Of a DNA stretch of 64,000 nt, positions 1 through 64,000 are shown piece by piece. The position numbers were made by a program, and so were the translations under genes. The notes beneath the pieces are model-generated. The model was given only the letters and a program-made list of their open reading frames with translations. It did not search any database and had not been told where the DNA came from. The stretch is taken from contig CATNEN010000024.1 of NCBI GenBank assembly GCA_950097015.1, positions 1,922,001 through 1,986,000 of the forward strand, read 5' to 3'. The stretch is from Macrostomum hystrix (Eukaryota > Animalia > Platyhelminthes). The first letter of the stretch is position 1; every line of letters begins with the position of its first letter.

Positions 1-838
1 GGGGAAAGTGGCCAGGCCACTGAATATGTGTGTCTCCATGCTCACGAAAGCGCAGACCTAAATTTGCTCAATTTCTCTAGCGAAGATCCGGCTCTATGGG
101 AGGATTAGTGAGAATTAATATTACTCTGAATTGAACTGAAACTGAATTCAATTCAACTCAATAGAATGGCTGTCCAGTCACAACTAGTCACAGGTGAAGC
201 ATTGACTGCGGCTCCAGTTCATTATTATGGTCTTTTTTCAATCTCCATGAATGCAACTCCTGTTGACTCTAGCTGGCCGACCTAATTAGTCATAGAATTA
301 ATTTGCAGTTGCTTATTGTGGAAACTATAATTCTGTTTACCCCAAAGACACCGTCGCATGCGGGTAGCGGAGAGGAACATTATGGGTGAGAAGAGTGGAG
401 GAAAGGAGAGCAATCGGGAAAATAGGTGAGAGATGTGAGTACACAGTAGAAGGGGGAGCATTAAAGAACAGTGGACATATTCTCCAAAATGCTGAAACAA
501 TTTGCCAGCAGAGAAGTTGAAGCTTTTGTCGACGTAGGAGGGGAGAGCAAGCCGCTGACAACCTGAATTTTTTGCGTGGGAATGCGGGGAACACATGGTT
601 GAAGCGGATTGTGTCACGTGACAGGAAGTCAGTGAGCAGTGCCAGTGCAGGTGGGGAGGACTTTGGAATGGGACTGATGCTCTCTGCTCTCTTGTCTCTG
701 TTTCCTTTGTTCCTCTGTCCGTAGCCGGTAGCAGCGCAGCGCAGCACTCGCTCCTGTGCTCGGGTGCTCTAGTCCGAGCTGAGGGGCGCGAAATAAAATG
801 CCTGAAAAAATATAGCTCCGCATTCCCCAATTCCCCAG

Positions 839-1036
839 TCTACTACCTGCTCCTGCCCCCACTTGAAGCAGCTCCAACCAGCCCAACCTCCTCCCCACTG
901 CCTGCGCTGCCATTCAGAGTTCCCGCTGGTCCCAGCCAACTGGGTGGCCGGGACGGCCCTGCGCCTGTACCTACCACCGCCTCATTCCTGTTATGTAGTG
1001 CTGGCCGTAATGCACTCTCATTTGGCAGTACCAGCA
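839..1036 (+). CDS. Possible additional upstream exon of a long stomatin isoform (Pro/Ser-rich)
   Basis: TTCCCCAG acceptor at 837-838, open phase-1 to phase-1 frame (YYLLLPPLEAAPTSP...GSTS), A|GTAAGA donor at 1037; joins in frame to 1199. No homology support. Confidence 0.25.
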
Positions 1037-1200
1037 GTAAGAGTTGGATTAAAGCCAGTGTGACAGTCGATCGCTCAAGTCTAACCTACTAAAGAAACTG
1101 TTGGTAGCCTGCAGAGCTGGGCTGCTAGGAGTAAATAGGATTCAGCTGCAATTATCCTATAGTCCACTCAATAATATAGTTCAAAGTTTTCACGCTAGAC

Positions 1201-1306
1201 ATGGCGAGCGTAGAGTCGAGAGATTTGCCGCATCACCCGGTGCCAGTGATGGGCCCAATGCGGGTCGGCAGCATGCGCAAGCAGCAGGGCAGTCCGCGAG
1301 ACTATG
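1201..1306 (+). CDS. Candidate alternative N-terminal exon of the stomatin-like gene (MASVESRDLPHHPVPVMGPMRVGSMRKQQGSPRDY)
   Basis: ATG at 1201 preceded by TTTTCACGCTAG acceptor (1197-1198); G|GTAAG donor at 1307 in phase 1, matching the phase-1 acceptor of stomatin exon 6220. Confidence 0.5.
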
Positions 1307-1439
1307 GTAAGAGCCGCCATGCAGTCTGCTTCATGCGGTGGAGTCCATCTTGGTATTGTTCTGTCTGACCAGATACTTCCGTTACATTCGTTACATTCCA
1401 GCCGATAGTTTAAAATCTTATTCTGGGTAAATACACTCC

Positions 1440-2880
1440 AGCCTCATGCCTAGAAGAGTGTCATCACACCCCAGCCTCTTGTCTAGCAATGCGTCATTAC
1501 ACCCCAGCCTCATGCCTAGCCCAGTGTCATTGGAATCATTACAGCCCAGCCTCTTGTCTAGCAATGCGTCAGTATACCCCAGCCTCGTGCCTAGCCCAGT
1601 GTCATTGGAATCATTACATCCCAGCCTCTTGTCTAGCACAGTGTCATCACACCCCAGCCTCTTGTCTAGCAATGCGTCATTACACCCCAGCCTCATGCCT
1701 AGCCCAGTGTCATTAGAATCATTACATCCCAGCCTCCTGCCTAGCACAGTGTCATTGGAATCATTACATCCCAGCCTCTTGCCTAGCACAGTGTCATCAC
1801 ACCCCAGCCTCTTGTCTAGCAATGCATCATTACACCCCAGCCTCATGCCTAGCCCGGTGTCATTGGAATCATTACATCCCAGCCTCTTGTCTAGCACAGT
1901 GTCATCACACCCCAGCCTCTTGTCTAGCAATGCGTCATTACACCCCAGCCTCATGCCTAGCCCAGTGTCATTGGAATCATTACATCCCAGCCTCTTGCCT
2001 AGCACAGTGTCATTAGAATCATTACATCCCAGCCTCTCGCCTAGCACAGTGTCATTAGAATCATTACATCCCAGCCTCTCGCCTAGCACAGTGTCATTAG
2101 AATCATTACATCCCAGCCTCTCGCCTAGCACAGTGTCATTAGAATCATTACATCCCAGCCTCCTGCCTAGCACAGTGTCATTGGAATCATTACAGCCCAG
2201 CCTCTTGTCTAGCAATGCGTCATTATACCCCAGCCTCATGCCTAGCACAGTGTCATTAGAATCATTACACCCCAGCCTCTTGCCTAGCACAGTGTCATTA
2301 GAATCATTACACCCCAGCCTCCTGCCTAGCACAGTGTCATTAGAATCATTACACCCCAGCCTCTCGCCTAGCACAGTGTCATTAGAATCATTACATCCCA
2401 GTCGCTTGCCTAGCACAGTGTCATTAGAATCATTACACCCCAGCCTCTTGCCTGGCACAGTGTCATTAGAATCATTACATCCCAGCCTCTTGCCTGGCAC
2501 AGTGTCATTAGAATCATTACATCCCAGCCTCTTGCCTGGCACAGTGTCATTAGAATCATTACATCCCAGCCTCTTGCCTGGCACAGTGTCATTAGAATCA
2601 TTACATCCCAGCCTCTTGCCTGGCACAGTGTCATTAGAATCATTACATCCCAGCCTCCCGCCTAGCACAGTGTCATTAGAATCATTACATCCCAGCCTCT
2701 TGCCTGGCACAGTGTCATTAGAATCATTACATCCCAGCCTCTTGCCTGGCACAGTGTCATTAGAATCATTACACCCCAGCCTCTTGCCTGGCACAGTGTC
2801 ATTAGAATCATTACATCCCAGCCTCCCGCCTAGCACAGTGTCATTAGAATCATTACATCCCAGCCTCCTGCCTAGCACTG
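1440..2880. repeat. Minisatellite of 42-bp and 33-bp related units (CACAGTGTCATTAGAATCATTACATCCCAGCCTCTTGCCTAG)
   Basis: Direct tandem repetition; mixed 33/33/42-bp blocks 5', homogeneous 42-bp units 3'; explains the stop-free ORFs on both strands. Confidence 0.95.
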
Positions 2881-3415
2881 CGTAAAACGTGATGTATCAG
2901 AGAAGCTTAAACAGCAAGTCACGTGCTCTCGTAAGTCTCGCACCACACATTTACTGCAATTGAGCAACTCTCATGCGTATTGCATGACAATATGCAGTGA
3001 CGCAAATGCGGCCCAGGTTTTTGTTGCAAAGAAACGCACAAAGTACTGGCGGAAATTTGTCTTTTTTTGTTAACGGGAGACAGCACGCAAACTTCAGGCC
3101 TGATGGGCGTGGCTCTGTCAGCAGAGTTCTTGCAGCTCTACCTGCGCTCAGCAGAGAATCCACTTCAAACAAACAGAAAGAACACTCAGAAGTCCTTTGC
3201 AACTTGTGGCTTTATTACTGAGAAATTTGAAATTCGAAATCGGTGTGGTGCAAGGTCGTGGATTGCTTAACAGTAGAAAGAACACTATATAATCAAATGA
3301 ACAATAGCTGACATGGTTAGGTGATCAAACTTTGTGAGCTGAAAATTATGCCTATACTCGTATTGGGCTTTTGCCACCGGATACCCCGACGAGAATCCTT
3401 GAATATATCAAGAAC

Positions 3416-4095
3416 CCAATTTAGTCCTGACAAACCCCATTTAGTCCTGACAAACACCATTTAGTCCTGCCAAACCCCATTTAGTCCTGCCAAACCCCAT
3501 TTAGTCCTGCCAAACCCCATTTAGTCCTGCCAAACCCCATTTAGTCCTGCCAAACACCATTTAGTCCTGACAAACCCCATTTAGTCCTGCCAAACACCAT
3601 TTAGTCCTGCCAAACCCCATTTAGTCCTGCCAAACCCCATTTAGTCCTGACAAACCCCATTTAGTCCTGCCAAACCCCATTTAGCCCTGACAAACACCAT
3701 TTAGTCCTGACAAACCCCATTTAGTCCTGCCAAACCCCATTTAGTCCTGACAAACACCATTTAGTCCTGCCAAACACCATTTAGTCCTGCCAAACCCCAT
3801 TTAGTCCTGCCAAACCCCATTTAGTCCTGACAAACCCCATTTAGTCCTGCCAAACACCATTTAGTCCTGACAAACACCATTTAGTCCTGCCAAACCCCAT
3901 TTAGTCCTGCCAAACCCCATTTAGTCCTGACAAACACCATTTAGTCCTGACAAACACCATTTAGTCCTGACAAACACCATTTAGTCCTGACAAACACCAT
4001 TTAGTCCTGACAAACACCATTTAGTCCTGACAAACACCATTTAGTCCTGACAAACACCATTTAGTCCTGATGAACCTCATTTAGTACTGACAAAG
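3416..4095. repeat. 20-bp minisatellite (CATTTAGTCCTGACAAACCC)
   Basis: Direct tandem repetition with GA/GC and ACC/CCC variants. Confidence 0.95.
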
Positions 4096-5742
4096 ACTAG
4101 ACTTTAACTTTATGGCAATTTTCTTTTCTGCTACAAAACTGCATTGCTTCGTGGTGCGTGCTTGGTGTCAATAACCTAGCAATGTCGCGCTTGGTAGCTA
4201 AGGGCGACTGTAGAGTTGGGACTGAACTCTGAAACTACACGGACCCACCGTGTTGATTGAGTTGTGAATAATTCAGCTGCAACAATTGGAAGCTCCAATT
4301 CGGATATCCCGCCATGGGATCGGCAAGATTAAAGACAGCGCCTAGTGCATGACTGGCGGGGCTGCCACAGCTCAGAGAGTTTTGTCGCCTATAAAGCCTC
4401 TTGAGAAGCGCTCTCCCCTATCGCCCTATCGCCCTGTTGCCGACCAGCTCTGAACGATTTAGTCCGTCTTTCATAGTAGCGGTATTGTTCCGCTCAAAGT
4501 CACTTTCCAGGAATGTGGACACAGTGGACATAACTGGTTTAGCACAAGCCTTGATACTCACCAGAGTACTAGCTATGCATGTTTTTTTACAATCAGCGAT
4601 TTTATTTTTAGTTAAAACTTATCACTCTTGGAAAATTTGGGAATCACTGTCTCTGAAGTAGATTTCTAAGAAACAATCAGTGTAGGAAAATGGAATAAAA
4701 ACGTTGACTAGCAAGATGGTACTTTAAGTAGAGCGGATGCAAGATCTTTCGTCTCATGTTATCGCTTCTTCATGTATTACGATACTGACAAAGCGTTATT
4801 CGCTGCTTAACTGTTTTCCTGGAAAAAAATGTATAAAACAATGTACGAGTACATTTGCACAGGATTAGTCACAGTTATAATATTTGCTATTATCATATCA
4901 CAAAAAAATGTCATAGTTCTATAATTTTGATTCAATAAACAATGAGCTTGGCCTCAATGGCGCTAGCACAGCCTCTGTTTACTCAACTGCTCGTTGATTG
5001 GAAACAGAGTGTCGCCAAGCAAATCAAGCAATGGACAATCGGCAAAGTCAATTTAGTTTTGATTGACAGACTGAGATTGCGCCGAGTAATAAAATCTTAT
5101 TGTACTACTGCGAGTAGAATGACACGCTCAGATAGATCTTTCCTTATGGACCCATGCAGGGCCTAGAAATGTGCTCTATGCTCTGAAACTAGTTTCGAAG
5201 GTGATAGATTAAGACTTCTTTGACAGAGTTTAATAGAGTGTCATTACAATCCTTTTTTCTTTTTTAACTTAGTTCGTTGTGTTAGTTGACGTCATAGATG
5301 CAGGTGATGGTGGATCCAATTGTCAAGCTATAAACAACATTCTGATACTAAATATTTGTTGACTTTTCTACAAAATTTCCTGGGCTCAATGAAAATGATC
5401 ACATATAGACAACTGAAGCAAGCACGCTTGCCGATTCCTGGATAGGAAAATAAAATAGTTTTTGCTAAACAGTTTTTGTACCACTCATTGCCGCAGCAAT
5501 AGCGTCTGGGAGAATTGGGTCACGACAGACTGGCCAATCCCTGGGTAGTGAGTTCTGCCCTCTTTACCCCGTCGTTCACTCACCAATGGGCTTCTCTCGC
5601 CCAGTTGCTTAAAAAAAGCCTAAAGCCCTTTATTCCACAATTAACCTAAGCCTGTCAACAGCTTTCGGTATTAGAGAGGCTGAAAACTCTTTGACAAATT
5701 CGAGAATTCAACAGTCCTGGCTAAAACGCAGCCCAGTAGGAA

Positions 5743-8700
5743 ATGCACGCCGCAGCCATGAAGTCGCGAGACCGGCTTCCCACATCCGGACCACTCAGCG
5801 ATCCCAGTGAGTGCATTGTCTTAGCCGCTTAGTCAGAAATACGATTGGGCCATAGACAAAATATAATTGATGAGCCATCGCCGCAATACATTTTACGCTC
5901 GTAGCTTAAAATCTGAATTTCACTTTTTTCCATGAATCGACATACTACAGTTATTCTACTCTAGTTGTCCTTGTTATCTTTACCCTAATTTAAGAGTGCA
6001 AATACAAAATTCAACAATTTATACACGAATTGACAGTGTAACTTCATTCTAGTCTAGTTTTCCTTATTATCTTTAAACTAATTTAAGAGTGCAAATACAA
6101 ATGTCAATAATTTTTTACGAACTTGCAGTCTAGCGTCCTTCTAGTCTAGTTGTCCTTATTATTTTTACGCTAATTAGAGAGTGCAAATACAAATATCAAC
6201 AATTTATTCCCAATCGCAGGCCAGCAGCGGGACACCCAGGGCATGGGCTTGTGTAGCGGCGTGCTCATATTATTGTCCTACGTGCTTATCTTCCTGACTC
6301 TGCCGTTCTCACTGTGCCTCTGCATTAAGGTAAGAGTTGACTCACATTTCAGTTCGTACTCTATTTAGAAAAAAACTGAAAAAAACGTTGTTTTATTGGT
6401 CCTGATTGCTATGTTTTTTGTTTAAAGAGCGGAGAGTGCCGTTTAATCCTTAAAATCGCAAAAGAAGTACAAGAGACAGAGAGCCAGGGAGAGAGCAATT
6501 GGGGTACAGAGCCGCAACCTACGGAGGTCTTGATACGTCGTACGCATTAGCGTCGCATGGGGATCAGCCGGCTGCCAAATAGGTAGGCGGTGCTGTCTTA
6601 GTGGACCAGATGTTCAGCTAGTGGCATCAATTGCGTGGTTGTTCAGTCCATCATCAGCCTGCCCACAATCACTTGCGTCTTGCTCAAATAATTAAGTTGT
6701 TTCCCATTGGCTAAGCTTCGAACTCCTGACCTCTCGGTTTGTAGTCTGAAGTTCTAACAATTGACATAAAACGTCCCCTCAGATAAGAGGGATTGACTGA
6801 AATTACGGTATTAGCCAATTAAAAATCTCAGTTCTTTAACCAAAACCGTAGGAGGGGTTAACGAGTGGAGCAGAAATGTTTAAGACTTACGCACTAAACT
6901 CCCTTAGTGAGTTGTGCAGTGCCCTAACGAACATGACACTGCCAAATGATACTAAAATTAGAGTATAATGGTCTAATGCAGGGGTCGGCAAAATCCGGCC
7001 CGCGGGCCAGATGCGGCCCTCGAAGCTCCCAAATCTGGCCCGTGGCCCCTTCCAACACCTATAGGATCCTGTCTCATCTCTCTCATCTGGAGATGGAGAG
7101 TCTCATCCTCTTCTCGGTCTTATCTCTCCCGTGCTTCATGTTTCCCGTCTCAATTCTCAATTTCTCATCTCTTCTCTGTCTCATCTCTCCCCTATCTATT
7201 CTATCCCCTGTCTCATCACTTCTCCGTCTCATCTCTCCCCTATCTCATCTATCCTGTGTCTCATCTCTCATATTCCTACAGTTATTGCGTCCCGCTGTCA
7301 TCTTTTAGGTTCTCTCCCTGGCCCATACGCTAATAAGTTTGCAGACCCATGGTCTAATGGTCTCATGATCTAATGGGCAGAGTTGCCTCAATTGTCACTA
7401 GACGATGCAGACGCATAAAACTTTGCGAATTTTTACCACCGAGCACACCTTCGGAACGCAGGTGGTGGCCGAATACGAGCGAGCTGTGATCTTCCGCCTG
7501 GGTCGCATTCTGGAAGGCGGCGCAAAGGGCCCCGGTCTGTTCTTCATCGTTCCCTGCATGGACGTCATTCGCAAAGTGGACCTCCGCACCGTCACCTTTG
7601 ATGTGCCGCCGCAGGAGGTGAGTAGGATGGCTTGGCTGTATACGATACGAGCGTAGTATTATCATTATCATCTTAGACCTAATGATGCACAGTGATAAAC
7701 TTAACTAACAATTATACTTTCAATGCAAATGAAATACAAGCCTACGGGACTTATTAACAAGATGGTTTGAGCAGTGGGCGCTCTCAGCACAACTTTCAAA
7801 TGGAATTGTCCAAACAGTTAAATAAGGCTTGATCTGCTCATGGGTGACCGTTTGAGCGACGTTTGAGGGCAGAAAGACATCTCTGGGATTTCTCAACGGA
7901 GTCTGCCGCAGCCAGACTGAGGCTGCGGTGACTGATTGAATTTCTCAGGGCATTGTTTCCAGGCTTGCAGTCTCCGGGCCTCTCAAATTGAAAATCTGGC
8001 AGCCTCTGGGAATTGGGGGCGCGGGGAATCCGACGGAGAAGCCCCGCGAGTTTGCCAGGCTTCACCTTCTTGCGTGCGGCAGTCAGTAGCGATTTTTTTC
8101 TTCACAATTTTTAATCAATCCCCACACAGACCGCGGCGAGTCAGGGGGCTTGTGAGGGGGGCGTTGATGTGGGGGTGAGACCTGCAAAGCGTTTGGCTCG
8201 CTCATTAATTAGCCCGGAGAGGAGTTTTTGAGCACTTCAGGTGAGTAAGAATTCATTTTCGACCGAGTGGTACAGAGTCCCACACGCAGATTTCTTGCAT
8301 AAGCAATGAGGCCCCTCCAGTCGTTCTGAGTAAGATGAGATGGAGAATTCACTGAGGATTCCGCAGCGCAAAACCTACCCGATCCCAGATGTCCGACAAA
8401 AATGGAGCATCGAATTTGGTAAATTTCGACAAGTTAGTCCGCGATTAAGCTGATAGTTTCACCAGGTCTTTTCAACAGTGTGTTGCATCACAGACACTCG
8501 AGTGAAGTTTGAGTGACCCCATGTCTGCCTACGCACACTGCTCCAACACAATGTAACATGTACTGATGGAACATAATGTGTGTACTTTTATTACGAACAT
8601 ACTCTTCACTGTGTAAATGAGGAGGGTGTTGATGTTTGATTTGTGACCGGACAAGCTGACAATGTGTGAAGCGTGCAAACACAAGTATTGAGAACGGTTG

Positions 8701-11700
8701 GGCTACTTTTAGGGCTGGAAGAAAGACAATGGTCTTCTTTTCGGATCGGATAATAGAGCAATTTTTTTATACGACAGGACAGCTAGAACAATTTGTGAGC
8801 ATGACAACCACCTGGAGTGTTTCGCACAGGTTATCTTATTAAAAATCCAAACCATTAGTAAAAAGCACTAAAGAGCTTTGTCCGCATTGCAACCAGCACC
8901 ACTAGATTTCAGCACAGTTGAGGGCAGACATTGTCCCACGCAGACACAAAGTTGTTACTTTATAAAATCCAAACATGGGACTCGCTCTACAAGAGCTTTG
9001 CGCACCGAAATTTAGCATTTTCTCGGCTCAATAGTGCAAAGAGGACGGCGTGAGCCACTGATAAGCAAGCTCGGTACCGGATGAAAATTCCTGTCCGCCC
9101 TGTCGCTATCGCTATCCCCATCTCTCAGGTTCAATCTCCGAAATCTCAATCCCAATTACCGCCTCACCCTAGCTCTCAGCCGCGCTCCCTGCTCACGCCT
9201 CTGCGAGCAGAGTCACCCTCCCGCCGGCCCACCTTGCTGCCGCTTAATCCCCAGCGGAATTATCCATCCATTCCCAATTCCAATCGGGGCGGGGGCAGAA
9301 ACACCGGGAGCGGCCCATTAATCCGGTCAGGCTAGTCCCGAGCCTTGCAGCGCCGCGTTGTCAAACAGGTTCATCTAGCACGGACACAGGCTTGCCGGCG
9401 TCTGCTGGGGATGACAGACCAAAGAGGGTAGAAGGACAAAAGAAGACAATTGGATTGGGTCGCAAGTGTTCATTTTGCCGTGACATTTTATCAATGATGT
9501 CTTTTTATTTTTTTTCGGGACACCGGAAACGGTGTTTCTGTTTTCGCACACTTCCACCAGAGGTTTGATATGCGCATGTTAGCGCGCGTGACAGCCGCTG
9601 CTTGCTGAGCGCTCCAGGACTTTGTAGCTGTACTATGAACTAAAATTTAGTTATAATTGCAGTTATACAAATCATATATATTTCCAATGCCGCGAGTTCA
9701 GGTGCTGACGAAAGACTCCGTGACTGTAGCCGTAGACGCTGTGGTGTACTACCGCATCTACAATCCGGTCATCGCCGTCACCAATGTGGAAGACGCAGAT
9801 CGATCCACTCGCCTGTTGGCTGCCACCACCCTGCGAAACGTTCTGGGCACGAAGAACCTGTCCGAGATCCTGTCCGAGCGGGAGAGCATCAGCAACATGA
9901 TGCAGGCGAGTTCTCTTACCTGGGGGATGCTTTTAGGTTAATTTGGCGTGAAGGATGCTCATGAACATGTGTACCAGTATTACATTTCACAATGGGAACG
10001 AACAAAGCTAGCTAAGAAAGCCCAAAATGAACTTAGTGTCATTTTCGAAGTTTCGAAGCCAGTGCCTACAAAACCTTTCGTATCGAAAGCTACTTGACTT
10101 AGCGGCAGGGAGCCTCCATGACGGACGCAGCGAGGAGGCGGCCGATGCCGCCCTTATCGCTAACCCCTGGCAGGTATCGAAAGCTAACTTTGAATAATAA
10201 GTTTTTGTGCCTCCGCTACTGTTAGCGAGTCTCTTTGTCTTGTTCTTGTTTATTCATTTGTTGCTACGAATATCTTTCTCTGGACTCCCAAAGCCTTGTT
10301 TCTTCTAGTGAATTTAGGTCAAAGCTTAAGCTTGTCTACTCGGTCTAACGATAACAGACTGCAAGCAAGTGCCGTCGGACCAAATTTGTAGCTGTTCTGT
10401 GGCCAGCAGGAATTCGGCCAAAAAGCATGAACTGAATACTGGGACAACTAAACCACAAGACCAGGCAGTGGGGCTGCGATATAGGGAGCAGGGGTGGACT
10501 AAGCTTGTCGCTACAGAAGTGACAGCGGTCGGAGGGCTTGTCGACTATCTGGGGGGCGTCAGTTGATGCCACAAAGAGAGCGTTCTAGGCTGCTAACTAG
10601 CAGATGCGTGACTCGCGCATCAGTGCAAACACATGGGCGCTGCTCCAGTGTGTAGGACTTGCCGTTTACCCGCCTCTGTTTGTTTCACAGCATGTGGCTC
10701 AGTATGATGGGGCAGTGCTGAGGGATCGCCTTTTTGCCCCAACTCTCCATCTATCTGGCTCCACTCTGAATAAATTCTCTTCCATCATAAATGATTTTGG
10801 AGTCATGAAAGCTTCTGCAAAATATGTGTTCCCTACGCGATATTTCTCTTCCGCTTTCTCATCGTCTCCTGTGTGAGCGCCTCCATCATCTCTGCTTACT
10901 CAGGCTATGTAGCTAAAGCATTGTTGTGTAGCCAAATGGACAGTCTACATTGGCTTTGAGCCAGGACCCCGTGGTCATGTCATTCGAAGTCCCTTCTGAC
11001 TGACAGCTTTTATTCAGCTGACGCGCTGTTCTGACAGCCTCCTTCTAAGCCTCGTGAGAGCTCCTCAAGTGTGGGTCTCTGCTTCTCTACTTACTTCTCA
11101 CTCTCTAGCTGTCTCCGGCATTATAGCTGCAGCAACAAATGTTGGATATCTTTTAAAATCGATACGTTTGCAGCTACGTTTGGTAGGTAGAACAAAGTTA
11201 AAACCTGCTTAAGTAACCAGTCTCCACTTTCAATTTCCTGAGCTGTCGGGGGTACCATCTAAAGCATATTGCTTTCCAATCTTCTCGCGGCGAAGCTGTC
11301 AGGAAATTTGTTGTCAAACAGAGTTAAATATTTTTGAGAGCCCTTCTATGATTCAGCTTCTTCTAGCTCTGAGCGCTGGCTGACAGCTGTTGCTAATTTC
11401 CTGTGGCTCTCGATACATGCTCAGTTATGTCCTTGCCATTTTGTTCGGAATGCAACTTGCAAAAAGAAAAGCTTTTTTACGAGTACAGAAAATTTTTAAT
11501 GCTTGTTATATTGCACCTAGGCACTAAATGATTACTGGAGTTTCACGAGGTTCATGTGAGTGCTTCCCAGGCGTGAAATTTCATGTCAGTAGATCACTCC
11601 ACTGAACCTGTGGCTGGTCAGTCTGTTGGCTTATCGCGCAAATCTCGAATTCGGGGACTTAGCCAGTTGACAGTATATATTAGAGGTGAGACTAGAAATC

Positions 11701-14536
11701 GATGTCCAGGAATAAGCAACTAACCACTCACCTGGCTGCGCCAAAGAGAATACTGAGAATGAAGGATTCTGCATTGAGAAATCCGCCAGCTTACCCCGTG
11801 AACCGCATCGAAAGCTGATGCGAATGATTGCCACCCTCAAAAAACTAATTTGCAATTCTAGAGCATGCTGGATGACGCCACAGATCCTTGGGGTGTCAAG
11901 GTGGAGCGAGTTGAGGTGTAAGTCGAATGCTCATTGTTTCATTCTAAATTCTTACGCATTTTTCCGCCCCTCGCCTTTTCTGCGTCGCTCCAATCTGGAC
12001 GCAAACTGCAGGAGTCACTGGATGACGCCACAGATCCCTGGGGTGTCAAGGTGGAGAGGGTCGAGGTGTAAGTGTTCCATTTTCGCCTAAAATATCAAAC
12101 AGTTGATAAACGAGCAAAGCTTGCCAGTTATGGATACTTTGGTCTGGCTTAATTAAAATTTTGGAAAATAATTAGAGTGCAATTGTGATTCGTCGATTGG
12201 CACGGCGTTTGGTGCACAGCTTCACGGCGTTCGCAGTTTGCCTTCTACTGTTATTGTTATCATTACTCGTCTACCTCTTCCACTCGCTTATATTTGCTGT
12301 TTTGCTATACATTTTTCGCATTACTTTTCGGTGTATCCAATTTAGCACTGATTTTCAAAGCATTTTATAAAATTTTAATTTAGGCCCTTATCCCAAAACC
12401 ATATTGAATTTTCTTGAGAATTTAAGGGCTATCAATATCTAGATTCCTAGATATAAGTTTGCTAATGTACTTAAATTGATGCCGAATATAAAATACTGAT
12501 GTCTTAGACGATATCCAACTTGTTATACTCATTTTACTTAGTACTATGCACTTTTAAACCCAGCTTATGAGTCAGTATTCCACCCACGCTTAAAAAACGC
12601 ACTAATTGTTAAACAATTTGATTTTTACTTCAAGTGGCGGATCCTTCCGCCAGTTTTTTAGAAGTTAAGATTAAGTTCAAGTGAAAAGCCAGAGAGAATA
12701 GACAAGGAGGATAGCATAGACCAGGAGGATAGCACAGACCATGAGGATAGCACAGACCAGGAGGATAGCACAGGCCAGGAGGATAGCACAGACCAGGAGG
12801 ATAGCACAGGCCAGGAGGATAGCACAGACCAGGAGGATAGCACAGGCCAGGAGGATAGCACAGACCAGGTGGATAGCACAGACCAGGAGGATAGCACAGG
12901 CCAGGAGGATAGCACAGACCAGGAGGATAGCACAGACTAGGAGGATAGCACAGACCAGGAGGATAGCACAGACCAGGAGGATAGCACAGACCAGGAGGAT
13001 AGCACAGGCCAAGAGGATAGCCTAGTTTTTTAATTAGGTATATAACGTCAATAAGGTTTCTGTCAAAGATGATAGCTGCTAATTTAAGTTGACTAAACTA
13101 GAAGGATCCGTCATATGCTTTCTGATCTACTCACAGCTGCGCTTGCATGCGAAAAAACGACACCGCATGAGCAATATTGCTCACACTGCCTCTTCGGCTG
13201 CACTAATGGTTGATAGACTGAATGATCGACGGGATTGCTGACAATGTTTATCCCAGAATTTGTGCACTACCACAAAAGCATTTGCATCTCAGGAATGGCC
13301 CATGTGTCTGAGCTCTGCAGAATTCAGAGTAGGAAATGCCAGCCAACCTCATCTACCGTGGCCGCGACTCCGCCAAACTGCTGCGCCCGACCAGCGTCTC
13401 CAGCCCGTCTCGCTCTATTCATCAAACAGTTTTAACGTCGTCCCTTTTTCCTGCGCCTCGCTTATTTTGCATTTTCCTTCCTCTCTACCCCAGCTCTCGT
13501 TACTCACTCTCACCGGCTTTCTCTCCAGTCCTCAACGGCGAAAGGATAAGTGGAAGAGAGGGAGGCAGCGAGTGGGGGAGGGCGAGATGAGAAAAAAGCA
13601 CATTGAGTGGCAGGATTTGGCGGATGCTGGGCCAAAAATGCTCCGCCACTTTCCAATCTCCGACCCGGTGAAAAAAGCACGAATCTAGGCGCGTCGACAA
13701 ACTACTTCCCCTTCCCACCTGGTTCTCCCTTTCCAACCTATGCTCAAATGCTTTCTCACCGGCCACATTTTCACCTCCTCGTCTCCAATTTTCGTAGTTT
13801 TTCACTAGCCGACCCTCCATCCGCTTGCCCGGCCCGCCCCACCCGCCACATTCCAGCAAGGACGTCCGCCTGCCGGTGCAGCTGCAGCGCGCCATGGCCG
13901 CCGAGGCTGAGGCCGCCCGCGAGGCCCGCGCCAAGGTGAGTGGCTGGCTGCGCCGCGTCCGCTAAGATTGAGGGCCATGGCGCAGGGTAGATTGGTTGGA
14001 TGACTCCGATAGTGTTTGCCTGAGAAACTGGGAAGGCAAAGTGGACGGCAAGGATGAAGTAATTAAAAAAACAACTCAGGAAATTGCGAACCAAGAGAAA
14101 CCTATTTTAGACTTGCCAGAATTGCCGGGTTTTTATTGAATCAGAAATTTTTTTATTGAAGATACGCTGGCTAAACTTTCTTCTTTCGGTCGGCACGTGG
14201 ATATTGTAAAATGTCACGTGTCTCCCTCCATCTGAGAGGACATGTTCTTGTTTTACTCAGATCCCTTTCATGACTCTGGGCTGTCAGAAAAAAAATTAAC
14301 AAAAAACTAATCACAAACGAATACCAACTGAAATGCAGGTGATCGCAGCCGAGGGAGAGCAGAAGGCGTCCCGGGCCCTGAAGGAGGCCGCCGACGTCAT
14401 CAACGAGTCGCCATTTGCCCTCCAGCTGCGCTACCTGCAGACTCTGAACACCATCTCGGCTGAGAAGAACTCCACCATCATATTTCCGCTGCCGCTGGAG
14501 ATTCTGTCTCACTTCATGCACAAGCCGCCGCTGTGA
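5743..14536 (+). CDS. STOM: Stomatin / MEC-2-like SPFH (band 7) membrane protein, ~283 aa, 7 coding exons
   Basis: Exons 5758(or 5743)-5806, 6220-6329, 7462-7617, 9702-9905, 11862-11917 OR 12012-12067, 13857-13935, 14339-14536 sum to 852 nt with consistent phases. Translation has stomatin hallmarks: hydrophobic hairpin [128 protein letters not shown]. Confidence 0.93.
5954..6215. repeat. ~92-93-bp tandem triplication immediately upstream of stomatin exon 6220
   Basis: CTAGTT...CCTT...TAATT.AGAG.GTGCAAATACAAA recurs at ~5961, 6054 and 6146. Confidence 0.85.
6979..7351. mobile_element. Non-autonomous hAT (Charlie-like) MITE
   Basis: Imperfect TIRs CAGGGGTCGGCAAA / TTTGCAGACCCATG, internal GGCCCGCGGGCC motif, exact 8-bp TSD GTCTAATG at 6971-6978 and 7352-7359. 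Confidence 0.85.
11862..11917 (+). CDS. STOM: Stomatin exon 5a ([19 protein letters not shown])
   Basis: ACTAAT...TTCTAG acceptor, GT|GTAAGT donor, 56 nt, phase 0 to 2. Confidence 0.85.
12012..12067 (+). CDS. STOM: Stomatin exon 5b ([19 protein letters not shown]), duplicate of 5a
   Basis: CTGCAG acceptor, GT|GTAAGT donor, 56 nt, phase 0 to 2. Confidence 0.85.
12705..13025. repeat. 18-bp minisatellite (GACCAGGAGGATAGCACA)
   Basis: Direct tandem repetition in a stomatin intron. Confidence 0.95.
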
Positions 14537-17044
14537 TTCAAACAGACTATAGTCTCAGACCAAGGTCTCTTGGGCACCGCAAGACCTTGAAGAGGCCGCC
14601 GCGTCTTAGTTCGTATAAGTATATTTTTTTATATTGACGATTCAATTTCAATGCACCACTGACGGTTTTTTCGAAAACGACACACGATCATGCATGAAAG
14701 AAAATTCAATGAAATTGTTCCATGCAGCTCTCTGCTTTGATCAAAATTTAACTTAAATCCATCGTTGTTTTGTTCTCTGCTGTCAGGCACCAAAGCCAAC
14801 TGACAGCTGCACCATTCTGTCACGCTCTTTAATACCCAACTCCCAAGCTGTTTGCTGTACAGAACTGGCATGAATCTCATTTCTTTAACCTTTTTTGCTC
14901 TCTGTTTCGTGAATCAGTGATACTAACTCAATGACCTACGAGCGTAATGAACAAGTATGAGCCTAAATCTCATGAGATGAAAAACTGCCTACTCATTGCC
15001 CGTCAGCTTATTCAGCAGCTGTCTGACTCCCATGAACTTCAATGCCTGTCCTTTTGAACAGTAAGTCATGCCATGCTCAGCCAGAAGGGCTGCTGCCGAT
15101 TTAATTTTGTCTCCCAAAGTTTGCCTCAAAATGAATTAAAGGCCTCTATAAACTATTCAGATGAAATAAATTCACAAGACTTGATCAGATTTTGCTGATT
15201 TATAAAAGACCAAATAGGTTTCATGTGTAGCATTGTTTACTGGCTCAGCAAAAACCTAATTAATCAACAGAACTGACTCTATCTGATTATAACTTTTGAA
15301 AAATCTATAATTATATGCTTTGTTTCAGCTTTGACTGTACTATATAAAGTGACACCATTCTAAAAGTCCTCATTGTGACATTTTTTAAGATTGTGGACTA
15401 ATCTAGCTCGTATAATGTATTCGCTATTTACTTTTGATTTATAAAGCGAAACTGCAGATCCCATACAAATGATCAGATAAGGTACATCTACCACACTCCA
15501 TGATTGACGTGAAGTGTTGCACGAATTTTATTGTACAAAGTCTTCTGTGACAGGATTATCTATTGATTTTGTCTATTTTTTTCATATCGAAGTTTTTTTC
15601 GCTTAAACATCTCTTACCCCGCTATTTTTGCAACAAGTCTTTAAATGACCTGTTCAGAGACTGAGAAATGTAAAGCTGTTTATACAAGAACATTCTCGTG
15701 GTAATCTCGAATCACAGTAAATCCTTGTCACTAATATGTTGTGGTCACGCTCACTGCTCCACCAAAGCTTAATCGATTTTTTGTGTTCCGCTTGGACCAC
15801 CGAACCTCCGAAATGAATTTTCCAAACCCGAAGATGTTTTTGTTAAATCTTCGCTTGTAAGCGAATAATATAATTGCTAAGAAATACAACAAAAACACGC
15901 CTTGTTGAGAGCTCAGAAATTAGAATAAATTTGTGACCTTATCTGTAAAGAATTATTGTAATCGGATAGCGACATTAGCAGGAAAATGAGGAGATTTTGA
16001 CTGCCGTTGGATTGAGAGGGACCACGACTGTGGCTCGGGGGCGGTGCAGACACGCGGAAAATGTGCTGAAATCGGTGATGTGTGAGGACCAGCCATTGGC
16101 TACTGGGGCTTTACCAGAGCAGCTATGCATGTAGCAGAGCAATATACATAGCTCTCTGAAGAAGAAAGTCTGAAAACAACTGGCAGGTCGTATTCTAAAG
16201 CTTGAAATGTCTCGACTGCAGGGTCTCTGTTCCTCACCTCGAATCCAGCAGGCGATTCCGGGATTCTGTTTTGAGAGGGACAAAATCGATGCGAAATCTG
16301 TTGAAATCCTATTCTTGCTTGGTTCTGTAAATCTGTGAGCTAAAAGTCATGTCTGTTACCAAAGTCATGCTATGCCCAGGCGGTTGCAGAAACTCGTAAA
16401 ACAAACAGCTATGCTTTCTATGTCGTAGCTAAGATCGCTGTATCAAGGACTATAGCGTTGATTCTTTTGATGCGACTCGACAGAGACTCGACATAGAATT
16501 AAGCACAGCAGTTTTGAGCACTGCTTAAACAAGATAAACAAAAATCAACAGGGGGCACCTTGCCGACTCTATCCCTGTTGCTAACGGCACTCGGTAAATA
16601 ACAGTCGCTGATCTGGCAAACCCCATCCGGCCACTGAATCGACGTATTATCGACGTCGACGCCTGCCGCAGTACGTCCTGCATGGTCAGCACCCCAGTCC
16701 TCAGCGTGTTGACGACAACCTTAGGAATGTCAAAAACAATTAGGACGCAAGAAGTTCCTAATCTTTCTTGTGTAGCGAGTTGAGCATTATTATACAGACA
16801 TTTTTATGTTCCAATTTGTCAATTGCACATAGTGATGGCAATCTTACTTTAAAGAAAATGTTTTTATCAGCAACCAGACGTCACTATCATTGTTTTTATT
16901 AATTTTTAAGAAAAGTACTGTTACCTAAAACTTAGCTTAATCCAATAATTAGTTTTTATCACTACTAGTAGTAATAGTGTTCCAGGTCGGGCCTGATGTC
17001 ACCTTACTACAAGATGTTTCATTCTGCATGATCGAATAAAGAGG

Positions 17045-17504
17045 ATGTCAACTTAAGGCTCTAGAAGAATGAGCGGTCAATCCTCGAACCAAACCGACGG
17101 AAATCAGTAGAGCTGGTCCATCCAGTCGACTAGAAACACCGAGACATCTCACCCCAGTTTTTTCCCCATGGTACCCTGAAGGATAAATGGGGATTTCATG
17201 CCAACCTAAGGCTCTCGAATAGAGCCCGAGGTCAATCCTCGAACCAAACCTATTGAAACTGAGAAGTTTGCCGAACCGCAGACTTCAGTGCTACGCGAAC
17301 GCAGAATTGCAGCTATTTTGCTGCCTGCATCACAATGCACCATTCATGAGCCTGGGTAGCGATGATCAAGTGCAACGAAAGCTACTTCGACTTTTAGCTG
17401 AACTGTGGTGAGATTTCTCGGTGTTTCTAGTCGACTGGAACAACTGATTTGAGTCGGTTTGGTTCGAGCATTGACCTCGGGCTCTTAGAGTCTTAAGTTG
17501 ACAT
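17045..17504. mobile_element. Foldback/MITE-like element with ~100-bp imperfect terminal inverted repeats
   Basis: ATGTCAACTTAAG...CAGTCGACTAGAAACACCGAGA...TCTCACC (17045-17152) is the reverse complement of 17408-17504; a partial third copy of the arm lies at ~17200-17250. No TSD found. Confidence 0.7.
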
Positions 17505-17824
17505 ACACTGAACTTCGCATATTTCGCTCTCACAATCAAAGCGACGATTGGATTGAGTTTTGTTGTTGAACTTTGCTATACTTCCATGGCACTAAATAAT
17601 GCATTTAAAGTAACCTGGGCGGTTATTATTATTGACACGCTTTTAGCCCCAACTCTGATAAGCCGATTATTAAAAAACTCGCCGCTTGATTCGAGCCGCG
17701 TGGAACACTTGCAGGGCCACAGCACCGGGTGATAAGGTAAAGTTTTTGCCTTGACAAATAAAGCAGTTGCTTTATATTCTGGGAGCTCTTCACCTGCTAA
17801 ACATCAAGCGACTTGCCGACGCTC

Positions 17825-18937
17825 ATGCAGAATTTCCAGCTGACTCCGAATACTTACAAGAGCGAATCCGACCATCGTTGCTTTGCCATGTCTATTGCGA
17901 ATACCAGTGACTGGGACTTGGCCGTTCAGCTACACTTTTATTCGCATCTCATTACCTTCCCTCTTGTGATTGTTCTCGGATCTGGATTCAATATATTCTG
18001 CATCGTGGTCTTGCTCCGCCAGAAAGTATTCCCAACTCCTGCTAGCGCCTTCATGCTGTGGATCTCCTTTAACGATGCTCTCGCACTCCTGTTGAAGGGA
18101 ACCACGCACTACCTGGAGGAATTGGCGAACTACAATGTCACCTGGTGGCCTTATAAAAGTGGCTCATTAAAAAACTCAAGCCTCTTTGCGTGTCAACTAT
18201 ACTCAGCCCTTACCTACTACTTCCTGTGCGGCTGTCCGTTCTACCTGGCTGGTCTCACGTTGCAGCGAGCATTGATCACATTTTGTCCGATTCGGCGGCC
18301 CATCCTGCGCGACTCCATCATCGTGCTGGCTGTGCTCACCTGCCTGGCGCTCTCCTTTCCGGTGTTTCGCGTCTTTTTAGTCGACTACCGTCCCGAATCA
18401 CCAGCCTCTTGTCGCCTGACAAGTTTTGAGAGTTCCACCACGCGCGCCTTCTTCTACTACCAGACCGTGCTGTCAAACCTGTGCATCTTCGCCTTCCTTC
18501 TCCTTGGTTCCGTGTGCATCACAGTCGTGCTGTATTGCCGTCAGTCTAGCAACCGAAATCGAAATAGTCTGCGAGTGTCACGCACTCTACTACTAATGAA
18601 CTTCAGCTTCCTTGTGACTTTTCTGCCTGTGGGTGTCTACCAGATTATCATGGTCGGTCTTGGTGAAGATCCAATTAAACATAGGCTACTTTTCAGCTTT
18701 CTAAACTCTATTATGTACTTGAATTTCGCGGTCAACGGCCTAAGTTATCTGGCGAGTCAACGCTTCCGTACCTGCGCTAGACAGTGTTTGTATCGCGGCT
18801 GTGGCGATGGCACTGACAGCTGTGGCTGGTGGCGCCGTGTGAAGACAATGCGAAGACGTCTAACGACTGTGGTGCACACAACTGGCGACTGCAGTGCGAA
18901 ATGTCCTGAACAACAGCGCGAGACTACAAGCAGATAG
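17825..18937 (+). CDS. Intronless class A (rhodopsin-like) GPCR, divergent, peptide-receptor-like
   Basis: Seven hydrophobic segments, TM1 GFN, TM2 SFNDAL, Cys at the top of TM3 and in ECL2, TM3 LQRA (DRY position), TM6 FLP, TM7 NFAVNGLSY followed by helix-8 SQRFR. The start is ATG 17825 or 17888; the TTG at 17813 in the ORF track is not a likely start. Confidence 0.85.
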   Translation: MQNFQLTPNTYKSESDHRCFAMSIANTSDWDLAVQLHFYSHLITFPLVIVLGSGFNIFCIVVLLRQKVFPTPASAFMLWISFNDALALLLKGTTHYLEELANYNVTWWPYKSGSLKNSSLFACQLYSALTYYFLCGCPFYLAGLTLQRALITFCPIRRPILRDSIIVLAVLTCLALSFPVFRVFLVDYRPESPASCRLTSFESSTTRAFFYYQTVLSNLCIFAFLLLGSVCITVVLYCRQSSNRNRNSLRVSRTLLLMNFSFLVTFLPVGVYQIIMVGLGEDPIKHRLLFSFLNSIMYLNFAVNGLSYLASQRFRTCARQCLYRGCGDGTDSCGWWRRVKTMRRRLTTVVHTTGDCSAKCPEQQRETTSR

Positions 18938-19259
18938 AGAGATACTTTATTTTAGGAATGGGTGCGCAAAATATTTATAAATGTGAGTGTTAAATGTGTC
19001 AGTGCAAATTATGCAGCTGAAGTTGTAAATTAATTCTTTCTTCTAAAATGTAAATGCTGTTATTTCTCAGACGTTGATAATACGGTGTGTTGATATAATA
19101 TCAACGCAATAAAATTACGAAATAAACTATTACAAAAGCAAAAAATATTACATCTTTCAGTATACAAAATTTAAGTACGATTTTTGAGACATTTTCACTG
19201 AATGGCTACATTCATCGCGTATAGGATTCCACTTTTAAGATAAATCTTTAATGCTACTA

Positions 19260-19560
19260 GGGGTTGTAGCCCAGTGGTTAGAGCGTCGGACTCACGACTT
19301 GAAGGTGAGGGGTTTGATTATCGACTCTACTGTAACAATTTGTGTCCTAAAGCAAGACACTTAACTCTGCGTTGCCTCAGTTCACTCAGCTGTTAAGCAC
19401 CAGCATTAGCTTGGGTAATTGAGGGTGGGTGTGGCGTCCCCCCAGTCCATGGACTGAACAGCCGTACGCAGCCTTCAGATGCGCTGCGCAATAGTTGCGG
19501 CTGTGCTGTCGGCTGCCCATCTGGCCCAATCGGTGCAGGTGTAATCAATTATTGTTATTA
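19260..19560 (+). mobile_element. tRNA-derived SINE family 1 (CORE/Meta-like central domain), copy 1
   Basis: A box TAGCCCAGTGG, B-box-like GTTTGATT, central GCAAGACACTTAACTCTG..CAGTTCAC.CAGCTGTTAA, (ATT)n tail; homologous to 51871-52190 and 63489-63700. Confidence 0.85.
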
Positions 19561-19858
19561 AATGCCGTAACTTTCAGGTAGACATGCATGCATGCACGCA
19601 TATTCGTTGCGAAACAGCACTTAAGTTTAAGTATAAAATTTTGCATAATTAGAGCGAAACTGCTTACGTAGTTGCACATAATTTTCACCATAGACAAACA
19701 GTAAGCGTTAGTTTCTGTGGTAAAATGCGCGTTCGAGCGTACAATATACCACAGCGTCTTTTAAAACAGCAGCCGAGCGTGCACTGGCTGACAAATCCGT
19801 GTAAAATTTCCTCTTTAATTATTTGTCGTATCGAGACGAAAAAAATAAACAATTCGAA

Positions 19859-20752
19859 ATGAACGCATGCCCATTCTGCTATACCAAAGTTTCGAAGAAG
19901 AATGCCACAAAGCACTTTGCTGATAAGCATTCGGATATAGTTTTAAGCTTCGACTGGAGCGCAATGTCTGAGGATAGGCGACCCTCAGCGACTGCATCAT
20001 ACAACGCCAAGGCAAAGGCTGTATGGAAGATCCTACGGTTAAGTCGGAACGGTGTCCATCCAATCCTCACATTTTGTCCATACTGCGACAAGTGTTTGCA
20101 GCATCTCAGAAAGCACATCGCGCGATCATGCAAGCGCAAACCGGATACTGCAGCTGTCCCACTGTTGCCTACTGACAGGGAAAATGCACCCACAGACTTA
20201 ATGGACGCTGGTGAAGACACCAGATGGCCTCGTATCGTGTGTGCGTCGTCTGCAGGACCATCTTCGCAGCAGTTTGAACAACGTGATCCGTCGACAGCAC
20301 CAGCAGTGGTCACGACTGTTGACTCTGCCGTGCCATCGATTAGTAGCCATCATTTATACAGTAATTTCCTCATAGATGCATTCAACAGACTGCGCGAGCA
20401 GGCGGCCAGTATGAGCCAGATTCTGGAGCATGCCAGCAGCGATCAGCTTGGTGTTGATACTCGGCATGCGTCCATCATGCGGACTGGCGCGCAGAATCTG
20501 GTCGATCTGGCTGAAGCGCTAATGCAGTACGCGACAGATTATAATCTGGTTGGAGTCACGAATCCTGTCAGCTTGCTGAACCCAATCCGTCAGCGACATG
20601 CGCAGACTCAGACCTGCGATTCTGACGACTTATATAGTGAACATTCTGCCAGCGACGATCGATCGGCTGACATCAGTGTTAAACGTCCTGAACAACAGCT
20701 TCAACACAGTGTTGAAATTTTTCAATTAATCAGCATGCAGATGTCAGAGTAG
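19859..20752 (+). CDS. Orphan intronless protein (~297 aa) with two zinc-finger-like motifs
   Basis: Open frame from ATG 19859; CPFC-x11-H-x4-H and CPYC-x9-H-x4-C motifs; predicted helical C-terminal part. No family recognised. Confidence 0.55.
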   Translation: MNACPFCYTKVSKKNATKHFADKHSDIVLSFDWSAMSEDRRPSATASYNAKAKAVWKILRLSRNGVHPILTFCPYCDKCLQHLRKHIARSCKRKPDTAAVPLLPTDRENAPTDLMDAGEDTRWPRIVCASSAGPSSQQFEQRDPSTAPAVVTTVDSAVPSISSHHLYSNFLIDAFNRLREQAASMSQILEHASSDQLGVDTRHASIMRTGAQNLVDLAEALMQYATDYNLVGVTNPVSLLNPIRQRHAQTQTCDSDDLYSEHSASDDRSADISVKRPEQQLQHSVEIFQLISMQMSE

Positions 20753-21203
20753 TAAATTAATTATTTCTTGTAGACTTGAAATTTCATTTTATATTAGTAA
20801 CTGTGTAGGTCGCAACAATCTATTTAAGTGACTCTTAAAAAAGTTTGCAGATGTAGATCCTAGGCGTAGATCAGCTCTATTTGTACAAATTGCAACTTAA
20901 ACGGTGAATTAACACCGACGATAAAGTCATGTTAATTTACTTTCCGTATTTTGGACTATAATTTGATGCAACACAAGTATACATGCTTTAAAACTGCACC
21001 TAATTAAATAACTGGACTTTTAGAGACATTTTTCTATTTTACACCGTTCCAGTGGTGTCGGGAATGTTAGCGAACTCAATGGCGCAGTCATTTTGTGGTC
21101 ATTAAGATGATGAAAATATAAACTTGGTTTCCAAAAAAACTTATGCTTTCAATTGTGGAACAAAATAGTTTCAAGTACCTCATCTACCAAAACAACTGCA
21201 CAT

Positions 21204-21877
21204 ATTAATGACGGGAGTACGACGTTTCTTGCGGGCAGTTTGCTTGCCGAAGTTTGCATGCGGCACCTTAGCTTGCCGAGCTTTGCTTCCTGACTGTTGC
21301 ATGCGGCACCTTAGCTTGCCGAACTTTGCTTCCTGACTGTTTGCATGCGGCACCTTAGCTTGCCGAACTTTGCTTGCGGGAACTTTGCTTGCCGAACTTT
21401 GCTTCCTGACTGTTTGCTTGCGAAGTTGGTGAGTAAATGATTGCTACAGAATGTTTGCAAGCGCTTATCAGCGGCAATGTCGTAAACTCACTCACAGTAA
21501 GCTTTCGAACTAGCCTTGGGATTTGTACACGAAGGATTTAGTATAATAGAAGGATAATAGCAGCATAAATTGTAGCAGTTCCTGATTTCAGCACGATCGA
21601 ACAGATAACGAAAATAATAGTTGTGGTAATAACAGGCAGGGCTATGAGCTAACTACAAGAAGAATTTGTCTAGATCTATTAACTACAAATATACGAGTAT
21701 ATATGAGCACAAAGAGAGGCTTAGTTAAGGTTCAGCAAGCTAAATGTGTCGCAAGCAAACTTCCTGCAAGCAAAGTTCGGCAAGCAAACGTCGGCAAGAA
21801 GACGTCCGCAAGCAAAGCTCGGCAAGCAAACTTCGGCAAGCAAAATTCTTGCAAGCAAATTTCATAGACCCATTAAT
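21204..21877. mobile_element. Foldback-like non-autonomous DNA element with inverted arrays of ~13-bp subrepeats (TTTGCTTGCCGAA)
   Basis: Array at ~21240-21422 and its reverse-complement array at ~21752-21860, ATTAATG / CATTAAT ends, AT-rich spacer. Confidence 0.65.
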
Positions 21878-22097
21878 GACTACATACTAAACAAAAACAT
21901 ATATTACTATATACTACACAGTCTTATAATTGCCATGATACATGTATCGAACATTACATATATCAAAACTTCAGTCAAAAAATGAGCTGGCGAACCGCCA
22001 GCGAAAAACTAGCGTCGCATGGAAGGCCTAGAAAAAAACACAAAAAGGGCAGGAATTAGAAAAGAACTCTAGAAATGCGACAAAATCTCAATATATA

Positions 22098-22232
22098 CAG
22101 TGCAGTGAAAGTTCTGAGTTGCATTACATATCACTGCGTGTTCAATGTTAATACAGTACGCATACGACACGCGTACGCGCGTTCACGCATTAATATTGAT
22201 AGTGTAAAACAGTGCAGCACTTCACTGCACTG
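22098..22232. mobile_element. Small Tc1/mariner-like MITE remnant
   Basis: TA|CAGTGCAGTGAA left end and TTCACTGCACTG right end; the right-hand TA is not intact. Confidence 0.4.
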
Positions 22233-23057
22233 TCGAATCTAAAGGCCAAGGCTGAGCATGATTCGCATCAATTGCAGCTGACAGTTTGATCTTAAAGGCT
22301 GGTTCATATTGACCTGCGGTTTAGGCCGCTGGCAGTTTGAGTTAGGCCAACAAGTCATGCTCCAGTTACTGCCCTCGACTGGCATTCAAGGCTACGTTAT
22401 AGCTTAAGCAAAAAACGAAAGAAAAAAAATACATAGGTGGTGCATGAAATTGCGAAAGCGAGAAATTCTATTTAAGCTGGGAAAGGCTGGCTATATAAAA
22501 CACGCAATACGTGCATGCAGCTCATGCAATTTAACTATGCGCACATTGGTACATAACTGAAGCATGTGTAAGCTAAAGTTGAAAGTCATTTATTCGCCAT
22601 TGATAATGGATCCTTTTGTTTAAGGTGTCATAAAGCAGATCAGAAAAGTATGAAGACGATTTCATCAGGAACATTTGTTGGCATTCGAAACTGAATTTAA
22701 GCGAAAAGGGACATTGCATTACGCCGGAGAAAAACAAATTAAAAGAACAAAATTGTTCTTGTTTGTTCATGATTTTTACAAAATTAAAAGTAGTGTATCG
22801 TCTTTAGACATAAATGTTTTAGAAAGGCAGCATTTTTAGTGTAATAAAGTATATTTACTTTATACGAATAGTCACATGTTCTACGAAAAGTTCTATGGTT
22901 ATCATTTCAATCAGGTAATAAAATATATTTAACCTATATCGAGGAGAAGATCGAATTTAAGCTGACTACGGCTATGACTTAATATTTATGGGAAATTAAT
23001 AAAGTTGTTATAAATTAAATCTTGAAAACGTAATCATTAATATTTTTATTTATGATT

Positions 23058-23846
23058 TGTCGTAGGTCTCCTTACTTATATCTTACAGCTGCCACTAAGT
23101 TGTCGTAGGCCTCCTTCTTAACTCCCACTGCTTTCACCAATTTGTCGTAGGCTCTCTCCTCTTTGGGTTTAAATATCACCGATACTATTTTATTAAATAT
23201 TAACAATTGCTTATTTCACACCTTGAATTAACCTTTGAAATAACTCTTAATTTCCTTTGTCTATGACTTAGTTATTCTTCATAGGCTAGCTATGTATCCT
23301 CTTATTACATATGCATATATTGCTTAACTTGGCCAGATAGGCTACTTTCCTTCCAAAATTGGTAGCGTTCTCACGAGTGTCCGAGCGGCAAGACACTTTC
23401 TTTCTCCCGTTACTTACTCTCAATTATCTGGCTTTCTGGTTTCCCAGTCTTCAAGGCTTCCAATGGACTGGAGTTGTCCAACTTTGCACACAGTGCCAGT
23501 CACCAATCTGGGAGTTTACCCTCTGTTCCTTTAGTTTTAACACTATTCTGCTTTTGATCAATATCTCCTTCTTTATTCCTTCGAATATTCCTGGCTTGTG
23601 TATGAACACGGACCTGCTTTTCCTCTCTCTCTCTAAATAAGAACTCTTTGAACACTTTGAAACTTTACTCTCCTTTATTCAGCTTAGAACTGGGCGCGAG
23701 GCACCGGTTGGGGCTAAAATGCGCTTGTATTTATACTAAGAATTGAGGTGGATGACAAAGCATAGTAAAACAAAGACAAAAAGATCGAGGAAAACATTTG
23801 GCGGTAATTCAAGTTAGCAATATACGATAAATTTGGGCCTGCCTCA
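23058..23846 (-). repeat. 3' LTR
   Basis: Same length as 31161-31949 with no mismatch seen by eye; minus-strand TATAAATA at 23728-23735 and AATAAA near 23674-23679; short purine tract AGGGGAAG just inside (about 23853-23860). Confidence 0.97.
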
Positions 23847-23880
23847 ACTGGCTTCCCCTATATAAATTTTTGAATAAGTA

Positions 23881-23992
23881 AAACGCGTGACAAAATTTAT
23901 AAAAAGTAGAAAGTACAAATATCAGGCACACAACGCGTGACAAAATTTAAAAAAAGTAGAAAGTACAAATATCAGGCACACAACGCGTGACG
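23881..23992. repeat. 50-bp tandem repeat with three ACGCGTGA motifs in the retroelement 3' non-coding region
   Basis: ACGCGT at 23883, 23933 and 23983. Confidence 0.9.
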
Positions 23993-24024
23993 AAAAGCAA
24001 AAATAAAACGGTTAAATTGTCCTT

Positions 24025-25188
24025 TTAAGAGAAATAGCACTCATTAGGCAGTCTTTCGTTGCGGGGCCAACCGACTGTGCTCGCCATCCACCTCAACTCA
24101 ATGTTGAGGGGGATGCGATTCACCGGTAAGGGGCTGCGGTTGATTACTCTCCTAGCATATTGCACGGCCCTCTTCCAGGCGGTAATGCAGTATCCTCTGG
24201 CGAATTTGTCGCACAGTACCCGCATAGCAGAATAAATTGCGGCGCGCTGTGGGTACCGCCGGTCATTATTGTACAACCCGGCGTCCAGGACATATCCTTT
24301 CATGTGACGAATTAGCCGCGTGTAGTGTTCATGTTGGGCCTTCGGAATTTCAGCCATCGCTCGGGCGAATTCTTCTTGGCTCTCCGCAGGCTCCATTTCG
24401 ATGTCTTCTTCCGTATCCGAGTTCGGCTGCGGCTGAGGCGACTGCTGGAACTGCCGCTCTGGCTGCTGCTGCTGCGGCGGCTGCGGCTGCTGCGATTGCT
24501 GCGGCTGGGGCTGCTTCCGTGATGGCTGTGGCGGTGGCTGTGGCTGTGGCTGCGGCTGCTGCTGCTGCGACGACTGTGGCTGCGATGACTGCGGCTGTTG
24601 CTGAAAATCCGTCCGGTACTGGTACTGGATCGGTACCTTGATAGCCTTTGGCGCTATATGCCGTCCCTTAGGCGGTGGCCGTGGTTGAGGGCTCGGCTTC
24701 GGCGCTATCCATCGTCGTCCGGCAGCACGCCGACCTGGTTCCTGGCTTGGAGCTTCAATTGCCTTGGTGACCCTGGCGGCTTCAGATGGCTTAGCTTGAA
24801 CAGCTTCCATTGCTGCCACCGGTGCTATCGACTGCTGCTGGAGCAAATTCAACCGCGTGGTGGCGTCGAGGTACACCGGTAGCCTAGAGCTCGGCAATCT
24901 CTTCTTGTTCGCGGTCTCATCTTGCATAGTGGTGGCGGCTCGCTTTTGGGTGTTCACTCTCGGTTGTTGACCGACCATGGATGGCTGCGTTCTTTGCCGT
25001 AGTGGCGCCTCGAGTCCTTCTGGTTCGTCAATTATTGCTTGGATGATATCGTCTTCGCCATTTCCGGCTCCGTTCTCTTGCTCTACTCTGTCTGGCTCAG
25101 TGTTCTCATTGTCCGAGAAATCCACTGTAACTGCTTCTAGCAACTTCTCAAATTCGCTTGCGCTTATGGCTTCTTGATCTTGCTCCAT
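24025..25188 (-). CDS. Accessory ORF3 of the Gypsy element (387 aa; acidic N-terminus, Q/P-rich linker, ~110-aa globular C-terminal domain); not env-like
   Basis: Intact ATG-to-stop ORF between pol and the 3' LTR, same strand as gag-pol, with its own promoter motifs upstream; no signal peptide or TM segment. Confidence 0.8.
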   Translation of the reverse strand: MEQDQEAISASEFEKLLEAVTVDFSDNENTEPDRVEQENGAGNGEDDIIQAIIDEPEGLEAPLRQRTQPSMVGQQPRVNTQKRAATTMQDETANKKRLPSSRLPVYLDATTRLNLLQQQSIAPVAAMEAVQAKPSEAARVTKAIEAPSQEPGRRAAGRRWIAPKPSPQPRPPPKGRHIAPKAIKVPIQYQYRTDFQQQPQSSQPQSSQQQQPQPQPQPPPQPSRKQPQPQQSQQPQPPQQQQPERQFQQSPQPQPNSDTEEDIEMEPAESQEEFARAMAEIPKAQHEHYTRLIRHMKGYVLDAGLYNNDRRYPQRAAIYSAMRVLCDKFARGYCITAWKRAVQYARRVINRSPLPVNRIPLNIELRWMASTVGWPRNERLPNECYFS

Positions 25189-25251
25189 TCTTCTTTGTCA
25201 GTATGACTTCTTCTCTCTGCTTATGTTTGTTTTGTGTTCCCAGGGCTCTGG

Positions 25252-25332
25252 TTTATATAGGCGCGAAACTGACACTCTTCATTGTGTCTCAGATTTCATT
25301 GGGCTATACTGGCTTATTTCTAATCCTATTGG
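25252..25332 (-). promoter_or_regulatory. Internal Pol II promoter of ORF3: CCAAT, CCAAT, E2F-type site, TATA
   Basis: Minus-strand CCAAT at 25328-25332 and 25298-25302, TTTCGCGC at 25261-25268, TATATAAA at 25252-25259; ATG 64 nt downstream of the TATA. Confidence 0.6.
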
Positions 25333-25451
25333 TTCCCTACTTGATTTCAATTAACCCCTACCTAATTGACTGGAAGTGGCTAACCCCTACTCCCTTTCTA
25401 TCCCTTGCACGTGGTCTCCTTGTGTTATTATTGCGTCACCCCAATCTCTGC

Positions 25452-28400
25452 CTAGATCTGTAAATTCCCTATTATACTGAACACGGTGGCAATCCTCTGC
25501 AAATAGCCTTCAAACCTCGCGGGGGGTCTGATTTGTCTGCGCGGACGGCTTGTCACTCCTTCCCTTTCTTCATTCTGTGCAATGTACATGCCTCCTTCTG
25601 AGGTGGCTGTCGCCAGACCCTCAGCTGTCCCTTCGCTTTCGCTCTCCTCTTCACTGCTCGTAGCCTCAGGCTCGGTGTGTGATTCATCCTCCACTTCTAT
25701 CTCAGCTCCTAGTTCCAAATCTTCTCCATTAATTTCACTTGGGTTTTCTCTAAAATGACATTGCCATTCTAATCTGTCTTCTTCCTCTTCGGATTCATCT
25801 TCCTCTGTTAGAACAACTCTTCCCTTCTCCTTCGGCTGGCTTCCCCTAACTTTGACCTCTGTCTTCTTAGCTTTCTTCTCTGGTGCGGCCTGGCTTCCCC
25901 TAATTAATTCCTCTTGGGTCGAATTAGGCACAATAGTTATGTTGTCTCTATGGACAATCATGACATTGCCCACTAGTTGTCCTTGCTCCTCCTTTTGCAC
26001 ACGAAACACTACATCTGAGATTTGCTCTATTACTCTGAAGGCTGATCTCTTTTTCCTATGAAATTTGTGAGATTCCTCACTGTCCAACTGTGGATTATTA
26101 ATCAACACAAGACTTCCAACTGGGACTGTCTTAGGCAATTTGCTGTTTTTCGCAGACTCTTGTCTGTTACTGACAACCTTCTCCAATTTTCTTTTGACAA
26201 TGTCTCTCGCAATCTTCAATCGTGCGGCATGTTCTGTCACGTAAGATGGATAACTGGCGAATGACTTTGGTTGGCTGATTTGACTGTCCATAGGCAATAC
26301 TGCTTCCCGTCCAAATAACAGGTAGTGGGGAGTAAAGCCTGTGGTTTTGTTCACACTAGTGCGGACAGCAACTAATGCAGCTGGGATCATAAGGTCCCAA
26401 TCACTGTGATCTTTCTCAATGAGACAGGTTACTATTGATTTAATTTGCTTGTTAAATCTCTCCACCAATCCATTGCTTTGGGCATGGTAGGGTGTTGTAG
26501 ACGTATGCTTCACGTTGTACATTTCGCAAAAAGCTTTGAACTGCTTGCTAGCGAATGCCTTGCCATTGTCTGTGTGTAACCACTGACATTGCCCATACTC
26601 TGCGAAGATTCTTTCCTGTAAGATTTTGATCACAGTATCTGACTTTTGATTTCTAGTTGGGAATGCAAACGGATATCGAGTGGTGCTATCCACAATAGTT
26701 AGGACATACTTGTGCCCTCTTTTGCTCTCTTTGGATAGTGGTCCTATAAAATCGACATGCAGGCGATGGAAAGGTTCACTGATAGGGAACGATTGCACTG
26801 GCGCCTGAATCGGGTTTCCTCTCTTGCTTTCCAGGCACGGAATACACTCTGCGATATGAGCTTCCACTGCTTTGACCAATCCTGGTCTCCAAAATCTCTG
26901 CCTGACACGTTGAATTGTTTTATCGCGTCCCAAATGTCCTGCTAGGGGGCTATCATGAAGATCGCTGAGAACTAGCTTATCCAAGGACTGGGGCAGTACA
27001 ACTTTCCAACTGTCATCTTCGCTAATGATTAGCATCTCATTCTCTACCTTCATATCCTCAAAGAATTTCCTCATCTTCTTCAATTCTGGGCTGACAATTT
27101 CAGGTAACTGGGGATTGTTCTCTCCTGATTTCTTCCATTCAATTAGCACTTTAATTACTGGGTCATCTCTTTGTGACGCAATAATTTGCTCTCGTTTCAA
27201 TGGGCTGGGTAAGAAATCGGTCAATAACTTCTCGCACTTGCTACTTGTTGCTTGCAGCATATCCTCACTCTCAATAGGATTAAATTCTTCAGGAACTGGA
27301 CTCGGAAGCGGAATGCTGGAGTCATGTTCAAGTTCACTGGGAATTCTCACCTCTCCTTGTCCTGAGATAGTAGACTGGATCCTGCTATTGGGATCTAACG
27401 TCTTTTTCTCTCCTTCACTTAGGGCAGTCTGGGGCTGTGTCAAGCTACATGAGCTATCATTAGCCTTAACTTCCTGTCCTGACTCTTCCATTACACTGCA
27501 GCTTTGCACTATCGGCTCAATAACTTGCTCTGCTTCAGGGACATCAGCTGGTCTTCTTGACAGACTGTCAGCGTTCTGGTTCTTTGCACCGCTTCTGTGT
27601 TCTATATCGAACGAGAATTCGTTTAGGCGCTCGACCCACCGACCAAGAATTCCTTGAGCTTCTGTTTGCCTTAACAGCCAAATTATCGCCTTATGATCCG
27701 TTCTTGCCAAAAACTTCTTGCCTAACAGGTAGAAACGGAAATGCCTCATGGCATCCACTAGGGCTAAGAGTTCCTTTCTAGTGATAGGGTAGCGTTTTTC
27801 CGACTCTTTCATAGCTCGGCTGAAATAAGCTATGGGTCTCTCTATGCCATCTGATTGGATCTGGCTAAGTACAGCGCCAATACGGCTATCACTTGCATCG
27901 GTATCCAATACCATCTTCACCTTCTCATCATCCACAAATTCGGGATACGCTAAGACTTCAGTGGACATCATCCGGTTCTTTAGCGACTCAAACGCTTCGT
28001 CATGCTCTTTGCTCCATCTCTCTTGAAAGTTCTTAATTCCTTTCCTTGTTAGCTGGAAAAGGGGATGGGCAGCTTCTGCATAATTTTTAATGAAGCGGCT
28101 ATAGTAATTACATAGGCCAAGGAAACTGCGTAGCTCTTTCACATCTTTTGGCTTCGGCCAGGTCTTAATAGCTTCAATCTTCGTCTCATCCGTACGGATA
28201 CCTTCTGTACTGATCACATGTCCTAAGTACTTTAATTCTCTATGAAAAAGGTTACATTTCTTTGGCCTTAGCTTCAATCCTGCGATTATTAATCTCTTGA
28301 ACACTTCCTTTAGATGGGAAAGGTGGTCATTAAAGTTCTTCGAATAGGTAACTATATCGTCTATATACGACATAGCAAATTGATGTTGAATCCCTAAAAG

Positions 28401-30200
28401 TACAAGATTCATGAGCCTCTGGAAGGTTCCTGGGGCATTGGACAAACCTTGCGCCATAACCTCATACTCAAACTGGCCTCGGGTTAAAGTAGAGAAGGCG
28501 GTCATGAACTTGTGTTCTTCCTTTATTGGCACCTGCCAATAACCAGAATTCAAATCGAGACTACTAAAATATTGACTACCAGATAAGTAGGTGAAAGTCT
28601 GATGAATGTTAGGAAGCGGATACGGAACATAGTTCACCTTCGAGTTTAACACTCTGAAATCACTTACAATCCGTATGGATCCGTCCTTTTTCGGCACAAT
28701 GACTAGTGGTGTAGAATAAGTTGAATAACTGGGCCTGATTAAATTTTTAGCCAACATGTCATCCAACTGTGTGTCGACTTGCTTTTGGAGATGGGGTGGT
28801 ATTCTCCTAGTTGGGATCCTCACGGGAGTCTCATCCTTCAGTGAGATCTCATGTGTGATCAGATGGGTTAAACCCATATCCAACTCATTCTGTGAAAAAG
28901 CTTCGCGATGCTCCTTCATCAATTCGATGACTGATTTCCTCTGGTCATCGGTAAGATCTTGACCAATATTAACTTCATTAATCCAGGCATCTTCCACAGT
29001 TTGTGTCTGGTTGACTCGTCCGGTAGGTTGACTGACTATTTCCTTTTCGGCTTCGAAATATTTCAACTCACTTGCCTTCACTGGTTTGGCTAGGCCTACC
29101 AATGTTGACTTCGACAGCTTCACCTCAACTGGATTGTTATTCACAATCTCCACAATGGCGGAACCTTCTCGCATTGTGACTAGAGTGGGAGCCATCTCGA
29201 CTGTCAATTCTTTGGCTTTTACGCCTTCGCCAATCATACTCACTGTCATAGGTGTTCCAAAATTGCACTCGGCATCTCTCGCCAATCTCACTGGGATTCT
29301 CAACGCACTATTTGCAGGAATCACTACTTTCTCCTGAGTATACACTCTGCATACTTTTACAGGTAGATGAGTGAACTGCATAGGAATGCTTGCTCCTTCA
29401 TTTAGAATCAACATGCCTTTAGCAAGATGAATGCTATCACAATGTCCTAGGAAAAATTTCATCCCTAAGATATTGTCGCTTTCATGTCCACACAAAAGGA
29501 ATTCTATTTCTATCTGGATGTCTCCGAATCTAACTGGAATACAACTCTCGCCTTCCAATTGTACTCTGGTTCCGTCGAAAGTAGAGACTCGCTTGTCTGT
29601 ACTTCTTATCTGTTCTGGCTTAAGTAATTTTGACCAAATAGATTTGCTCAAAAAGCTGTTCCTAGCCCCTGTGTCTAGGATAAAATTAATTTCCTGATTC
29701 TTAAATTTTCCTACAATTACTGCTTCAAATCCTTCAGGTTTAATAAGTTCTAGTTTAGAATTAGAAACAAATACTTTGCGTTTGTTCTCACGTGTCCTTG
29801 AGTACTTTCCAGATGTTGCGGCGGCTGATCTCGGTGCTGATACTTCGGAAGCTGGTTCCTCCAGGATTGACATGCAGGGGGCTGACGCAATGGTTGCTGA
29901 TACAGATGCCGCTGGGGCTAACGCAATGGGTGCTGACGCAGATGGTGCTGACGCAATGGGTGCTGACGCAGATGGTGCTGACGCAATGGGTGCTGACGCA
30001 GATGGTGCTAACGCAATGGGTGCTGACGCAGATGGTGCTGACGTAATGGGTGCTGATACTCGATACTTCGGCTGCTTCTGTGCATTACACAATCTCGACG
30101 ACTGGGCTGGGTATCGCCGATTCTTAGAGGCCTGCTGTTCGAATCGGGGTTTACTAGAGGGGCGCGGCCTCGACTCTCGTCCCTCGATATTCAGTTTCCC
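25452..30200 (-). CDS. pol: Pol polyprotein (protease, RT, RNase H, integrase), translated by -1 frameshift from gag
   Basis: ILDTGA protease; RT FSSLDLNSGYWQ...YIDD; RNase H DASD...E...TDHKA; integrase HHCC plus VDFIG/HTDNG/NGLVERFN and a degenerate GPY/F module. The frame is open back to 30263, overlapping the end of gag. Confidence 0.97.
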   Translation of the reverse strand, partial: GKLNIEGRESRPRPSSKPRFEQQASKNRRYPAQSSRLCNAQKQPKYRVSAPITSAPSASAPIALAPSASAPIASAPSASAPIASAPSASAPIALAPAASVSATIASAPCMSILEEPASEVSAPRSAAATSGKYSRTRENKRKVFVSNSKLELIKPEGFEAVIVGKFKNQEINFILDTGARNSFLSKSIWSKLLKPEQIRSTDKRVSTFDGTRVQLEGESCIPVRFGDIQIEIEFLLCGHESDNILGMKFFLGHCDSIHLAKGMLILNEGASIPMQFTHLPVKVCRVYTQEKVVIPANSALRIPVRLARDAECNFGTPMTVSMIGEGVKAKELTVEMAPTLVTMREGSAIVEIVNNNPVEVKLSKSTLVGLAKPVKASELKYFEAEKEIVSQPTGRVNQTQTVEDAWINEVNIGQDLTDDQRKSVIELMKEHREAFSQNELDMGLTHLITHEISLKDETPVRIPTRRIPPHLQKQVDTQLDDMLAKNLIRPSYSTYSTPLVIVPKKDGSIRIVSDFRVLNSKVNYVPYPLPNIHQTFTYLSGSQYFSSLDLNSGYWQVPIKEEHKFMTAFSTLTRGQFEYEVMAQGLSNAPGTFQRLMNLVLLGIQHQFAMSYIDDIVTYSKNFNDHLSHLKEVFKRLIIAGLKLRPKKCNLFHRELKYLGHVISTEGIRTDETKIEAIKTWPKPKDVKELRSFLGLCNYYSRFIKNYAEAAHPLFQLTRKGIKNFQERWSKEHDEAFESLKNRMMSTEVLAYPEFVDDEKVKMVLDTDASDSRIGAVLSQIQSDGIERPIAYFSRAMKESEKRYPITRKELLALVDAMRHFRFYLLGKKFLARTDHKAIIWLLRQTEAQGILGRWVERLNEFSFDIEHRSGAKNQNADSLSRRPADVPEAEQVIEPIVQSCSVMEESGQEVKANDSSCSLTQPQTALSEGEKKTLDPNSRIQSTISGQGEVRIPSELEHDSSIPLPSPVPEEFNPIESEDMLQATSSKCEKLLTDFLPSPLKREQIIASQRDDPVIKVLIEWKKSGENNPQLPEIVSPELKKMRKFFEDMKVENEMLIISEDDSWKVVLPQSLDKLVLSDLHDSPLAGHLGRDKTIQRVRQRFWRPGLVKAVEAHIAECIPCLESKRGNPIQAPVQSFPISEPFHRLHVDFIGPLSKESKRGHKYVLTIVDSTTRYPFAFPTRNQKSDTVIKILQERIFAEYGQCQWLHTDNGKAFASKQFKAFCEMYNVKHTSTTPYHAQSNGLVERFNKQIKSIVTCLIEKDHSDWDLMIPAALVAVRTSVNKTTGFTPHYLLFGREAVLPMDSQISQPKSFASYPSYVTEHAARLKIARDIVKRKLEKVVSNRQESAKNSKLPKTVPVGSLVLINNPQLDSEESHKFHRKKRSAFRVIEQISDVVFRVQKEEQGQLVGNVMIVHRDNITIVPNSTQEELIRGSQAAPEKKAKKTEVKVRGSQPKEKGRVVLTEEDESEEEEDRLEWQCHFRENPSEINGEDLELGAEIEVEDESHTEPEATSSEEESESEGTAEGLATATSEGGMYIAQNEEREGVTSRPRRQIRPPARFEGYLQRIATVFSIIGNLQI

Positions 30201-31090
30201 TGATATCGGTACTGCTGCTGCTGCTGTGAGCTCTTGCAGTACTTGGCAATATGCCCAACTTTGTTACAGTTAAAACATGTCGGCGGAGGCCTCGACTGTT
30301 GCTGCGGCTTCAGGTACGTCTTCGGCTGCATGAGCGGCTGAGGTGTTACCCTCTGGCATTCAGCCTTCCTTCTTTCCTGAATCAGGTCTTCAATCAGCTT
30401 CTTCTGCTTATTGATTTCATACTTCTGCCTCTCGATGGTCTCCTCCATCTTCTTATTCCGATCTTCGTCGAATTGCTCGTCTTTAACAACTCGAACTCCA
30501 CTCTTGTGTGACATATGCCACGCTGCTTCGATGCGTCTCAACATCCTTCTAGCCTCTTGCAGGCTGGCTGGCTGTGCAAATATTAACTTTTCCCTAGTGT
30601 CGGAAGGGATTCTCGCTCCTTTAATGAACTGCTCTACTACTTCCTCCTCCCTTTGTTCAGCATTCATATTGGGGAATGCTTGCGCGGACAACTCAATCAA
30701 GGCATCTGCGAATGAGTCAACGGGCTCATTCCTCCCTTGCATTCTACCTCTAAATTCCTCCCTAAACTCGGCTGAGCTTCCTAGTCTTCCGAATCTTTCG
30801 ATTAGTCTTTCCTTCAACTCCTCATACGTTAAGTCTTCTGGCAGATTCAACCGCTGAACGGCTGCAAATGCAGTCGCGAGGTCTAGATTAGCTAACAGCT
30901 CATTCTTCCTATGTTCATCCTGTTCTAATCCTTCATTGTCGCATCTCTGATCAAATGCTTTGAGCCAAATTCTGATGTCCTGGCTAGGTGTGTACTTTTG
31001 GATCTTTACGTGTCTCATGGGTCCTAATTCTAGTCTATTTCTTAATTCTTCTGCTAACAAGCCAATAGCATCATTAATTCCTGCGGCCAT
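30191..31090 (-). CDS. gag: Gag (299 aa) with CCHC zinc knuckle
   Basis: ATG 55 nt after the PBS; capsid-like region (RMQGRNEPVDSFADAL...QFIKG); CFNCNKVGHIAKYC. Confidence 0.95.
   Translation of the reverse strand: MAAGINDAIGLLAEELRNRLELGPMRHVKIQKYTPSQDIRIWLKAFDQRCDNEGLEQDEHRKNELLANLDLATAFAAVQRLNLPEDLTYEELKERLIERFGRLGSSAEFREEFRGRMQGRNEPVDSFADALIELSAQAFPNMNAEQREEEVVEQFIKGARIPSDTREKLIFAQPASLQEARRMLRRIEAAWHMSHKSGVRVVKDEQFDEDRNKKMEETIERQKYEINKQKKLIEDLIQERRKAECQRVTPQPLMQPKTYLKPQQQSRPPPTCFNCNKVGHIAKYCKSSQQQQQYRYQGN
30194..30200 (-). promoter_or_regulatory. -1 ribosomal frameshift slippery site G GGA AAC
   Basis: Heptamer is in gag frame directly before the gag TGA; a -1 shift enters the pol frame (GGG AAA CTG). 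Confidence 0.85.
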
Positions 31091-31144
31091 ACCTTTATCT
31101 AACTTTCAAACTGACTGTGTGCTTTAGCTGGATTCCAATCCTTT

Positions 31145-31157
31145 ACCGCTGTCACCA
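31145..31157 (-). promoter_or_regulatory. Primer binding site, tRNA-Leu-like (TGGTGACAGCGGT)
   Basis: Starts with TGG 3 nt inside the 5' LTR; resembles the complement of tRNA-Leu(AAG/UAG) 3' ends (TGGTGGCAGCGGT) with one mismatch. Confidence 0.75.
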
Positions 31158-31160
31158 AGT

Positions 31161-31949
31161 TGTCGTAGGTCTCCTTACTTATATCTTACAGCTGCCACTA
31201 AGTTGTCGTAGGCCTCCTTCTTAACTCCCACTGCTTTCACCAATTTGTCGTAGGCTCTCTCCTCTTTGGGTTTAAATATCACCGATACTATTTTATTAAA
31301 TATTAACAATTGCTTATTTCACACCTTGAATTAACCTTTGAAATAACTCTTAATTTCCTTTGTCTATGACTTAGTTATTCTTCATAGGCTAGCTATGTAT
31401 CCTCTTATTACATATGCATATATTGCTTAACTTGGCCAGATAGGCTACTTTCCTTCCAAAATTGGTAGCGTTCTCACGAGTGTCCGAGCGGCAAGACACT
31501 TTCTTTCTCCCGTTACTTACTCTCAATTATCTGGCTTTCTGGTTTCCCAGTCTTCAAGGCTTCCAATGGACTGGAGTTGTCCAACTTTGCACACAGTGCC
31601 AGTCACCAATCTGGGAGTTTACCCTCTGTTCCTTTAGTTTTAACACTATTCTGCTTTTGATCAATATCTCCTTCTTTATTCCTTCGAATATTCCTGGCTT
31701 GTGTATGAACACGGACCTGCTTTTCCTCTCTCTCTCTAAATAAGAACTCTTTGAACACTTTGAAACTTTACTCTCCTTTATTCAGCTTAGAACTGGGCGC
31801 GAGGCACCGGTTGGGGCTAAAATGCGCTTGTATTTATACTAAGAATTGAGGTGGATGACAAAGCATAGTAAAACAAAGACAAAAAGATCGAGGAAAACAT
31901 TTGGCGGTAATTCAAGTTAGCAATATACGATAAATTTGGGCCTGCCTCA
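31161..31949 (-). repeat. 5' LTR
   Basis: Copy of 23058-23846 at offset 8103; TATAAATA at 31831-31838. Confidence 0.97.
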
Positions 31950-32553
31950 GATTTTTTATAGTAATTATCATTCCCTGTTAGAAGCATTAGAGTTAGGCCT
32001 ATGCTCTAGCATAGGCTAAGGCATATGTGATGTCAAATTACAAGGATGCAGGATGAAAAAAAAACTGTGCCTACTTCTTGTTTTCGGGTTTACAGGTTTA
32101 CAATAAGCTTAATTCGACTTTTTTGCCACAGCACATCCCTTCCAACCCTTCGCAGTTGTACTTCTATGCCAACAAATATGTGAGTTGAGTAGCCTAGGCC
32201 TGGCCTTATTTTTTAAATCAAACTTAAGATAGGGCCTAGGCCCTATTATTATTTTTTAAGTTAGGCCTAGGCCCACACAGGATGTCTGCTAAAAGCCGAT
32301 TTTAGAGGAAAATTTGTGATCTGAACCCCACCTAAAAGTGAAAGTTTAATCCTAGGCCTATAAGTAAAAATGGTGTCTTAAAAAAGCTGAATGTTTCAGT
32401 GATAAAAGTGGTTTAGATAGACTATAATGTGACTTTGTCTTTAAGATATGTTCACAGTGTGCTAGGCCTACAGATTTTCTTTTTTTGCTGGGCCTACTTA
32501 GAGACATTTTTGCTCTTAAAATCTATAGTTATGTGTTTTGCTAATGGTTGATG

Positions 32554-32838
32554 GTCATTTCATCTGCCACCTTTTAATCTGGGAATATATGATATAATCC
32601 ATTCTTCTAAACAAAAAATCAGCACCTAATCGGCATGCACATTTCAATAATATTTCTATGAATGATGTTATTAAACAAAAATTAAATTTTTATGTTTAAT
32701 AAATGTATATAAACAGTAATAAACAGTAATTACTTTCTGTAATAAAGAAATGTTGTAGAATAATATGTTCTTACAGTTCTCATCCTTTTTTAAATAGTCA
32801 TTTTGTCTGCCAGCAAAAAAGGTGGCAGATGAAATGAC
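32554..32838. mobile_element. AT-rich MITE with 22-bp TIR (GTCATTTCATCTGCCACCTTTT)
   Basis: Perfect inverted match between 32554-32575 and 32817-32838; no TSD identified. Confidence 0.6.
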
Positions 32839-32869
32839 TGCCTACCTTACTAATGTATCCAATGCTCCC

Positions 32870-33553
32870 CCATAGTCAGGAAGGTGGCCTCTGAGGCGGA
32901 AAATTCCGGCGCACACAAAGGGTCTCGGAGCACATCGGCGCACAAGCGTGGCGCACACAAAGGGTCTCGGCGCACATTGGCGCACAAGTGCGGCGCACAC
33001 AAAGGGTCTCGGCGCACATTGGCCCATAAGCTGCAGTACACACTATAATTTCCTAGAAGTCGTAATTTGTCGTGAATTGCATATTTGTTATTCTAACAGC
33101 ATTTTTCAAATATTGAAATTGTTCATAATTTTTGAAATCGTATGATTGAACATCTTAGTGGTATCATTGTCGTAACTCGTAAATATTTTTCGTATTTCTT
33201 GTTTCCCATCAACTGTCTGAACTGTGTTACAACTTACAATTACTGCTTTCGTTTCAATTCAGTTCTTTTCAATATTACATATATATCTGCGATCTGCAAT
33301 CTGTGAATGCGATAACCTAACTGTATGATGAACGTATTTTATTTCGTAACATTAATACATCATATAACCCTTAGGTTAACATAGGGTGCTTTTCTGTGTA
33401 GGGTCAGGGCTAGGGGACAGAAACAGCGCATAGACGGCACACAGATGGCGCACAGACGGTGCACAGACGGCGCACAGATGGCGCACAGACGGCGCACAGA
33501 TTGTCCCTCCAAAATTTATTCCGGCGCACACTCTGCCACCTTCCTGACTATGG
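32870..33553. mobile_element. Non-autonomous DNA transposon with 19-bp TIR (CCATAGTCAGGAAGGTGGC) and 8-bp TSD
   Basis: TSD ATGCTCCC at 32862-32869 and 33554-33561; GCGCAC-rich subterminal repeats at ~32910-33025 and ~33425-33530. Confidence 0.85.
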
Positions 33554-34355
33554 ATGCTCCCCAATTCTACATTCATGTATTCCATGACATAGAATCTAAA
33601 GGTCTTAAATACCTATATGATGTAGAGAGATCTCTGTGGCAATACTCTTTTGCATATTTAATTATTTTACAAAAGATAAAAACCTTATTTGTTGCTGCAT
33701 GTAAAAACCTAAACTTGCACAAGTTTTCAAATGATAGGGCAGTGTATGGCTATGACTATTGCCAAAACCAAAAAGAAAGAGAGAAGAGAAAGGGTGAGAA
33801 GTACTAGGAGCAAAATATGATTTTGTTTTTGTTGTGTTAGCTTGTGATTCCTTGTTACCTTTGGCAACATTCTTCTATGGGTAGCACACAGTACTAGATT
33901 ATCCAAGTGCACAACTATGACATCTGATTAGCTAATTGGTTGTAGCTTATTTGTTGTTTGTCATTGCCTATATTTTTTGCTATAAAGAAAGTTAAAATTG
34001 TGGTTGTAAAATACATTTGAACTAAATGTGCAAAACATTGCCATATCTGCTAGCCATAGCTAAAATTATCACAATTTTAACTTGGTCTATATGATCTGTA
34101 TCACTACTATTACTATGCATTTTTTCTTTTTGACAAAGCCAAACTTTCAGAAAATCATCTAATCATATAATGAAATTGTGCTACTTGAAAACTTATTGAA
34201 ATTGAACTGATTGAAATTACTTGAATTAGTTCTTAAAGTAACTTTTTTAATTATATTTGTATTTGACTTTACTGAGTTCATCTGATGAAGTAATTAATAT
34301 ATTATTTAACCTTAACATAAACTATTTCAGCTGTTTTATTATTTAGTCAGCCACC

Positions 34356-37300
34356 ATGCCAGGTCTACTTATGCACTCTTTATTATCAGAAACTATATCA
34401 AACAATACAGATAACTGTACAGATGGAGTTAAATGGATTTACAATGTCTTGAAACAATGTGTCCAAGATACAAAAGGCTACACTGCAGTTATTATGGGCA
34501 TTGTTTCCATCTTCGCTTGGGCTATTAATGGCCTACCGTGAGTATCATGCATGATTATTATTTTATTATTTATTGCATTGTTATGCTTCACATAGTCACT
34601 GATTCAATCCTGTTCACTCAGTCAGTTTCACTTAACCGAACCTCAAAATTTGTTAAGATTACTTCAGTAAACATTTTTCGCTGCTAAAATTATTTTACTT
34701 TATTTAAATTTTTCTTTAATTACTCAGACAAATGATAGAGAACTGCAAGTCTGGCCTGGCGCACCAGGGTATGTCTATCTATCTGCTCATCTTCTGGACA
34801 ATTGGCGACAACCTAAATTTGGTTGGCTGCTTGCTCACTAACCAGCTGCCACTGCAGACCTACATGGCTGTGTTCTCTATATTTTGCGACATTATTCTGC
34901 TCAGCCAATGGATCGCTGCTTATTTAAGGTTAGTTTTAATTCGCTAAGTCTGAAATTGATCCTAGTAAATAAATCCTCTAACAACTTTAAAAGCCGGCAA
35001 ACCCAACTGGTAGGCATTCCCGACGGTGTTGTCTGCGGACAAGATCTGGCGATCTTTCTCCAGACTCAGCCATTATCAATAGCGAAGCTTCGGCGCCCTC
35101 ACTTTATGCCTGCGTTGCCACCGTCTGGTTGTTCAACTGCGGCGCGGCCTGGTCCGCCTGGCTACCGTCTGGCCCGGCACCAGCTGTGGTCTCCGCTGGC
35201 GGATCTGGTCGCAAACTGCTGTTCTATCAGCCTGTGTTTGTGGTATGCTTGCCTCTTAGGAAGTTGTGTATATATATTCCCTTATTAACATCTCCGCTGT
35301 TCAATCTGTGTGTCCTGAATGACCTTAACGGTTTAGAATCTAGCAGTCCTTATTATTGTGTTGAATCTAGAAGTCCTTATTATTGCGTTAATCTAGAAGT
35401 CCTTATTATTGTGTTGAATCTAGAAGTCCTTATTATTGCGTTAATCTAGAAGTCCTTATTATTGTGTTGAATCTAGAAGTCCTTATTATTGTGTTGAATC
35501 TAGAAGTCCTTATTATTGTGTTGAATCTAGAAGTCCTTATTATTGCTTTAATCTAGAAGTCCTTATTTTTGTGTTGAATCTAGAAGTCCTTATTATTGTA
35601 TTGAATCTAGAGGTCCTTGGTAGCAAACATATAAAACTGAGAAAGCATTCTGTAAAGTTGTACATAAGAAAAGTATTAAAATTTAGTGATTGTTAATAAC
35701 ATTCATTAATTGTTTAACCAATGAAGCGTTGCATTGAGGTTGTGCTTACTTTTTATTTTACTCTTTTTGTCAGAGCACCGAAGATCTGATTGGCTACATT
35801 ATGGGTTGCCTGTCCAGCTGTTGCTACCTGTCAGCGAGAATTCCTCAACTGACTAAGAATGTAAGTTTTATTTTCTACCTAACCCTTATGCCTGTTCATG
35901 GTGTCTGTGTGCCTGTTTTGTGTGGCAGTATGCCTGTTTTGTGTGGCTGTATGCCTGTTTTGTATGGCTGTATGCCTGTTTTGTGTGGCTGTGTGCCTGT
36001 TTTGTGTGGCTGTATGCCTGTTTTGTGTGGCTGTATGCCTGTTTTGTGTGGCAGTATGTCTGTTTATGCTGTCTGTATGCCTGTTTTGTGTGGCTGTATG
36101 CCTGTTTTGTGTGGCAGTATGCCTGTTTTGTGTGGCAGTGTGCCTGTTTTGTGTGGCAGTATGCCTGTTTTGTGTGGCAGTGTGCCTGTTTATGCTGTCT
36201 GTATGCCTGTTTTGTGTGGCTGTATGCCTGTTTTGTGTGGCTGTATGCCTGTTTTGTGTGGCTGTATGCCTGATTTGTGTGGCTGTATGCCTGTTTTGTG
36301 TGACTGTATGCTTGATTTGTGTGGCTGTATGCCTGTTTTGTGTGGCTGTATGCCTGTAGGGGTGTCAGATTGGCAGTGCCGTCCTGTCTCTCACATTGCA
36401 GTTCCTTCGCCGCAGCACGCAAGGCCTTAGCATGGGCCTATTCGCCCTTGCTCTGGTGGGCAACGCCACATACTCGGCGCAGATCTTTCTTACTGACACA
36501 AGTAGCATGTTTATCCTAAAGCACTTACCCTGGATTCTGGGCTCTCTGGGCGTGATGTCACTGGATATTGTTGTGAGTAGCCTTTGCTTTTTCTCTCTAA
36601 TGGCGTTTCAATTTCCTGAAATTTCACTTCGCCGAAACCAAATTGCCTGGCCTTATTACTTTGCCTTTCGGTGATGTCAGATTGACTGACTGAAATTGAC
36701 CGTTTCAGCGAAGTAAGATTCTAGGAAAGTGAAATCCTTTCCGTTTCTTGATTCCCATTGGATTTTCCTCGATTTTAAAAGAAATGTTTGATTCTATGTT
36801 TAAAATGTCCCATAGATTCCTAGTAATAACAATAATAACTACAGGAGGGCTGCAGGGAAATGGCACATCATTTGGTGACACTAGACACTCAGCCACGCTC
36901 ACACAGGTGTGTACATCTGCCCTCTCACTGTGCCTTGGAGGTTGGCCCTCAATAGCGTAAATTGCACGACAAGCCCTCAAGCATTCTCTCCACGACTGCA
37001 CCCTAAATGAATGTGGCCTCGCCGTGGAATCGAGCTCAGGGACCCTGGCGCGAGAGGCAAACGCGTTAACCGTTCTACCACTCACCCCCATAGATTCCTG
37101 TAGACACGGGAGAGATGAGACTCGGGAGAGATGAGACAGGAGATGACACAGAAGAGAAGAGATGAGACACAGAAAAGTTATGACACGGGAGGGATGAGAC
37201 AGACTAGAGTAGGTGTAGGGAGCTACGAGGGCACCTGGGACTCTCGCATTCGGGAATCTAGAATACGATGTCCTAGAGTACTACTGATAAGTAGTGCAAC

Positions 37301-37452
37301 TCTACTCGTATATAATTTTCCTTCAAACATTTGATGGTCAGATGCTTGGACAGTTTATCGCCTATCGGCACAAGTCGCCGATGCAGCTGCCGATAACTTC
37401 AGCCGAAGAAGATTGCACGTCGGACGATGAAAAAAACCTTATCCACACCTAG
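34356..37452 (+). CDS. SLC66A1: PQ-loop lysosomal cationic amino acid transporter (PQLC2/SLC66A1/LAAT-1-like), ~326 aa, 6 exons
   Basis: Exons 34356-34537, 34728-34928, 35014-35242, 35774-35860, 36402-36572, 37342-37452 (981 nt, phases consistent); two PQ motifs (GLPQMIEN, ARIPQLTKN), GDNLNLVGCLLTNQLPLQTY, FLRRSTQGLS, LPWILGSLG; C-terminal DEKNLI dileucine-type lysosomal signal. Confidence 0.9.
35335..35615. repeat. 27-bp minisatellite (AATCTAGAAGTCCTTATTATTGTGTTG)
   Basis: Tandem repetition in PQLC2 intron 3. Confidence 0.95.
35905..36356. repeat. 21-bp minisatellite (TGCCTGTTTTGTGTGGCTGTA)
   Basis: Tandem repetition in PQLC2 intron 4. Confidence 0.95.
36824..37089 (-). mobile_element. tRNA-derived SINE family 2, internally deleted copy
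   Basis: Reverse complement of the family at 61674-62049 (tRNA head, GAGGGCCAACCTCCAAGGCACAGT body, ATT tail). Confidence 0.85.
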
Positions 37453-38629
37453 AAATAGCACTCAGACTGAGTAGTATTGTGCATGCGGCTTTGCAATGCC
37501 TTGTTGTAAGTGATTACCAATGGCTGTGACGTGCTTTTTACCTTTCAGTCGATCAATTTTATCAATTTAATTGCTATCTGGCAATTCAATTGATTGAACC
37601 GAAGAAGTAATGCTTTAGTGTCGATTCACTGAAATTTCTACTTCGGCTAATACTGTGATGAGAATCGAACTCCAGACGTTACGGTTAGAAGTCCGTAGAC
37701 CTAAGCGTAGTTAATAGTGATATAAATATTTTGTACATAACGGCTGCTGTCACACCATTTAGTGACAATAGATAGACCCACAGCCAGCGAGGAATCTGTC
37801 CATTCCGCTGACTCATGAGCACACGCTCTAGGTACATCTGCCCTGACTTTCTCATCGTCAGGCAGTGTACACTCTCACTGTGCCTCAGAGATTTGCTCTC
37901 AATGTTTAATTGTGATTGAAACTTGATATTTACAGTGTCGCCTAGGCTTAGGTGTTGTGGAAAATACACAAAAATGTCTGGCAAACTGCAATAATCAACC
38001 AATTTTGTTTTTCAACATTAGTTTCCTTTTACTCCCGATGACTGCGTTATTCTCTGCACTGCGCTAGTTACCCTGTTTAACAATGGCTATGCAATGTGAA
38101 TTTTCTGCAATCATTTCTTAATCAAACGAGAAATAGTGCTCAGGTGGGGTAATAGTAAAAGTGATTAGCAGTCATTTGCTCTCCTTATCCTTCTATCCAT
38201 CCGCTCTGAGCACTGTTTTATAAAATTTCTAAGCAATCTGCCTTGGTAAATTAGCTGTTAACCTTTGTACAGCTTGCATTATAAATTATTTTCATTAAGA
38301 ATAGTTAATGTAACTGGCGATGTCCAATCAAAATATTTCGACTTATCCAATGTCAGCTTGTCTTTTTTTCAATTATTACAGTCTCATTTGCCTTCTACAT
38401 TTTGTTAAAGTTTTATAACAGCTCTATAACGCACCTATGTGGTTCGCTCAGCTGTTCATATCGGGTTTTTTCTATCTCGAAAGCTGAAGTTTAACGTTTT
38501 TTCCCCTGTTTTTTTGTTTGATGCTTGCAATCTTCAGTGCCTGCTTAAATACGTTAACACTATATGCGTTTTATTACTGTATGTTATCGTAAGGTCTGCT
38601 GAGCAATCGTTATCTAACCTCTCACCCTA

Positions 38630-39205
38630 GATCTCTCCCTGAAGAATCTGGATCTCTCCCCTGAAGAATCTGGATCTCTCCCCTGAAGAATCTGGATCTC
38701 TCCCCTGAAGAATCTGGATCTCTCCCCTGAAGAATCTGGATCTCTCCCCTGAAGAATCTGGATCTCTCCCTGGAGAATCTGGATCTCTCCCCTGAAGAAT
38801 CTGGATCTCTCCCCTGAAGAATCTGGATCTCTCCCCTGAAGGATCTACATCTCCCCCAGAAGGATCTATATCTCTCCGCTGAATGATCAAGCTCTCTTCC
38901 CTGAACGATCTTAATCATTCCTCTGAAGGATCTAGATCTCTTCCCTGAACGATCTTAATCATTCCTCTGAAGGATCTAGATCTCTTCCCTGAAGGATCTT
39001 AATCATTCCTCTGAAGGATCTAGATCTCTTCCCTGAAGGATCTTAATCATTCCTCTGAAGGATCTAGATCTCTTCCCTGAAGGATCTTAATCATTCCTCT
39101 GAAGGATCTAGATCTCTTCCCTGAAGGATCTTAATCATTCCTCTAAAGGATCTAGATCTCTTCCCTGAAGGATCTTAATCATTCCTCTGAAGGATCTAGA
39201 TCTCA
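38630..39205. repeat. 22-bp minisatellite grading into a related 44-bp dimeric repeat
   Basis: CTCTCCCCTGAAGAATCTGGAT units (38630-38880), then CTCTTCCCTGAAGGATCTTAATCATTCCTCTGAAGGATCTAGAT units. Confidence 0.93.
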
Positions 39206-39699
39206 CTCAGTCACAAGGATGTTGATATTTCCCCTGGATATGCGGATCTCAATCTCACCCTAAAGGACCTAAATCTTATCCTACAGGATTCAAGTCTTCC
39301 TAAATTCGGACTCATTAAAAGCTTTTATTGCTAGCTTGGTGTTTGGAAAGTTTTTGTTTTGTTTTGTTTTACATTTTTTGCGATGGCTGATTTTATTTTT
39401 AATGCGTACTCAGACACTTGTTGCGCTTCGATTAGCTTGATTCGCGTTAGAATCTGAATGCAGTGCGGTTAACTAATTAATTTTTGGCTCTCAGTATTTC
39501 GTGTATTAAATTATTTACGTACTAATTTGCATATTGCATGTCAGTGCATGCTTTCTTCATACCTCGGGTAGTGCTCGTCTTTGTATAATATAATTTTCAT
39601 AAATATAAATCAGGTTGCAATGCTGATTTCAGCGGTGATTATTTAAAGCTTGAGTTTTGCCTAGTCAGCTTTCTACTCACTTTCCTTATAAGCAATATT

Positions 39700-40845
39700 T
39701 CTCCACACTATCCCTCATTTCCCAACTATATCCCTCATTTCCCTACTATATTCTCATTTCCCTGCTATATCACTCATTTTCCTACTATATCCCTCATTTG
39801 CCTATAATATCCCTCATTTCCCAACTATATCCCTCATTTCCCTACTATATTCTCATTTCCCTGCTATATCACTCATTTTCCTACTATATCCCTCATTTGC
39901 CTATAATATCCCTCATTTCCCTACTATATCCCTCATTTCCCTACTATATTCTCATTTCCCTGCTATATCACTCATTTTCCTACTATATCCCTCATTTGCC
40001 TATAATATCCCTCATTTCCCTACTATATCCATCATTTCCTAATATATCCTTATGTCCTCATTTCCCTACTATATCCCTCCTTTCCCTACTATATCCTCAT
40101 TTCCCTGCTATATCCCTCCTTTCCCTGCTATATCCCTCATTTGCCTACTATATCCCTCATTTGCCTACTATATCGTTATGTCCTCATTTCCCTACTATAT
40201 CCCTCCTTTCCCTACTATATCCTCATTTCCCTACTATATCCCTCACTTCCCTACTATATCCCTCCTTTCCCTACTATATCCCTCATTTGCCTACTATATC
40301 CCTCATTTGCCTACTATATCCCTATGTCCTCATTTCCCTACTATATCCCTCCTTTCCCTACTATATCCTCATTTCCCTGCTATATCCCTCACTTCCCTAC
40401 TATATCCTCATTTCCCTACTATATCCCTCCTTTCCCTACTATCTCCTCATTTCCCTGCTATATCCTCATTTCCCTACTATATCCATCATTTCCTAATATA
40501 TCCCTCATTTCCCTACTATATTCTCATTTTCCAAATATGTCCTCATTTCCCTGCTATATCCCTCATTTCCCTACTATATCCATCATTTCCTAATATATCC
40601 CTCATTTCCCTACTATATTCTCATTTTCCAAATATGTCCTCATTTCCCTGCTATATCCCTCATTTCCCTACTATATCCTCATTTCCCTACTATATCCCTT
40701 ATTTCCCTACTATATCCTCATTTCCCTACTATATCCCTTATTTCCCTACTATATTCTCATTTTCCAAATATGTCCTCATTTCCCTGCTATATCCCTCATT
40801 TCCCTACTGTATCCCTCATTTCCCTACTATTTCCCTCATTTCTTA
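39700..40845. repeat. Degenerate ~20-bp C/T-rich minisatellite (CCCTACTATATCCCTCATTT)
   Basis: Tandem repetition ending ~70 bp before the LCMT1 start. Confidence 0.93.
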
Positions 40846-40918
40846 TCGACACTCCGGGCGCTCTGACAGCCGGTATTGCAGCCAGCCAGTCTAACTCAGC
40901 CGCATCTTTTGACAAGCC

Positions 40919-43103
40919 ATGTCAGACTTGGCCGTGCAGCTAACCAACGATGATGCGGCCGCTTCCAAGCGACACGCCGTTCGCCTTGGCTACTACGAAG
41001 ATCCCTTTCTGCCTGCGGTTGCTCGCAGCTTCAGCGGCGGCGGATTTATGAGCGGAGACGCAAATAAGCCGCCAGAGATTAGCCGCGGCTATTGGGCCAG
41101 GGTGGCTGCGCTGCGAGCTATGCTAATTAGCCTGCTGCGACAGGTTGGCCAGTGCCAGGTATAGTCTGTTTTTTGTTCAAATTTTTTTTGCTGCTATATA
41201 TTGTGTATAAAGTGGCATTGTGTTGGGATCATTGGGACTAGGAATCAAGATCATTTTGCTTAGGATTCGGAATCACGGTTGAAATGGAGGATATGGAGAG
41301 AGGAGGAATATTTGTTGGGATTTGGGATCATTGTGGTTGGGATTCGGGATCATTGTTGGGATTCGGAACCGTTATTTTTGGGATTCAGGATCATAATTGT
41401 TGGGATTCAGGATCATAATTGTTTGGATTCGGGATCATAATTGTTGGGATTCGGGATTATAATTGTTGGGATTCGGGATCATAATTGTTGGGATTCGGGA
41501 TTATAATTGTTGGGATTCGGGATCATAATTGTTGGGATTCGGGATTATAATTGTTGGGATTCGGGATCATTATTGTTGAAATTCGGGATTATTGTGGTTG
41601 GGATTCGGGATCATTGTGGTTGGGATTGGGGATTATTGTGGTTAGGATTCAGGATCATTGTTGTTGGGATTCTGGATTTTGGTTTGAATTTTGGATCATG
41701 TCGTTAGTACCTAAGTCATAGCGGTTGGGATTCTGGATAAATATGTTCAGGATTTTTATAACTGTTCTTAATAGTCAGTGATTGAGTTTAGGAAATGTTT
41801 TATAGAATTAAGTATAGCCATGGATTACGAATGAATGAGTGATCAATATTGATTTCGATGTATCGTATAATAGCAATCGGTAAGAGATGAGTAGTTCATA
41901 GCCAAGCTCAATCTCGACTTCAGGTAGTGAACCTGGGTTCCGGCTCGGACACCACCTACCTGTGCCTCCGGTCTACCTGGCCCCAGGCCGATTGGCTGCC
42001 AACCAAATGGGTGGACGTTGACCTGAGCGACAACACCAGCCGCAAGGTGCTCCAGATGACATCGACGCGTCAATTGTTGGAAGCCATTGGGGGTGACGAT
42101 GTAGACATTGTGCACAATAGGCACGAGCTTCACGCTGATCCTTATCACATTGTGCCGGCTGATCTGCGCGACTCATCGTCTCTAATTAGCACTCTGCGGT
42201 CCGGTGGCTGCGGCTTGAGTCCTGCCCGCCCAACACTGTTTGTGGCTGAGTGCGTGCTCGTCTACCTGCCTAGCGAGGCCAGCGAGCGGCTGCTGACGGC
42301 TCTGGCTGCCGAGTTTGTCCAGTCAGCTCTACTGCACTACGAACAGGTGAGGCGGCATCGCTTGTTGATTCTTTATTATAATTCGTCAAATATTTTGGTT
42401 CGTTCAATATGGCATATTTCTCTAGATTCTCTATATTTGTCTGCATTCGGCTGTACATTCGTTGAATTTCTTAATTCGTTGGAAGTCCTAATTCGTTGAA
42501 TTCTTGATTCGTTGAATTTCTTAATTCGTTGATTGTCTTTATTCGTTGAATTCGTTAAAAGTCTTAATTAATTGAATGTCTTAATTCGTTGAATTTCTTA
42601 ATTCGTTGAATGTCTCAATTCGTTGAATGTCTCCATTCGTTGAATTTCTTAATTCGTTAAATTTATTGATTCGTTAAAGTTCTTTAATCAACATTTAATC
42701 CTTTATCCTTATTGAATTATATCCGAATTACACCTGTTCTGTTACTAAATTGTTAGGAAATCGATTCCCACAGGTAAATCTGAGCGATCGCTTCGGCGAA
42801 GTGATGCTGGCCAATTTTCGCACCCGCGGCTGTGACCTGGCCGGCTCGGCCGCCTGCGCCAGCGAGGACTCGCAGCGTCAGCGGCTGCTGCGCGCCGGCT
42901 GGCACTCAGCCTCAGTGTGGACAATGCGCCGAGTCTACGCTGAACTGCCGCAGGCGGCCAGGTCTCGAATTGAACGCATTGAAATGCTGGACGAACGCGA
43001 AGGATTTGACCAGCTCTTGGAGCACTACTGCATCGCCTACGGCGCCTCCGCGCCCTTTCCTGCCCAGCTGGATCTGGCGCACTGCTTGGCAACCGTGCGA
43101 TGA
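40919..43103 (+). CDS. LCMT1: Leucine carboxyl methyltransferase 1 (PP2A methyltransferase), ~330 aa, 3 exons
   Basis: Exons 40919-41158, 41924-42346, 42774-43103 (993 nt); motifs ASKRHAVRLGYYEDPF, PEISRGYWARV, QVVNLGSGSDT, VAECVLVYL, YEQVNLSDRFGEVM, RIERIEMLDE...LLEHYC. Confidence 0.93.
41310..41680. repeat. 22-bp minisatellite (TTGTTGGGATTCGGGATCATAA)
   Basis: Tandem repetition in LCMT1 intron 1. Confidence 0.9.
42460..42690. repeat. 17-bp minisatellite (ATTCGTTGAATTTCTTA)
   Basis: Tandem repetition in LCMT1 intron 2. Confidence 0.9.
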
Positions 43104-43290
43104 CCAATCTGTGCGCTCCGCACTGCTCAATTGCTACTCCGTTTGCTTCTGATTGTGACCTTGCTTCTCCCTGCTTCCCATTCTATCATCCCGATTTACA
43201 ATCTTCCTCTTCCCCTCTTCGCCTTTTCTTTCCCCTCCTCATTCTATTCTTCTTACATTTTATCTACCCCATCTACCCTCTACCCTAAAT

Positions 43291-43643
43291 ATAATAGTAA
43301 TCATTGCAGGACGGCTGCGGGCAAGGGCACATCCTTTGTTTGTTGTTGACACTAGGCAGTTCTTCCCATCTCACTGACTCCTGAGCACACACGTACACAG
43401 ATACTGTACGCAGGCAAACACTCACACAGGTGTTTACATCTGCCCTGATCGACTTTCTCATCGTCAGGCAGTGTACACTTTAACTGTGCCTTGGAGGTTG
43501 GTCCAGAAGGGCGTATATTGCACAACGAGCCCTCAAGCCTTCTCTCCGCGGCTGCGCCCGAAATGAATGTGGCCTCTCGCCGCGGAATCGAGCTCAGGGA
43601 CCTTGGTGCGAGAGGCAAACGCGTTAACCGCTCTAACTACCCC
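43291..43643 (-). mobile_element. tRNA-derived SINE family 2 copy
   Basis: Reverse complement homolog of 61674-62049. Confidence 0.85.
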
Positions 43644-44157
43644 ATCTAGCTTCTACCATATCAACCCTCTACCATGTCTTTCCTCATCCACCGTGTACCC
43701 CTTTTGCCACTTCTCATTTTATTATTCTAGCCTATATAACTTCCCACCAGCTTCAATATCCAGCTTATGCTCTCTCTGCTGCTTTCATTTCTTTTATTTC
43801 TTGATCTACTCCTCTTGATCCCTTCGAATGGACAGTTAGTACGAGCTGCCACTGCAACAATTCGTGATTCTATGAATTGCACCACATTTGTGTCCTCCAT
43901 GATAGCATTATATTCATATTGTAGCTAATCTGTAAGACTCGTCATGGATCTCTTTGGACAAATCATAAATATATAATACATAGATTTTAGCTTGTGTCTC
44001 TTGTGTGTATTGCATGACAATTAAGTTTCTATCTCATTATTTATTTACATCAAAAGCTGGAAGCAAAAGTCACTTACGGGCCTATGTAGAAACGCTCAGG
44101 AAACCTTTTTGAGGTTTTATCCCACTTCACCACCTTAAGTGTTTCAGCAGGCTGTTG

Positions 44158-44350
44158 ACCCAGCTCAGGTGCTTCAGTAACTTATTTCTCCCAGCTCGGG
44201 TGCTTCAGTAAACTTTTCTCCCAGCTCGGGTGCTTCAGTAAACTATTCTCCCAGCTGAGGTGCTTCTGTAAATTAATTCTCCCAGCTCGGGTGCTTCAGT
44301 AAAATATTCTCCAAGCTGAGGTGCTTCAGTAAACTATTCTCCCAGCTCAG
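44158..44350. repeat. ~30-bp repeat whose unit duplicates the splice acceptor of the first PNPLA exon (CCCAGCTCAGGTGCTTCAGTAAACTATTCT)
   Basis: CCAGCT at 44191, 44221, 44251, 44282, 44312 and 44342; the last copy runs into the exon. Confidence 0.88.
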
Positions 44351-47300
44351 GTGCTGACATCCTTATCCCAATCTGTGTTGCAGTACTCAGGACTTGAGGC
44401 CTGGCTGCCTTTCTGCCTGGCATGCCTTCTGTTGGCGCTAGGCAACTATGCCTATCGGACTGGCGCCCTGGGCTTTCGCGTCACCAAATTTCGGCGCCGC
44501 GATCAGGTCCGATTTTATCTGCGACGTGTGGCCAGGCGGCTGTTTGGTCGCAGCCAATTGGCGACCTCCGCGACGGATGCGCCTCAACGCTGGCGAAATT
44601 TGCTACAGGTTGGAATTCTTATACCTTTTACTTTGTATAACTGCATTGATTCCCTAACATGTGATTGCTGACATCATGTGATTGCTGACATCATGTTATT
44701 GCTGACATCATGTGATTGCTGACATCATGTGATTGCTGACATCATGTGATTGCTGACATCATGTGATTGCTGACATCATGTGATTGCTGACATCATGTGA
44801 TTGCTGACATCATGTGATTGCTGACATCATGTGATTGCTGACATCATGTGATTGCTGACATCATGTGATTGCTGACATCATGTGATTGCTGACATCATGT
44901 GATTGCTGACATCATGTGATTGCTGACATCATGTGATTGCTGACATCATGTGATTGCTGACATCATGTGATTGCTGACATCATGTGATTGCTGACATCAT
45001 GTAATTGCTGACATCATGTGATTGCTGACATCATGTGATTGCTGACATCATGTAATTGCTGACATCATGTGATTGCTGACATCATGTAATTTTATGATCC
45101 TACATCTTGGGATGATTGTCACTCTACAACGAGTAGAGTTCTAATAGTATGTACTTTGCTTCTATCGTCAGGAGCAGCTGCCGCAGCAGCCGTCGCTATC
45201 CAGCCTCGACCTTAACGAGCGTCGCGTTTCGTCCATCGGCAAACGCCTGCTGCGACAGAAGACCCAGGGCGACCTGATGATCGCTGCTCCGTCGTCATCC
45301 TCGATGTCCGGCGTCAGCGCCGCCGATGCAGCGGACAGCGACTACAGCGAGGAGGAATTGTCATCGTCCGGGTCGACGCTGAAAACTCGCGCCGCGCTGC
45401 AAAGACGCGGCTTGGACCGGCTGGCTGAGGCGTTCTGGCCATTGCGAACACTGCAGCCGGCTGACATTGAGTCCCTGATTGTCAGCACCAGCTGCTGGCA
45501 GCCCGGCACAATGATTGAAGCCGATTCAGCTTCGGCCATCATCCTGGTGGACTCAGGAGCTGTCGAAGTCCGCCTATTCGGCCGGCAAACGATTGTTGAA
45601 GTGGTGCCAGCGGGTGAGCACATATTTAGCCCACTAATGCTACTCGGCCAGTTGTGCAATTATCGGCCTGGATTTCGCGACTCGCACTCGTCTGTTAGCG
45701 CCTATCTGCGAGCCTATCCCGGCCTTCAGCCTACTGAAATTCGTGTCCTACCATTTCGTTCATTGTGCAACGCTCTTGGTTTAGCCAGTCAGCATAGCAA
45801 CCCGGTGAATCCGGTGGCTATCAACTGCTGGCGACATTTCACCAAGGTCTTTGCCCAGGGCCTGCTGCCTGCTCTGGTGCCGGACGAGCCAGCTGCCGTT
45901 GATCACACTTCTGGTGGCTGCGGCGTCACCGCCTGCGGCCTCTGGGGCTCCCGCCGATCGGACTCGGAGGCTGTCAAACTGCCCCAATTGGCGTGCATTC
46001 TTCAACTGCCTGCGGACAAGTTTAAAGAGGCCGTGTCGGTCATCGACTATCCGACTGCAGGCGATGTTGTGGCACGTGCTGGCGATCGCTTCACCTGCCT
46101 CTATTTTGTGCTGCGCGGCCGACTGTGCCAGCGACTCGGGACAAAGACTGTATCAGTGAGTACCCCACATGTCTATGCTTGGACCGTATCTATGCTCAGA
46201 TCCTCAGACTGAACCGTGTCTATGCTCAGATCGTCAGACTGAACCGTATCTATGCTCAGATCCTCAGACTGAACCGTGTCTATGCTCAGATCCTCAGACT
46301 GAACCGTATCTATGCTCAGATCGTCAGACTGAACCGTGTCGATGCTCAGATCGTCAGACTGAACCGTGTCTATGCTCAGATCGTCAGACTGAACCGTGTC
46401 TATGCTCAGATCCTCAGACTGAACCGTATCTATGCTCAGATCCTCAGACTGAACCGTGTCTATGCTCAGATCCTCAGACTGAACCGTGTCTATGCTCAGA
46501 TCCTCAGACTGAACCGTGTCTATGCTCAGATCCTCAGACTGAACCGTGTCTATGCTCAGATCCTCAGACTGAACCGTATCTATGCTCAGATCCTCAGACT
46601 GAACCAGATCTATGCTCAGATCCTCAGACTGAACCGTATCTATGCTCAGATCCTCAGACTGAACCGTATCTATGCTCAGATCCTCAGACTGAACCGTGTC
46701 TATGCTCAGATCCTCAGACTGAACCGTATCTATGCTCAGATCCTCAGACTGAACCGTGTCTATGCTCAGATCCTCAGACTGAACCGGATCTATGCTCAGA
46801 TCCTCAGACTGAACCGTATCTATGCTCAGATCCTCAGACTGAACCGTGTCTATGCTCAGATCCTCAGACTGAACCGTGTCTATACTCAGATCGTCAGACT
46901 AAACCATGTCCATATCTGGGTAGGTCACAACATCCACTCGTGTTTCTAACTCAGCTGATGTTAGTACACATGCTGGTAACCAATTGAAAACACAAATTGC
47001 TTCCCTAGCGCTGAAAATCGAACTCCTGAACGCTCAGTACTCAAGTCCAACGCTCTCACCGCTGAGCTGCGAGCTCGCTTAACCTTTGCCTTAACCAACC
47101 TAGTTAACCATTTCACATTTCAGGTGGCCGGTCCTGGCGACTTCTTCGGCCTAGTGAACTACTGCGGCCAGCTGCCCCTGGCCTCTGATGTCTACTGCCG
47201 GTCGCCAGCCACTAGCCTAGCCTGCCTGGACCCCAGCCGCCTGCCTGATGGGCCAGTTTGCCGCCTATTGGCCAGCTGTCTGGCCAGAGTGTCCGCCTGC

Positions 47301-50300
47301 TTCCTTGCCACAGTCAGTCCTCTGGTGCGCACCCTGGATGCCGCTCTGCGCTTTGAATCGGTGAAATGCGGCGCCAGCCTGACTGGCCGGACTGGGGTGG
47401 ACGATCCGCACTGCCATTTCGTCCTGTCCGGCCGCCTACAGCAGCGCCAGCCTGGCTCGGCCGAGTTCTATGGCAAAGGTCGCATTATTAATCTGGTCGC
47501 GGCGCTTAATCGCTCCCAGGCTCCGTTGCCAACAGAATCTGTGCGCGACTCTGAACTGCTGCGTCTCAGCAGGCACATGGTCTCATTCCTGTCCAAACGC
47601 TATCAGGGATTCTCGCACCTGTTAGTATCCACCCTGGCCAATGCCCTGCTAGACTCCTACGAAGCTGCCCTGCCATCTTCGACTGGCTGCAATCCGCAAT
47701 CGTCGCCAGTGAAAACGGTGGCGGTCATTCCAGCTCAGGACTACCTGCCGGCTGCTCACTTTGCCGGCTGTCTGGCCGGCCTACTGCCCGCCCCGGTGCG
47801 CCATCTGTCCTCCGAGCTGGTCTGCAGAAAGTTTCACAAATCCGTCTGGGAGCTGGGCGTTCGCGACGACGCCCTGCAGAGCTGGCTGGCCGCCGGCGAG
47901 GAGGAGAACAATTTTGTTATATTTGCCGCCGACTTTGAGCTGACGCCATGGACTCTGATGTGCATTCGTCTGGCTGACATCATCCTGGTGCTGTCCGATC
48001 ATGACGCTTCGCCCGTACCCTGCCTGACTGAGCACTTCTGCGCCCGCTATAGTCGAGCCCAAATTGAACTGCTCCTCCTGCATCCGAAGCGTCGGCTGCG
48101 AGTTCCGCCCGGCTCAACCGCACCATTCCTGACTGCCCGGCCATGGGTTCGGCAGCATCTCCATCTGCGCCTGCCGGACAGTCTCCGGCTGCATCGGACT
48201 CGTCGGGTGTCGCTCCGAGTAGCGCCGGATATGCTCAGGCTGGCCCGGCGACTCACCGGCTCCTCGATCGGCCTGGCGCTGGGCGGCGGCGGCGCCAGAG
48301 GTGCCGCACACCCGGCTGTTATCAAACTGCTGTGCGATAAGCGGGTACCAATCGACTTACTCAGCGGCACCAGTATTGGCTCCCTAATGGCCAGTCTGTG
48401 GGCCCTGGACACTAGCCTAGACTCGTTGATGTACAGCGCTAAGAAGACTTTTAGTGAGGCCGGTTCGCTGCCGATGCAACTGTTGGACATGACACTGCCA
48501 TTGGTGTCGTTCTTTCGCGGCGGCCTGATAAATCGCATTCTGTTGAAATGTTTCGATCGCAATTTACACATTGAAGATCTCTGGCTTCCCTGCTATTTTG
48601 TGACCACTGATCTGCGCACCTGCCGAATGCGAGTCATCAGTCGGGGCCGATTGTGGAAGGCGGTGCGGGCTAGCATGTCCTATCCCATCATCCTGCCGCC
48701 TATATGGAGCGACGATGGCGACCTGCTTGTTGACGGCTGCTTTGTTAACAATCTACCGGCTGATGTTCTCAGGTGAGCAGGAGCCAATTTACGCCTTCTT
48801 GTCCTAACTGAGTCTATACCGGCTATTTTCGTTTTTCTACACATATAGGTATTAGCCTCATCGATCCGACATAATTATAAATTTCGAATTTTCGATACAT
48901 ATCGGGTATTAGCCTAGAGCTTTGATTATTCATTGCTAAATTTAAGCAATTAGGGTATTCGATTTCCTTACATATTGCCGTCAGTGTCACTAGTGAAATA
49001 ATTCCGCGTCCTCGGACACGCTCTTATAATTTTTTCTCTACATATCGGTTTCAATCCCCATCGCAGGTATCAGGCTGGCGCCGCCAAAGTAATAGCGGTT
49101 GACATCTCAGAGAGCAGCAGCCTTGAGCAGGGCGGCTATCGACTCTATGGCGACAGTCTGTCAGGCTTTAGGGCCTTCCTAACCCGCGGCATTCGCTATC
49201 CGAGCCTCATCGATGTGCAGCTGCGGCTGGCCAGCATCACATCCAGCATGAATGTCCGGCAGCACAACCTGCAGGAAGCCTCCTGGTGCTGGTACCTGAC
49301 TCCGCCTGTGCACGCCTACAGCATCTCCAGCTTTGCCAGCTTTCAGCGCATCTACGAAGCCGCCGTCGACTACGCCGAGGCCAAATGGAATGGGGACAAC
49401 GCGACCGCTGTCTGGTTTCCGGAGCTGCTGCTGGCCGACAAGGCTGGCAATGCCTCGTCAACTGCAGGAGGCATTCAAGTGGGTTTCTTAATTTCCCCTT
49501 GTCTTGTGATTTATTAACGGGATTATAGATTTGATAGCTGGCATTATCAAAGGAAATCTAGATCCTAAAAGCCATCTGGGATCTCTAGGCTGGAATCATG
49601 GGGGTGGATGTGGGATCTCTAGGCTGGAATCATGGGGGTGGATGTGGGATCTCTAGGCTGGAATCATGGGGGTGGATGTGGGATCTCTAGGCTGGAATCA
49701 TGGGGGTGGATGTGGGATCTCTAGGCTGGAATCATGGGGTGGATGTGGGATCTCTAGGCTGGAATCATGGGGTGGATGTGGGATCTCTAGGCTGGAATCA
49801 TGGGGTGGATGTGGGATCTCTAGGCTGGAATCTTGGGATGGATGTGGGATCTCTAGGCTGGAATCATGGGGGTGGATGTGGGATCTCTAGGCTGGAATCA
49901 TGGGGGTGGATGTGGGATCTCTAGGCTGGAATCATGGGGTGGATGTGGGATCTCTAGGCTGGAATCATGGGGTGGATGTGGGATCTCTAGGCTGGAATCA
50001 TGGGGTGGATGTGGGATCTCTAGGCTGGAATCATGGGGTGGATGTGGGATCTCTAGGCTGGAATCATGGGGTGGATGTGGGATCTCTAGGCTGGAATCAT
50101 GGGGGTGGATGTGGGATCTCTAGGCTGGAATCATGGGGTGGATGTGGGATCTCTAGGCTGGAATCATGGGGGTGGATGTGGGATCTCTAGGCTGGAATCA
50201 TGGGGTGGATGTGGGATCTCTAGGCTGGAATCATGGGGTGGATGTGGGATCTCTAGACTGGAATCATGGGGTGGATGTGGGATCTCTAGGCTGGAATCAT

Positions 50301-50931
50301 GGGGTGGATGTGGGATCTCTAGGCTGGAATCTTGGGATGGATGTGGGATCTCTAGACTGGAATCATGGGGGTGGATGTGGGATCTCTAGGCTGGAATCAT
50401 GGGGTGGATGTGGCATCTCTAGGCTGGAATCATGGGGTGGATGTGGCATCTCTAGGCTGGAATCTTGAGATGGATGTGGGATCTCTAGGCTGGAATCATG
50501 GGGGTGATGTGGGATCTCTAGGCTGGAATCATGGGGTGGATGGATTCCGTACTCAAATGAAATCTGAATATTCATATTTATATTCCTTCCATTCAGCTCA
50601 TTCTAGCCATGCTTATGATTTTGCACTTCTCTAATGCTGCCCAAAACTGCTCCAATCACAGGCCAGCGCCAACTTCGAATCCGAGGTCTCCGCCTTGCTG
50701 CAGAGCATCCGACTGTTCTCAGCCCAGCAGCCGGACTCGAAGGTTGTCAGCGAAGGTCCCGACGATGACATCGACATTATCGAGGTGGAAGAATTGGCCA
50801 CGGGGCAGTTGCCGGCGTACTCAAGGACCATCTCCGACCCGGCTCTGCCGATCGGCTCACCTGGCGGAATCATTGCCTGCGGCGGCGGTATCACGATAAA
50901 GTGCTGCTCTACTGCAGGAATTCTATTCTAG
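44351..50931 (+). CDS. PNPLA6: Neuropathy target esterase / swiss cheese-like patatin phospholipase (PNPLA6/7 family), divergent, ~1,190 aa
   Basis: Exons 44351-44608, 45172-46155, 47124-48772, 49067-49478, 50662-50931 (3,573 nt, phases consistent); N-terminal TM plus FRRRDQVRFY, cNMP-like domains (GDRFTCLYFVLRGRL, HFVLSGRL), ALGGGGARG, GTSIG, ASMS.P..LPP, LVDGCFVNNLPAD, YGDSLSG. No ATG found; PNPLA6 versus PNPLA7 cannot be resolved. Confidence 0.88.
44655..45090. repeat. 17-bp minisatellite (ACATCATGTGATTGCTG)
   Basis: Near-perfect tandem array in PNPLA intron 1. Confidence 0.97.
46185..46915. repeat. 30-bp minisatellite (TATGCTCAGATCCTCAGACTGAACCGTGTC)
   Basis: Tandem array in PNPLA intron 2. 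Confidence 0.97.
46995..47075 (-). mobile_element. tRNA-like SINE head remnant
   Basis: Minus strand AGCTCAGCGG (A box) and GGAGTTCGATT (B box) without a complete cloverleaf. Confidence 0.45.
49575..50540. repeat. 33/34-bp minisatellite (GGGATCTCTAGGCTGGAATCATGGGGTGGATGT)
   Basis: Tandem array in PNPLA intron 4. Confidence 0.97.
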
Positions 50932-51185
50932 TTTTAAAAAGACTGTTTGATAATTTTTACATCTGTGATCACCTGATGTGCTTTGAATATTTACACTGCA
51001 GGTGTGCGCCTGCATTGTGTCATATCGGCATTTAGAGTTTGTTAAAGTGATTACACTGTTTGCTCTGCGGCTTATGTAACCATGATACTACTACTACTAC
51101 TACTACTATTAATACTACTACTGCAATCATTATATTTTCTTATTTCTACTAATATACTATTTGACTAGACTATACTAATATACTA

Positions 51186-51670
51186 GGGGGGTTGGTGGCA
51201 GAGTGGTCTAGCGCGATTGCCTCTCTGAGCAACAAAGTCCCTGAGCTCGATTCCTCGGCGAGGCCACATTTATTTGGGGCGCAGCCGAGGAGAGAAGGCT
51301 TGGGAGCTTGTTGTGCAATTTATACCCTTGAGGGCCAACCTCTAAGGCACAGTGACAGTGTACGCTGCCCCTGACAATGAAAAAGTCTGGGCAGATGTAC
51401 ACACCTTGTGAGCGTGTGTGCTCAGGAGTCAGCTAAATGGGCAGAATTGTCGCCTCCCCCGGTGGGACATTACTTTACGCCCCCTCTGTACGCCCCCTAT
51501 TAACAAAGTGCTGTTAATAAAACCCTGCGCCCAGGCGGCGGGGGGCGTATAGCGGGGCGCACGGCGCCCCACCCTGCGCCCCAAAAAGCTGTCCCACCGG
51601 GTCGCTAGCTGCGGGTCTAGTGTCACCGAATGATGTGCCATTGACCGCAGTTATCCTGCAATTATTTTTA
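51186..51670 (+). mobile_element. tRNA-derived SINE family 2 copy interrupted by a MITE
   Basis: Homologous to 61674-62049 on both sides of the 51458-51601 insert. Confidence 0.88.
51458..51601. mobile_element. 144-bp GC-rich MITE with 12-bp perfect TIR CCCGGTGGGACA
   Basis: Absent from the intact SINE copy at 61674-62049; TIRs at 51458-51469 and 51590-51601. Confidence 0.8.
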
Positions 51671-51870
51671 ATTTTACTAATATACTATATATGATTAAGT
51701 AGATAGAATCTAGTAACGTCCTATGATTTTCGTTAATTAAATTTCAGTCTTTTTTTATTTAATATTTCCTCTTATTCAACATCTGATTTTAATTACTGGA
51801 TAATTCTTTGCTAGTCTGTGCTAATTTTAGTTTTAGTAGAGGTTGTAGCCTGTAGAGGTTGTAGCCTGTG

Positions 51871-52190
51871 GAGGTTGTAGCCTAGTGGTTAGGGCGTCGG
51901 ACTCACGACTTGAAGGTCGGGGGTTCGATTCCCGACTCCCCTGAACAATTTGCGTCCTTTAGCAAGACACTTAACTCTGCATTGCTTCAGTTCACCCAGC
52001 TGTTAAATGGGTACCAGCATCAGCTGGGGTAATTGAAGGTGGGTGTGGCGTCCCCCCATTCCGTGGACTGAACAGCTGTACGCAGCCTTCAGATGCGCCG
52101 CGCATTAGCTGCGGCTGTGCTGTCGGCTGCACATCTGACCCAATTGGGGCAGGTGTAATCAATTAATTAATATTATTATTATTAATTATA
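51871..52190 (+). mobile_element. tRNA-derived SINE family 1, copy 2 (5' 16 bp triplicated at 51841-51886)
   Basis: A box TAGCCTAGTGG, B box GTTCGATTCC, CORE/Meta-like centre, ATT tail. Confidence 0.88.
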
Positions 52191-52892
52191 TTAATTAGAT
52201 TTAACATCACACCTTCTTACTCTAGTGAATGTCACTTCACCTTTTGAGGTGAAATATTTTTGTCTTTGACTTGTTTTTCTTATTCTAGCCTATTCGATTG
52301 GTTGTCAATTTGCTGTTTTCCAGAGCTCTTGTTTATCGGTTCTATATAAAAATTCCATAGTACAAGAGATTGATATTGAAACCCTTTGAAAACAAATCCT
52401 GCATTGATCAGAAAATGTGGCTGCTGCTGCTGCTTTTATTTAGTTTTTTTTAAATGCCCATTTTTGTTTTGCAAAACAGGCAATATTTGCTAGCGAATTT
52501 TTTGTAGCTTTTTGCTTAAGTTGTAAATCATTTTTGCTATATTCTTTCACTAAAAGTTGAGCCGTTCTTTCATTGCCAAGCCAATGTAATTTGGTAACTC
52601 AAATACATTTGTTTAGCTTTAATTGCTAACGTGGCTACAACTTTGAGCACCGCTTTTGCTATATTTGTGTCAACTTTAGTGAGGCCTATTTTGTTTCTTA
52701 TGAGCTAACTAGATTCCAACGCCAGTAGATATGTGTTTGCAGATTGATAGTGAGTGTGGCAGGTGTTAATATACTGTTCTGTAGATATTGGAGATTAGTC
52801 GGGATAATCCGGCAATATCCCATCGCAATCGCACCTTCAGATGCCAGCTCAATTTGGCTAAACTAGGCTCATCTCGCTAACAGAGGCTGCCA

Positions 52893-55800
52893 ATGTCCAT
52901 CAAGGACGCCCACCTGCAGCGGCTGAGTGCCGCCCTGAAGGAGATCCAGTGCATCTGCACCGAGAGCATCGCCCTGACCAGCGACAATCCGTGCGTCCAG
53001 AAGGTCTGCCACTGTCTGGATCGCGTATTTCTAGACGGCCTGAAGACTCCGTCACGCGGCTACTGGGACCTGCTGGTGGAGCTCAGTCACAAGGACCTGG
53101 TGCGCGAGATTAAGGCCAGCAGGTATCAACAGAAACGGAATGAAACCATTTTAACACCATTTACCCCAGTTTAAAATCGTCCCTTGCAAACTTGTTTTCC
53201 TACCCCAGTTTAAAATCGTCCCTTGCAAACTTGTTTTCCTACCCCAGTTTAAAATCGTCCCAAGCAAACTTGTTTTCCTACCCCAGTTTAAAATCGTCCC
53301 AAGCAAACTTGTTTTCCTACCCCAGTTTAAAATCGTCCCTTGCAAACTTGTTTTCCTACCCCAGTTTAAAATCGTCCCTTGCAAACTTGTTTTCCTACCC
53401 CAGTTTAAAATCGTCCCTTGCAAACTTGTTTTCCTACCCCAGTTTAAAATCGTCCCTTGCAAACTTGTTTTCCTACCCCAGTTTACACTCGTCCCAAGCA
53501 AACTTGTTTTCCTACCCCAGTTTACACTCGTCCCAAGCAAACTTGTTTTCCTACCCCAGTTTACACTCGTCCCTAGCAAACTTGTTTTCCTACCCCAGTT
53601 TACACTCGTCCCTAGCAAACTTGTTTTCTTACCCCAGTGTACACTCGTCCCAAGCAAACTTGTTTTCCTACCCCAGTTTACACTCGTCCCAAGCAAACTT
53701 GTTTTCCTACCCCAGTTTACACTCGTCCCAAGCAAACTTGTTTTCTTACTCCAGTGTACACTCGTCCCTAGCAAACTTGTTTTCCTATCCCAGTGTACAC
53801 TATTCCCTAGCACATCGGTTTTCCTACCCCAGCTGTACATTCATAACCTAATCCCACTGATAAAGTGTCAATTGTCCACCGCCATACAGTTTTATAGTTA
53901 GAGAGCCACAATGACCCCATCTAATCCGCAGATATCTGCTAACCAATCATGGGAGAGCTCGCGCCTGGCTATTCCGTGTCCTGAGCGAATCGCTGCTCGA
54001 GTCCTACCTGGCCAGCCTGGCCGGCGATGTCGCTCTGCTGCGCCGCTACTACGAGCCGCATGCCCTATTGGCCGATTCGAATCGCACTCGACTACTGCAG
54101 ACCCTGCTATCCGGCCTGGAGCATTGCGACCTGTCCTGTGTGTCCTGGTCCACAGTCACATTTCTGGATGTCGGCTGCATTGATCCGGCGAAGCGAAATC
54201 GCGGCGACACTGAGTCCGGCTCGTCTGGCTCCCTCGGCGGTCTGCAGGATGGCCCCGCTGCGTCGGCAACGTCCGACAATCCGCAGTCATCTTCGACCTC
54301 ATCCCAGGAGCTGCAGCAGCATTCTCACCTGCTTTCAGAAGTGCCACCGTCTCCCCTGACATTGGCATCGATGACGCAGCAGCATGAGCAGATTTCGGAG
54401 CAATTGCCAGTCGAAGATCAAAGCCTCGATTTCAACAGCATCACAATGTCTCAGGATGACAGCCTGGTGGTTGAACGAAAGCTGACTCATCGTCAGAGGC
54501 AGCCAGGAGCTGGTGGTATCTCGTCATCGAACTATTACCGATTAACTATGGCCGACTCTGAGGAAGATGACAGCTTGCCTCCACCGCCGCCGCCGCCGCA
54601 GCCACCGCAGCCGCCAGTTGAAGAAGTCCCTGTAGGTCGCGCAAGCAGAGCGTCGTCTGATCATCGTAGCTCTCCGACTGTCGAAATTGTTCAAGACGAT
54701 GAATCCGACAAGGAGACAACTCCCGTTATCTCGGCTGAGCCCTTGAAAATGAACGGCAATGTTAAAGCTCTGCATCCTCATTCTTCATCGCCGCCTCAGC
54801 AGCAGCAGCAGCAGCAGCAAAAGAAACAATATTCACATCAAGGGCCATTGTCCCTGCCACTGCCAATGTCGATGCCGTTGACCACATCGGGCTCAACTCG
54901 CCGTCAGCACGACTTCGGCGGACCAACCCTCCTGGCCAGATCGCTGGCGGACGAGCTGCTGGAGGCCGAGGAGGCGGCCGCTAGGCAAGCAGCGGCGCGA
55001 AGCGGATCCGAAGCTGACGCTGATGATAATACCGATGCAGCTGTGGACTCGGATGCCGATGTCGAACCGGAGATGGGCGCTGCCAACGCTGAGGCGGACG
55101 CGGACGCCGAAGAATCGTCGTCAACGGCTTCGGATGCCGTTGACGCGCCGAGTCCTTTCGACCCTGCCGCCCTGTCCAGCGACTACGCTCTTGAGCCGCG
55201 GCAGGTCCAGGACGCGCTGGGCGATCCGAGCATCGCCGCCGCCTATCGAGCGCTCTGGTGGCGCGGCGACGCCTGGACGGCCTGCATGCTGTGCCTGTCC
55301 GCTGGCCGAGCAGCTCTCATCGCTTCTGGCTCGTTGGTCAGGTGAGGAGATTTATGTTGCTCGCTCACTTGCTGAAACTCTGGTTTTACTGCTGCACTGC
55401 TCCATTCACCACTCCTAATCCCCTTTCACCACTCTTGATCCCCATTCACCACTTTTGATCCCCATTCACCACTCTTGATCCCCATTCACCACTCCCGATC
55501 CCCATTCACCACTCTTGATCCCCATTCACCACTCCCGATCCCCATTCACCACTCCTGATCCCCATTCACCACTCTTGATCCCCATTCACCACTCCCGATC
55601 CCCATTCACCACTCTTGATCCCCATTCACCACTCTTGATCCACATTCACCACTCCCGATCCCCATTCACCACTCTTGATCCCCATTCACCACTCCCGATC
55701 CCCATTCACCACTCCTGATCCCCATTCACCACTCTTGATCCCCATTCACCACTCCCGATCCCCATTCACCACTCTTGATCCCCATTCACCACTCTTGATC

Positions 55801-58800
55801 CCCATTCACCACTCCCGATCCCCATTCACCACTCTTGATCCCCATTCACCACTTTTGATCCCCATTCACCACTCTTGATCCCCATTCCCCACACCTGATC
55901 CCCATTCACCACTCTTGATCCACATTCACCATTCCTGATCCCCATTCACCACTCTTGATCCCCATTCACCACTCCTGATCCCCATTCACCACTCTTGATC
56001 CCCATTCACCACTCCCGATCCCCATTCACCACTCTTGATCCCCATTCACCACTCCTGATCCCCATTCACTACACCTGATCCCCATCGGTAAATCCGCACT
56101 GCAATTCTCCTAATATTTCGTCTGATCCCACAAACCTGATGAAGGCTTTGCGAATGGCGGCCAGAGTCTCTCGATCACGTGTGCCAAAGCGGCCAGGGCC
56201 ACCTGCTTCACCTTGTCGGCGTCACTCGCTCGACGCGTCATTTTGTAGCCTGCGTCGACCAGTCGATTGGCGAATCGGCTGCCAGGGCGCTGCGCCGCTG
56301 CCTGCCCACCGTGCCGCTGTTCCGCGGCTCGCCATGCCAGGACGTGGGCCTGGGCAAATGGCTGCGCACCGAGGCGCCTAGTCTGTCCGGCGCTCCGCTT
56401 TACTACTCCCTGGCTACTCACGAGATGCTGCTCGATGCCAAATTGCCAGTTCGGCCTCCAAAGGGCGACTGGAGCAGGCGGCGGCTGCTGCTGTCCGGTG
56501 GCTGGCTGCTGGCCGCTCCGGGCGAAGGCGGCCCGCAATGGTCCCTAGCCGGCTGTCGCGGCTGTCAAATGGCTCAGGATGCTGAAACAGACGGCGCGGT
56601 TGTTGAAGTGACTCTGGCAGGTGGCGATGTTGTGCTGATTGGCGGCCAGCGGGCCCTTGCTTGGAAGCAGGCGATTTGCTCAGCCATGGTTCGCAGCGGC
56701 GGCGGCAGCGCATCGAAAGTCTTGACTCTGCTAGTGACGGAGCAGGGTCTGGCGCTGGGCTCCGAGGTGCCCGGACAGTGGACGGTGAGAAAATACCATG
56801 GCGGTCATTGATAATTCTGACCTTCGATAACTCTATTCTGCAGCTATTTGATGATCCCATCATGATATTTAATAATCCCCTCCTGATAATTAATAATCAC
56901 CTCCTGATATTTAATAATCCCATTCTTTTAATTTACTATCCCATCCTGATATTTAATAATCCCCTCCTGATATTTAATAATCCCATTCTGTACATTGATT
57001 ATCCCATCCTGATATTTAATAATCCCCTCCTGATATTTAATAATCACCTCCTGATATTTAATAATCCCCTCCTGATATTTATTAATCCCATCCTGATATT
57101 TAATAACCCTCTCCTGATATTTAATAACCCTCTCCTGATATTTTATAATCCCCTCCTGATATTTTATAATCCCCTTCTGATATTTAATAATACCCTCCTG
57201 ATATTTATTAATCCCATCCTGATAATTGATGATCCCTTCCTGATATTTGTTGATCCCATCCCTATATTTTGTTATCCCATCCCTATATTAGTTGATCGCA
57301 TCCCTATATTAGTTGATCGCATCCCTATATTAGTTGATCGCATCCCTATATTTGGTGATCGCATCCCTATATTTGGTGATCCCATCCCTATATTAGTTGA
57401 TCGCATCCCTATATTAGTTGATCGCATCCCTATATTTGGTGATCGCATCCCTATATTTGGTGATCCCATCCCTATATTTGGTGATCGCATCCCTATATTA
57501 GTTGATCGCATCCCTATATTTGGTGATCGCATCCCTATATTTGGTGACCCCATCCCTATATTAGTTGATCGCATCCCTATATTAGTTGATCGCATCCCTA
57601 TATTAGTTGATCGCATCCCTATATTAGTTGATCGCATCCCTATATTAGTTGATCGCATCCCTATATTAGTTGATCGCATCCCTATATTAGTTGATCGCAT
57701 CCCTATATTAGTTGATCGCATCCCTATATTAGTTGATCCCATCCCTATATTAGTTGATCGCATCCCTATATTTTGTTATCCCATCCCTATATTAGTTGAT
57801 CGCATCCCTATATTAGTTGATGGCATCCCTATATTAGTTGATCCCATCCCTATATTAGTTGATCGCATCCCTATATTTTGTTATCCCATCCCTATATTAG
57901 TTGATCGCATCCCTATATTAGTTGATGGCATCCCTATATTAGTTGATCCCATCCCTATATTAGTTGATCGCATCCCTATATTAGTTGATCCCATCCCTAT
58001 ATTAGGTGATCGCATCCCTATATTTTGTTATCCCATCCCTATATTAGTTGATCCCATCCCTATATTTTGTTATCCCATCCCTATATTAGTTGATCCCATC
58101 CCTATATTTTGTTATCCCATCCCTATATTAGTTGATCCCATCCCTATATTAGGTGATCCCATCCCTATATTAGTTGATGGCATCCCTATATTTGGTGATC
58201 CCATCCCTATATTAGTTGATCGCATCCCTATATTAGTTGATCCCATCCCTATATTAGTTGATCCCATCCCTATATTTTGTTATCCCATCCCTATATTAGT
58301 TGATCGCATCCCTATATTAGTTGATGGCATCCCTATATTAGTTGATCCCATCCCTATATTAGTTGATCGCATCCCTATATTAGTTGATCCCATCCCTATA
58401 TTAGGTGATCGCATCCCTATATTTTGTTATCCCATCCCTATATTAGTTGATCCCATCCCTATATTTTGTTATCCCATCCCTATATTAGTTGATCCCATCC
58501 CTATATTTTGTTATCCCATCCCTATATTAGTTGATCCCATCCCTATATTAGGTGATCCCATCCCTATATTAGTTGATGGCATCCCTATATTTGGTGATCC
58601 CATCCCTATATTAGTTGATCGCATCCCTATATTAGTTGATCCCATCCCTATATTAGTTGATCGCATCCCTATATTAGTTGATCGCATCCCTATATTAGTT
58701 GATCGCATCCCTATATTTGGTGATCGCATCCCTATATTTGGTGATCCCATCCCTATATTAGTTGATCGCATCCCTATATTAGTTGATCGCATCCCTATAT

Positions 58801-61256
58801 TTGGTGATCGCATCCCTATATTTGGTGATCCCATCCCTATATTTGGTGATCGCATCCCTATATTAGTTGATCGCATCCCTATATTTGGTGATCGCATCCC
58901 TATATTTGGTGACCCCATCCCTATATTAGTTGATCGCATCCCTATATTAGTTGATCGCATCCCTATATTAGTTGATCGCATCCCTATATTAGTTGATCGC
59001 ATCCCTATATTAGTTGATCGCATCCCTATATTAGTTGATCGCATCCCTATATTAGTTGATCGCATCCCTATATTAGTTGATCCCATCCCTATATTAGTTG
59101 ATCGCATCCCTATATTTTGTTATCCCATCCCTATATTAGTTGATCGCATCCCTATATTAGTTGATGGCATCCCTATATTAGTTGATCCCATCCCTATATT
59201 AGTTGATCGCATCCCTATATTTTGTTATCCCATCCCTATATTAGTTGATCGCATCCCTATATTAGTTGATGGCATCCCTATATTAGTTGATCCCATCCCT
59301 ATATTAGTTGATCGCATCCCTATATTAGTTGATCCCATCCCTATATTAGGTGATCGCATCCCTATATTTTGTTATCCCATCCCTATATTAGTTGATCCCA
59401 TCCCTATATTTTGTTATCCCATCCCTATATTAGTTGATCCCATCCCTATATTTTGTTATCCCATCCCTATATTAGTTGATCCCATCCCTATATTAGGTGA
59501 TCCCATCCCTATATTAGTTGATGGCATCCCTATATTTGGTGATCCCATCCCTATATTAGTTGATCGCATCCCTATATTAGTTGATCCCATCCCTATATTA
59601 GTTGATCGCATCCCTATATTAGTTGATGGCATCCCTATATTAGTTGATCCCATCCCTATATTAGTTGATCGCATCCCTATATTAGTTGATCCCATCCCTA
59701 TATTAGGTGATCGCATCCCTATATTTTGTTATCCCATCCCTATATTAGTTGATCCCATCCCTATATTTTGTTATCCCATCCCTATATTAGTTGATCCCAT
59801 CCCTATATTTTGTTATCCCATCCCTATATTAGTTGATCCCATCCCTATATTAGGTGATCCCATCCCTATATTAGTTGATGGCATCCCTATATTTGGTGAT
59901 CCCATCCCTATATTAGTTGATCGCATCCCTATATTAGTTGATCCCATCCCTATATTAGTTGATCCCATCCCTATATTTTGTTATCCCATCCCTATATTAG
60001 TTGATCGCATCCCTATATTAGTTGATGGCATCCCTATATTAGTTGATCCCATCCCTATATTAGTTGATCGCATCCCTATATTAGTTGATCCCATCCCTAT
60101 ATTAGGTGATCGCATCCCTATATTTTGTTATCCCATCCCTATATTAGTTGATCCCATCCCTATATTTTGTTATCCCATCCCTATATTAGTTGATCCCATC
60201 CCTATATTTTGTTATCCCATCCCTATATTAGTTGATCCCATCCCTATATTAGGTGATCCCATCCCTATATTAGTTGATGGCATCCCTATATTTGGTGATC
60301 CCATCCCTATATTAGTTGATCGCATCCCTATATTAGTTGATCCCATCCCTATATTAGTTGATCCCATCCCTATATTTTGTTATCCCATCCCTATATTAGT
60401 TGATCGCATCCCTATATTAGTTGATGGCATCCCTATATTTGGTGATCGCATCCCTATATTAGTTGATCGCATCCCTATATTAGTTGATCGCATCCCTATA
60501 TTAGTTGATCGCATCCCTATATTAGTTGATCGCATCCCTATATTAGTTGATCGCATCCCTATATTAGTTGATCGCATCCCTATATTAGTTGATCGCATCC
60601 CTATATTAGTTGATCGCATCCCTATATTAGTTGATGGCATCCCTATATTTGGTGATCCCATCCCTATATTAGTTGATCGCATCCCTATATTTGGTGATCC
60701 TATCCCTATATTAGTTAATCGCATCCCTATATTTGGTGATCCCATCCCTATATTAGTTAATCGCATCCCTATATTTGGTGATCCTATCCCTATATTAGTT
60801 AATCGCATCCCTATATTAGTTGATCCCATCCCTATATTAGTTAATCGCATCCCTATATTTGGTGATCCCATCCCTATATTAGGTGATCGCATCCGTATAT
60901 TTGGTGATCCCATCCCTATATTAGGTGATCGCATACTGACCTTCAGGACCCTCCTCATTCCATGATCCGACTCCCATCCGAACCTGCAGGTTGAGACCAT
61001 CGGTCTTGCAGCCTTGGAAGAGATTCGCAGTCTCGGTTACGATCCGCACTACCCCACCTACCTGACCCTGCGCCTGCGCCCGCCAACCACCTGGCTGCTG
61101 TGCTTGGGCTCGGCCGAGGAGCGCAACCGGCTTGGCCGCCTGCTGCGTCATCTTCTGCCCGGTCTGCCGCTGCGTCGACTGCCGACAGAGCGAACCAGCG
61201 GTCTGCGTGCCTCGGCCAGGGCGCTCACCCTGCTGTGTGAGCAGACCCTGCCGTGA
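52893..61256 (+). CDS. PLEKHM2: PLEKHM2/SKIP-like RUN and PH domain lysosome-kinesin adaptor, ~848 aa, 4 exons
   Basis: Exons 52893-53122, 53932-55341, 56145-56784, 60990-61256 (2,547 nt, phases consistent); N-terminal RUN (GLKTPSRGYW, NHGRARAWLF...ESLLESYL, LLSGLEH), disordered middle, PH-like region (WSRRRLLLSGGWL, CRGC, WKQAICSAM, LLVTEQGL). Confidence 0.82.
53150..53830. repeat. 39-bp minisatellite (CTTGTTTTCCTACCCCAGTTTAAAATCGTCCCTTGCAAA)
   Basis: Tandem array in PLEKHM2 intron 1, with a switch to an ACACTCG variant midway. Confidence 0.97.
55400..56085. repeat. 20-bp minisatellite (GATCCCCATTCACCACTCTT)
   Basis: Tandem array in PLEKHM2 intron 2. Confidence 0.97.
56845..60935. repeat. 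4-kb 21-bp satellite (CGCATCCCTATATTAGTTGAT) with higher-order structure
   Basis: Fills PLEKHM2 intron 3; AT-richer variant 5' (CCCCTCCTGATATTTAATAAT); variant patterns recur at 399 and 1,365 bp. Confidence 0.97.
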
Positions 61257-61439
61257 CCTTCTATGTTGCTTATGTCCGCTGCTGCTTAGCTTTGGTTTTG
61301 ATTCTATTCTGTTAAACCCTCTCTGGCCTTCAATAATGATTAGCTCTCAGAGTTTGCCTAGATTTAGCTGACTAGTGTCATTGGGAAAACTCTGTCCTAA
61401 ACATCGTACGGCCTTTCACATTCTTCGCATGGCCCTAAT

Positions 61440-62590
61440 CTGACACTCTATCAACCTGTCCTGACACTCTTCGTATGACCCCATCCTGACACTCTTCGTA
61501 TGACCCCATCCTGACACTCTTCGTATGACCCCATCCTGACACTCTTCGTATGACCCCATCCTGACACTCTTCGTATGACCCCATCCTGACACTCTTCGTA
61601 TGACCCTATCCTGACACTCTTCGTATGACCCCATCCTGACACTCTTCGTATGACCTTATCCTGACACTCTCATGGGGGGTCGGTGGCAGAGCGGTTATCG
61701 CGTTTGCCTCTCGCACCACGGTCCTTAAGTTCGATTCCACGGCGAGGCCACATTTATTTGGGGCGCAGCCGCGGAGAGAAGGCTTGGGGGCTTGTCGTGC
61801 AATTTTTGCCCTTGAGGGCCAACCTCCAAGGCACAGTGAGAGTGTACACTGCCTGACGATGAGAAAGTCAGGGCAGATGTACACACCTGTGTGAGCGTAT
61901 GCCTGCGTACGGTATCTGTGTGCGTGTGTGCTCAGGAGTCAGCGAAATGTGCAGAATTGCCTCCTCGCTGGCTGCGGGTCTAGTGTCACCGAATGATGTG
62001 CCATTGCCCGCAGCCCTCCTGCAATTATTATTATTATTATTATTATTATCCTGACACTCTTCGTACAACCCTTTGCTGACACTCTTCGTATGACCCTGTG
62101 CTGACACTCTTCGTATGACCCAATCCTGACACTCTTCGTCTGACCCTGTCCTGGCACTCTTCGTATGACCCTGTCCTGACACTCTTCGTACAACCCTGTG
62201 CTGACACTCTTCGTATGACCCCATCCTGACCTTCTTGCATGACCCTATCCTATCCTTCTTGTCTGACCCTATCCTGACCTTTTTGTATGACCCTATCCTG
62301 ACCTTCGTGTATGACCCTATCCTGACCTTCTTGTCTGACCCCATCCTGACCTTCTTGTCTGACCCTATCCTGACCTTCGTGTATGACCCTATCCTGACCT
62401 TCGTGTATGACCCTATCCTGACCTTCGTGTATTACCCTATCCTTACCTTTTTGTATGACCCTATTCTGACCTTCTTGTCTGACCCCATCCTGACCTTCGT
62501 GTCTGACCCCATCCTGACCTTCGTGTATGACCCTATCCTGACCTTCTTGTATGACCCTATCCTGACCTTTTTGTATGACCCTATCCTGAC
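61440..62590. repeat. 25-bp minisatellite (CCTGACACTCTTCGTATGACCCCAT) split by a SINE and grading into a 24-bp variant
   Basis: 25-bp period at 61440-61670 and 62050-62220; 24-bp period at 62220-62590. Confidence 0.93.
61674..62049 (+). mobile_element. tRNA-derived SINE family 2, full-length reference copy
   Basis: A box TGGCAGAGCGG, B box GTTCGATTCC, (ATT)n tail; flanked by TATCCTGACACTCT on both sides (possible TSD, but within a repeat). Confidence 0.9.
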
Positions 62591-63488
62591 CTCACAGGAC
62601 CATGTAGTCATCAATGATGGAACTCGGTGTGAAATGCATTGCAGTCTAATAATTGAAAGTAATAACTATACACTGTTGTTTTGCTGTACCAGTTGCACTA
62701 ATTTGTCATGAACAATAAGTAAAGCCTATTTGGTCAGCCAAAAAATCTAGTTTTTGTTTTTGATTTTGTAATTATTCGGAAGTTTCTGCTATTTTTTATA
62801 TTTTTTCATGCCGATTCTCATATTTTCGTGTGTTTTTATGTTACATTGTGATCAAATTGAATGTTTTGCTATCTGTCTGCACTAAATTGAATGCTTCTTT
62901 CTTAATTATTTTACGAGTACTTATCTATTAAAAACCTTGTTTTTTGTTTTTCAATACATATCGGCTTACTGTGGGCTTTGAATTTTGTACTACAACAGCA
63001 GCACGCGTTGTTTTTGGGTACTTATGTATATAAAATCTTAGCTTCAACATGTTCTTGTCCAAAGAAGATTTTAATTTCGTGATTTCAATCAACTCGTGCT
63101 TTGCTAATTATGGTTTAGCTTCTGGGGTTGGTGATTTTTTAATCTAACACAAATTCTTACTCTGTTCAGATTGGCAGGTAGATTAGCCTTAGTTTGTTAA
63201 TTTTATTCGCCAATATTGTATAGTCACACAGCGTAAGCATTAAATTTTGCACAGGAAATTGTCAAACTTGTTTTGTATCCCTGTACAAAGTATTTGTTGA
63301 CTATTTTTGCATACTGTGCGAAGAATTTCACTTAATAATATAATGTCAGAATGTTTTTATTTTTTTTATCAGTGGCAATTACTATCTTCCTCCTGTCTTC
63401 TTCTTTGACATTAGTTGATAGAAATGCTTCTTGTTACTTTTTAGAATTGGAATTAGATGTGGCAAATTTCTGTTTGCTTGTTTTTTAG

Positions 63489-63700
63489 AGGCTGTATACA
63501 GGCTGTAGAAATATTTCAAGCTCAAAGGTCAAGGGTTCGATTCCCGACTTTAGAAAATGTGCGTCTTTTAGCAAGACACTTGACTCTGCGTTGCTTCAGT
63601 TCGCCCAGCTGTTAAATGGGGATTAGCATTACTTCGGGCTTTGATTGAGGATGGGTGTGGCGTCTCCCCAGTCCATGGACTGAACAGCGCAATAGCTGCA
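63489..63700 (+). mobile_element. tRNA-derived SINE family 1, degraded copy 3
   Basis: GGTTCGATTCCCGACT, GCAAGACACTTGACTCTGCGTTGCTTCAGTTCGCCCAGCTGTTAAATGGG, GGGTGTGGCGTC shared with copies 1 and 2. Confidence 0.8.
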
Positions 63701-64000
63701 ATTAGGGCGGGTGTAAGCTGTCATGGTTATTACTTCACAGGCAGTGTAGGCAGACTGCAGTCATGTCTGTACACAGATTATTTAGCTAGTACACAGACCC
63801 TTGCGCCCCATCTCCGCAGTTGCAGCACACCAGATCTCACCTGTGGCGCTATTGCTGGCGGCGTCACTTTGCTAGCGCCCATAGAAGCTCAGCGAATAGC
63901 GGCGGCGCCAAGGATGACAGAAGTGCAGGTGGCCACCTGCAGCACCTTGGCCCGCTGAGTGAGACCACGGTCAACTCAGACAGTTGGATGCACAGGGCCC

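Follow-up and report, generated by a model that had tools for sequence, protein, structure and literature searches.

Structure and age of the element

Through analysis of the window, by which the whole 64-kb stretch of DNA is meant, a full-length LTR retrotransposon of the Ty3/Mdg4 (gypsy-type) superfamily has been identified on the minus strand at positions 23058-31949 (8.9 kb). All features of the element described below lie on this strand. The element is bounded by two LTRs of 789 nt each with TG...CA termini, located at 31161-31949 (5' LTR) and 23058-23846 (3' LTR), which are identical to each other at an offset of 8103 nt. Comparison of the flanks revealed a 4-bp target-site duplication, AATC, on either side of the element, with the upstream copy at 31950-31953 and the downstream copy at 23054-23057. 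The insertion of the element is very recent, since the two LTRs are identical. No further copy of the element is present within the 64-kb window.

Directly after the 5' LTR lies a putative primer-binding stretch (31140-31160), recognized by its position and its TGG-initial sequence; no tRNA was matched to it. A tRNA scan of the 64-kb window gave zero tRNA genes, and an Rfam search of the entire window returned nothing. The gag gene (30191-31090) is an unbroken ORF of 299 aa with a zf-CCHC match and a weak Retrotrans_gag match. The pol frame (25452-30263) is also unbroken; it is open from position 30263, shares about 70 nt with the end of gag, lying there in the -1 frame, and contains a listed ORF of 1546 aa which starts at 30092. 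The Pfam domains of pol are arranged successively as protease (residues 128-214), RVT_1 (466-627), RNase H (693-826) and integrase (1034-1203). The membership of the element in Ty3/Mdg4 is established by its LTRs and target-site duplication, and by the order of the pol domains together with the zinc knuckle of gag.

Behind pol, a third gene of 387 codons, ORF3, is located at 24025-25188. It is followed by a tandem repeat with a 50-nt unit present 2.3 times (23882-23996), identified by repeat analysis, and by a putative polypurine tract (23847-23862), a purine-rich segment read from the sequence that abuts the 3' LTR. The 3' LTR carries one TATA-like site at 23735 and AATAAA at 23679, 23577 and 23194; a pattern scan of the LTR with a general-knowledge consensus found no canonical three-unit heat-shock element. 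The gag, pol and ORF3 frames contain neither internal stops nor frameshifts; since the LTRs are identical, this intactness of the present copy is no evidence of selection. The initial annotation had described a gypsy element with a third gene after pol, and this description is confirmed by the LTRs, the target-site duplication, the gag and pol domains and the 387-codon ORF3.

Composition of the ORF3 protein

ORF3 starts with an ATG codon, 263 nt 3' of the pol stop, and the same frame is closed by a stop codon 12 nt 5' of this ATG. Its product consists of consecutive sections with characteristic features; (i) an acidic N-terminus, residues 1-60, in which 20 amino acids are acidic and 2 are basic; (ii) a basic region with 24 basic and 8 acidic amino acids (residues 61-195); (iii) a linker at residues 196-256 (24421-24603), in which 48 of the 61 positions are Q or P; (iv) a C-terminal domain of mixed composition at residues 257-387 (24025-24420), which is near neutral (20 basic versus 17 acidic amino acids). 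The whole N-terminal part (24604-25188) is predicted to be disordered on the basis of its composition and low pLDDT. The protein contains only 3 Cys. The acidic N-terminus and the poly-Q/P linker had been reported in the initial annotation and both are recovered here. The linker is encoded by repeats of 6-18 nt and looks like a product of repeat slippage rather than a Q-rich activation domain.

The basic patches resembling nuclear localisation signals, which had likewise been proposed, were recovered in part: the basic region at residues 61-195 and a bipartite basic pattern at residues 82-97 are present, and a strict monopartite nuclear-localisation pattern was not found in ORF3. A leucine-rich export-like pattern occurs in the acidic N-terminus. 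The import and export patterns were taken as written in PMC10309623 and are short regular expressions of low specificity.

The claim that the third gene is not an env gene proved correct. ORF3 contains no hydrophobic segment (the best 19-residue Kyte-Doolittle mean is 0.63), no furin-type R-x-K/R-R site and no match to a Pfam env family. The lack of a hydrophobic segment, a furin site and a signal peptide-like start (the N-terminus being acidic) rules out an env of the errantivirus type, and ORF3 is predicted from these features to be a soluble, non-membrane protein. The idea of a duplicated capsid domain was also considered; ORF3 showed no similarity to gag upon comparison and was rejected as a gag copy.

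Relatives of ORF3

The C-terminal 131 residues of ORF3 were used as a query against 1.84 billion representative proteins. Of the two proteins returned, only P0001 is a true relative; it is a hypothetical Macrostomum lignano protein of 349 aa. The other, P0002, is a bacterial PAS-repeat histidine kinase and was rejected as spurious, the match being driven by repeats. The C-terminal domains of ORF3 and P0001 are 26% identical over 110 residues, align without gaps and share the same C-terminal end, with a pairwise E of 1e-13. The two proteins have in common two short collinear motifs within their N-terminal parts, placed in ORF3 at residues 46-55 (acidic-hydrophobic) and 60-73 (containing Pro, Arg and Thr). 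Directly after the second shared motif, P0001 has a K-R-x-R pattern, in a place equivalent to that of the bipartite pattern of ORF3, and the export-like pattern noted above is present in its acidic N-terminus as well. At the position of the linker P0001 has an Ala/Ser/Pro-rich stretch, thus the Q/P composition is not conserved.

Further searches gave no additional relatives. There was no Pfam match, at E 0.1 or at E <= 10, to the whole ORF3, to its two halves or to P0001. A sequence search of solved structures, with ORF3 and with a two-sequence profile, returned noise only (E > 0.5). A word search of 5.8 billion protein clusters was blank for the C-terminal region of ORF3 and retrieved only P0001 itself when P0001 was the query.

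Given the length of ORF3, the shared architecture of its distant relative and its confident fold, a chance ORF is very unlikely; ORF3 is a genuine gene. Judged by these searches, the ORF3 family is undescribed and very narrow, and the case for selection on ORF3 would rest on one distant relative. ORF3 represents an accessory protein family, hitherto undescribed, of a flatworm model capable of regeneration. Gene callers may miss such ORFs, because ORF3 is absent from the protein collections searched.

Predicted fold of the C-terminal domain

The C-terminal domain was modelled with AlphaFold from the ORF3 and P0001 sequences. The prediction is a five-helix bundle with a pLDDT of 78 and a pTM of 0.74, its helices extending over approximately residues 268-371, which bears out the folded C-terminal domain of about 110 aa reported in the initial annotation. 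A model of the whole ORF3 from the single sequence reached a pLDDT of 45 and was set aside. Foldseek comparison of the domain with the PDB and with BFVD, a library of viral structures, gave no match at E <= 0.001; the matches above this threshold were generic helical bundles, and the top one was a designed helical bundle. The predicted fold is uninformative on function, as it has no known relative in the PDB or BFVD.

Spacer motifs and expression of ORF3

The 263 nt between pol and ORF3 (25189-25451) form a non-coding spacer with a promoter-like cluster of motifs at 25252-25332. The motifs which the initial annotation had placed here are all present on the ORF3 strand: a CCAAT box at 25332-25328, a second CCAAT box at 25302-25298, the E2F-like site TTTCGCGC at 25268-25261 and the TATA box TATATAAA at 25259-25252. 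The two CCAAT boxes are 30 nt apart. The consensus patterns for the E2F and TATA sites are degenerate patterns from general knowledge and were not derived from a particular organism. The CCAAT-CCAAT-E2F-TATA arrangement occurs once on both strands of the 64-kb window (128 kb), its E2F-like site is the only one on either strand that directly precedes a TATA box, and none of the dinucleotide shuffles of the spacer (0/20,000) contained all parts of the cluster; as the cluster pattern was defined post hoc, these uniqueness and shuffle figures cannot be read as the probability that the cluster is functional. The stretch from the TATA box to the ORF3 start is free of ATGs, and the start codon is flanked by A in position -3 and G in position +4. 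Two short upstream ORFs, noted by eye, lie further 5' in the spacer.

A subgenomic mRNA would serve for the translation of ORF3. The cleanest candidate for the 5' end of such an mRNA is located just 3' of the TATA box; the leader would then measure about 35 nt and be free of upstream ATGs, with the start codon in a favourable context. A transcript of its own is plausible for ORF3, because the spacer is non-coding, the cluster is unique, no ATG separates the TATA box from the start codon, and transcripts beginning further upstream would include the short upstream ORFs. Taken together, these features suggest that the spacer may be a promoter, with a chance that falls somewhat short of even.

The same gene may instead be expressed without a promoter of its own, from an LTR-driven transcript, by cis-splicing or by spliced-leader trans-splicing, the motif cluster being a coincidence. 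Such a coincidence gains weight from the post hoc choice of the cluster. Cis-splicing would follow the example of env in errantiviruses, and the cerv mRNA of the Cer1 element is also spliced (PMC10309623). Trans-splicing affects 38.8% of M. lignano genes, and multi-gene precursors make up about 7% of the transcripts (PMC5730564), hence spliced-leader trans-splicing of polycistronic precursors, common as both are in this host lineage, provides a second route to ORF3 expression, one not taken into account in the initial annotation. Judged by eye only, donor-like GT dinucleotides are present in the short leader and at the start of gag, and a pyrimidine-rich AG is present in the spacer near 25371. 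However, an acceptor near 25371 would leave the two short upstream ORFs ahead of the ORF3 start, the AGs closer to this start have no pyrimidine tract, and the cluster occurs only once in 128 kb. Expression through splicing is possible, with the odds leaning against it.

In foamy viruses, an internal promoter drives the regulatory genes. The working model of a promoter in the spacer resembles this organization in that a second promoter downstream of pol would serve accessory or regulatory proteins. In contrast to foamy viruses, the element belongs to an unrelated lineage and its putative promoter is a motif cluster only; the likeness is one of layout.

A more specific role of the spacer, as a cell-cycle promoter of the NF-Y/E2F type that operates in stem or germ cells, is improbable on the motifs at hand. 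Neoblasts and the germline are the only dividing cells of this flatworm. That the element reads the stem-cell programme of its host to time its own expression, with an internal NF-Y/E2F promoter providing a nuclear accessory protein specifically in neoblasts and germline, is a long shot. In this flatworm the germline can arise from stem cells, hence the activity of an element in such cells is heritable. Should the spacer prove to be a promoter, the element would be one of the rare LTR retrotransposons that possess two transcription units; if it does not, ORF3 would represent a further lineage-specific third ORF, still useful for annotation.

Proposed role and origin of ORF3

The locus as a whole is best explained by a true accessory gene, ORF3, that occupies the env slot and whose product has an intracellular role and is made from a subgenomic mRNA; a probability of about 0.5 is assigned to this reading. 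The protein probably has an intracellular site of action, and a nuclear or shuttling protein is the most likely case. This location is suggested by the bipartite basic pattern of ORF3, the K-R-x-R pattern of P0001 and the export-like patterns of both proteins. ORF3 may serve the element as an adaptor or as a regulator, acting on the expression of the element or on the handling of its RNA in the way that CERV does for Cer1, and would have no part in cell entry. Regulation of transcription by ORF3 is plausible as a hypothesis. A classical transcription factor, on the other hand, finds no specific support; the domain is close to neutral in charge, and P0001 does not share the Q/P composition.

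ORF3 could also be a passenger, that is a captured host gene or gene fragment without a role in the life cycle of the element, with P0001 as the host paralogue. The GC3 of ORF3 is 0.61, compared to 0.43 for pol, 0.52 for gag and 0.60-0.68 for host exons in the window. The GC3 of ORF3 is thus nearer to that of host exons than to that of pol or gag, which hints that ORF3 was once taken from the host, or that P0001 is a host gene. P0001 is annotated just as a hypothetical protein and is represented by two identical protein records on 2 contigs only, and the ORF3 family is absent from all other retroelement proteins in the large search. However, two identical records on two contigs also fit a repeated element, and an identity of 26% speaks against a recent capture of the P0001 gene. 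ORF3 is moreover complete and sits in the canonical slot of accessory genes, where it has a start context, a spacer and a 3' region to itself. A passenger without function is on balance unlikely, and an accessory gene serving the element remains the preferred reading.

The initial annotation had also seen, by eye, a weak resemblance of the C-terminal helices to a BEN domain, so that ORF3 would be a sequence-specific transcription factor with a BEN-type DNA-binding domain. BEN domains are all-helical, and so is the predicted domain of ORF3. The resemblance was not borne out: neither ORF3 nor P0001 has a Pfam match at E <= 10, no solved BEN structure appears among the sequence, profile or fold matches, and the domain is near neutral in charge. 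Structure prediction gave a confident helical bundle, for which Foldseek returned no match at E <= 0.001 from the PDB or BFVD. A BEN-type domain in ORF3 is very improbable.

Still less tenable is a role as a substitute for the envelope or as a factor in transmission between cells, comparable to env or to the sORF2/FAST-like proteins known from the MDG1 group, since ORF3, although it occupies the env slot and envelope-independent transmission factors do exist in insect elements, has no signal peptide-like start, hydrophobic segment (maximum 0.63) or furin site, while sORF2 is a transmembrane protein of about 70 aa encoded upstream of gag (10.1101/2025.03.14.642691). The sORF2/FAST-like proteins are short and have a central hydrophobic helix with a polybasic patch behind it (10.1101/2025.03.14.642691); with 387 aa and no hydrophobic segment, ORF3 does not belong to them.

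Comparison with accessory genes of other elements

LTR retrotransposons have few extra genes, and for hardly any of these is a function known; that CERV and the small ORFs of the MDG1 group matter was shown only recently. Accessory third ORFs of gypsy-type elements are already known, and what is new here is the protein family of ORF3.

By position and type, the closest analogue of ORF3, though not a homologue, is CERV of the element Cer1. CERV is a nuclear, lineage-restricted protein of Caenorhabditis elegans which is needed for the export of unspliced element RNA (PMC10309623). Like CERV, ORF3 is not env-like and has relatives confined to a narrow host lineage, and it combines candidate nuclear localisation and export motifs with a structured domain and a flexible linker (PMC10309623). 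CERV itself acts in the nucleus on the RNA of its own element (PMC10309623), a role at which ORF3 hints through its nuclear import and export motifs only. The two also differ. They share no sequence similarity, the only true match of ORF3 in the large search (1.84e9 proteins) being the M. lignano protein. CERV consists of 517 aa, has a Cys-rich finger and is encoded by a spliced mRNA of 5 exons, some of them shared with gag (PMC10309623), whereas ORF3 consists of one continuous reading frame preceded by the 263-nt spacer, and its product has only 3 Cys.

ORF3 resembles the small ORFs of the MDG1 group in being an accessory ORF of a gypsy-type element without env (10.1101/2025.03.14.642691). 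The sORF1 protein of the 412 element, a member of this group, is predicted to be helical and localises to a subnuclear compartment (10.1101/2025.03.14.642691). In Drosophila, sORF1 and sORF2 of the MDG1 group are about 110 and 70 aa long, respectively, lie upstream of gag on the unspliced transcript, and sORF2 is transmembrane (10.1101/2025.03.14.642691). In contrast to this common setting, no similarity of sORF1 or sORF2 to ORF3 was found.

LTR elements of bdelloid rotifers encode varied third ORFs other than env and illustrate that this is frequent among gypsy-type elements of small invertebrates (PMC5408684), and the present element is comparable to them as a gypsy-type element of a small invertebrate with a non-env third ORF. 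The bdelloid proteins are recognisable enzymes, such as a GDSL esterase and a DEDDy exonuclease (PMC5408684), whereas the present ORF3 has no recognisable domain.

Genomic setting and related elements in Macrostomum

The Ty3/Mdg4 families described from M. lignano belong to the Mag, CsRN1, Gmr1/Osvaldo and Mdg3/Micropia clades (PMC12801592). The present element shares with them the host lineage and the superfamily, and the proteins closest to its pol come from the M. lignano genome. The survey of these families mentions no accessory genes and does not use the term ORF (PMC12801592). The best annotated relatives of pol are two M. lignano proteins, with 70% and 53% identity in the region from reverse transcriptase to integrase. 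Outside the element, the flanking ORFs resemble animal genes, namely a rhodopsin-type receptor and exons of a neuropathy-target-esterase-like gene. Exact look-up of seven ORFs of the window in the protein collection, among them ORF3, gag and the GPCR-like ORF, retrieved no identical sequence, and the host is taken to be Macrostomum or a near relative of it. Minisatellites are abundant throughout the window, and this dense packing fits the tandem-repeat content of the M. lignano genome, which amounts to 15% (PMC5730564).

LTR repeats and signals

The final ~100 nt of both LTRs of the Ty3/Mdg4 (gypsy-type) element are occupied by a tandem array with a unit of 42-43 nt, repeated 2.3-2.7 times (23055-23152 and 31143-31255). 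In the 5' LTR, this array extends into the putative primer-binding-like stretch that directly follows (31140-31160, reverse strand), and therefore the LTR terminus together with the primer-binding-like motif is reiterated within the LTR. In each LTR, AATAAA occurs three times and a TATA-like site once, the latter about 110 nt after the LTR start (3' copy: 23058-23846). A canonical three-unit heat-shock element was looked for in the same LTR (23058-23846) and not found, in contrast to the heat-induced families described in M. lignano (PMC12801592).

Tandem repeats inside the element

Close to its 5' end, ahead of the protease domain, the pol frame contains an in-frame 15/30-nt tandem array of about 5-10 copies (29913-30056), which encodes a short repeated peptide. 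A second array, with a 50-nt unit in 2.3 copies (23882-23996), is located between the 3' LTR and the stop codon of ORF3, the non-env third gene; every copy contains a small GC-rich hairpin-like stretch.

Genomic surroundings

The very long "ORFs" of 1434 aa (56661-60965) and 479 aa (1446-2885) gave no match in the Pfam search and were rejected as genes; both are translated minisatellite arrays, with a 21/42-nt unit (57134-60934) and a 42-nt unit (1494-2878), respectively. The element is flanked by host genes, namely a rhodopsin-type receptor-like ORF (17813-18937, forward strand) and a neuropathy-target-esterase-like gene, the exons of which (45277-48776, forward strand) encode cNMP-binding, NTE P-loop-like and patatin domains. 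An ORF of 309 aa (19823-20752, forward strand) is situated between the element and the receptor-like ORF, and its sole match, to the zinc-binding zf-Di19, is sub-threshold. A 30-nt tandem array (46183-46910) falls inside the span of the neuropathy-target-esterase-like gene.
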